A program made the translations under genes and the position numbers. Under the pieces are notes generated by a model. That model ran no database searches, was not told the DNA's origin, and worked only from the letters and a program-made list of their open reading frames with translations. From assembly GCF_000025925.1 (NCBI RefSeq), contig NC_014033.1:2430001-2462000 (forward strand): 32,000 nt of DNA, written 5' to 3'. Of this stretch, positions 1-32,000 are shown in pieces (position 1 is the stretch's first letter; each line of letters starts with the position of its first letter). Source of the DNA: Xylanibacter ruminicola 23. GTDB taxonomy: Bacteria > Bacteroidota > Bacteroidia > Bacteroidales > Bacteroidaceae.

Positions 1-1037
1 CCTCTAGTAATGTTCATTCCTCCTTCTTCAATCTCACCAAGAGCACCTTCCGTTCCACACCAAGGGCATGCCTGAGTATTACCATCAGAACACATGATAT
101 TACCGCAATCGCATACTACTACTCCATATTGGTTGCCACAACACGGACATGTTGGCACTCCACGCAGTGACATCGTATTAATATTTTGGTTAGATTTACC
201 TTCACTCAAACTGTTGTAAATTTCCTCGTCAACAGGAAATGCACCAACGAGTTTATAATCAGTCGCCTTTATTCCAAGGCTTTCCAATCCGCGAATATCT
301 CCAATACGTTTAGCATATTTTACAAGATATGTTTTCTTTGTGTTTGAACACTTTCCCATAAGAACGGCAAAGTTCTCATCGACAACACACTGTTCTTCTG
401 TATTTACTTTTTCCAGGTTAATGCCATCCATCGGAGCAAGCTGTAAATCATCAATACCAGCATCTGTTACTGAAACGCTACTGGTTTTAATCGATGCTGT
501 CACCCATTTAAAGAAAGCCTTGAACGAATACTCGTCGGTCTCTTTCAATCGTAAAACATTCTCAGTAAGTTTCCCCAATAAATGGGTATCAGCATTATCT
601 CCTAATGAAATACAAACAAGATTGCACTTTTTTTGATATAGCTTTTGCCATCTTTCAATAGCAGGATTGGGATTGTCTGTAGGTGTACCATCTGTAAACA
701 GGAAGATGATTGGTTTCCAGTCTCCTTTCATTTCTGATGTAGTCTTTTGAACAGATTTCTCCATATCATCCATCAAATAATTGAGGGCAGTCCCTAAAGA
801 AGTACCACCACCAATCGGGAATTTTGGAGGATAGAACTTATATAGTTCTGTCAATGGAGATAGGCTCTTGGCCTTACCAGCAAAGGCGATGACGGACACG
901 AAAACCGTTTCAAGAGCATAAGGATCTGTCCTCAATTCCTGAATGATATTCCTCATTCCATTCTCTACTTGTGTGATGGGGTCTCCCACCATTGACTCTG
1001 ATACATCAATCAGAAAATATATTGGTAATCTTCTCAT
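1..1037 (-). CDS. TerY-like von Willebrand factor A (vWA) protein with C-terminal Cys-rich TerY-C-type module. The 3' end runs off the left edge, and the ORF is absent from the supplied ORF track.
   Basis: My own translation from the ATG at 1037..1035 gives MRRLPIYFLIDVSESMVGDPI..ALETVFVSVIAFAGKA..GDWKPIIFLFTDGTPTD..FKAFFKWVTASI. It stays open to base 1. The DxSxS MIDAS start and overall layout match the two vWA paralogs at 1045-1680 and 2245-2883. The last ~45 aa read CPCCGNQYGVVVCDCGNIMCSDGNTQACPWCG. Confidence 0.8.
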   Translation of the reverse strand, partial: MRRLPIYFLIDVSESMVGDPITQVENGMRNIIQELRTDPYALETVFVSVIAFAGKAKSLSPLTELYKFYPPKFPIGGGTSLGTALNYLMDDMEKSVQKTTSEMKGDWKPIIFLFTDGTPTDNPNPAIERWQKLYQKKCNLVCISLGDNADTHLLGKLTENVLRLKETDEYSFKAFFKWVTASIKTSSVSVTDAGIDDLQLAPMDGINLEKVNTEEQCVVDENFAVLMGKCSNTKKTYLVKYAKRIGDIRGLESLGIKATDYKLVGAFPVDEEIYNSLSEGKSNQNINTMSLRGVPTCPCCGNQYGVVVCDCGNIMCSDGNTQACPWCGTEGALGEIEEGGMNITR

Positions 1038-1044
1038 ATTTCTA

Positions 1045-1680
1045 CTAAATTACGATATTAACTTCTTCTGGTGGTCCGGGCAGTTCTATTGAATCTGTAG
1101 TACCAACGCTCTTTCCACCAAGTCCAATAACATCAGATACCCATACGAAGAACTTCTTAAAAGAAGTAGCATCCATAGTGTCAAGTCTGAATACTTGGTC
1201 TGTCAACTGCTGAAGTGGTTCAACCTTCGCTTTTGGGCCTGCTGCACAAGCTACTATACTAGCAAAATTTAAACTCTTTACTTTCGGAATAATTTGATTA
1301 TAATCTTGTACATCACTGGGTTTTCCATCTGTCAATATAAACAAAAGTGGACGCCAATCACCCTTTTGTTCTGGAGTACCCCTTTTTACCTCCACAGCAA
1401 TTTTGTCACAAAGCATTTTTAAAGCTTTACCAAGGTGCGTCGGACCTGTATCTGGAGTCAGGATATCAGGCATTTGAAGGTTTTCGAGCTCCGTAAGAGG
1501 TAGAACTTGACTTACTTCTCTATCAAAGGTAATTATACTAATACATACTGTTTCAAGAGCATATGGGTCTTGGCGCAAGGTTGCAACCATATCAGCTAGC
1601 CCTACCTTAACACTCTCTATTGGTTCACCTTTCATAGAACCACTAGTATCAATCAATATATAAACTGGTAAATGTCTCAT
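1045..1680 (-). CDS. TerY-like vWA domain protein (paralog 2)
   Basis: 211-aa ORF MRHLPVYILIDTSGSMKGEPIESV.. with a DxSxS MIDAS motif, ..GDWRPLLFILTDGKPSD.. and FKKFFVWVSDVI. It lies 7 nt upstream of the next vWA gene. Its ATG overlaps the stop of the 4-TM gene (ATGA at 1680-1677). Confidence 0.85.
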   Translation of the reverse strand: MRHLPVYILIDTSGSMKGEPIESVKVGLADMVATLRQDPYALETVCISIITFDREVSQVLPLTELENLQMPDILTPDTGPTHLGKALKMLCDKIAVEVKRGTPEQKGDWRPLLFILTDGKPSDVQDYNQIIPKVKSLNFASIVACAAGPKAKVEPLQQLTDQVFRLDTMDATSFKKFFVWVSDVIGLGGKSVGTTDSIELPGPPEEVNIVI

Positions 1681-2180
1681 GAGTCTGTTTTATAACATAT
1701 TGCAAAGCCCTCATAGGCAGCAATTCCATAAACAATTAAACTAAAGAAATCAAAATCAGCAAATGCAATTTCAAAGAAATAAGTATTGTCAATCATTGTT
1801 AATGTCTCGAAATAGGCAAGTCCTTCTTCCTGGGCTATAAAACCAACATTCGTGAAGTAATCTCCCAATACACAAGACAATAAGGCAAAAAATCCGCCAA
1901 TGAGTGAAATAGGGATTGTTCGACCTCTCCCTATAAGATGAACTACATAACCAACAGCAAAACCCGCCAAAATACCCATAATCATCCATTGCTTTTGAGC
2001 ATTTACCGTAATCAAAGCCCAGAGACTGGCAATTAAAACACTAGACAATAGTCCGGCAATAATTGCAAAAACGAGATTTCCTTCCTGCTGGGGTATATAA
2101 TTGCTGTTATCTTCAGCATTAGAAGGGACTTCCTGCCCCTCAATAACTCTATTTAGTTTTTCAAAATCGTAATTTGCCAT
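1677..2180 (-). CDS. Small integral membrane protein (about 4 predicted TM helices), uncharacterised, embedded between vWA paralogs
   Basis: 167-aa ORF with a polar N-terminus (~35 aa) followed by hydrophobic stretches (LVFAIIAGLLSSVLIASLWALI, WMIMGILAGFAVGYVVHLI, ISLIGGFFALLSCVLGDYF, FFSLIVYGIAAYEGFAI). A 4-nt ATGA overlap with the downstream vWA gene suggests translational coupling. Confidence 0.7.
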   Translation of the reverse strand: MANYDFEKLNRVIEGQEVPSNAEDNSNYIPQQEGNLVFAIIAGLLSSVLIASLWALITVNAQKQWMIMGILAGFAVGYVVHLIGRGRTIPISLIGGFFALLSCVLGDYFTNVGFIAQEEGLAYFETLTMIDNTYFFEIAFADFDFFSLIVYGIAAYEGFAICYKTDS

Positions 2181-2244
2181 ATTTCCTAATCTTTAACAAT
2201 ATGAGGATGTAACAATAGCAGGCACACCCTCATATCATCTATTA

Positions 2245-2883
2245 TCATACAACAATGTTTACCTCTGGAGGTGGCGGTGGCAACTCGCTCATAGTAGCAA
2301 CATCACCGTGAGTATCCTCAACTTTTTGGCTTCCAGTGCTGATACTTGCACTTACCCACTTGAAGAATGCCTTGATTGTAGCACTATCTGCAGTGTCAAG
2401 TTGTACCACATTCTCTGTAATTTGCTTCAAAGTGTTGGTGTTTGCACCTTGACCAGCAGCACAAGCGACCACCATACCAAACTTACGCTTTCTAAACTCA
2501 TTCAGCCCCTTCTGCAAGTCATCTGTTGGTTCTCCGTCAGTCATAATGAATACGATGGGTTTCCAGTCGCCTTTAACTTCAGCTGTTGTCTTTACAATTT
2601 CTGTATCAACTTTCTGAGCCAGTAGATTCAGCGCCTCGCCTAGGGCTGTACAGCCACTCGCATCAATTACAGGCGGTTGAAACGAAGCCAATTCGGTTAG
2701 CGGAGCTATTTGTTGAGCACTCGAATTGAAGGTAATAATACTAATGTATGCTGTTTCCAAAGCATACGGATCACTTCTCAGTGTTGAGACAAGCGTCTGA
2801 ACGCCATTCTTCACAGCCTCAATAGGTTCACCATACATGGAACCAGAGGTATCAAGCAATAAATAAACAGGTAATCTTCTCAT
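2245..2883 (-). CDS. TerY-like vWA domain protein (paralog 1)
   Basis: 212-aa ORF MRRLPVYLLLDTSGSMYGEPIEAV..ALETAYISIITF..GDWKPIVFIMTDGEPTD..FFKWVSASI. It is collinear with the other two vWA paralogs and starts 12 nt after the upstream TerD gene. Confidence 0.85.
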   Translation of the reverse strand: MRRLPVYLLLDTSGSMYGEPIEAVKNGVQTLVSTLRSDPYALETAYISIITFNSSAQQIAPLTELASFQPPVIDASGCTALGEALNLLAQKVDTEIVKTTAEVKGDWKPIVFIMTDGEPTDDLQKGLNEFRKRKFGMVVACAAGQGANTNTLKQITENVVQLDTADSATIKAFFKWVSASISTGSQKVEDTHGDVATMSELPPPPPEVNIVV

Positions 2884-2895
2884 ATTTTGTTGTCT

Positions 2896-3561
2896 TTATT
2901 TGTTATAATCCTTAGCAACTCTCGCAATCGTAAGCGCGATTGAGCGGTCTTCAAAAGCATCTCCAATAGCAGCAAACTTCCACTCGCCATTTCGACGATA
3001 GAGTTTACCCATTACTAAAGCCCTCTTTCCTACACAGTCAGTTTTAGTTGCAACGTCATATTGCGCAAAAACTTCTTTCACCTTGGTTGGTGTTCCCTCA
3101 TACATACGAATAGATGCGTAGGGTATGCCTGAGAAATCTCCCTGATAATCATTGTTGTTATATATGTTCAAGAAGAAAACAATTGAGTTAACATTACTGC
3201 TTACACGAGCAAGGTCAACTGTAATAATCTCATTATCCAAGCCATCATCACCATCTTGATCTCCGGTAAGGTCATCACCTGTATGATGAAGTGCACGGTC
3301 ATTTGAATCAAGCTTACCTTGGGGAAGTCCTATTTTTCCCAAATTATATAAGGGAGACCAAATGTGATCGACAACTTCTCCTTTTTCATTGAATAACAAG
3401 CAACTCAAGTCTAAGTCAACATCAACAGTAGTTGTTGTCATTCCAAAGAAAGCTTTCTTAGTAATAGCTCCCCAGTTACATCCAACACAAAAGTTGGTTA
3501 GTTTTGCACCACTTCCTTTTTCAAGGTTGATGCGTTGTCCTTTTTCAAGTTTAATAGCCAT
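2896..3561 (-). CDS. TerD-family protein (longer paralog)
   Basis: 221-aa ORF MAIKLEKGQRINLEKG.. with DVDLDLSCLLF, the acidic Ca-site-like motif HHTGDDLTGDQDGDDGLDNEIITVDL, and the C-terminal RRNGEWKFAAIG typical of TerD/TerE/TerZ proteins. Confidence 0.85.
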   Translation of the reverse strand: MAIKLEKGQRINLEKGSGAKLTNFCVGCNWGAITKKAFFGMTTTTVDVDLDLSCLLFNEKGEVVDHIWSPLYNLGKIGLPQGKLDSNDRALHHTGDDLTGDQDGDDGLDNEIITVDLARVSSNVNSIVFFLNIYNNNDYQGDFSGIPYASIRMYEGTPTKVKEVFAQYDVATKTDCVGKRALVMGKLYRRNGEWKFAAIGDAFEDRSIALTIARVAKDYNK

Positions 3562-3572
3562 ATCCGTTTATT

Positions 3573-4208
3573 TTAGTCCTTACTACCTGGTTTATAAGTA
3601 AATCCCCAACCATATTGACGATCACAGTCACTGTGACTATCGTGGAAAGTTACAAGTTTCTTTACCGTAATAGAATTATCTCCTCCAAAATCAAGTTCAG
3701 CTATGGCACAAAAGCGTTTGCTGCTTGATTGTTGTCCCATTTCTACAATAATATCTTCATTGCCTGGTACCTTGACCTTTACAACTGCATTTGTTTCTGC
3801 CCACTTTGCAACACCTTCAAAGATGAATGTGTAAACTACGATTCGTTTAATGTCATTCACGCCTTTAGGATTGACGAGGATGGTTTCTCCAGAGGACGAA
3901 CCTCCGCCACGATCATCACCTTGATGCCATATAAAAGGCTTTTGGTCATAACAACCTTGACGCGTTACTTGATGACGGTTACCACCACGATTACGTGAGA
4001 ACTGTAGACCATCAATAAGCATTTTAGACCCATCACGCAGTTCATAGAAACAACCTAAATCAAGGTCAACCGGATTTCCAAACATCTGCTTTAAAAAGCC
4101 TCCTTTACTCCAGTCGAGATTAATAATAATCTCACCAGAGAAAGAGGAGCAACCTTTTTCAAGATTAATCCGATGCTGGTCACCTGACTTTTCGAGGACA
4201 ATAGCCAT
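3573..4208 (-). CDS. Divergent TerD-fold paralog (TerA/TerZ-like) with a degenerate acidic motif
   Basis: 211-aa ORF MAIVLEKSGDQHRINLEKG.. with VDLDLGCFYEL. The equivalent of the Ca motif reads HQGDDRGGGSSSGETILVNP. The gene sits between two canonical TerD genes with gaps of 11 nt and 2 nt. Confidence 0.7.
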   Translation of the reverse strand: MAIVLEKSGDQHRINLEKGCSSFSGEIIINLDWSKGGFLKQMFGNPVDLDLGCFYELRDGSKMLIDGLQFSRNRGGNRHQVTRQGCYDQKPFIWHQGDDRGGGSSSGETILVNPKGVNDIKRIVVYTFIFEGVAKWAETNAVVKVKVPGNEDIIVEMGQQSSSKRFCAIAELDFGGDNSITVKKLVTFHDSHSDCDRQYGWGFTYKPGSKD

Positions 4209-4210
4209 AA

Positions 4211-4768
4211 TTACTGGTATTTATTAACCAAAGCCTGTAAACCACCCTTATTACCGATTCCCATTGCTTCAAACTTCCATTCACCATTACGACGATACAG
4301 TCGGCCAAATTCCACGGCAGTTTCAATCGAGAAGTCTTCATCAAGATCATAACGAGCGATTTCCTCATTAGTGATCGAGTTATAAATTCGGATATAAGAG
4401 TTTCTCACTTGCCCAAAGTTCTGCTTTCTTTCTTCAGCCTTGTAGATAGTGGCTGTGAAGATAATTTCCTGAACTTGAGGGTCTACTTTAGTTAGATCAA
4501 CATTCAGAGTTTCATCATCGCCACCATCGCTATTACCACCAGTAAGATCGTCACCAGTAGATTCAACCGCTCCATCAGGAGACTTTTGGTTGTTGTAAAA
4601 TACAAAGTACTCGTCCTTAGGAAGTTTTTTGTTTGCTCCCAGCATAAACGCCGAAGCATCCAAATCAAAATCAAAACCGGTACCTTCGTTGGGGTCCCAT
4701 CCGAGTCCTACACTAACTTTTGACAGACCAATTTCAATACGCTGTCCTTTTTCCAAAGATATTGCCAT
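4211..4768 (-). CDS. terD: TerD-family protein (canonical ~190-aa form)
   Basis: 185-aa ORF MAISLEKGQRIEI..GLGWDP..FDFDLDASAFML..STGDDLTGGNSDGGDDETLNVDL..FGRLYRRNGEWKFEAMG. This is the textbook TerD/TerE pattern. Confidence 0.9.
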   Translation of the reverse strand: MAISLEKGQRIEIGLSKVSVGLGWDPNEGTGFDFDLDASAFMLGANKKLPKDEYFVFYNNQKSPDGAVESTGDDLTGGNSDGGDDETLNVDLTKVDPQVQEIIFTATIYKAEERKQNFGQVRNSYIRIYNSITNEEIARYDLDEDFSIETAVEFGRLYRRNGEWKFEAMGIGNKGGLQALVNKYQ

Positions 4769-4804
4769 AATTACTTTATTATATTATAAATGTTAATTAT
4801 GGTG

Positions 4805-4812
4805 CAAATATA
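4805..4812 (-). promoter_or_regulatory. Bacteroidetes -7 box TATATTTG (TAnnTTTG) upstream of the first TerD gene
   Basis: The plus strand reads caaatata, so the minus strand reads TATATTTG, about 37 nt upstream of the ATG at 4768. Confidence 0.5.
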
Positions 4813-4891
4813 AATCAATTAATTATAAACATCTGGATTGTTGCAACCTTGCAAGTGTATATCAATAGATTGAAGAAGAATCCATGCAATA

Positions 4892-6289
4892 TTACATAGC
4901 AAGCAATCGACCCCAGAAATCAGACTCTTCGAAAGAACATACTCTTGCTGTTACAGGATCATAACACAAGCAGAGTTCTTTTGGAATAGTCACACAATAA
5001 TTACCGAACATATTACGCTGAACCAAATAGTCATCAGCCTGATTTAGCAAGTCGCCTAACTGTCGAAATTGTCTTTTAATAAGACTAATCATAGGTAGAC
5101 GATTCTCTGGCAACTCTATTTGAGGGGCTTTTGTACGTTCTCCACCAAAATTTTCATATATTATTTCATATTTTCGCTGGATAGCGGCAATACGATGTTT
5201 GTACTTATCTAAAGACTTCACCCCGTTAGGCTTATTGAAATTAATACCTCCACTTGATGACTCTAATAAAAAAAGTGCATACAAGGCTTTTTCGCGACGA
5301 TGTAAACCAGTAATTTTACTATCCGCTTCTGGCAAAAGAATATCTCCATGCATCAAATCTATTACAACACTACTTCTTATTCCTTTTTTATATATAAAAG
5401 AATCAAATATTTGCTTATAAAAACCATTATATACAAAACGTTGTTTCCCCTCGTAAACAGGATTTAGAATACGAGGTTTATACATTGAAACAAAGGTATC
5501 AACGAAACGACGAACCGCAACCAATGCTTCTTCTTCAATAGACATTACTAGGAAGTTATCAATATTTCTACCTTTAATAGAGGATATGCCTATTCTGAAC
5601 ATAATCGATGGAAGAGAATGAGCAAGACCGTCCATTTTCATCTTTCCAACGATCTCGTTCTTACAGAAATCAGATGTACTAAGTGCCATTAATTGCTTTG
5701 CAAAAAGTTCTATCTGAGCTGTTGTTGCAGAAGGGTAAAGAAAGGAAATAAGCGTATGCAAATCTTCTTGTGCTAGAGCCCTATAATGTTCACCAACTTT
5801 TGGAATATAAACAAAGTTAAATCCAATAAGTCGCAACTCATTTAATATTTCACGATAGTGAACCAATATCTCACGATTTGTTTCTTTGTAATATTCACCT
5901 TCAACATATAATACTTGTGAGTTATCAAGCTTAATATTCTCAGGTAGTTCAACGGAATAAACCATAGAATTATTTGGAAATCTTTCAGAAAGACATGACA
6001 CTATCGCAATTAAAAACAAAGCTTCCTCCCTCGAACACGCATTATCAGAAAGCACCATACCTTTAAAGTCACCCCATAAATCTTGTTTTAAGCTAACGGA
6101 GGCATCATTTAAAGTTTGAAAAGCCTCTGCTAAAGTTATCGTTTCTGCGACAACCTCATCCTCGTGCTTAATATTATATTTTTGACGAATGCAATTAAGA
6201 TATACAATTTCTTGCATATCAATGATGGCATCAGCTTTTACCATGTCAGAAACAATACGTATAATACTTGCCCTTTCTAATTGCTTCAC
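4892..6289 (-). CDS. TerB-like N-terminal domain fused to an uncharacterised C-terminal region of about 360 aa
   Basis: 465-aa ORF. The N-terminal ~105 aa show the two-half TerB-type pattern (IIRIVSDMVKADAIIDMQEIVYL ... MVLSDNACSREEALFLIAIVSCL). I do not recognise the remainder. The called start is GTG at 6289..6287 and the next in-frame ATG is at codon 16, so the 5' end is uncertain. Confidence 0.6.
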   Translation of the reverse strand: MKQLERASIIRIVSDMVKADAIIDMQEIVYLNCIRQKYNIKHEDEVVAETITLAEAFQTLNDASVSLKQDLWGDFKGMVLSDNACSREEALFLIAIVSCLSERFPNNSMVYSVELPENIKLDNSQVLYVEGEYYKETNREILVHYREILNELRLIGFNFVYIPKVGEHYRALAQEDLHTLISFLYPSATTAQIELFAKQLMALSTSDFCKNEIVGKMKMDGLAHSLPSIMFRIGISSIKGRNIDNFLVMSIEEEALVAVRRFVDTFVSMYKPRILNPVYEGKQRFVYNGFYKQIFDSFIYKKGIRSSVVIDLMHGDILLPEADSKITGLHRREKALYALFLLESSSGGINFNKPNGVKSLDKYKHRIAAIQRKYEIIYENFGGERTKAPQIELPENRLPMISLIKRQFRQLGDLLNQADDYLVQRNMFGNYCVTIPKELCLCYDPVTARVCSFEESDFWGRLLAM

Positions 6290-6294
6290 ATTAG

Positions 6295-6680
6295 TATACT
6301 ATCATCCAAGGAGAATCCCAGAACTTGGCGATTTTCTGTAATTGGTTACTACATATAAAAGAAGCGTGGGAATCTCCTTGTTACTCGTCCCACCCTCCGA
6401 GGCTCTGGCATCGCCCTAACAGTCAGAACGAGCAACGCCGAAGCCCACGCCGATATGTATATAAACACACCTTTCTGCTTGAAGCCAATAATGGCTGTCA
6501 GCATAACCGATGTAGGATATTACATACCCATGGGCGTCATTGTTGCTTTGATTCCTCGACTGTTAGTTTGGAACTGCCAGATTCCGAAAGGTCAAGTACA
6601 AAGCGTCAAGTAACGCCTATCCTATATATAGGTCTCCACCCAGAAACAGACCCACCCGCAAGCGGGGCTTCGGTATGAAG
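6295..6680 (-). ncRNA. Candidate structured RNA: a long 5' leader of the TerB-like gene or an independent ncRNA (class unknown)
   Basis: A GC-rich island sits in an AT-rich intergenic region, starting ~7 nt downstream of a minus-strand TAnnTTTG box. It contains a 9-bp long-range inverted repeat (6438-6446 ccgaagccc / 6665-6673 gggcttcgg) and a 14-bp stem with one mismatch (6307-6320 / 6367-6380). Local hairpins have CUUG/UUCG-type loops on the minus strand. The ORFs overlapping the region (6325-6678 +, 6606-6938 -) do not look protein-like. Confidence 0.35.
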
Positions 6681-6686
6681 ACACTG

Positions 6687-6694
6687 CAAAGATA
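6687..6694 (-). promoter_or_regulatory. -7 box TATCTTTG with a TTTG -33 element (6718..6715), driving the GC-rich leader/ncRNA
   Basis: Plus-strand caaagata equals minus-strand TATCTTTG. A caaa at 6715-6718 gives a TTTG 20 nt upstream, which matches the Bacteroides consensus spacing. Confidence 0.55.
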
Positions 6695-6833
6695 ACGAGT
6701 TTTTCTGAACCAAACAAACTTTTACGAGAATTTTTGGAGAAATGTGTATTTCACAAGGCTTGTGGTGCACAATCTGACATAAATTTATGCTGCAAAAAAA
6801 TGAGATTACTATTGGTGTTTTCAAATTTATATG

Positions 6834-6841
6834 TATATTTG
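6834..6841 (+). promoter_or_regulatory. -7 box TATATTTG for the divergent 302-aa gene
   Basis: TATATTTG lies 20 nt upstream of the ATG at 6862. Confidence 0.55.
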
Positions 6842-6861
6842 CGCAATAAAACTGTTTAGGG

Positions 6862-7770
6862 ATGGAAAGAATACATTCGGCAAAGGAGCTTTTTCTCAAT
6901 ACACTCATTAATATGGGTATCAAGTATGAGAGCCACAACTACGAAGATACCATCTGGTTTGACTACCAGGATATGGACTTTGAAGCAGAAGAAGATAAGG
7001 GAGGTAGGTACATAACCCTGGAGTATATGGACTGGAAAGAACTTCACGATGCCGAGGAAGCCTTAAGGATGCGGAGGATTATCAACAAGGTGAACAGGAA
7101 CAGTGATGTAGTTATCTCAACAACGGTAAAATTTACTTATTATCGCAGAAAAATACTATTCATAGAGGAGATTCCTAATATCGAGGACTACCTGCGTTCT
7201 GAACTTCAAGAGTTGATACGTATTTACGAGATGGTGAACGAAGCTCTACAGAAAGATAACGAGAATGAGAAGTCAGGCAAATGGCAACCTATAGACATCG
7301 AATCTACCCAAACCAAAGACTTGTTTATTAAAACCATCAGGGAAATGGGGTGCGATTACGAACCATGGAAGGACGAGGAATCGCGTTGTGAAAGCATCGT
7401 TTTTGATTACCAGACGGAAACGTATCGTGCAACCTTTTTCGAAGTAACAAAGAAAGTGTTATTAGAAAACCACTATAGCCTATACAATGTGGCGCTAAAC
7501 GACATGGATAAAGTAAACCAACTACGCGAGGTTGTAAACAAAGTGAATCAGGAGCATGATGCCGTTACTGTATACACGATCGACTGCGTTACTAATAAGA
7601 TGTATGCCGAAGCCAGTCATACCGTGCCCTTCATGGCAGAAATACCCAATTTACTTACTTATCTTCATTCCATACTGAACGACCTCTATTTGGTGCGGAT
7701 GGACATTAAATGCGAAATGGAAGCTGATGAGATTGAAGAACAAAGGATTATGGATCGAGAGGCCAATTAA
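6862..7770 (+). CDS. Uncharacterised protein made of two tandem homologous ~140-aa domains (possibly a YbjN / secretion-chaperone-like fold)
   Basis: 302-aa ORF with a clear internal repeat. AKELFLNTLINMGIKYE matches TKDLFIKTIREMGCDYE. IWFDYQDMDF matches IVFDYQTETY. RRIINKVNRNSDVV matches REVVNKVNQEHDAV. FIEEIPNIEDYL matches FMAEIPNLLTYL. Confidence 0.7.
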   Translation: MERIHSAKELFLNTLINMGIKYESHNYEDTIWFDYQDMDFEAEEDKGGRYITLEYMDWKELHDAEEALRMRRIINKVNRNSDVVISTTVKFTYYRRKILFIEEIPNIEDYLRSELQELIRIYEMVNEALQKDNENEKSGKWQPIDIESTQTKDLFIKTIREMGCDYEPWKDEESRCESIVFDYQTETYRATFFEVTKKVLLENHYSLYNVALNDMDKVNQLREVVNKVNQEHDAVTVYTIDCVTNKMYAEASHTVPFMAEIPNLLTYLHSILNDLYLVRMDIKCEMEADEIEEQRIMDREAN

Positions 7771-7867
7771 ACATAAGAATCTCCACTTCTTTCAGCGTCT
7801 CGTCAGCTCGATCAAGTCTGTACTGTACAAGCGCATCGCGGCTTGGGGCATCAAGAGTTTCGTTCAT
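7748..7867 (-). pseudogene. Truncated HEPN toxin remnant (39 codons) downstream of the MNT gene
   Basis: The ATG at 7867 overlaps the MNT stop (ATGA). Translation gives MNETLDAPSRDALVQYRLDRADETLKEVEIL, which looks like a HEPN N-terminal helix, followed by unrelated MFNWPLDP and a stop. The tail overlaps the 3' end of the convergent 6862-7770 gene. Confidence 0.6.
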
Positions 7868-8178
7868 AACGTAATTCCTTCGTTCATTACATTAATATAG
7901 AAAGGTGTTTTGAATGGGCGATTCTCCCATTGCCTGCGAAGCATAATCATAGGACTGATGAGAACACCTGTGCTGAGTTCAAGATCATATAGGGCTCCTG
8001 ACACAGCTTCCTCTCTTTTTAAGTCTCTAGCTTCCCCCTCAAGTAGAACGAGCACATCAATATCGCTATCGGCACGAGCATCACCTCGTGCTTCAGACCC
8101 ATACAGAATTGCCGTTGCCGTGGGCTCGGTCTTTTTGATGGTCTGTTTTATTCGTTCTACAATCTCTGGTCTTCGCAT
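7864..8178 (-). CDS. MNT-type nucleotidyltransferase (antitoxin-like partner of HEPN)
   Basis: MRRPEIVERIKQTIK..ILYGSEARGDARADSDIDVLVLL.. carries the GSxxRG...DxD Pol-beta-type NTase motif. I moved the start to the ATG at 8178, because the track's 157-aa version adds an S/P-rich extension that overlaps the next gene. Confidence 0.8.
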   Translation of the reverse strand: MRRPEIVERIKQTIKKTEPTATAILYGSEARGDARADSDIDVLVLLEGEARDLKREEAVSGALYDLELSTGVLISPMIMLRRQWENRPFKTPFYINVMNEGITL

Positions 8179-8197
8179 TACCTTTATATTTCTGCGG

Positions 8198-8205
8198 CAA
8201 AGATA
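8198..8205 (-). promoter_or_regulatory. -7 box TATCTTTG upstream of the MNT gene
   Basis: Plus-strand caaagata lies 20 nt upstream of the ATG at 8178. Confidence 0.5.
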
Positions 8206-8245
8206 AGAAGAAAAACGTGAACTTTGCAAATATTTAGGGAAAAAT

Positions 8246-8620
8246 TTACCAACCTGCGGGGAGGACGATATTGGGGACTTCGTGAGCTTTGGCGAAGAGG
8301 GGGGAGATTTCCTCGTTGGTGAAGCCAGCGATGCCACAACCTACGCGGGTTACTAAGAACGTGAGGTCGGGACGGGTTTTGGCGAATTCGATGAATTCAT
8401 CTACATAGGGTTTGATGGCATCAACACCGCCATGCATGGTGGGTATGCCATAGCTCTGCCCTTGCAGACCAACGCCCTGCCCCCAGATAGCACCAAACTT
8501 ACGATAGGCCAACAAGGCAGCCCCGCCACCATGCGCCCCAGCCAGGTTGCTACCAAACACAAACACCTCGTTCTCACCAAGCTCCGTTATCCGCTCCGGC
8601 GTCACTCTTTTCTGTTCCAT
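8246..8620 (-). CDS. Conserved small protein with a GSNxxGxHGxGAA motif (phage-associated family, function unknown)
   Basis: 124-aa ORF ..ENEVFVFGSNLAGAHGGGAALLAYRKFGAIWGQGVGLQGQSYGIPT.. I recall this motif from a widespread phage/prophage-associated family. The exact family name is not verified. Confidence 0.6.
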   Translation of the reverse strand: MEQKRVTPERITELGENEVFVFGSNLAGAHGGGAALLAYRKFGAIWGQGVGLQGQSYGIPTMHGGVDAIKPYVDEFIEFAKTRPDLTFLVTRVGCGIAGFTNEEISPLFAKAHEVPNIVLPAGW

Positions 8621-8647
8621 ATACTTGTATTTAGAAAGTCATCGCTG

Positions 8648-8655
8648 CAAATATA
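8648..8655 (-). promoter_or_regulatory. -7 box TATATTTG for the 8246-8620 gene
   Basis: Plus-strand caaatata lies 28 nt upstream of the ATG at 8620. Confidence 0.5.
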
Positions 8656-8686
8656 CAACTTTTTCTGGAATATAAACAAAAAGGCA

Positions 8687-8723
8687 CAAAAAAAATCGCA
8701 ACAGGTTTTTGGCCTATTGCGAT
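8687..8723 (-). terminator. Rho-independent terminator after the small peptide gene
   Basis: The minus strand reads ATCGCAATAGGCCAAAAACCTGTTGCGAT, with 7+3 bp of stem, followed by T8. Confidence 0.6.
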
Positions 8724-8745
8724 TTGATACTTGGGGGTGGATGCT

Positions 8746-8847
8746 CTACGATCCTACACAGCTGGTGGCGCCGAGGGCGGTTACGATGGCTGTAGCGATG
8801 GATGCAATCATCTGGACGATGAACTTCAGTGTTTCTTTCTTTGTCAT
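8746..8847 (-). CDS. 33-aa hydrophobic peptide of the Bacteroidales 'smalltalk' type (not in the ORF track)
   Basis: My own translation gives MTKKETLKFIVQMIASIATAIVTALGATSCVGS followed by a stop. It has a basic N-terminus, one TM-like helix and a C-terminal SC motif. It sits beside an HU-like gene, as I recall for this family. Confidence 0.5.
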   Translation of the reverse strand: MTKKETLKFIVQMIASIATAIVTALGATSCVGS

Positions 8848-8888
8848 AATGGTTTAGGTTATATGGTTAATACTTTGTGTTTCATGGT

Positions 8889-8917
8889 AAAAATGGTGGG
8901 GCTTGTGCCCCAACCAT
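8889..8917 (-). terminator. Rho-independent terminator immediately after the HU-like gene
   Basis: The minus strand reads ATGGTTGGGGCACAAGCCCCACCAT followed by TTTTT. The stem starts at the stop codon. Confidence 0.55.
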
Positions 8918-9468
8918 TAGTCGCCAATGGGCTCGTGGCCACCGCCGCCGGTATTGCCGCCACCGCCAGTGTTTCCACCGCCACCGGTATTGCCACCCTG
9001 AGTGCCGCCACCGGTATTACCTGGCTTATCATCCTCGATAAGCTGGCCAGCAAACGCCTCGGCATTTACAAACTCGGCCTTCTTGATGAACTCACGGCTT
9101 GAGATGTTGGTCTCGGCCTCCTGATCGGGCAGGAATCGGATGTGGAGGGCCTTCAGGTTCTTCTGAGGTGAAAAGTCCTCCTTCTTCAGAGCACCACCCT
9201 TCTCGTTCTCCAAGGTGGTAAAGAAGATGCCCAGACCGTCGATCTTGACGCGCTTGGAGTTCAGGAGCATCTCCAACAGACAACTACGGAACTTCTCCAG
9301 CACTCCGAACACCACGTCGGGAGTGTAGATACTGCCGTGCTCGGCGATGTGGTTGGCCATCTTACGAGTGTTCAGCGTCTCGACGGTCTTGCTGTGGGCA
9401 AACCACTTACCGAAAATCTTCGAATTCTTGATGTTGTTTTGCTTCAACAGATAAAAGATCTTTGCCAT
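8917..9468 (-). CDS. Bacteroidetes HU-related DNA-binding protein with a C-terminal Gly/Asn/Thr repeat tail
   Basis: 183-aa ORF MAKIFYLLKQNNIKNSKIFGKWFAH..TRKMANHIAEHGSIYT..VKIDGLGIF.. matches the pattern of the HU_rel family. The tail reads GNTGGGTQGGNTGGGGNTGGGGNTGGGG. Confidence 0.8.
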   Translation of the reverse strand: MAKIFYLLKQNNIKNSKIFGKWFAHSKTVETLNTRKMANHIAEHGSIYTPDVVFGVLEKFRSCLLEMLLNSKRVKIDGLGIFFTTLENEKGGALKKEDFSPQKNLKALHIRFLPDQEAETNISSREFIKKAEFVNAEAFAGQLIEDDKPGNTGGGTQGGNTGGGGNTGGGGNTGGGGHEPIGD

Positions 9469-9514
9469 AATGTGTAAAAGGTTTTAAATGGGTTAATTAT
9501 TAAGTTTGACGATG

Positions 9515-9522
9515 CAAAGGTA
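9515..9522 (-). promoter_or_regulatory. -7 box TACCTTTG for the HU-like gene
   Basis: Plus-strand caaaggta, about 46 nt upstream of the ATG at 9468. It is followed by GCATCGTCAAA, the same sequence that follows the box at 11734. Confidence 0.55.
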
Positions 9523-9674
9523 CTACTATAGAATGTAATCTACAAACTTTTTAGGCCTCCACTTAGTTAAACAGTGTTAACAAAAATCAGCTACCACTTC
9601 ATCGCTCACAATCCGTAACTTCGTGATTTACGATCTAACGGATATCGATGAGATAAGTGCCACCTCGTTCCAGG

Positions 9675-9848
9675 CACGCAGTATCACAGTAACATAACCG
9701 ATTTTGCCTGTTCTGCAGAAAAACTGGCTATATTGAATATTATATATATTAAATATATATAATATTTATAATGCTATAATTATATATATTACCACCTATC
9801 GCCGCCTAACCTACTCGCAGTATCCTTATGTTACTGTGATACTGCGTG
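9675..9848. repeat. 174-bp element bounded by perfect 23-bp inverted repeats (CACGCAGTATCACAGTAACATAA). It could be MITE-like, an invertible segment, or an origin-like structure.
   Basis: 9675-9697 is the exact reverse complement of 9826-9848. The interior is AT-rich and includes a 31-bp AT-only palindrome at 9736-9766. An extra partial forward copy (cgcagtatc) lies at 9816-9824. Confidence 0.75.
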
Positions 9849-9908
9849 GAAAAAGATATATAAGAACAAAAATCGCGCATAAATCTTGTATATCTAAGAA
9901 TTTTGCAA

Positions 9909-9916
9909 TACCTTTG
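9909..9916 (+). promoter_or_regulatory. -7 box TACCTTTG only 4 nt before the ATG at 9921
   Basis: The sequence is TACCTTTGcaatATG. This implies a leaderless or near-leaderless mRNA. Confidence 0.45.
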
Positions 9917-9920
9917 CAAT

Positions 9921-10811
9921 ATGGAATATTACATATGCCCATTCAGGATAGCAAGCAGCGAGAAATGGTACGCCCAGCCCGATGGTTTTCAACCACAGGA
10001 AGTCCTGGCGACAGTGACGCGAGATGACTTCCTACGACAGAACAAAAAATTACTATTCACTGACAAAAGCGGCAACCACATCTATTCGCACAAATACATA
10101 TACCAACCCAAGGATGGCATAGCCGTGCTTAAACTAGCAAACAGGTACGTAGATAGTGATGACGAAGAATTCTGGAAAAGACGGCCTTGGGAAGACCGAT
10201 TCTTTACAGTTATCGTCATAGTCAGTAGAAAGGATGGTACTTGTTTCTATGTTGAGGATAACGAGCGTGCATTTGATAGGGTTGAAGACGTGGTGAAGAT
10301 ACTGTGCAGAGGGCTTAACCATAGTCTGTCGAGTCATCAATTATTTATAGGTTCTGATTACAACTTCATCAAGCAAACCGATAACTTTGCCCTGATGTCG
10401 GCTTGTGCTATTATCAACCAGCAACTTGAAGACTCACTCAACCTTCAGTTTGGTACATGCGACGCGATGAAACATGAGTATGACGAGAATGCCCTATTAG
10501 CAGCACAACTGTTTACCAGCGCCTTAACCGACCAACGCAAAGCCAGCATGGTTATATCGTTGCTCTACGAACTTACCAAAGGCAGGAAAGACAGGAAAGC
10601 GCTGATGTGCGGACTACGAGCGGCTATGGATGCGGGGGTGATAGTAAAACCAAGCTACAACGATTTTATTACGGTGTTTAACTGTGGTCATCTGGTATCA
10701 AAAGAGCAGTATAGCACTTATACCAACCCAAATTATCACGGATACAAGAAATACGAACTCTACAAAAACGCCTACATCAGATTCAAACAGATTAAGGAAG
10801 CAGTCATCTAA
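9921..10811 (+). CDS. Hypothetical protein (296 aa from the ATG at 9921; the track start is 9903)
   Basis: Long ORF with protein-like composition (MEYYICPFRIASSEKWYAQPDG...). I recognise no family. I prefer the 9921 start because the -7 box overlaps the 9903 start. Confidence 0.6.
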   Translation: MEYYICPFRIASSEKWYAQPDGFQPQEVLATVTRDDFLRQNKKLLFTDKSGNHIYSHKYIYQPKDGIAVLKLANRYVDSDDEEFWKRRPWEDRFFTVIVIVSRKDGTCFYVEDNERAFDRVEDVVKILCRGLNHSLSSHQLFIGSDYNFIKQTDNFALMSACAIINQQLEDSLNLQFGTCDAMKHEYDENALLAAQLFTSALTDQRKASMVISLLYELTKGRKDRKALMCGLRAAMDAGVIVKPSYNDFITVFNCGHLVSKEQYSTYTNPNYHGYKKYELYKNAYIRFKQIKEAVI

Positions 10812-10919
10812 ACACACCAAAACGCTTAACTTTTCTGAACTTATCACAACTATTCTGGTCAAATCGGCACTCGGCCGAAATAATCAGTTTTTTTATTTGC
10901 GCATATCAGCCGGATGCTA

Positions 10920-10927
10920 TATTTTTG
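10920..10927 (+). promoter_or_regulatory. -7 box TATTTTTG upstream of the 11003 gene
   Basis: The match to TAnnTTTG lies 75 nt upstream of the ATG at 11003. Confidence 0.4.
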
Positions 10928-11002
10928 CGGCCGCTGAGCACAACAATAATTAAAAACCTGAGACAGGCATGGGCCCATTCTGTTTCTTAAACTTTAACAA
11001 CA

Positions 11003-11650
11003 ATGAAGCAGAACAACAATGAAGTGCAGTACATTTGGCACGACGGGGCTACTATCCCCGAAGACCTGCTGATTAGCATGGCTAAAACAGCAGGATGTTA
11101 CGAATCGGCTAAGCCTTATCTATTTTCGTTGATGGCGCATGGCCTTAACCATGGTATCCGCAACTATATATATAAGGTAAACGAGATACGTGATTATTAC
11201 CACGTGGTACCTATCCCCATAGCCAAGGAGATGGGACAGGGCACTACCTGCGACCAAACCCATCACGCCGATGTGGCAAGGAAGCGATACAAAGCCATGA
11301 ACCAGGAAGGTCGGGAACTGGTAGTAACCAACAGTCTGAAGCTACTGCTAACCAATCACCGCAACCTATTCTGCTCGAAAACCGATTGGGCGGGTATCTA
11401 CCTGGTGATCAAGGACAGACTGAATGGACGAATAAGCAAAACCCGATTTACACGACTGATGATGAACCTTACCCGCGACTGGTGGCCCGGGGAGCTACAG
11501 ATAGGCGAACGTACACTGAGTAACTTTGGTAGATGTGTGACCTACGAAGACCGACTGGAGGCTTACTACGACATGGATAATAACCCATGGGCCGAACTTT
11601 GCGACACCTATTGGAACCTACTGATGCAACAGATTCTGACGCATAACTGA
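11003..11650 (+). CDS. Hypothetical protein (215 aa)
   Basis: ORF with protein-like composition. No motif recognised. Confidence 0.55.
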   Translation: MKQNNNEVQYIWHDGATIPEDLLISMAKTAGCYESAKPYLFSLMAHGLNHGIRNYIYKVNEIRDYYHVVPIPIAKEMGQGTTCDQTHHADVARKRYKAMNQEGRELVVTNSLKLLLTNHRNLFCSKTDWAGIYLVIKDRLNGRISKTRFTRLMMNLTRDWWPGELQIGERTLSNFGRCVTYEDRLEAYYDMDNNPWAELCDTYWNLLMQQILTHN

Positions 11651-11704
11651 CGCTGTTTATCGCCCATCGACGCAAATAACGACGCGATTCTGACGCACTG
11701 ACGC
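11632..11704. repeat. Cluster of six GACGC cores, including a 12-nt direct repeat GATTCTGACGCA (11632-11643 and 11686-11697)
   Basis: GACGC occurs at 11638, 11649, 11669, 11681, 11692 and 11700. The cluster spans the stop of the 11003-11650 gene and lies ~30 nt upstream of the next promoter box. Confidence 0.6.
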
Positions 11705-11733
11705 ATCAGCCCCACCACCTATTTATTTCATCA

Positions 11734-11741
11734 TATCTTTG
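11734..11741 (+). promoter_or_regulatory. -7 box TATCTTTG for the 11773 gene
   Basis: The sequence is TATCTTTGCATCGTCAAA, 31 nt upstream of the ATG at 11773. Confidence 0.55.
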
Positions 11742-11772
11742 CATCGTCAAAAAGAAATTAAAGCGAACAAGT

Positions 11773-12099
11773 ATGAGAAAAATTGAAGAAAAAATCACGG
11801 TTACAACCAAGCCCAACGGCTATGCGTTGACAGTAAACGAGAAGGAGTATTTATACTTTAACACGTTAGATCTGGTAAAGGGTGTTTGCATTCATGTGGG
11901 ATTGGGACGAAAGAGTCCGACCACCAAGTATGGACGCGATGCGATACTGAAGGCTATGGGCGATGGAAGTCTGGAGCGCAAGCTACAGAAAGAGGTAAAC
12001 GAACTGAAATCACAAGTGTTTAATTTAAAGAACGCGCTGCATGAAAGCAAAGAAGAACAAAAGGGGAATAACGGTCAAGAAGGGCTGTATCTCATGTAA
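11773..12099 (+). CDS. Hypothetical protein (108 aa) with a coiled-coil-like C-terminus
   Basis: ORF directly downstream of a promoter box. The C-terminal half is rich in K/E/L/Q (LERKLQKEVNELKSQVFNLKNALHESKEEQ). Confidence 0.5.
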   Translation: MRKIEEKITVTTKPNGYALTVNEKEYLYFNTLDLVKGVCIHVGLGRKSPTTKYGRDAILKAMGDGSLERKLQKEVNELKSQVFNLKNALHESKEEQKGNNGQEGLYLM

Positions 12100-12376
12100 G
12101 TGGAAGATGTACGATGGTGAGGGCAACCGCATCTGCACCCTGTTCCGTAACAACGAGAAAGGTTACTGCAACAAATGGCGCATGACCCATGCCCTGAGGA
12201 ACGCCGGTACACCATATGGCAACATTCATACCAAACCCTATCTGCGCTATGCCATGGAGATAGCGCAGGACGAGCAAAGGTGGATAGCCCAAGGTTACAA
12301 CATCACCCCCACCCCGATCGAAGAGATGCGAAATAACTATTTAAAAGAACATAAAACTTATAACATCGATTTTTAA
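12041..12376 (+). CDS. Hypothetical Cys-containing small protein (111 aa; start uncertain)
   Basis: The ORF overlaps the previous gene by 59 nt if the ATG at 12041 is used. The alternative ATG at 12107 removes the CxxC of CISCKWKMYDGEGNRIC...YC. Confidence 0.45.
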   Translation: MKAKKNKRGITVKKGCISCKWKMYDGEGNRICTLFRNNEKGYCNKWRMTHALRNAGTPYGNIHTKPYLRYAMEIAQDEQRWIAQGYNITPTPIEEMRNNYLKEHKTYNIDF

Positions 12377-12383
12377 CTAACTT

Positions 12384-12728
12384 ATGAAAAAGAAACTTAT
12401 CAACATTCAGGACATCACCGTAGTTATGAACCGTGCATCGAGAGGCCTTACCATTGAGGGCGTTATGTTTATCGACAAGCACACACACCATCTGACGTTC
12501 AAGCCTTACAACCTGGCCAAGTATCAGCCTGGCTACTACCAGCGAACCAAACCCAAACTGATTAAGAAACTGCCATGGGGAGCACTTAAACAGAGTATTC
12601 GCAACAACATTCTGCGACTGAGTGTGCCACAGGCGTTGGGAACAGCGCAAACCATAGCCATCTTTAACAACCATGTGGCCCAGGCCAACGATGCGCTGAT
12701 TGATTTAGAACTCAAAGAGTTCTGTTGA
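12384..12728 (+). CDS. Hypothetical protein (114 aa)
   Basis: The ORF starts 7 nt after the previous stop and lies directly upstream of the primase-like gene. No motif recognised. Confidence 0.5.
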   Translation: MKKKLINIQDITVVMNRASRGLTIEGVMFIDKHTHHLTFKPYNLAKYQPGYYQRTKPKLIKKLPWGALKQSIRNNILRLSVPQALGTAQTIAIFNNHVAQANDALIDLELKEFC

Positions 12729-12732
12729 CTTT

Positions 12733-12788
12733 AAACATGAAACATGAAACATTAAAGATTAAAGATTAAAGATTAAAGATTAAACATG
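12733..12788 (+). repeat. Eight tandem heptamers AAA(C/G)AT(G/T); the last unit contains the start codon of the primase-like gene
   Basis: The units read aaacatg, aaacatg, aaacatt, aaagatt x4, aaacatg. The ATG at 12786-12788 is the end of unit 8. Confidence 0.9.
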
Positions 12789-15215
12789 GGATTTTGTTAT
12801 CAGAAGAACTTTAGTAATCCTACGTTGCCGGTTGACGAGGCCCAGTTCTGGGCCCTCGTCAGGGCAGAAAAATGGAACGAGAACATTGATAAGTATCGTG
12901 AAACTGGTGATGCTGCGTTGAAGCGAAAACTGCCTGCGTTTATCTTCCAGGCTACGTTCGACGAGACCACATCGAAAGCGGGCAAAGCTGGTGCCTGGCG
13001 CAAACAGAGTGCCACCCAGTTAACGGGATTGGTGGTGATGGATATCGACCATGTCGAAAAACCTCGTGAGGTATTTGACCAATGGGGATTAGGCACGGAT
13101 GAACACGGCTTTATAAATAAAGACGCGGCTGGGAGAATACTTTTGGTGTATATAACGCCTAGCGGGAAAGGGCTGAAAGTTGTATTTAAAGCTGATGTGG
13201 CAGTAGGCAACCTCATCGACAACCAGCATGCTATGGCCAAGGTGCTTGGGGTGGAGGTTGATGAGAGTTGCAAGGATGCCAGTCGTATGAGCTTCATCTG
13301 TAAGGAATCGGATATTTTGTATTTAAACAAAGAACTTTTTACGTATGAGAACAAGGAATTTGCTGAGCGATATACTGCTCTATATCGAGACGGTCATAGC
13401 CAGGCTACGAGAGAGGATTTAGCAATGGATGACACGACTGTTGCCAACGAAAGGCGTGACAAGGGACAGGGCCCAGTCACATTCTGCGACAGGGACCAGT
13501 CCCTAGTCACGCCAGTCACAGCAAAATCTTTCAAAGGGGTTGCGTATTCGGATATTATTGATGAGTGGTGGCGGCAGAATGGAGGGGTGCCACAGGAGGG
13601 CGAAAGGAATGTAAAACTGTACCAGTTGGCGGTGAGTTTGAGGGCCATTTGCGACAACAACCGACAGTTGCTGATGGAGATTATGCCACGCCTGGGACTG
13701 AGCGAAGAGGAGGTTCGCAGCATTGTGGAGAGTGCCTGCAAGGAAACGCCAAAAGGTCTTTCAAAAGCCATGCGGAGTGTGCTGGAGGGGAATAAGAATC
13801 CGTCTGAACAATCAGAACACGATATCGACCAATGGCTGTGGGATTGGGGAGAGCAGATAGAGAGATTATTTGACGACTTTCCGATACTACGCGATGTGTG
13901 CAAAGGACTTAAACGCAACCAGTATGCTTCGGCCTTGTTTGTGAGTGGTGGATTTATGATGACACTGATGACGCGATGCCGATACAGCTTTTATCATCGA
14001 CCAGAAGAATTGCGACGCCTGAACTGCGAGGTGATGGTGATTGGCGATCCTGCCAGCGGAAAGAGTTTTGCTACCCGATTGTACAAACTGCTGATAGCTC
14101 CGATTATCGCCGCCGACCGTATAGGTAAGGATGCCATCAACGCTTATCGCGAACAGATGAAAACCAAGGGTGCCAACAAGGAGAAACCGAAGAAACCCAA
14201 AGTGGTGGTACGTGTGCATCCTGCCCGCACCAGTAATGCCCAGTTTATTCAGGACATGGTGAATGCGGTTGAAGAGGTGGATGGCGAGCCCATGCAGTTG
14301 CACATGCTCACTTTTGATACTGAGCTGGACAATACCCTCTCGATTCAGAAAGGTGGTAGTTGGATTGACAAGCAATCGCTGGAGTTGAAAGCTTTCCACA
14401 ACGAGGAGGACGGTCAGGCTTATTCGAACATGGACTCGGTGATTGAGAACTTCTGCGTAACCTGGAACTTTATATATACCGGCACGCCACTGGCCCTGAA
14501 GGCAAAAATAAACGAACGCAACTTTGGATCGGGATTGGCCACACGATTAACCTGTATCCCCTTGCCTCCCACTAACTTTGAGATGATGACCCGCGAAAGC
14601 GTGGTTGACCGTGAGAGCGACCATCGACTAAAGGAATGGGGTGAGAAGTTGGACCGTATGAAGGGTGTGCTGAGTGTAGAGAAGATTGTGGATGAGCTGT
14701 ACGACTGGACGGCACGTCGCATGGCCGATGCCAAGGAGAACAACTCGAAGGCCGAAGAGATGCTGCTGAAGCGTTGTGCCTACCACGGACTAAACTTTGC
14801 CGCCCCGTTTATTGTGATGCGCCATTGGGAACAGATGCATCAGGATGGTGCCTACTACTGCGGAGAGTTTGAGACCGACGAGGTGGATTTGAAGTTGGCT
14901 GAGCTAATCGTCAACATACAGTACGCCTGTCAGCGCCACTACTTCTTGGCTATGGCCGAGAAATACTTCGACGACCAGATGCGTGATGTTTTAACTACCA
15001 CCCACCGAAGACAGAAAACGTACGATGGGTTTAACCGATTACCCGAGGAGTTTGCAGTTGACGACGTAATGACTTGCTTTGCCATCTCGAACCCCACGGT
15101 GGCACGTGTAAAAATCAGCCGTCTGATGAAAGACCATCTGATTGAGAAGACAGATGAGTTTGTTGACAACGGCACCACAAAGGCCATCTACAGAAAGGTT
15201 GGTGCCATGTGTTAA
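12786..15215 (+). CDS. Primase-helicase-like replication protein (VirE_N / BT4734-like N-terminal domain plus a P-loop NTPase)
   Basis: 809-aa ORF. The N-terminal part reads ..LTGLVVMDIDHVEKP..ILLVYITPSGKGLKVVFKAD..DASRMSFIC, which resembles the VirE N-terminal/primase-like domain. A central Walker A motif reads VIGDPASGKSFATRL. Confidence 0.75.
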   Translation: MGFCYQKNFSNPTLPVDEAQFWALVRAEKWNENIDKYRETGDAALKRKLPAFIFQATFDETTSKAGKAGAWRKQSATQLTGLVVMDIDHVEKPREVFDQWGLGTDEHGFINKDAAGRILLVYITPSGKGLKVVFKADVAVGNLIDNQHAMAKVLGVEVDESCKDASRMSFICKESDILYLNKELFTYENKEFAERYTALYRDGHSQATREDLAMDDTTVANERRDKGQGPVTFCDRDQSLVTPVTAKSFKGVAYSDIIDEWWRQNGGVPQEGERNVKLYQLAVSLRAICDNNRQLLMEIMPRLGLSEEEVRSIVESACKETPKGLSKAMRSVLEGNKNPSEQSEHDIDQWLWDWGEQIERLFDDFPILRDVCKGLKRNQYASALFVSGGFMMTLMTRCRYSFYHRPEELRRLNCEVMVIGDPASGKSFATRLYKLLIAPIIAADRIGKDAINAYREQMKTKGANKEKPKKPKVVVRVHPARTSNAQFIQDMVNAVEEVDGEPMQLHMLTFDTELDNTLSIQKGGSWIDKQSLELKAFHNEEDGQAYSNMDSVIENFCVTWNFIYTGTPLALKAKINERNFGSGLATRLTCIPLPPTNFEMMTRESVVDRESDHRLKEWGEKLDRMKGVLSVEKIVDELYDWTARRMADAKENNSKAEEMLLKRCAYHGLNFAAPFIVMRHWEQMHQDGAYYCGEFETDEVDLKLAELIVNIQYACQRHYFLAMAEKYFDDQMRDVLTTTHRRQKTYDGFNRLPEEFAVDDVMTCFAISNPTVARVKISRLMKDHLIEKTDEFVDNGTTKAIYRKVGAMC

Positions 15216-15216
15216 T

Positions 15217-15234
15217 CGCAGTATCACAGTAACA
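15217..15234 (+). repeat. Third copy (18 bp, direct orientation) of the 9675-9697 repeat core, CGCAGTATCACAGTAACA
   Basis: Exact match to 9677-9694. It begins 2 nt after the primase-like stop codon. Confidence 0.85.
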
Positions 15235-15242
15235 AATACATT

Positions 15243-15270
15243 AAACATTAAAGATTAAACATTAAACATT
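15243..15270 (+). repeat. Four tandem heptamers AAA(C/G)ATT immediately upstream of the M15 peptidase gene
   Basis: The units read aaacatt, aaagatt, aaacatt, aaacatt, followed by att and the ATG at 15274. The unit is the same as in the array at 12733-12788. Confidence 0.9.
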
Positions 15271-15273
15271 ATT

Positions 15274-16960
<1,687 letters not shown>

Positions 16961-17029
16961 TTACTTGTTTGACACCCGAGAGGGCAAAAAGTAAAATGCC
17001 GCCTGCGATAGTTAATGAAGATTAACAAA

Positions 17030-17060
17030 TAAAAAAGAGCACCCTGATGCAGGATGCTCT
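17030..17060 (-). terminator. Rho-independent terminator after the acyl-CoA dehydrogenase gene
   Basis: The minus strand reads AGAGCATCCTGCATCAGGGTGCTCT followed by TTTTTT, about 25 nt after the stop at 17086. Confidence 0.65.
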
Positions 17061-17085
17061 ATTTATAATAGCGTTTAGGGATTGC

Positions 17086-18813
17086 TTACTCAGCAGTCTC
17101 CTCGTCGTTAGCACGGAAGTTCTCGAGGTCCTCAACCTGGAAGGCCTTGATGTAAGCAGCCTTACCAAGAATATCCTCTTCGGCCATGCGGACATATACG
17201 TTAGCGCTCTTAGCGAACAGCTCAGGTGCCTTAGCAGCATCGCGGAGGATGAGCAGACTCATTACCAACTCAGCTGTCATGTCGTAGAGACGGCGAGCCA
17301 GGAAGTCGTGAGCATCCTGATTGTCGAGAGCCTTAACAGCAGCGAGAGCCTCCTCGTAAACGGGGATGAGCTTCTCGACACGGGCCTTGAGAGCAGCGTT
17401 AGCCTCAGCAGGCAGTGCAGCCAGCATGTCCTTGATGTTGTTGAGCATAGTGCCGTTGGTGATGTAGCGGATAGCAGCTACAACCTGCAACTGAGTGGTA
17501 CCCTCGTAGATAGAGAAGATACGTGCGTCGCGGAACAGGCGCTGGCTCTTGTACTCCATGATGAAACCTGAACCACCGTGGATGCTGATAGCATCGTAAG
17601 CGTTCTGGTTAGCGTACTCTGAGTTCATACCCTTGGCCAGTGGTGTGAAAGCATCGGCCAGGCGCTGGTACTTCTTGAGTTCCTGCTTCTCCTCGGGAGT
17701 GAGCTTGCGGTCGCGCTCGATATCCTCCAAGCACTTGTAGATATCAACGTAAGCGGCTGTCTCGTACAGGAGTGAACGACCAGCATCGAGCTTAGCCTTC
17801 ATGCGAGAGAGCATATCGTAAACAGCGGGGAAGTTGATGATCTTATCACCGAACTGCTGACGCTCCTTAGCGTAAGCCAGACCCTCGTTGTAAGCCTCCT
17901 GCTCAACACCTACACTCTGTGCGGCGATACCCAGACGGGCACCGTTCATCAGAGCCATCACATACTTGATCAGACCCAGACGTGTGCTACCGCAGAGCTC
18001 GGCCTTAGCGTTCTTATAGGTGAGCTCACAGGTAGGTGAGCCGTGGATACCCAGCTTGTGCTCGATGTGACGAACATCAACACCGCCCTGGCGCTTGTCG
18101 TAGATGAACATTGACAGACCACGTCCGTCCTTAGTGCCCTCCTCAGAACGAGCCAGCACGAGGTGGATGTCGCTATCACCGTTTGTGATGAAGCGCTTAA
18201 CACCGTTCAGGCGCCAGCAGTTCTCCTTCTCGTCGAAGGTAGCCTTCAGCATCACGCGCTGCAGGTCGGAACCAGCATCGGGCTCGGTCAGGTCCATACT
18301 CATACCCTCACCAGCGCAAACGCGGGGGATGTACTTCTGGCGCTGCTCCTCGCTACCGAACTCATACAGAGTATCGATACAGCTCTGCAAGCTCCAGATG
18401 TTCTGGAAACCAGCATCGGCAGAAGAAATCATCTCAGACAGCATTGAGAACACGGTGTTAGGCAGATTCAAACCGCCGTAACGACGAGGCATAGAAACAC
18501 CCCACAGACCAGCCTTACGGGTGGCGTCGAGGTTCTCGTAAGTCTTAGAGGCGTAGATCATACGACCGTTCTCGAGGTGTGGACCTTCGAGGTCAACGCT
18601 CTCAGAGTTTGGCTCGATGATATTGGCAGCCACGTCGCCAGTGATGTCGAGAATCTGCTTGTAGTTCTCGATGGCATCGCCCAGGTCAACGGGGGCATAG
18701 TCATATTCCTTTGCATCAGCAAAGCCTTTTTCCTTCAGCTCAACGATACGAGCCATCAGGGGGTGGTTCAAGTAGAACCCGATCTCAGGATGATCGCTAT
18801 AATAGTTTGCCAT
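17086..18813 (-). CDS. Acyl-CoA dehydrogenase (long form, ~575 aa)
   Basis: The ORF contains ..ITNGDSDIHLVLAR.., ..IHGGSGFIMEYKSQRLFRDARIFSIYEGTTQLQ.. and lies directly downstream of etfBA. Confidence 0.85.
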   Translation of the reverse strand: MANYYSDHPEIGFYLNHPLMARIVELKEKGFADAKEYDYAPVDLGDAIENYKQILDITGDVAANIIEPNSESVDLEGPHLENGRMIYASKTYENLDATRKAGLWGVSMPRRYGGLNLPNTVFSMLSEMISSADAGFQNIWSLQSCIDTLYEFGSEEQRQKYIPRVCAGEGMSMDLTEPDAGSDLQRVMLKATFDEKENCWRLNGVKRFITNGDSDIHLVLARSEEGTKDGRGLSMFIYDKRQGGVDVRHIEHKLGIHGSPTCELTYKNAKAELCGSTRLGLIKYVMALMNGARLGIAAQSVGVEQEAYNEGLAYAKERQQFGDKIINFPAVYDMLSRMKAKLDAGRSLLYETAAYVDIYKCLEDIERDRKLTPEEKQELKKYQRLADAFTPLAKGMNSEYANQNAYDAISIHGGSGFIMEYKSQRLFRDARIFSIYEGTTQLQVVAAIRYITNGTMLNNIKDMLAALPAEANAALKARVEKLIPVYEEALAAVKALDNQDAHDFLARRLYDMTAELVMSLLILRDAAKAPELFAKSANVYVRMAEEDILGKAAYIKAFQVEDLENFRANDEETAE

Positions 18814-18819
18814 AATTTC

Positions 18820-19005
18820 TTATTTGTTTTCTTGATTCTTCTTATATATTCTACCTCCTATTCTTGCACCAACGGGGATACCGCAAGCATAAGCGCCGAT
18901 GTTTACTATCGCAGCACCTGCATGCTGGTCGATCGTCATCAGATAATACGATATACCGAGCAGTACGATGGTACAGAGAATGAGGAAATAATCTAAAGCT
19001 TTCAT
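18820..19005 (-). CDS. Possible small membrane protein (61 aa) between etfA and the acyl-CoA dehydrogenase gene
   Basis: MKALDYFLILCTIVLLGISYYLM..IVNIGAYACGIPVGARIGG.. has two hydrophobic segments. The ORF fills the gap almost exactly, with 1 nt and 6 nt spacers. Confidence 0.45.
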   Translation of the reverse strand: MKALDYFLILCTIVLLGISYYLMTIDQHAGAAIVNIGAYACGIPVGARIGGRIYKKNQENK

Positions 19006-19006
19006 C

Positions 19007-20032
19007 TTACTTCGAGTTCTGCTTGTAGTACTTGATCAGTTTAGGTACAACCTCCTCAACGGTGCCAACGATTACGTAGTCGGCAATCTTGTTGATAGGA
19101 GCATCGGGATCGCTGTTTACAGAGATAATGATACCAGAATCCTGCATACCAGCGATGTGCTGAATCTGTCCAGAGATACCACAGGCGATGTACACCTTGG
19201 GGTGAACGGTAACACCTGTCTGACCAATCTGACGGTCGTGGTCCAACCAGCCTGCATCCACAGCAGCACGGCTACCACCAACCTCACCATGGAGCACCTT
19301 AGCCAGCTCGAACAGCATGTCGAAGTTCTCCTTAGAGCCAACACCATAACCACCAGCAACAACGATAGGAGCGCCCTTCAGGTTGTGCTTAGCAGCCTCA
19401 ACGTGGTGATCCAGAACCTTTACTACGAAAGCCTCGGGGCTAACATACTTGCTTACCTCTGGATAAACAACCTCCTTGCGGCACTCGCCATCGTACAGAG
19501 CCTTCTGCATTACGCCTGAGCGTACAGTAGCCATCTGTGGACGGTGGTCGGGGTTAACGATGGTAGCTACGATGTTACCACCGAAGGCAGGACGAATCTG
19601 ATAAAGCAGATTCTCGTAGGTCTTACCAGCCTTCTTATCCTCGAAAGGACCAATCTCCAGCTCTGTGCAGTCGGCAGTCAGACCAGAGGTCAGTGAAGAC
19701 GATACACGTGGACCGAGGTCACGACCGATAACGGTAGCACCCATCAAACAGATCTGTGGCTGCTCCTCCTTGAAGAGGTTAACCAGAATATCAGTGTGTG
19801 GAGCTGAGGTGTAAGGGAACAGATCCTTAGCGTCGAAAACAAACAGCTTGTCAACACCGTAAGGCAGAATCTGATCCTCGACCTTACCCTTGATGCCAGT
19901 ACCGGCAACAATGGCGTGGAGCTCAACCTTGAGTTCATTGGCGAGCTTGCGACCCTTAGTCAACAGCTCCTGAGATACTTCCTGTACCTGAGTACCTTCA
20001 ATTTCGCAATATACAAATACGTTATTAGCCAT
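19007..20032 (-). CDS. etfA: Electron transfer flavoprotein alpha subunit
   Basis: The 341-aa ORF contains ..VVAGGYGVGSKENF..GGSRAAVDAGW..QIGQTGVTVHPKVYIACGISGQIQHIAGM.. Confidence 0.9.
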   Translation of the reverse strand: MANNVFVYCEIEGTQVQEVSQELLTKGRKLANELKVELHAIVAGTGIKGKVEDQILPYGVDKLFVFDAKDLFPYTSAPHTDILVNLFKEEQPQICLMGATVIGRDLGPRVSSSLTSGLTADCTELEIGPFEDKKAGKTYENLLYQIRPAFGGNIVATIVNPDHRPQMATVRSGVMQKALYDGECRKEVVYPEVSKYVSPEAFVVKVLDHHVEAAKHNLKGAPIVVAGGYGVGSKENFDMLFELAKVLHGEVGGSRAAVDAGWLDHDRQIGQTGVTVHPKVYIACGISGQIQHIAGMQDSGIIISVNSDPDAPINKIADYVIVGTVEEVVPKLIKYYKQNSK

Positions 20033-20038
20033 ATCTCG

Positions 20039-20911
20039 TTATCCAATGATTTTTTCGTCCAACAATTCTTTGATCATTCCCTCGATATCAGCATCAGAAG
20101 CCGTCAAAGTCTTCGACTCCTTAGCCTGGAACACGATGTTCTTGATGGCCTTAACCTTGGTAGGTGAGCCACTCAAACCGCACTGGTTTACATCGCCATC
20201 CACGTCGGCCACGCTCCACTGGTTGAGTGTGAGTTCAGGGCGCTGCTCGTACAGATAGTCGTAGGCAGTACCCTCGGCAGGGCGCTCCATAGGACAGGTA
20301 GCACGCTTGTACTTCATCACCAGCTTAGCGTTCTGGGGACGACAAGGAGCGGCACTTCCGTTAACAGTGATAACAACTGGCAGAGGAGCCTCAACAGTCT
20401 CAACACCACCGTCGATCACACGCTTGATGGTAGCCTTACCATCCTTTACTGAGAGAACCTCCTCAGCGTAAGTTACCTGGTTGAGACCCAGCTTCTGAGC
20501 CACCTGAGGACCTACCTGAGCGGTATCACCATCGATAGCCTGACGACCACCGATAACAATGTCAACATCGCCAATCTTCTTGATGGCAGTAGCCAGCGCA
20601 TAAGAAGTAGCGAGGGTATCAGCACCAGCGAAGAGACGGTCGGTAAGCAACCAACCAGTATCAGCGCCACGATATAATCCCTGACGGATAATCTCACCTG
20701 CACGTGGAGGACCCATCGTGAGGATTCCTACTGTTGAGCCTGGGTTCTGCTCCTTCAGGCGAAGGGCCTGCTCCAGGGCATTCAAATCTTCTGGATTGAA
20801 GATGGCGGGAAGGGCTGCACGGTTTACGGTGCCTTCGGCAGTCATTGCATCCTTACCCACATTTCGGGTGTCTGGCACTTGCTTGGCCAGCACAACAATC
20901 TTTAAAGCCAT
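20039..20911 (-). CDS. etfB: Electron transfer flavoprotein beta subunit
   Basis: MALKIVVLAKQVPDTRNV.. from the ATG at 20911. The track's extra 23 N-terminal residues are non-conserved and run across the promoter box. Confidence 0.9.
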   Translation of the reverse strand: MALKIVVLAKQVPDTRNVGKDAMTAEGTVNRAALPAIFNPEDLNALEQALRLKEQNPGSTVGILTMGPPRAGEIIRQGLYRGADTGWLLTDRLFAGADTLATSYALATAIKKIGDVDIVIGGRQAIDGDTAQVGPQVAQKLGLNQVTYAEEVLSVKDGKATIKRVIDGGVETVEAPLPVVITVNGSAAPCRPQNAKLVMKYKRATCPMERPAEGTAYDYLYEQRPELTLNQWSVADVDGDVNQCGLSGSPTKVKAIKNIVFQAKESKTLTASDADIEGMIKELLDEKIIG

Positions 20912-20949
20912 ATTTATTAATAATGTGAATGAAATTTCAAAATCGGCTG

Positions 20950-20957
20950 CAAAAATA
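20950..20957 (-). promoter_or_regulatory. -7 box TATTTTTG for the etfB-etfA-acd operon
   Basis: Plus-strand caaaaata lies 38 nt upstream of the ATG at 20911. Confidence 0.5.
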
Positions 20958-21074
20958 CACTTTTTTGAGCACACAGCCAAATAAAATGCACAAAAATACG
21001 CCGAATGTGCACAAATCGAGCAATTTGTGCAATTAAATAAGTACGAAAGTTTGCTTAATTATGCCAAAATGTTG

Positions 21075-21082
21075 TAATTTTG
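21075..21082 (+). promoter_or_regulatory. -7 box TAATTTTG for the porin-like gene
   Basis: The sequence is TAATTTTGcagcc, 10 nt upstream of the ATG at 21093. Confidence 0.5.
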
Positions 21083-21092
21083 CAGCCGAAAA

Positions 21093-21815
21093 ATGAATAT
21101 TGAGATGAAAAAGTACATATTTATTGCTTTTGCGTGTCTTTTTGGCAACGCTACCATCCAAGCGCAGGACAAGGTAGAAACAACCGTAGAGGCCGACGTG
21201 GTAAGTCAGTATATCTGGCGTGGTATGGACTTGGGACATGTATCGCTACAGCCCACACTGGCCGTGAGTTACAGGGGATTAACACTCGAAGCATGGGGCA
21301 GCGTAGGACTGACCGACAGCAACGACACACGCGAGTTTGACGTGGCCTTGAAATACACCACCGGTGGATTTAATTTCGGCATTGGCGATTACTGGTTTAA
21401 CGAGGGTCTTGACCCGCAGAACCGCTATTTCCGTTACAATGCACACTCAACCAACCATGTGATTGAGGCCAACGTAGGTTACGACTTCGGTCCGCTGGCA
21501 TTACAGTGGTACACCAATATTGCGGGTAACGATGGCTTTACCTGTTGCGATCATCGTGCCTACAGCAGTTATGTAGAGGCCACAGCCCCCTTTAAGCTGG
21601 GTGGTTGCCAGTGGCAGGCCACAATAGGTGCCGTGCCCTTCTACACCACCTTTTACGATGCCGAGGGCTTTATTATAAATAATGTGACACTGCGTGCCGA
21701 TCGTGATATCAAGATTACCGACCACTTCAGTCTGCCCGTGTTTGCCCAGATAACAGGCAACCCATCCAGCGAGCACGCTTATTTTGTATTTGGATTTAAG
21801 TTAAAAGCATTCTAA
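21093..21815 (+). CDS. Outer-membrane beta-barrel protein, TorF/Gcw_chp-like putative porin
   Basis: Signal peptide (MKKYIFIAFACLFGNATIQAQ), then VSQYIWRGMDLG..SLQPTLAVSY.GLTLEAWGS, alternating beta-strand patterns and a C-terminal F. The start could instead be 21105. Confidence 0.65.
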   Translation: MNIEMKKYIFIAFACLFGNATIQAQDKVETTVEADVVSQYIWRGMDLGHVSLQPTLAVSYRGLTLEAWGSVGLTDSNDTREFDVALKYTTGGFNFGIGDYWFNEGLDPQNRYFRYNAHSTNHVIEANVGYDFGPLALQWYTNIAGNDGFTCCDHRAYSSYVEATAPFKLGGCQWQATIGAVPFYTTFYDAEGFIINNVTLRADRDIKITDHFSLPVFAQITGNPSSEHAYFVFGFKLKAF

Positions 21816-21821
21816 AACATT

Positions 21822-22196
21822 ATGACAAACGGAATATATACCATCTTACTGCTCATTCTGAGCAATGTGTTTATGACCTTCGCCTGGTACGGTCATCTGC
21901 GCCTGCAACAGTCGGGCATTTCGAGCAACTGGCCACTGTATCTGGTGATTGCCTTCTCATGGATGATTGCCTTTTTCGAGTACTGCTGTCAGGTTCCCGC
22001 CAACCGCATCGGATTTATCGACAATGGCGGTCCGTTTAACCTTGTACAGCTGAAGGTGATTCAGGAGTGCATATCGCTGGTTGTGTTTGCCGTGATTGCC
22101 AACTTCTGTTTCCAGCACGAGCAACTGCACTGGAACCATGCCGCCGCAGCACTCTGTCTGGTGATGGCCGTATATTTTGTATTTATGAAACCGTAA
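21822..22196 (+). CDS. DMT-superfamily small membrane protein (DUF486-like)
   Basis: The 124-aa ORF reads ..ILLLILSNVFMTFAWYGHLR.. and has four hydrophobic helices. Confidence 0.7.
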   Translation: MTNGIYTILLLILSNVFMTFAWYGHLRLQQSGISSNWPLYLVIAFSWMIAFFEYCCQVPANRIGFIDNGGPFNLVQLKVIQECISLVVFAVIANFCFQHEQLHWNHAAAALCLVMAVYFVFMKP

Positions 22197-22202
22197 GAAA
22201 GT

Positions 22203-25200
22203 TTATCGGGTTAACGAGAACTTCATAGATAAACCAAAATCATGCGTCGTTGTGGGATAGCTATTGCTTGACAACAACGGCGTATTTGTTTGTGTATCGT
22301 AATAAGCCGTGAGGGTGAGCAAACGCGAGAGTGTGTAATCGGCCATAAACGAGAGTTTAAAGGCCGAGTTACCGCTGGATGCTGATGACACACCTGTGGC
22401 GATATCGCGGGTGATGGCCGCCTGCTTGCGCAACGAGATATCAAGGCGCAGGTTCAAGTCGTGGTTAACACCGGTCTTTCTGCTTTGAACTTGGAGCTTT
22501 GTGTTTTGAACATTTTGGCTATCGCCTGCATTCTTTTTGCGGGGGTTCTGGGCTTTGCTGATGGTGCGGTTGCCCTTGGCACCAAACAGATTAAAATCGC
22601 GGATTTTATAAGCCAGACCAACCACCCAGTCCTTACTGAGCGACTCGTTGAGCTGAATGCTGGTCATCGAGAGGTTGAGCACACGGGTGGTGCGGTATTC
22701 CAGCTTTGCCGTAAGGTCGTTCTGGAAGGTAGCATCCACACCCAGCAAGGGCGAGAAGGCCTCGTTGATGCTCACGGTAGAGTAGCTGGTGTTGACGTAG
22801 CTACCCACACTATAAATGCTCTTATAAGCATGGTTCAGATTCAGACTCTTCAGATGCTCCTTTACCCAGGCCAGTTTCGACAGTCCGCCATAACGCACAC
22901 TCCAGTTGGGTAACAAGCGGGCCAGCGACGGGAAGATGGCCAGCGACTTGCCTGCACCCGAGGTATAGGCCGACAGGAAAGCCGGGATAAGCACCTGGGG
23001 TGAATACTCCTCGCCTACCCTTTGCTGGAACTCGGGGATGAGCTCGCGGAAATGGTCGAAAGCGGCCGAACGATAGCCGTTGTTGGCATTGCCCATACCT
23101 GCCAGTGCCCCTCGCAAAGAAATGGTGGTGATATTAAACGTACCACTCAAGGTGGTGGGCATGCCATCGTACATATACTGTACACTCTTGGCGCGGGTAT
23201 CGGTACGCGAGGCGGTGAGATCGATCTTCAGGTCGCGGATAGGCTCGAGTACCGCCTTTATCTGCAGATCCTTACTGGTGTTGATATTGGCAGGGGTGGA
23301 TACACTTTCGTTCTGCAACAGCCAGTTGCGACCGAGGGCCTTATCGATATAGCCATCGCCCATCAGTCCGAAAGCAAAATCCAGTCCTGGTGTCAGCAAT
23401 CCATCAGTACGGTTCTGACCCAACATATCGCCCACATTGGGCATAAAGCCAGGCAACAACATCGAATACTGGGTGCGATAGCTGATATTCATGCTACGCA
23501 GCATCATGAGCACACGCAGGGGCCCCTTGTTGCTCTTGTTGGCCTTTTGCAGAGCGGGGATGTGGTTATAGAGGGTGACGAAATTAAGCGCCACGTTCAT
23601 GTTTACCTGACGGTTGCTGGTGATGGTGTTACCCAGACTGGTGCCATCCTCTAACTCGGTACCACGCACCCAGGTGTAGCGACCGCTATACGAGGCGTCG
23701 GCATTCACCCAATCGAAGATGGGTAGTTTGTTGAGCGGGAACTGGTACGAAGCGGTTACCTGTTGCTGGTAATCGAGCGGTGTACCCCAGTTGCGGATGC
23801 TCTGTTTTACCGAATCCTTCCACGCCACATACTGATCGGGATACAGGTCCTTGTTGATCGGCGTATAGGGCTCTTCGATCTCGGCACGGGTGGCCGACTG
23901 GAAGGTGAAATGCAGGTTCTTGGTAAAGTCCCAACGCAGGGAGAAATCACGGTTCCACAGGAACTGCTCGGAGAATGTAAGTGGCAGGTTCTGATTCTCC
24001 AGACTCTCCAGGTCGCGCTCCTGCAGTTCGTAGTAGTTACGCGTCATCTCGGTATTGAACGAGATGCTCTGGGGTAGGTAGTTCAGACCTATCGACTTGG
24101 GGAAGTTGAGCCACTTCGACTTACCCTTGAGTTTCTTAAACGGCTCCCAGGTCTTATACACGGGCGAGTAAGCGTAGTTCAGGGCGCCACGCCACTGGTC
24201 TTCACGCTCGTAAACGGTGGTCTTACCCGAGGTGTTACGATGGGCATGACTGTACGAGAACGAGAAGTTGGCGGGATCGTAAGGCATAGGATGACGCTTG
24301 GTTTTCAATCCCCAGCGCAGGTTCGACAGCGCGAAGTTGGTGTTACGTGTTTTGGTAACGGCAATACTCTCGATGCTGTCGCGCTCGTGCTGGTTGGCGG
24401 CACTCTCCAAGGCATCGCTCAGGCGCATATCCGAATCGAGCGGATTATAACGTGGGCGCACCTCTTCGTGACTCACCGAGTAGTACAATGGCGCACTTAC
24501 CTTGGCCTTGTCGGGGAAGAACTTACCCAACTCTAACTGGGCGGTAAACGAGTATTCCTTCTGGGTGTCGGTAGAGCGTTGCATCACACTCTCCTCCAGT
24601 CCACCAAAGCCATCGCTGATGTATCGGCCCGAGAGGTTCACGGTACCGAAATCAGACAGTTGCACGTTCATGGTGCCCGATGCCGCCCAACCGCCATTGT
24701 TGTTGGCATCCATCAATCGGAGCTCGTTCACCCATACCTCACCCGACTTCACCTGGTCGGAGATGTTACGCACACCAATCATCATCACCTTCACCTCGCC
24801 CAGAGTAGGGTTACCCTGCACACGTACCGTGTTGTTGGGTTTGCGAGGGTCGGGCTCGCTATAAACCTGATTAAAGCTACCGATACCCTGTGCCTTGGCC
24901 TGATTGCGGGCTTTCTTCAGTTTGGTAAACACATCAAGATTGATATCCAGCATGTTCTCTTCGGGCCACACCATACGGCGATCGGCCGTGGCATACTTAC
25001 TATAGTCGCTACGGTCGGGGGTGAGCTGAAGGGGAATCTCGTACTCGTAGTAGTTATTCTTATAGTCGCTACCCATACGCACAAACACAGCCAACTGGCC
25101 GTTCTGCAACTGGGTGGCATCGGGCACCAGGTGGTTGGCATGCACAAACATCTGCATGTGCTTGTACTGGCGCAGGTCGAGGTTCATGTTACGATAAACG

Positions 25201-28200
25201 GCCTTCGACTCGCCATGCTGCAAATCCTTCACCACCATATCGAGCGACTGCTCGTTGTTCTCAACCAACTGGGGCTGTGAGGGGTCGGTAACACGACTGA
25301 TGCCTGGGGGCAACACGTAGTTAACGGGTGTTTTATCGTTGTTCTCCTCGATATTCACGGCACTCACCTCGATGGTTCCACCCTCGGCACCTGTGCCTAA
25401 GCTCTGCTTATATACGCGCCACTTGCCACGTACCAGGTCGAGCGAACCGAAACGCAATACGATAGGCTTCTGGAAGCCCGTCATAAACATACGCATAAAG
25501 CGCACACTGGTAAAATCGCTGATGCTACCCACCTTGCGTTCGTACTCGGTAAGGGGGATGCGGAACTGGTACCAGTTAACGCTGGTGGTATCGCCGTTAC
25601 GCAACTTGACCCTGCTGGTACGCATATCGGTGATAAAGCAATCGGCAGGGGGCACACCATTACGGTAGGCTTCGAGTATCTCGGGACTGATACGCACCTT
25701 GTACTGGTAGTAGCGCTCGTACTCGTTCAGGGTGTAGTCCTGGTTGATATCCTCAACATCGGGACCGCTCTTATAGCTGGTATCGTAACTCTCGGTCTGG
25801 TCCTCGGTCTCGGGTGAGTTGCCCTGAGGGTTGTTGATACGCTTGTAGCGTTCGAGGATGCTCTTGCGCTCGTTGTCGAAATCGGTGCCACGATAGTAGT
25901 GATAATCGTCGCCTGCAGGGTCCTGTAGCCAGGCCTGTAGGGTGCTGTCGTTGGTTACCACACCACTCACAGCATTCAACCAATCGTGGTAGGCACCATA
26001 CTGTTGCTCCTCTTCATCCGTTAATCCATTGTAACCCACATCCTGCTTTTTACGCGAGCCGGTGGTGGTAGCAAAAGCATAGGTCTGGGTGGCCTGCACG
26101 GGTATCTTTCCCCACTGAGTGGTGGTAAAATTGTTACTGCCATCCACGGGCATGCCGCTCTCGTAGAATTTCTTGCCATCGCGCAGGATATCCTCGGATA
26201 TCTCACCCAGGTTAAAATACAGGTCGCCAGCATAATCCGAAGCCCTACCCTGCTCGCGGGTATAGATGAACGGATCGAGCAACCAGAACTCGATATACTC
26301 GATGTTGGCCTGCTCAAAGTCGTTGGTATCAATCTTACGCATCATACCGCCCCACTTGGTTTCGGGCTGTTGCAGGGTACCATCGCTGTTAAGTCCCAAC
26401 GAGAGGTTGTAAGGACCACGCTCCTGGGGGTAGTAAGCCAGGTTAAGAATGGGCAGTGTTGAGGTGGCGCCATTATAGGTACTTTGGTCGCGGTTAGGAT
26501 ACAGTTCCTTGACGTACACCTCGCGCACATAGTGGTTGGAAAGCTGATTCAGGTCGCTCTTGATATGGGCAGGGGTGAGCGTAGAACTGCGACGGGTAAA
26601 GATGGGATCGACATTATACCACGCCAACAAGGCACGGTTATAACCACTCGAAACACCGGTCTTATCAGCACTCTCCACAAACATCGAGGGCACACTCGAG
26701 AGTGTCCACTCCTTGGGGTTGCTCATATCCAGATAGCTCTTGGTATTCTCGAAATCATCCACATACGAGGCGTTGTCCTGCGTGCCACGGGCACGACCGG
26801 CTATCAACTGGGCAAACTCGCCTGTAAACGAGATGTGCGAGGGTTCTTTTACATGCAGGAAAGGTATCTTATTGAGCATGGTAGTGAGCCACTGACTCTC
26901 CTGTTTCCAGTTTACGCTCAGACCCCAGATGGTGTTGCTCAAGGGTTCCTCACCCATGGTTACCTTCGAGGTAAGTGCCTGCTCGCTCAGGTGCATCAGT
27001 GTACCACCGATAGTGAGACTCTTGGAGAGTTCGTACTCCCAGTTGACGCCTAACATGGTTTTGCGCTGCATACCGTATTCGGTATCCGACTCGAGCGACA
27101 CGTTCACGTTGGTGCCCGCATCGATGATGCTCTGGTTCAGGATGGTTACCTCGCCAGCCGAATAATCTACCGAATAATCGGAACCTTCGGTCAGCACCAT
27201 GCCACCTGCCGTAACCACCACCGAGCCGTGAGGCACGTTCATGGCACCTAACGAGATGACATTGGCCGACGAGCCTTTATACTGGCCCACCAGCATATAC
27301 TTATCCTTCTCGGCAATCAGCTTGGCCACCGTCTTGGTTGAGTCGTACAGTTCGCTGAACACGTACTTCTCGGCCTCGGATGCGGGCAAACCGTTCTTCT
27401 TCAACTGCTGGCGCAGGTAGTCACCAAAGGGTTCGGCAGAAGGCAGGAACACACGACCATCGCTTATGGTGTAGCCCTCAACAAAGTCGAAGTAGCCATT
27501 AGAATGCAGTTTATTGTTATTATCCAGGCGATCGCAACCCAGCATCTTCAGGAGCGTTGTGTTTTTCACACGCTGATCGGGGATATAGGTGAGATACACA
27601 CCTGCGGTATCGCTCTGGAACTTGATGTCCAGACGGAACTTGGTTTTCTCGACCTTCGAAGCCAGATAATACACGTTTTTCATCATCAGCTTCCAGTTGG
27701 ATTGCGAAGGATTATTCGAGGTATTCTTCAGCGACTTCACAAAGAGTGCCTTGGAGGTCTCGGTAATATCTGCGGCAAACTCGCCCACCTTATAGGTCAC
27801 ACCACCCAAAGTAAACTCGTAAGCCACGGCCAGCACCTGATCGGTCTGGAGTCCGCTCTTCAGTGAGATATAACCCAAGGCCTTGTTAACGGTGTATTCG
27901 GACGAGGTGAGTAAGCGGGCACTGGCCAGTTTCTCGTAGTCGCGCCCACTCTCAAAATCGGGCATACCAGCCAGCACACTATTGGTCTGGTCGATATCAC
28001 GCGCATCGGCATACTGGGTAGTCAGGGTGTTATACAGGTTGTTAGCGGCATTATCAGGCACACGCTGCGAACCCTCACCCAAGTCGGTTACCGCCACAAT
28101 GTTACGGGTATTCGAGGTGGTGCCGGTCTTATTGGTTACCCAAATCTCCACACGGGTTATCTCGATACCGGTAGTGAGGTTTGGCAGGGTGCTCATGGCC

Positions 28201-29060
28201 TGATCGTAGCGGTTGCGGAAGTAATGCGACAAGAAGAAGTGACGGTTCTCCTCGTAATCGGCCACATCGAGTTCGAAAGCAGTGGTCTGTGTGCCACCTT
28301 TCGATGAGACGCTCTTGGATGATGATTTCTTCTGCGAGAGCACGGTCTGGAGTTTCAGTCGTCCGAACTGCATATCGGTACGCACACCAAACAAACTGCT
28401 GGCACCTTTTACCAACGAGTTGTTACTGGGGAAGGTGATGTTACCAGCCTCGACCAGTTTAATAATCTCGTCCTCCTTACCCTCGTACTTCAATTTCAGG
28501 TTCTGGGCATCGAAATCAAACGTGGCATCGGTATTGTAGTTCAGGTTCATGTTCACCTTATCGCCCACCTTTCCGTTCAGGTTCAGATTCACCTTCTCGT
28601 CGAAATCAAACGAGGTAGTTTTACGGTTACGGATGGGCAATGAGGGGTTATCAATCTTCTTGATGTTACCACCAATCTTCAGTTCGGCGGTACCCTGGGT
28701 TTTGATACGCACACCACCAGGACCGAAAATCTTCTCGGCCGGTCCCAGGTCGAAGTGCATATCCATCAGGTCGAACTTATCCTTACCAGCGTTCTGGGTG
28801 TTCTCTTCGTTTTTCTTGTGAAAGAAATCGTGCAAGGCACGTTTCTCAACATACTGACGATACTCCTCGGGTGTCATCAGCGTGGGCACACTCAGGTACG
28901 AATCGCCCATCTTCTGTCCGATGTAATAAACGTTCAGCGAATCGTTATACTCCACCGTTTCGCGGATATTGTCGGGTGTCTTCAGGTAGTTCTTCGTCTG
29001 CGCATGCGCCCCCGCGCACGCGAACAAAGCCACCATCAACAATCCAACAATCCGCTTCAT
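22203..29060 (-). CDS. sprA: Type IX secretion system translocon / gliding protein SprA (Sov)
   Basis: ORF of about 2285 aa with a signal peptide (MKRIVGLLMVALFACAGAHAQ) and a beta-rich composition. Its size and its position next to ruvA are typical of Bacteroidetes sprA. I use the ATG at 29060 because the track's start at 29066 is a TTG. Confidence 0.85.
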   Translation of the reverse strand: MKRIVGLLMVALFACAGAHAQTKNYLKTPDNIRETVEYNDSLNVYYIGQKMGDSYLSVPTLMTPEEYRQYVEKRALHDFFHKKNEENTQNAGKDKFDLMDMHFDLGPAEKIFGPGGVRIKTQGTAELKIGGNIKKIDNPSLPIRNRKTTSFDFDEKVNLNLNGKVGDKVNMNLNYNTDATFDFDAQNLKLKYEGKEDEIIKLVEAGNITFPSNNSLVKGASSLFGVRTDMQFGRLKLQTVLSQKKSSSKSVSSKGGTQTTAFELDVADYEENRHFFLSHYFRNRYDQAMSTLPNLTTGIEITRVEIWVTNKTGTTSNTRNIVAVTDLGEGSQRVPDNAANNLYNTLTTQYADARDIDQTNSVLAGMPDFESGRDYEKLASARLLTSSEYTVNKALGYISLKSGLQTDQVLAVAYEFTLGGVTYKVGEFAADITETSKALFVKSLKNTSNNPSQSNWKLMMKNVYYLASKVEKTKFRLDIKFQSDTAGVYLTYIPDQRVKNTTLLKMLGCDRLDNNNKLHSNGYFDFVEGYTISDGRVFLPSAEPFGDYLRQQLKKNGLPASEAEKYVFSELYDSTKTVAKLIAEKDKYMLVGQYKGSSANVISLGAMNVPHGSVVVTAGGMVLTEGSDYSVDYSAGEVTILNQSIIDAGTNVNVSLESDTEYGMQRKTMLGVNWEYELSKSLTIGGTLMHLSEQALTSKVTMGEEPLSNTIWGLSVNWKQESQWLTTMLNKIPFLHVKEPSHISFTGEFAQLIAGRARGTQDNASYVDDFENTKSYLDMSNPKEWTLSSVPSMFVESADKTGVSSGYNRALLAWYNVDPIFTRRSSTLTPAHIKSDLNQLSNHYVREVYVKELYPNRDQSTYNGATSTLPILNLAYYPQERGPYNLSLGLNSDGTLQQPETKWGGMMRKIDTNDFEQANIEYIEFWLLDPFIYTREQGRASDYAGDLYFNLGEISEDILRDGKKFYESGMPVDGSNNFTTTQWGKIPVQATQTYAFATTTGSRKKQDVGYNGLTDEEEQQYGAYHDWLNAVSGVVTNDSTLQAWLQDPAGDDYHYYRGTDFDNERKSILERYKRINNPQGNSPETEDQTESYDTSYKSGPDVEDINQDYTLNEYERYYQYKVRISPEILEAYRNGVPPADCFITDMRTSRVKLRNGDTTSVNWYQFRIPLTEYERKVGSISDFTSVRFMRMFMTGFQKPIVLRFGSLDLVRGKWRVYKQSLGTGAEGGTIEVSAVNIEENNDKTPVNYVLPPGISRVTDPSQPQLVENNEQSLDMVVKDLQHGESKAVYRNMNLDLRQYKHMQMFVHANHLVPDATQLQNGQLAVFVRMGSDYKNNYYEYEIPLQLTPDRSDYSKYATADRRMVWPEENMLDINLDVFTKLKKARNQAKAQGIGSFNQVYSEPDPRKPNNTVRVQGNPTLGEVKVMMIGVRNISDQVKSGEVWVNELRLMDANNNGGWAASGTMNVQLSDFGTVNLSGRYISDGFGGLEESVMQRSTDTQKEYSFTAQLELGKFFPDKAKVSAPLYYSVSHEEVRPRYNPLDSDMRLSDALESAANQHERDSIESIAVTKTRNTNFALSNLRWGLKTKRHPMPYDPANFSFSYSHAHRNTSGKTTVYEREDQWRGALNYAYSPVYKTWEPFKKLKGKSKWLNFPKSIGLNYLPQSISFNTEMTRNYYELQERDLESLENQNLPLTFSEQFLWNRDFSLRWDFTKNLHFTFQSATRAEIEEPYTPINKDLYPDQYVAWKDSVKQSIRNWGTPLDYQQQVTASYQFPLNKLPIFDWVNADASYSGRYTWVRGTELEDGTSLGNTITSNRQVNMNVALNFVTLYNHIPALQKANKSNKGPLRVLMMLRSMNISYRTQYSMLLPGFMPNVGDMLGQNRTDGLLTPGLDFAFGLMGDGYIDKALGRNWLLQNESVSTPANINTSKDLQIKAVLEPIRDLKIDLTASRTDTRAKSVQYMYDGMPTTLSGTFNITTISLRGALAGMGNANNGYRSAAFDHFRELIPEFQQRVGEEYSPQVLIPAFLSAYTSGAGKSLAIFPSLARLLPNWSVRYGGLSKLAWVKEHLKSLNLNHAYKSIYSVGSYVNTSYSTVSINEAFSPLLGVDATFQNDLTAKLEYRTTRVLNLSMTSIQLNESLSKDWVVGLAYKIRDFNLFGAKGNRTISKAQNPRKKNAGDSQNVQNTKLQVQSRKTGVNHDLNLRLDISLRKQAAITRDIATGVSSASSGNSAFKLSFMADYTLSRLLTLTAYYDTQTNTPLLSSNSYPTTTHDFGLSMKFSLTR

Positions 29061-29063
29061 ATC

Positions 29064-29071
29064 CAAAGATA
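29064..29071 (-). promoter_or_regulatory. -7 box TATCTTTG 3 nt before the sprA ATG
   Basis: The minus strand reads TATCTTTGgatATG. Confidence 0.45.
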
Positions 29072-29074
29072 AAT

Positions 29075-29148
29075 GGCACGAATTACACGAATTTCACGAA
29101 TTTATGTCGCGAATATAATTATTCGTGTTAATTCGTGTAATTCGTGCC
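29075..29148. repeat. Long imperfect palindrome built from three CACGAAT(T) units per arm, between ruvA and sprA
   Basis: ggcacgaattacacgaatt at 29075-29093 is the exact reverse complement of aattcgtgtaattcgtgcc at 29130-29148. A third cacgaat/attcgtg pair extends the arms with a bulge. Confidence 0.8.
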
Positions 29149-29156
29149 TATATTTA

Positions 29157-29759
29157 TTACTTGATTTGCTTAAGGGCGAGCTTAACAACCTCCTCAACGG
29201 GAGCGTTGGGGTTAGCCTGGAGGATCTGGAGCACCACCTTCTGGGTGGGGGCTGGGGCAAAACCAAGCATGGTGAGTGCTGCGATAGCCTCGTCCTTTAC
29301 CTGGTTGTTTACCGGTGCCGCTATCTGTCCACCTGCCGGTATCTCGTCCGAGATACCCAACGTTACTATCTTATCCCTCAGATCAACGATGATACGCTGG
29401 GCCGTCATCTTACCAATGCCCTTAATGCCCTGTATCAACTTGGCATTGCCCATTGAAATGGCATTACAAAGCTCGGCCACACTCATGCCCGAGAGCATCA
29501 TACGCGCTGTGTTGGCACCCACACCACTCACGGTTATCAACAACAGGAACATCTCGCGCTCCTTCTTGTTTACAAAGCCAAACAACACGTGCGCATCCTC
29601 GCGAATAGCCTCGTAAACATAGAGTTTTACCTCCTTCTTTCCCTGGATGGCACTGAATGTATTCAGTGATATGTTCAGACCGTAGCCTACACCACATGCC
29701 TCGACAGTTGCTAAAGCGGGAGTCAACTCGGTCAGTTCTCCCTTAATGTATTCAATCAT
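29157..29759 (-). CDS. ruvA: Holliday junction branch migration complex subunit RuvA
   Basis: 200-aa [38 protein letters not shown].. with ..[18 protein letters not shown].. and [14 protein letters not shown] HhH motifs. Confidence 0.9.
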
Positions 29760-29910
29760 AAACTTACTATTTTGTATATATACATCTAAATAAACGTAGA
29801 AACCTTACAATTTATTGTATTTTAAGGCAAGAAAGTTTCAATTCGTCACAAATTGAAAGTTTTTAGATAATTTTCACGTCAGATAGTTACGTAATTCGAG
29901 ATAAAAGCAT

Positions 29911-29918
29911 TACTTTTG
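29911..29918 (+). promoter_or_regulatory. -7 box TACTTTTG for ddh-purN
   Basis: It lies 43 nt upstream of the ATG at 29962. Confidence 0.5.
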
Positions 29919-29961
29919 CAACCGCAAACATAGAAATAATCATCAAAAGAATAAATAAAAC

Positions 29962-30861
29962 ATGAAGAAAATCAGAGCAGCCGTAGTAGGTTACGGCAAC
30001 ATCGGTAAGTATGCGCTTGAGGCTCTCGAGACCGCTCCCGACTTTGAAGTAGCTGGTATCGTGCGTCGTAATGGCGCTGAGAACAAGCCCGCCGAGCTGG
30101 CACAGTATGAGGTTGTGAAGGATATCCGCGACCTGAAGGATGTAGATGTAGCTATCCTCGCTACCCCAACACGTAGCTGTGAGGAGTATGCTAACCAGAT
30201 TCTGCCATTGGGCATTAACACTGTTGACTCTTTCGATATCCACACACAGATTCGTGGCTATCGTGAGCGTCTGATGAAGCTGAACAAAGAGACAAACACC
30301 GTTAGTGTGATTGCCGCAGGATGGGATCCAGGTTCTGATTCAATCGTACGCACCCTGATGCAGAGCTTGGCTCCAAAGGGTCTGAGCTACACCAACTTCG
30401 GTCCTGGTATGTCGATGGGCCACAGTGTATGCGTACGTTCTAAGGAGGGTGTTAAGAATGCACTGAGCATGACTATCCCCTTGGGCGAGGGTATCCACCG
30501 CCGTATGGTATATGTAGAGCTGGAAGAGGGCGCTAAGCTCGAAGAGGTAACAAAGGCTATCAAGGCCGATCCTTACTTCGCTTCTGACGAGACTCACGTG
30601 TTCCAGGTAGAGAGCGTTGACGACGTTCGCGATATGGGACATGGTGTAAACCTGGTACGCAAGGGTGTGAGCGGTAAGACTCAGAACCAGCGTCTGGAAT
30701 TCAACATGAGCATTAACAACCCTGCACTCACTGGTCAGGTTCTGGTAAACGTTGCTCGTGCCTCTATGCGTCTGCAACCCGGATGCTACACAATGGTAGA
30801 GATTCCTGTCATTGATATGCTGCCTGGTGACCGTGCCGACCTTATTGAGCATCTCGTATAA
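29962..30861 (+). CDS. ddh: meso-Diaminopimelate D-dehydrogenase
   Basis: 299-aa ORF MKKIRAAVVGYGNIGKYALEAL.. with ..AAGWDPGSDS..GPGMSMGHS.. The length and motifs are typical of Bacteroidetes Ddh. Confidence 0.85.
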   Translation: MKKIRAAVVGYGNIGKYALEALETAPDFEVAGIVRRNGAENKPAELAQYEVVKDIRDLKDVDVAILATPTRSCEEYANQILPLGINTVDSFDIHTQIRGYRERLMKLNKETNTVSVIAAGWDPGSDSIVRTLMQSLAPKGLSYTNFGPGMSMGHSVCVRSKEGVKNALSMTIPLGEGIHRRMVYVELEEGAKLEEVTKAIKADPYFASDETHVFQVESVDDVRDMGHGVNLVRKGVSGKTQNQRLEFNMSINNPALTGQVLVNVARASMRLQPGCYTMVEIPVIDMLPGDRADLIEHLV

Positions 30862-31428
30862 ATGAACATTGCGATTTTCGTATCAGGTGGCGGTACCAAC
30901 TGCGAAAACCTGATTAAATATTTTGCTGGCTCCGAGAACGTGAATTGCGCTCTCGTAGTCAGCAATAAGTTTGATGCCTACGCATTGGTTCGTGCCGAGC
31001 GTTTGAATGTGCCAACAGCTGTAACACCTAAAGCCGAACTGAACGACCCTAAAATAATGCTACCTCTGCTGAAGAAGTACAACATCGATTTTATCGTATT
31101 AGCAGGCTTTCTGCCATTGGTTCCCAGTTTTCTGATAGATGCCTATCCACATCGTATCATCAACATCCACCCTGCCCTATTGCCCAAGTACGGCGGCAAA
31201 GGAATGTGGGGCCACCACGTGCACGAGGCAGTAAAAGCTGCTGGCGAGACCGAGACGGGTATGACAGTACACTGGGTAACGCCTGTATGCGATTCAGGTG
31301 AGATTATCGCCCAATACAAGGTTGCCATCTCTCCCAATGACACTGTAGATGACATCGCCGAGAAAGAGCACCAACTGGAAATGAAATACTTCCCCAAGGT
31401 TGTTGAGGAAGTATTAAACAATCTGTAA
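30862..31428 (+). CDS. purN: Phosphoribosylglycinamide formyltransferase
   Basis: The 188-aa ORF reads MNIAIFVSGGGTN..FIVLAGFL..IINIHPALLPKYGGKGMWGHHVHEAV..TGMTVHWV. Confidence 0.9.
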   Translation: MNIAIFVSGGGTNCENLIKYFAGSENVNCALVVSNKFDAYALVRAERLNVPTAVTPKAELNDPKIMLPLLKKYNIDFIVLAGFLPLVPSFLIDAYPHRIINIHPALLPKYGGKGMWGHHVHEAVKAAGETETGMTVHWVTPVCDSGEIIAQYKVAISPNDTVDDIAEKEHQLEMKYFPKVVEEVLNNL

Positions 31429-31434
31429 AGTTAT

Positions 31435-31464
31435 AAAGTCCGTTGTTACTCTACAGCGGACTTT
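31435..31464. terminator. Possible shared hairpin between the convergent purN and lpd genes
   Basis: AAAGTCCG (31435-31442) pairs with CGGACTTT (31457-31464). The hairpin overlaps the last lpd codons and the flanking U-tracts are weak. Confidence 0.35.
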
Positions 31465-32000
31465 AATATTTCTGACAGTGTGGGATGGATATGTACCATA
31501 TCGGCGAGTTCGGCGATTGTGGTATGTTTGCACATCAGCACGCTCACCTCCTGTACAATATCAGCCGAATGGGCGCCATAGGCATGACAACCTAAGATGG
31601 CACCATCAGCAGGTGACACGAACAACTTCAACATACCCTCTGTTTCGCCCATCGCCAAAGCCTTACCATTGGCACGCCAGAACGACTTTCTGCACTCATA
31701 AGCAATACCTTCGGCTTTGAGCTGGTCTTCGGTTGGACCCACACAAGCGGCTTCGGGCTGTGTAAAGATGGCCGCAGGCATGATATCAAAACGGATATTG
31801 TCGGGTTTGCCGATAATCTGATTCACCACATGGATGGCCTGCATCTCAGCGGCATGAGCCAGCATCTGCTTGCCATTTACATCGCCAATAGCGAAGATGC
31901 CATTAACGGTAGTCTTGAAGTGATCATCTACGGTAACGCCTTTGCGCTCATCGAACTCAATACCAGCATTGGCAAAGTCAGCCTGCACACGAGGTTTTCT
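31446..32000 (-). CDS. lpdA: Dihydrolipoyl dehydrogenase-type flavoprotein disulfide reductase, C-terminal part (the 5' end is beyond the right edge)
   Basis: ..GIFAIGDVNGKQMLAHAAEMQA.. and the dimerisation-domain signature ..MVHIHPTLSE.. are present. The frame stays open to base 32000. Confidence 0.8.
   Translation of the reverse strand, partial: RKPRVQADFANAGIEFDERKGVTVDDHFKTTVNGIFAIGDVNGKQMLAHAAEMQAIHVVNQIIGKPDNIRFDIMPAAIFTQPEAACVGPTEDQLKAEGIAYECRKSFWRANGKALAMGETEGMLKLFVSPADGAILGCHAYGAHSADIVQEVSVLMCKHTTIAELADMVHIHPTLSEILKSAVE

Follow-up and report, generated by a model that had tools for sequence, protein, structure and literature searches.

A TerC-less ter-type locus of Xylanibacter ruminicola and its linkage to a Ca2+ ATPase gene in Bacteroidales

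A block of eight Ter-family and associated genes in Xylanibacter ruminicola 23 raises the question of whether a ter-type locus that lacks TerC is a new kind of system or a version of the classical ter cluster, and what it may do. The block was found in a 32,000 nt stretch of DNA (termed the window), which is an exact match to the Xylanibacter (Prevotella) ruminicola assembly GCA_019973335.1. An earlier reading, made from the sequence alone, described eight co-directional, tightly packed genes, and this description holds. All eight open reading frames are on the minus strand, from 6289..4892 down to 1037..1, and the gaps between them are 123, 2, 11, 12, 64, -4 (an ATGA overlap) and 7 nt, i.e. 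-4 to 64 nt apart from the 123 nt after the first gene. The features are as follows.

6687..6694, minus strand: -7 motif TATCTTTG, ~65 nt upstream of the structured RNA; a match to the TAnnTTTG consensus only
6353..6622, minus strand: structured RNA of ~270 nt, directly upstream of the 465-aa gene
4892..6289, minus strand: TerB-like fusion protein (putative), 465 aa; first gene, GTG start
4805..4812, minus strand: -7-like motif TATATTTG, inside the 123-nt gap and ~37 nt before the TerD start codon; consensus match only
4211..4768, minus strand: TerD, 185 aa; Pfam TerD E 2e-74; counterpart of plasmid TerD/TerE
3573..4208, minus strand: TerA-like protein with a predicted divergent TerD fold, 211 aa; 37% identity to plasmid TerA, and hhalign
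2896..3561, minus strand: TerD paralogue, 221 aa; Pfam TerD E 3e-35
2245..2883, minus strand: vWA protein, TerY1-type, 212 aa; Pfam VWA E 8e-15; MIDAS DTSGS
1677..2180, minus strand: 4-TM protein, 167 aa; four hydrophobic segments by hydropathy
1045..1680, minus strand: vWA protein, TerY2-type, 211 aa; Pfam VWA E 4e-13; MIDAS DTSGS
1..1037, minus strand: vWA protein with TerY-C, TerY3 counterpart; Pfam TerY_C E 7e-49, VWA E 1e-13

The locus continues to the left of position 1, and both it and its last gene are cut by the window edge; the complete TerY3-type protein has 348 aa, of which the edge removes the last three. The continuation was taken from L001, a 20.6 kb sequence of the same genome. 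It encodes a PP2C phosphatase, a Ser/Thr kinase, DUF805 and PrsW proteins (Pfam PP2C_2, Pkinase, DUF805, PrsW) and then a PMCA-type Ca2+ ATPase. In L001 coordinates, the full vWA/TerY-C gene spans 10644-11690, the PP2C_2 gene 11687-13066 and the Pkinase gene 13070-14548. The ATPase gene comes 3.5 kb further downstream of the kinase gene, past DUF805, PrsW and small open reading frames; with the TIGR01517 model (PMCA-type Ca2+ ATPase) its product reaches 611 bits, above the cut-off of 507. The window block is therefore the front two-thirds, or promoter-proximal part, of a ter-type locus. The suspicion of a TerY-P triad proved well founded: the vWA/TerY-C protein is its first member, and the PP2C and kinase genes follow just past the edge. 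The kinase has a CxxxxC...CxxC motif (zinc-ribbon motif) after the kinase domain, plus an unassigned tail. The reported absence of TerC also stands, as none was found in the window block or in L001.

At the amino acid level, three TerD paralogues had been proposed. Pfam TerD supports the 185-aa and 221-aa proteins; the 211-aa product of 3573..4208 has no Pfam match, but blastp with Escherichia coli plasmid TerA (37% identity, E 5e-34) and hhalign with the TerD profile (94% probability, E 9e-8) argue that it is TerA-like, with a divergent TerD fold. The 185-aa protein has 50% identity to E. coli plasmid TerD and 91% to the Bacteroides hominis copy, and its acidic Ca2+-type loop is intact (GDDLTGGNSDGGDDE). 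The acidic loop is also intact in the 221-aa paralogue (GDDLTGDQDGDDGLDNE), which has ~28-32% identity to plasmid TerZ, TerX and TerD. It is degenerate in the TerA-like protein (GDDRGGGSSSGE), whose family conserves C86, H95, C167, H189, H192 and C195.

The three vWA paralogues, the last with a Cys-rich TerY-C tail, are as the sequence-only reading described them: all match Pfam VWA and keep the MIDAS DxSxS and TDG motifs, and the tail has nine Cys. Identities to the plasmid counterparts are 69% for the 212-aa protein (first TerY-type VWA gene), 50% for the TerY2-type protein (second VWA gene) and 42% for the vWA/TerY-C protein. The four hydrophobic segments of the 167-aa protein, and the ATGA overlap of its gene's stop with the start of the TerY2-type vWA gene, are also present. 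This protein had been thought to stand in place of TerC, a role discarded since most orthologous loci do not have the gene; its only counterparts, of 141 aa and 26-29% identity, are in L007 and L022. Its 90% cluster has eight members, and Pfam, NCBIfam and PADLOC give no match. The gene is a strain-level variable accessory insert and not part of the core.

The 465-aa protein consists of a TerB-like helical domain (residues 1-104) and a conserved globular module (residues 105-465). Its AlphaFold model has a pLDDT of 88.6, and residues 1-104 of the model match PDB 2h5n (Foldseek probability 1.0, target TM 0.66), which is presumably a TerB-like fold. The family profile gives E 0.06 against 2h5n, and Pfam TerB is found in 4 of 29 homologues but not in the protein itself. 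Thus, the proposal of a TerB fusion is favoured by the predicted fold; at the sequence level the TerB-like identity is weak. The ~360 aa of residues 105-465 give no Foldseek match, and no relatives with a known function could be detected for them. The architecture is constant across the family, which is annotated at source as 'hypothetical protein' and comprises only 221 cluster representatives (50% identity, one per cluster) among 1.84 billion. Overall, profile searches bear out the Ter assignments for two TerD, three VWA and one TerY_C domain, and leave the 465-aa and TerA-like proteins without a Pfam match.

Members of the 465-aa family are encoded in 164 of 185,579 species representatives, nearly all of them Bacteroidales. 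The same gene set and order are found in dozens of species of several Bacteroidales families, so the block is conserved, as the proposed check of its exact order had asked. Among 62 informative loci, with A the 465-aa gene and STK the Ser/Thr kinase gene, the order A-TerD...STK is found in 27, TerD...STK-A-ATPase in 14 and A-ATPase in 10, six of these last having no Ter genes in at least 6 kb upstream; in the other 11, neither partner is beside the 465-aa gene. The ATPase is also downstream in seven A-TerD loci and in X. ruminicola itself. The Ca2+ ATPase is accordingly a recurring neighbour of the TerB-like fusion across Bacteroidales genomes. TerD and vWA proteins are 91-92% identical between Xylanibacter and Bacteroides. 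Because synonymous sites are saturated, this identity reflects purifying selection, and it does not establish the horizontal acquisition that had been suggested, at least as a recent event. The block is indeed AT-richer, as noted earlier (38.5% GC versus 51.1% for 12786-29066), and in two genera the locus has a higher AT content than its flanks. Its neighbours of mobile-element type are HU-HIG, a BT4734-like protein and an orphan MNT nucleotidyltransferase. A truncated toxin gene had been placed beside the block; what is found to the right of 6289 is instead the structured RNA, a 302-aa open reading frame with no Pfam match and the orphan MNT-type nucleotidyltransferase.

At the RNA level, two hairpin domains appear to be linked by a ~13-bp loop-loop pseudoknot, and the 3' end is a GGCGUGG/CCACGCU stem followed by a U-run, ~65 nt before the 465-aa start codon. 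Covariance model R1 scores 230 bits at 6353..6622, and the element matches neither an Rfam 15 family nor a tRNA or tmRNA. Its DNA is 75-78% identical across genera, even though the genes beside it have saturated synonymous sites. Over 23 distinct sequences, the pairing rate of 64 pairs is 94%, where slid controls give 40-47%, and compensatory changes are seen in 28 pairs; over 81 independent metagenome sequences, the rate for the same 64 pairs is 90.7%, with compensatory changes in 44. Covariation thus strongly supports the predicted secondary structure with its pseudoknot. An alternative antiterminator pairing is conserved, but without covariation. Of 70 loci, 49 have the RNA 40-110 nt before a co-directional open reading frame. 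More than 100 unrelated gene families follow it in gut and rumen metagenomes, and a NusG/UpxY-like gene is downstream of 14 of 74 metagenome copies. Expression of the block probably starts upstream of this leader RNA, which ends in a terminator-like stem. The 123-nt gap had been called promoter-bearing; what it contains is the consensus match at 4805-4812, and as the window has 34 copies of TAnnTTTG, the Bacteroides -7 promoter consensus, where 20.7 would be expected by chance, TATATTTG is a possible internal promoter candidate.

What may such a locus do? It seems probable, with some reserve, that the block belongs, as its promoter-proximal part, to a TerC-less ter cluster that serves as a Ca2+/divalent-cation sensing and phospho-signalling module. 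The Klebsiella TerD structure reportedly shows Ca2+ binding, and a Streptomyces TerD-domain protein is said to affect Ca2+ homeostasis. Perhaps the TerD paralogues, with two acidic loops and one Cys/His set, bind or buffer divalent cations at the inner membrane face, and the three vWA proteins add MIDAS metal sites. The vWA/TerY-C protein, kinase and PP2C would turn metal status into a reversible phosphorylation switch; a metal-sensing switch of this kind has been hypothesized for the TerY-P triad (PMC11090510). The TerB-like fusion would link the Ter apparatus with the Ca2+-exporting P-type ATPase. Members of the TerC family export divalent metals, and the Ca2+ exporter may occupy the membrane-transporter place that TerC has in classical ter loci. 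Taken together, the module would detect and counteract an influx of Ca2+ or other divalent cations from envelope damage, possibly from phage or toxin attack. That the ion is Ca2+ is inferred only from the conserved motifs and the neighbouring pump.

The locus might instead be primarily anti-phage, an extended TerY-P triad that senses infection and leads to growth arrest or death, with TerD and TerB as accessory sensors. This overlaps with the cation-sensing explanation and does not exclude it. Classical ter clusters confer phage and colicin resistance, the distribution of the locus is patchy (the 164 species representatives above), and its AT-richness and mobile-element-type neighbours point the same way. 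The leader RNA family also precedes genes such as DUF4007, which is presumed here to be defence-associated. Protection against T7-like phages is reported for the three-gene TerY-P of vWA, phosphatase and kinase (PMC7699616, summarizing Gao et al., 2020; PMC11090510), and jumbo gut phages of Bacteroides and Phocaeicola carry terD and Ca2+ P-type ATPase homologues, closest to Bacteroides, Phocaeicola and Prevotella versions (PMC12880540); these could be counter-measures. Against this, PADLOC 2.0 finds no model match among the eight window proteins or PP2C, and only weak generic kinase matches (E ~1e-5) for the kinase; no nuclease, NADase, pore-former or other obvious effector was found in the locus; and the kinase has a zinc-ribbon motif where that of Gao et al. 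(2020) has an OB-fold. Purifying selection on the core proteins is unusually strong across families, unlike that on defence genes, which typically evolve fast, and it is an ion pump that most constantly accompanies the 465-aa protein. A primarily anti-phage role is on balance unlikely, if still worth serious thought.

A determinant of tellurite or of metalloid/xenobiotic resistance in the narrow classical sense is appreciably less probable. The genes are orthologous to plasmid ter genes, and source annotations read 'tellurium resistance protein TerD/TerY/TerA'; however, the partners of the plasmid cluster are missing (TerC, TerW, a recognisable classical TerB and the module of ATP-grasp, PRTase and aldolase), it is a Ca2+ pump gene that is linked to the locus, and tellurite seems implausible as a selective agent in the rumen or gut. 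That the eight genes are a fortuitous paralogue cluster with no joint function is scarcely credible, as gene set and order recur in Bacteroidales families and also in Enterobacteria, and the genes are so closely spaced.

With respect to known systems, the upstream RNA resembles attenuating leader RNAs (riboswitches, processive-antitermination leaders and the 5' UTRs of Bacteroides UpxY capsule loci) in being structured and covarying, in its position before a co-directional open reading frame, in its stem and U-run end and in the copies that precede NusG/UpxY-like genes. It differs from a metabolite riboswitch in the diversity of the genes that follow it, and from known leader RNAs in its lack of an Rfam 15 match. 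The 'Jug' jumbo phages of Bacteroides and Phocaeicola share the co-occurrence of TerD and Ca2+ P-type ATPase families, but vWA proteins and kinases have 0 occurrences in PMC12880540; in the phage collections searched, there are almost no homologues of the 465-aa or TerA-like families.

The TerY-P (TerY-phosphorylation) triad, reportedly described by Anantharaman, Iyer and Aravind in 2012, is present also in CoCoNuT type II/III-A systems and a Helicobacter pylori island. It likewise has adjacent co-directional genes for a TerY-like vWA protein, PP2C and a Ser/Thr kinase whose C-terminus carries a zinc-ribbon motif, the zinc ribbon of CoCoNuT kinases being described as fused (PMC11090510). Here, TerD paralogues and an ion pump accompany the triad, two extra vWA paralogues come before it, and there are no McrBC-type, helicase, nuclease or type VII secretion-like modules. 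The TerY-P of Gao et al. (2020) is a similar three-gene set, with an OB-fold described at the kinase C-terminus in such defence modules (PMC11090510); the present kinase has the zinc-ribbon motif and unassigned tail, and the locus has at least 10 genes and no PADLOC defence-model match.

The closest comparison is with the E. coli IncHI2 cluster (NZ_AP027784.1), where terW-VWA-TerD family-VWA-vWA/TerY-C-PP2C-kinase is beside terZABCDE; ter-type regions of this kind are found in more than 2,300 plasmids. The arrangement had been regarded as unlike the classical operon, a view that does not survive, as these plasmids also carry the triple vWA set with its TerY-C tail. The protein families are the same, and each plasmid protein best matches its counterpart here, with 37-69% identity (by blastp, 37% for PP2C and 59% for the kinase); the second-half order, vWA ... 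vWA-vWA/TerY-C-PP2C-kinase, is also shared. By blastp, plasmid TerB, TerC and TerW have no match in the Bacteroidales locus, which in addition has no ATP-grasp, PRTase, aldolase or StiP module. The plasmid terZABCDE is a divergent operon, whereas TerD-family and TerY genes form one co-directional unit here, and between the first two vWA genes the plasmid has TerX and this locus the TM gene. The primary comparative genomics of Ter systems is reportedly that of Anantharaman, Iyer and Aravind in 2012, which may already depict the Bacteroidetes arrangement. Judged by these similarities, the locus is the classical ter stress-response cluster in a compact Bacteroidales form without TerC, distinguished by the fusion of a TerB-like domain with a new module of ~360 aa and by linkage to PrsW, DUF805 and a PMCA-type Ca2+ ATPase.

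All eight open reading frames at the left end of the window were recovered as the co-directional block that the sequence-only reading had described, and all lie on the minus strand. Its observations were largely right, and its interpretation was right in part only. The genes, in block order, are as follows.

6289..4892, minus strand: 465-aa protein (TerB-like fusion)
4768..4211, minus strand: TerD185, 185 aa, Pfam TerD
4208..3573, minus strand: 211-aa protein, TerA-like
3561..2896, minus strand: 221-aa TerD paralogue, Pfam TerD
2883..2245, minus strand: vWA212, 212 aa, Pfam VWA
2180..1677, minus strand: 167-aa transmembrane protein, no Pfam match
1680..1045, minus strand: vWA211, 211 aa, Pfam VWA
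1037..1, minus strand: vWA/TerY-C, cut by the window edge, Pfam VWA and TerY_C

Intergenic spacings, in the same order, are 123, 2, 11, 12, 64, -4 (an ATGA overlap) and 7 nt. Pfam supports TerD in the 185-aa and 221-aa proteins, VWA in three proteins and TerY_C on the last, as had been assigned. The 465-aa, 211-aa and 167-aa proteins have zero Pfam matches even at E <= 10, and PADLOC and NCBIfam scans of all eight window proteins added nothing useful. The MIDAS sites are intact in all three vWA proteins, as are the acidic loops in the two TerD paralogues. The five proteins checked against sequence records, among them those of 465, 211 and 167 aa, have X. ruminicola accessions of the ADE..., GJG... 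and WP_... series, with the names TerD family, 'stress protein', TerY or 'hypothetical'.

The locus can be followed beyond the window in L001, sequence of the same genome that reaches past window position 1 (L001 coordinate = 11681 minus window coordinate). Over its first 10 kb the window matches assembly GCA_019973335.1 of Xylanibacter (Prevotella) ruminicola at 100% identity. There is no TerC Pfam match among the genes of the window or L001, and the plasmid TerC has no blastp match to the locus proteins; the reported absence of TerC is thus upheld. The continuation contains the following genes.

L001 10644-11690: vWA/TerY-C, complete, 348 aa, VWA and TerY_C
L001 11687-13066, outside the window: PP2C phosphatase, 459 aa, PP2C_2 (E 6e-40)
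L001 13070-14548, outside the window: Ser/Thr kinase, 492 aa, Pkinase (E 7e-9)
L001 14553-14957, likewise beyond window position 1: 134-aa protein, right after the kinase

The vWA/TerY-C, PP2C and kinase genes are co-directional, with spacings of -4 and 3 nt. Inspection of the kinase translation reveals a CQNSKC...CPFC (CxxxxC...CxxC) motif after the kinase domain, a predicted zinc ribbon. The adjacent gene set and this Cys motif together identify a complete TerY-P triad. The triad has been hypothesised to act as a metal-sensing phosphorylation switch (PMC11090510) and is also covered in PMC4978471. The order after the kinase is the 134-aa protein, a DUF805 protein, a PrsW-type intramembrane protease, small open reading frames and a 969-aa P-type ATPase. 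The ATPase scores 611 bits against TIGR01517 (PMCA-type Ca2+ ATPase), for which the NCBIfam equivalog cut-off is 507 bits; the protein scored was the 969-aa orthologue in another locus, L003, whose identity to the L001 ATPase is 99%. The 134-aa protein displays a weak, sub-threshold PH-like match (FERM_C, E 3e-4). In one Bacteroidales MAG (L062 4583-7541) the TerY-P kinase gene is present as two tandem copies, whose products share 73% and 67% identity with the kinase of X. ruminicola.

A TerB-like identity of the 465-aa protein is suggested by modelling and is weak at the sequence level. The query has no Pfam TerB match; PF05099 matches four of 29 homologues (best E 1.3e-5). In an AlphaFold model built on 29 homologues (pLDDT 88.6), residues 1-104 match PDB 2h5n by Foldseek (probability 1.0, target TM 0.66), a structure that we take to have a TerB-like fold. 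The family profile matches 2h5n weakly (E 0.06). Nothing in the PDB resembles residues 105-465 by Foldseek, and PDB sequence searches with the 465-aa and 211-aa proteins gave chance-level matches only. A weak match of residues 135-196 of the family to an alphavirus macro-domain (E 0.7) had no Foldseek backing and was dropped. Residues 105-465 were also used in a full HMMER search of 1.84 billion sequences, each representing one cluster at 50% identity. Only 221 of these matched, almost all of them 450-480 aa long with the module beginning at about residue 105-125. Judged from these searches, the family is narrow, with one fixed architecture. The term 'TerB fusion' is acceptable as a description, but most of the protein's length has no known relatives.

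The 211-aa protein (3573-4208, minus strand) is TerA-like and represents a divergent TerD fold. This is based on a match between its family profile and a TerD profile (hhalign, 94% probability over the first 130 residues) and on 37% identity to the TerA protein encoded by a ter plasmid from E. coli (E 5e-34). Its orthologues have a mean column identity of 73%. The acidic loop is degenerate, GDDRGGGSSSGE as opposed to GDDLTG..D..DDE in the two Pfam-positive paralogues, and the family alignment (A2) has invariant C86, H95, C167, H189, H192 and C195, with a TFHDxHxxCD motif among these Cys/His positions. This suggests that the acidic Ca2+-type loop is replaced by a different predicted metal site, possibly for Zn.

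In a pattern scan limited to a single genome for each species, 164 species had a member of the 465-aa family. Bacteroidales account for nearly all of them, including Prevotella, Xylanibacter, Segatella, Bacteroides, Phocaeicola, Muribaculaceae and Alloprevotella. Loci L018, L019, L021, L025, L032, L051 and L070 are in MAGs labelled Lachnospiraceae, Clostridium, Christensenella, Agathobaculum or Oscillibacter; these Firmicutes labels probably reflect mis-binning rather than real transfer. Four arrangements were counted among the 62 loci with enough flanking sequence.

Arrangements of the 465-aa gene
465-aa gene, TerD ... vWA/TerY-C, PP2C, kinase (X. ruminicola type): 27/62 loci
TerD ... kinase, 465-aa gene, Ca2+ ATPase: 14/62 loci
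465-aa gene, Ca2+ ATPase: 10/62 loci
Neither partner adjoining the 465-aa gene: 11/62 loci

The X. ruminicola arrangement is seen in 27 loci, and wherever it could be followed far enough (seven loci and X. ruminicola), the ATPase is found downstream. Six of the ten ATPase-only loci have no Ter genes in at least 6 kb of upstream sequence. Among the loci compared, therefore, the TerB-like fusion is recurrently linked to a Ca2+ exporter gene. Paralogue number varies between loci, from two to five for TerD and from two to four for vWA.

The 167-aa protein, with its four transmembrane segments, had been proposed to stand in place of TerC. This role is rejected because the gene is not conserved across orthologous loci: weak 141-aa counterparts (26-29% identity) occur in two loci only, and the gene is an accessory insert. 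In other species the stretch that separates vWA/TerY-C from the second vWA gene often carries extra multi-transmembrane or vWA genes (L007 15178-17503, L008 15439-18319, L022 15983-18794, L023 16274-19070 and L046 7860-9743). Among the inserted genes are further vWA paralogues and genes for multi-transmembrane proteins (255-305 aa) and for products some 180-220 aa long. The hotspot echoes CoCoNuT systems, where vWA genes flank inserted modules (PMC11090510).

TerD and vWA212 show 91-92% protein identity between Xylanibacter and Bacteroides hominis, but only about 43% of the codons for conserved residues are identical. High protein identity with saturated synonymous codons points to strong purifying selection and rules out recent horizontal transfer as its cause. 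The block has a GC content of 38.5%, against 51% in the core genes on the right; the locus is about 38-40% GC in both the Xylanibacter and B. hominis genomes, with flanks of about 51%. An island-like history is accordingly plausible but old. To the right of the locus, 6862-15215 is a mobile-element-like stretch, in which the truncated toxin gene said to adjoin the block was not found. Its features are:

6862-7770, plus strand: 302-aa open reading frame, no Pfam match
7864-8178, minus strand: orphan MNT-type nucleotidyltransferase, without a HEPN partner
8917-9468, minus strand: HU-HIG DNA-binding protein with a Gly-rich tail
12786-15215, plus strand: 809-aa protein with a BT4734-like N-terminal domain

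A structured RNA, with copies in other loci, lies within the 572 nt that precede the 465-aa gene.

6353-6622, minus strand: structured RNA, about 270 nt
L012 9672-9940; L015 452-720; L042 9672-9945; L089-L168: other copies

DNA identity of the RNA is 75-78% in Bacteroides and Phocaeicola loci, which is striking beside the saturated synonymous sites next door. Alignment and RNAalifold reveal compensatory changes and a secondary structure with a three-tier 5' hairpin, a small hairpin and a long 3' stem-loop, the last closed by GGCGUGG/CCACGCU and followed by a U-run in the alignments. A pseudoknot of roughly 13 bp joins two apical loops. In 23 distinct sequences, 64 pairs are 94% paired compared with 40-47% in slid controls, and 28 pairs have compensatory changes. 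In 81 independent sequences among the metagenome matches listed, the same pairs are 90.7% paired and 44 have compensatory changes, and the pseudoknot holds. Another proposed pseudoknot helix fails on the independent set (44% of cells paired). The long-range fold given by RNAalifold is in part the supported loop-loop pseudoknot and in part an alternative pairing of invariant bases without covariation. The pairing that would compete with the terminator-like stem is conserved and made of invariant bases; hence an RNA switch is no more than a possibility.

Rfam 15 gave no gathering-score match in the window or six other loci and none at E <= 1 in 6250-6900, and there was no tRNA or tmRNA match to the RNA. 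No convincing inverted repeats flanking an invertible promoter were found upstream of it. A sigma-70-type promoter scan, with a model unsuited to Bacteroidota, found no more sites than in shuffled sequence. A 14-nt inverted repeat (6307-6320 / 6367-6380, 93% complementary) pairs the 3' part of the RNA terminal stem with sequence before the 465-aa start codon, and similar complementarity is present in other genera in the alignment. Perhaps this repeat could couple RNA folding to translation initiation.

By covariance model, 25 of 83 sources have the RNA in front of the 465-aa gene. Metagenome contigs scanned by pattern gave at least 80 loci; among the matches listed the RNA is full-length in all 80 (77-245 bits) and only two have the 465-aa gene downstream, so that a leader confined to the Ter locus is rejected. 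A co-directional open reading frame starts within 110 nt of the RNA (40-110 nt) in 49 of the 70 loci with a called frame among the matches listed. The downstream genes in these matches, from gut and rumen metagenomes, belong to more than 100 unrelated families. A NusG/UpxY-like gene follows the RNA in 14 of the listed loci; others are LytTR with FHA, DUF4007, DUF2971, a GT2 glycosyltransferase and large surface proteins, and one shared metabolic or transport theme was not found among the matches listed. The reading of the RNA as a gene at a fixed site beside an insertion hotspot is rejected because the upstream genes are likewise not conserved. Carriage by phages was discarded as well, as only 12 IMG/VR contigs match, several at contig ends.

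With many downstream families, varying upstream genes and rarity in viral contigs, the RNA looks like a widespread leader RNA of Bacteroidales accessory operons, the Ter locus being one of these. It has the features of a riboswitch or cis-regulatory leader: covarying structure, a co-directional open reading frame downstream and a terminator-like 3' stem. It could be a signal-sensing attenuator or a NusG/UpxY-type factor-dependent leader. No description of it was found in the publications compared, and it may be one of the many thousands of candidates without a name in PMC8040213. Its size, well-supported structure and lack of an Rfam match make it worth studying in its own right.

TerD binds Ca2+, and TerC-family proteins are divalent-metal exporters. 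From these two properties, the TerD paralogues and vWA proteins of the locus would bind divalent cations, among which Ca2+ is the likeliest. Through the TerY-P triad, cation binding would be converted into a phosphorylation switch; the fusion protein would tie the system to the pump, and the pump would fill the transporter role of the missing TerC. The Ca2+ proposal is consistent with a report on 'Jug' jumbo phages whose hosts are Bacteroides and Phocaeicola (PMC12880540): their genomes include terD genes as well as a gene for a Ca2+ P-type ATPase, closest to host versions.

A role against phages may compete with Ca2+ signalling as an explanation or complement it, and a three-gene form related to the TerY-P triad has been described as an anti-phage system (Gao 2020; PMC7699616). 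The locus offers no direct support for such a role: PADLOC-DB 2.0.0 gives zero matches for the vWA proteins or PP2C and weak generic kinase matches only for the kinase, the locus has no obvious effector, and its core proteins are very highly conserved. TerD homologues are common among sequenced phages (255 records). The 465-aa family is found in no GenBank phage and in two of 2.9 million IMG/VR contigs, and the 211-aa family in no GenBank phage and one IMG/VR contig; with both essentially absent from phage collections, a phage-borne locus is ruled out. IMG/VR contig IMGVR_UViG_2660238583_000003 (L209 4790-9375) has four TerD-family genes, one 37% identical to the 211-aa protein, with no vWA, PP2C or kinase genes within 12.6 kb.

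Put jointly, the Ca2+ proposal and the RNA would mean that the RNA is an undescribed, widespread Bacteroidales cis-regulatory class and that the TerC-less Ter/TerY-P locus, with its TerB fusion and PMCA-type pump, is a genuine bacterial Ca2+-signalling pathway; this combination is offered tentatively and is, on balance, doubtful. If the RNA class is real, the locus would share a control circuit with capsule, surface-protein and defence-type cassettes. If the pathway is real, the TerD and Ca2+ ATPase genes of jumbo gut phages would serve to counteract it.

The classical ter cluster provides the closest comparison. vWA/TerY-C homologues are present on more than 2,300 enterobacterial plasmids, and each of the 11 enterobacterial records listed has three vWA places. 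In the IncHI2 plasmid NZ_AP027784.1 the order is terW, VWA, TerD family, VWA, TerY-C protein, PP2C and kinase, and this set adjoins an ATP-grasp/PRTase/aldolase module and a divergent terZ-terA-terB-terC-terD-terE. Plasmid and locus proteins (window and L001) were paired one to one by blastp.

Plasmid proteins and their locus counterparts, amino acid identity
First VWA and vWA212: 69%
Second VWA and vWA211: 50%
TerY-C protein and vWA/TerY-C: 42%
PP2C and locus PP2C: 37%
Kinase and locus kinase: 59%
TerD/TerE and TerD185: 50%
TerA and 211-aa protein: 37%

Both systems have several TerD-family paralogues (TerZ, TerA, TerD, TerE and TerX in the classical cluster) and three TerY-type vWA paralogues with TerY-C on the last. 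The triplicated vWA genes and Cys-rich tail, which had seemed unfamiliar, are therefore canonical. Blastp finds no TerC, TerW or TerB of the plasmid in the locus, and neither TerW nor the ATP-grasp/PRTase/aldolase module, both present in the plasmid, was found in the 20.6 kb of L001. No publication on the Bacteroidales form was found in a comparison that did not include the comparative study of Anantharaman et al. (2012). Rather than an architecture not recognised before, the locus is a known system in a variant form that lacks TerC and is linked to a Ca2+ pump. The mechanism of the ter cluster has been unresolved for decades, and here abundant gut and rumen Bacteroidales offer a naturally minimised version, in which the TerD paralogues and full TerY-P phospho-switch are kept, TerC and the biosynthetic genes are dropped, and a Ca2+ exporter is repeatedly linked. 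It is a cleaner system for asking whether Ter proteins sense or buffer divalent cations, and what the kinase/phosphatase switch controls.

Follow-up and report, generated by a model that had tools for sequence, protein, structure and literature searches.

Processive antitermination can be brought about by cis-acting RNAs such as put of phage HK022 (~70 nt) and the EAR of the Bacillus eps operon (~120 nt); to our knowledge, no put- or EAR-like mechanism has been described in Bacteroidota so far. Other long operons rely on NusG paralogs that are recruited through leader elements, such as RfaH with its ops site and LoaP, which is linked to a leader RNA hairpin and a terminator, as treated in part of the report PMC11685472. 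The UpxY proteins work at pause sites that are associated with hairpins in the leaders of operons; at class-1 opsX sites, 41-42 nt separate the pause from the downstream start codon of the Y gene (Saba et al. 2024, PMC11685472).

Here we describe an intergenic element of Xylanibacter ruminicola 23, located in a stretch of 32,000 nucleotides (NC_014033.1, positions 2,430,001 to 2,462,000; hereafter the window, by whose first nucleotide all positions are counted). With moderate confidence we propose that this element encodes a cis-acting 5′ leader, in which a conditional terminator or antitermination would gate an 11-kb cargo operon.

An RNA on the minus strand and its relatives

The G+C content is 0.44-0.55 over positions 6300-6700 against 0.30-0.35 in both flanks, in agreement with the GC-rich core described in an earlier reading of the sequence alone. 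That sequence-only reading proposed an element of about 390 nt. The structured RNA is real, but the RNA proper comprises only ~327 nt (roughly 330), from ~6681 to 6355, and ends in a stem and a U-tract; the remainder, 6354-6290, is the spacer between the RNA and a start codon. The element is flanked by the following features:

6687..6718, minus strand: Bacteroidetes-type promoter as read from the sequence, with the -33 element TTTG at 6718-6715, a 20-nt spacer and the -7 box TATCTTTG at 6694-6687
4892..6289, minus strand: first gene of the operon, 465 aa, with a GTG start at 6289 that agrees with the ATG of its homologues

The promoter had already been named by the earlier reading and is found again in the family of relatives described below: a TAnnTTTG box occurs at the equivalent upstream place in ~53 of 60 members, whereas it is essentially absent from the downstream spacers (only 2 spacers harbour one). 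From its position, transcription is predicted to start at ~6681 (+/- 3).

Folding energies were -154.5 kcal/mol (z -5.4) for the minus strand and -113.3 kcal/mol (z -2.9) for the plus strand, and the G-U pairs of the conserved helices are compatible with the minus strand only. The strand proposed earlier is supported, as is a genuine structured RNA driven by this promoter. The loop CC-GAAA-GG (6584-6591), previously seen as fitting the plus strand, is the 5′ strand of a long-range helix of the minus strand (helix b below). The hallmarks of RNase P RNA, tmRNA and SRP RNA had been missing from the sequence, and Rfam agrees. None of the 4227 covariance models of Rfam 15 (including RNase P, tmRNA, SRP, 6S, riboswitches, GOLLD, ROOL, HEARO and EAR) gave a match at the gathering score in the whole window, and there was no match at E <= 10 inside 6290-6700. 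Six relatives also gave no match at gathering scores; the sole Rfam match in the relative L129 was tfoR at chance level (15.8 bits, with a gathering score of 70).

Relatives were recovered in at least 129 loci from gut and rumen metagenomes, viral contigs, Prevotella MAGs and Phocaeicola plasmids, with more than 120 metagenomic loci, as a lower bound, carrying the RNA module. A first retrieval pattern, GGCGTGGGCN{2,6}GGCGTTGC, was too loose (120 mostly random matches on viral contigs, only 3 of them real by blastn) and was superseded by a two-block pattern. The relatives were handled by nhmmer and by MAFFT-based pair counts, methods that do not lean towards the proposed structure. Pair counts took the place of a covariance model because the core with its variable insert is too large to calibrate and pseudoknots cannot be modelled. 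A phage collection searched for the RNA gave no match. The literature on NusG/UpxY, on structured RNA of Bacteroidales ICEs and on the signature 12-mer yielded no publication describing it, and the signature sequence was absent from the first 200 of 408 supplement files of a human-microbiome structured-RNA catalogue.

The window copy belongs to a subtype that we call A, with a sister subtype B. An UpxY-family antiterminator is encoded downstream in 56 of 69 subtype-B loci versus none of 43 subtype-A loci, and the window encodes no UpxY homologue. The subtype-B protein matches NF033644 at 137-146 bits (cutoff 100), which identifies it as an UpxY-family NusG paralog, and the distance from the end of the U-tract to its start codon is fixed at 41-47 nt. 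Several loci adjoin conjugation or mobilisation genes (MobC-like coupling protein, integrases), and the RNA is also found in plain chromosomal and plasmid settings far from transfer genes. The RNA represents a widespread, previously undescribed family that forms a modular part of Bacteroidales mobile elements ahead of cargo operons.

Covarying helices of the core

Sixty non-redundant members, with 45-71% identity to the window copy, were used to count base pairs, and nine helices are backed by covariation. In the helix sets tested, 97-98% of the cells of the pair counts are paired, compared with 30-51% when the 3′ partners are slid, and the observed covariation score was reached by none of 500 shuffles. 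The elements of the core are, from 5′ to 3′ of the RNA:

6632..6682, minus strand: 5′ hairpin domain as seen in MFE folds, with the closing stem GUCUUC 6682-6677 / GGAGAC 6637-6632
6673-6665, minus strand: strand S1, CCGAAGCCC, inside the 5′ hairpin domain and complementary to the S2 region
6666-6655, minus strand: hairpin CCCG-CUUG-CGGG, inside the 5′ hairpin domain
6602..6617, minus strand: hairpin Px, GGCGU 6617-6613 with ACGCU 6606-6602 and the loop UACUUG; 99.1% of cells paired in 60 sequences
6555..6596, minus strand: hairpin a, CUUGAC 6596-6591 with GUCGAG 6560-6555; its 30-nt loop holds the 5′ strands of helices b and c
6585..6592, minus strand: 5′ strand of helix b, ACCUUUCG, long-range kissing interaction with CGGAGGGU at 6399-6392
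6575..6581, minus strand: 5′ strand of helix c, UCUGGCA, with UGCCAGA 6410-6404; extends the kissing interaction
6533..6538, minus strand: 5′ strand of helix d, GACGCC, with GGCGUU 6439-6434; 95% paired
6452..6528, minus strand: helix e, GGUAUGU 6528-6522 with ACAUAUC 6458-6452; 96% paired, enclosing a domain of variable length (6521-6459)
6380..6436, minus strand: hairpin f, GUUGCUCGUUC 6436-6426 with GGACGAGUAAC 6390-6380; its loop holds the 3′ strands of c (6410-6404) and b (6399-6392)

The fold shown by covariation thus consists of the 5′ hairpin domain, Px, a, the nested helices d and e around the variable domain, and f, with the loops of a and f paired to each other. Together, helices b and c form a 15-bp loop-loop (kissing) pairing between hairpins a and f, which lie ~190 nt apart. 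For helix b, 96% of cells are paired versus 33-51% with the partner slid, and its five central pairs occur in 4-5 Watson-Crick types each, double-sided changes being present in 26-34 of the 60 sequences. It is also compensated in members outside the defining set, namely as ACGAUCGAU/AUCGAUCGU in L205 and as GCUUAUCG/CAAUAAGC in L249. Helix c is 99.8% paired; one of its positions is A-U in 34 sequences and G-C in 25. It reads CUUCGCA/UGCGAAG in L205 and UCUUGCA/UGCGAGA in L249. Since helices b and c cross a and f, they may coexist with them as a pseudoknot or belong to alternative states; either fits the pair counts.

Hairpin f has 11 pairs (98.8% paired), four of them changed on both sides (e.g. 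U-A versus C-G in 30 versus 29 sequences), and hairpin a contains two pairs with double-sided changes, seen in 22 and 27 of the 60 sequences. One pair of helix d is seen as U-A, U-G and C-G, and the inner pair of helix e is A-U or U-A in 25 sequences each. The domain inside helix e ranges from 24 to 167 nt, its lengths showing no bias to multiples of 3. In five relatives, an extra hairpin of ~30 nt is inserted in the loop of Px. Read by eye, the 5′ closing stem is compensated in subtype-A relatives (GUUUUC/GGGAAC versus GUCUUC/GGAGAC). In addition, the core contains many conserved unpaired nucleotides.

The structure drawn by the earlier reading lacked the main architecture, namely the long-range kissing pairings (helices b and c), hairpin f and, as described below, the terminator stem S2:S4. 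Its CCCG-CUUG-CGGG hairpin is present, one base away from where it had been placed, whereas its GC-UUCG-GC (6445-6438) is probably no hairpin and falls in the switching segment S2.

Putative switching strands, the proposed operon gating and its alternatives

Three further elements are located at or beyond the 3′ half of the core:

6438..6451, minus strand: switching segment S2, GGCGUGGG 6451-6444 overlapping GGGCUUCGG 6446-6438; complementary to both S1 and S4
6355..6371, minus strand: strand S4, UCCCACGCU at 6371-6363, and the U-tract UCUUUUAU at 6362-6355; terminator-like
6306..6328, minus strand: spacer hairpin CCAAG / CUUGG, 6328-6324 with 6310-6306 and a GGGA-containing loop, as read from the sequence

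S4 can pair either with S2 or, alternatively, with S3 (GUGGGA, 6393-6388). Both S2:S4 (GGCGUGGG/CCCACGCU, 8 bp) and S3:S4 (GUGGGA/UCCCAC) are followed by UUCUUUUAU at 6364-6355, and this terminator-like arrangement of a G+C-rich stem directly before a U-tract makes 6371-6355 a predicted intrinsic terminator. It was overlooked by a simple scanner because its loop exceeds 8 nt. All members finish with YYCACGC and a U run, the layout of stem and U-tract being universal, and in the window the 3′ domain 6460-6355 has a folding energy of -45.3 kcal/mol, its closing stem S2:S4 ending right at the U-tract. S2:S4 is 99.8% paired and varies between G-C and G-U only; as S2 was fixed by the retrieval pattern, neither S1:S2 nor S2:S4 is able to show true covariation. 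However, GGCGUGGG is kept in L205b and L249, both of which lie outside the selection by that pattern. For S3:S4, 32 sequences have G-C where 21 have A-U, and S3 is absent in L249. The idea of S3:S4 as the universal terminator hairpin was weakened by the Phocaeicola copy without S3 in which S2:S4 is retained.

The complementarity between S1 and S2 extends over 9-17 bp across the family, in two registers against one S2 segment. In the window, the 9-bp pairing noted by the earlier reading (6673-6665 with 6446-6438) is exact and represents the local version of this family-wide pairing of the 5′ strand, but taken alone it is at chance level, being matched by 38 of 100 shuffles. Close relatives pair over up to 17 bp, and L249 has no obvious S1. 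When the transcript is truncated before the 3′ domain, S1:S2 is closed in the fold, whereas the MFE structure of the full-length RNA is rearranged. Beyond the U-tract, 6320-6306 in the spacer is complementary to the S4 flank 6380-6367 (13 pairs and one mismatch; the 14-bp stem of the earlier reading). In subtype A only, a corresponding complement to S4 of 8-14 bp lies ~42-51 nt past S4, and its sequences covary. This conserved pairing could arise in read-through transcripts only.

Downstream, the 465-aa gene is followed in the window by genes for TerD, a 211-aa protein, TerD, VWA, a 167-aa protein and VWA (ORFs and Pfam), and past the window edge by VWA/TerY_C, PP2C and a protein kinase. The operon has at least 12 genes (TerD / VWA / TerY_C / PP2C / kinase), and is visible as a complete 11-kb unit on one strand in L250. 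The two 302-aa ORFs are unrelated and not paralogues. The 465-aa protein had been labelled TerB-like, which we could not confirm, as Pfam, NCBIfam and PADLOC gave no match even at E <= 5 and a homologue and the cluster names read 'hypothetical protein' only. A leader specific to the Ter locus was rejected: six homologous 465-aa/TerD loci include three with the RNA (L002, L005 and L006) and three without it (L001, L003 and L004), and elsewhere this RNA is found ahead of operons that have nothing in common with it, dozens of them in all. The operons behind the RNA encode TerD/VWA, STAND NTPases, AbiGi, FHA, HSP70-like, MACPF and LRR surface proteins, glycosyltransferases and UpxY, mostly conflict- or defence-type cargo together with miscellaneous genes, and not capsule loci. 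Without the Ter link, the ligand of metal or nucleoside type suggested earlier loses its support. Because the RNA stands before such different mobile-element operons, its most likely role is to gate their transcription, and not to sense something peculiar to the Ter genes.

The gene that follows is encoded on the strand of the RNA in 53 of 54 cases, whereas the upstream neighbour shares this strand in 27 of 36; the spacers to the next gene, mostly 41-112 nt, carry no promoter. With the promoter upstream, this argues for a cis-acting leader, and together with the terminator-like 3′ end it bears out the leader reading first proposed from the letters. We infer the transcription start, the 3′ end, termination and the switch from sequence features. 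Transcription from the Bacteroidetes promoter would produce the structured leader, in which S1 would take S2 and close the whole core. As long as S1:S2 and the kissing core hold, S4 would be left without a partner and the polymerase would read through into the operon; otherwise S2:S4 would form, transcription would stop and an RNA of ~330 nt would be released. In subtype B, the balance would most likely be tipped by the UpxY-family paralog encoded just past the U-tract, resulting in positive feedback. That part of the model is not directly applicable to the window, which lacks such a gene; in subtype A, this role could fall to a UpxY supplied in trans, to a different factor, or to a put/EAR-type action of the leader itself on the polymerase. 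The long operon behind the window copy fits a need for processive transcription.

Among the alternatives, a stand-alone structured ncRNA with its own promoter and an efficient terminator, serving the mobile element in trans or as an RNP (transfer, maintenance, immunity) and leaving its neighbours unregulated, is possible but doubtful. The RNA has its own promoter and a strong stem with a U-tract, a strong constitutive terminator would suit a stand-alone RNA just as well, the large pseudoknotted fold and its conserved unpaired nucleotides resemble other large mobile-element RNAs of unknown function, and the RNA sequence is independent of which genes lie downstream. What speaks against it is the orientation of the next gene, the short promoterless spacers and the constant distance to the UpxY start codon; moreover, the subtype-A complementarity between terminator strand and spacer needs a read-through RNA. 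The earlier reading had offered such an ncRNA as its other option, which is disfavoured by gene orientation and spacing.

A small-molecule or ion riboswitch, with the core as an aptamer for a Ter-linked metabolite (metal or nucleoside-like) and the terminator as expression platform, appears unlikely. Its complex conserved core, with covarying helices that include pseudoknotted long-range ones, and the strand shared by closing helix and terminator would suit an ON-type transcriptional riboswitch. However, the downstream genes have no common metabolic theme or pathway, homologous 465-aa/TerD loci exist without the RNA, and the association is with mobile elements and not with a pathway.

Structured single-stranded DNA promoters occur in the leading regions of plasmids. 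This precedent, and the conjugation or mobilisation neighbours of several loci, could point to a single-strand promoter, an origin or a recombination site used in conjugative transfer, but we regard such a DNA element as very improbable: the G-U (G-T) wobbles are in the strand that is sense for the genes downstream and would become C-A mismatches on the template strand, an ordinary promoter box of double-stranded DNA stands before the element and a U-tract at its end, and copies reside in chromosomal and plasmid settings far from transfer genes. A decayed protein-coding fragment or a chance GC-rich stretch, suggested by a 117-aa ORF (6325-6678, plus strand) and other short ORFs that overlap the element, is refuted by the compensatory substitutions in the helices, by indel lengths without preference for multiples of 3 and by the lack of a consistently open frame (the longest stretch without a stop codon spans 66% of the core in the median and exceeds 80% in only 15 of 60 members), and its probability is next to nil.

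Returning to the gating leader, a broader proposal is put forward only tentatively, namely that Bacteroidales mobile elements carry a new class of riboregulator, large and pseudoknotted through kissing loops, to which the RNA would belong. Such a regulator might set the transcription of cargo and defence operons by sensing a cellular signal directly (e.g. infection, transfer or stress) or by modifying RNA polymerase on its own, with the UpxY-coupled subtype as an evolutionary variant. Few bacteria of the human gut are as abundant as Segatella/Prevotella and Phocaeicola, and their mobile elements bear genes for defence, antagonism and surface variation. One conserved RNA module fronts cargo operons of dozens of unrelated kinds, and the UpxY protein cluster linked to it has ~3000 members. 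If the model is true, the biology of UpxY and NusG paralogs would reach past capsule loci, a large pseudoknotted RNA would be added to the catalogue of folds, and a handle to predict or engineer cargo expression in gut Bacteroidales would be available. The RNA also marks intergenic regions that current annotation pipelines leave blank, for instance on a Phocaeicola dorei plasmid.

Comparison with known systems

The RNA shares its size class, a pseudoknotted conserved fold and an association with mobile DNA with GOLLD, ROOL, HEARO/omega RNA and raiA. However, it matches none of their Rfam models, and these RNAs lack the strict same-strand, short-spacer tie to a downstream operon. As in ON-type transcriptional riboswitches (e.g. 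the pbuE adenine riboswitch), S2, as the 3′ strand of the proposed closing helix, would double as the 5′ strand of the terminator stem, so that termination would be prevented once the sensor domain is closed. Here, the putative sensor is three to five times larger, its regulon has no coherent function, and the region from S2 to the 3′ strand of the terminator itself belongs to the conserved core.

Like put and EAR, the RNA is structured and starts long operons, in the window's subtype A without a dedicated adjacent protein gene, and put is phage-borne. Both are much smaller than the present RNA and have no terminator of their own at the end, and Rfam gives no match here; the window fits by position only (start of an 11-kb operon, no adjacent factor gene). 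In the RfaH/ops and LoaP systems, a specialised NusG paralog acts on, or is encoded with, long operons of horizontal origin, and it depends on a leader element in which a terminator is contained or which a terminator follows. Their elements are short (the 12-nt ops site, a small hairpin), are found in Proteobacteria and Firmicutes and have no large conserved fold.

The opsX leaders of Bacteroides capsular-polysaccharide loci are likewise located between a Bacteroidetes promoter and a long operon (PMC11685472). Subtype B shares with them an UpxY-family first gene, which is missing in the window's subtype. Moreover, its hairpin and U-rich site lie 41-47 nt before the Y start codon, compared with 41-42 nt for the pause at class-1 opsX sites, a likeness in position. 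For the known leaders, variability and action through a short DNA/RNA pause element are described, and no conserved pseudoknotted RNA of ~300-450 nt (PMC11685472). Finally, opsX leaders serve capsule loci, whereas the operons behind the present RNA are cargo of mobile elements.

The element and its operon in the window

The 570-bp gap between the 465-aa ORF (4892-6289, minus strand) and the ORF starting at 6862 (plus strand) has a GC-rich core, with a GC content of 0.44-0.55 across 6300-6700 versus 0.30-0.35 in the flanks. All strings named in the sequence-only reading were found in the sequence, including the proposed promoter (TATCTTTG at 6694-6687, minus strand, with TTTG 20 nt upstream). 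The 9-bp complementarity between 6673-6665 and 6446-6438 is exact, the suggested 14-bp stem corresponds to a 13+1-bp complementarity (6380-6367 with 6320-6306), and the CCCG-CUUG-CGGG hairpin was located at 6666-6655. The choice of the minus strand was also borne out, as this strand folds far better (-154.5 kcal/mol, z -5.4) than the plus strand (-113.3 kcal/mol, z -2.9). When the whole window was searched against Rfam 15, nothing was found at gathering score and, inside the element, nothing at E <= 10. A protein-coding reading was rejected, the region being non-coding.

The window copy heads a one-strand operon of ~11 kb and at least 12 genes, which covers 1045-6289 (minus strand) and continues past the left edge. 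The order is the 465-aa gene, TerD, a 211-aa gene, TerD, VWA, a 167-aa gene, VWA and VWA/TerY_C, followed by a PP2C phosphatase, a Ser/Thr kinase, further genes and a PrsW protease. From VWA/TerY_C onward the genes lie outside the window; the equivalent of the full operon was found on a fetched locus (L250, 10001-21398). This TerD/VWA operon is of the TerY-phosphorylation-triad type. The label 'TerB-like' for the gene downstream of the element could not be confirmed, and no UpxY homologue was found within the window.

The operon sits in an island ending near 15.7 kb. The island-like block adjoining the element (6862-15723) encodes a 302-aa protein with a weak Cas2-like match (PADLOC E 5.8e-5), an MntA-like nucleotidyltransferase (7864-8337) overlapping an A1S_2505-type ORF (8246-8620), HU-HIG (8917-9468), a BT4734-like primase (12786-15215) and Peptidase M15 (15274-15723). 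To its right are core chromosomal genes (esterase, acyl-CoA dehydrogenase, ETF, SprA, RuvA and PurN).

Members of the family and their neighbouring genes

Six loci with homologues of the 465-aa gene were compared. The upstream region of L002 aligns with the element and L005 and L006 hold a shifted copy; in L001, L003 and L004, no copy of the RNA was found upstream of the gene homologue, also by nhmmer. Further members were retrieved with a two-block DNA pattern from the conserved part (ATCGGCGTGGGC and TGCYAGAGCC); both blocks are invariant in the collected set by construction, which fixes segment S2 (6451-6438) and the 3′ strand of helix c. The pattern matched five viral contigs and at least 120 contigs from metagenomes of the human gut, the rumen and the guts of other animals. 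In total, the family comprises at least 129 instances (90 unique, 60 non-redundant), and the 60 non-redundant members are 45-71% identical to the window copy. It extends to Bacteroidaceae plasmids, as the RNA is present in an unannotated intergenic region on two Phocaeicola plasmids. The element is absent from Rfam 15, and no paper describing it was found in the literature searched; literature beyond that scope may hold one.

One plasmid copy (L249, 5866-6106) corresponds to 53941-54181 of the Phocaeicola dorei plasmid NZ_CP072250.1. It lies ahead of a gene for a hypothetical protein, in a ~1-kb intergenic region for which no feature is listed, and has neither segment S3 (6393-6388 in the window) nor an obvious 5′ strand S1 (6673-6665). 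The metagenome contig L205 carries two divergent copies ~3.7 kb apart, at 2172-2463 (minus strand) and 6129-6395 (plus strand).

The RNA occupies a strict leader-like position ahead of variable mobile-element operons. In 53 of 54 cases the gene that follows has the same orientation as the RNA, compared to 27 of 36 for the upstream neighbour, and the spacers after the RNA are short, with a promoter box in only two. The downstream genes are extremely diverse across loci, with Pfam matches to TerD, VWA, FHA, AAA/STAND NTPases, HSP70-like, AbiGi, MACPF, BspA-type LRR, glycosyltransferases, LytTR and P-type ATPase. On the upstream side, neighbours include genes for a MobC-like coupling protein, an excisionase-like HTH protein and tandem tyrosine integrases.

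Two subtypes were distinguished, A (that of the window) and its sister B, which is coupled to UpxY. A first gene of ~242 aa is present in 56 of 69 subtype-B loci versus 0 of 43 subtype-A loci; its product is a UpxY-family NusG-paralog antiterminator (NF033644, 137-146 bits, cutoff 100), so named in Segatella copri and belonging to a cluster of 2963 members. In subtype B the UpxY start codon lies 41-47 nt past the U-tract. The mobile-element UpxY proteins have an N-terminal extension of 65-95 residues before the NGN domain (profile match from residue 68-97; for example L129 7146-7871 and L006 2164-2976).

Conserved helices

Support for helices was taken from a plain MAFFT alignment (A3), unfitted to any structure, by a scan of all column pairs and explicit pair counts. 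S4 is the segment 6371-6363, before the U-tract.

Helices of the element from pair counts in the MAFFT alignment
6617-6613 with 6606-6602, minus strand: helix Px
6596-6591 with 6560-6555, minus strand: helix a
6592-6585 with 6399-6392, minus strand: helix b
6581-6575 with 6410-6404, minus strand: helix c
6538-6533 with 6439-6434, minus strand: helix d
6528-6522 with 6458-6452, minus strand: helix e
6436-6426 with 6390-6380, minus strand: helix f
6451-6444 with 6370-6363, minus strand: S2:S4
6393-6388 with 6371-6366, minus strand: S3:S4

Across the helices, 97-98% of cells are paired versus 30-51% when the partners are slid by 1-3 columns, and the observed covariation score was reached by 0 of 500 shuffles. 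Helix b provides decisive evidence for the predicted structure: each of its five central pairs shows 4-5 Watson-Crick types, with both sides changed in 26-34 of 60 sequences. Both-side changes were also found at four pairs in helix f and two in helix a. Two divergent members outside the helix-defining set are also compensated, namely the second L205 copy (L205b), which escaped the retrieval pattern and is fully compensated in both helices (helix b ACGAUCGAU/AUCGAUCGU, helix c CUUCGCA/UGCGAAG), and L249 (helix b GCUUAUCG/CAAUAAGC, helix c UCUUGCA/UGCGAGA).

The loop of hairpin a holds the 5′ strands of b and c, and the loop of hairpin f their 3′ strands; b and c together make up a predicted 15-bp loop-loop (kissing) interaction joining two hairpins ~190 nt apart. 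Helices a, b, c and f may coexist as a pseudoknot or represent alternating states. The MFE structure of the full RNA under the nearest-neighbour model contains b and c, whereas RNAalifold on the alignment yields f and S2:S4. The alignment establishes a conserved RNA family with a predicted pseudoknotted fold.

The domain within helix e is variable (24-167 nt). An extra hairpin of ~30 nt inside the Px loop (A3 columns 334-368; L138, L158, L168, L180 and L245) is an insertion of variable length, as is typical of peripheral RNA elements. Family-wide, GUGGGA-like strings recur 3-4 times per RNA in the 5′ domain, S2, S3 and spacer loop (window 6646-6641, 6448-6443, 6393-6388 and 6320-6316), with CCCAC-type complements in S1 (subtype B) and S4. 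These strings could allow several alternative pairings or be a repeated protein-binding motif.

RNA ends and candidate mechanism

The RNA carries its own putative promoter motif, a TAnnTTTG box found upstream in ~53 of 60 members. Relative to the anchor, this box is located between -205 and -310 in subtype A, and around -360 in subtype B. These positions give RNA lengths of ~330 nt and ~450 nt, respectively. The 3′ end is terminator-like, with YYCACGC and then a U run in every member. For the window copy, a folding energy of -45.3 kcal/mol was obtained for the 3′ domain (6460-6355), which S2:S4 closes directly before UUCUUUUAU. S3:S4 offers a smaller, local alternative pairing and shows a single G-C/A-U exchange (32 versus 21 sequences); because the Phocaeicola copy without S3 retains S2:S4, we take the latter as the conserved terminator stem.

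In nearly all members S2 is also complementary to S1, in two different registers: AGYYYACGCCG with CGGCGUGGGCU (10-12 bp), or CAAUGCCGAAGCCCAUG with CGUGGGCUUCGGCGUUG (up to 17 bp). In the window S1:S2 amounts to just 9 bp, by itself no more than expected by chance; in the predicted fold of a transcript ending ahead of the 3′ domain, S1:S2 is nevertheless closed. Sharing of S2 by closing helix and terminator suggests the layout of an ON-type transcriptional switch.

The spacer of subtype A contains a hairpin ~45 nt past the terminator strand, whose stem is variable and covaries and whose GGGAG(U)C loop is conserved. It was seen only in this subtype without UpxY (window 6306-6328; also L144, L146, L181 and L189). 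The hairpin with its GGGAGUC-type loop is complementary to S4 and its 5′ flank (8-14 bp, covarying), and the 14-bp stem proposed earlier is the window version of this complementarity. As this pairing is possible in read-through RNA only, it argues that read-through transcripts matter. The hairpin might act in translation control or RNA processing.

We infer that the RNA works in cis, either as a conditional terminator or as a leader for antitermination. The switch would consist of S1, S2 and S4; what is read out would be the folding or binding state of the kissing core. The partner in subtype A might be a trans-acting UpxY or some other factor or ligand; alternatively, the RNA itself might act on polymerase. 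The main rival, a stand-alone ncRNA, is possible, but gene orientation, spacing and the complementarity of the spacer speak against it. Three other readings are unlikely or refuted, namely a metabolite riboswitch specific to Ter, a gene remnant and an ssDNA element.

In the leaders of capsule operons, recruitment of UpxY proteins takes place at pause sites associated with hairpins, and the Y start codon lies 41-42 nt downstream (PMC11685472). Subtype B shows a strikingly similar geometry. However, no large conserved RNA was described for those leaders, and the operons studied here are not capsule loci.
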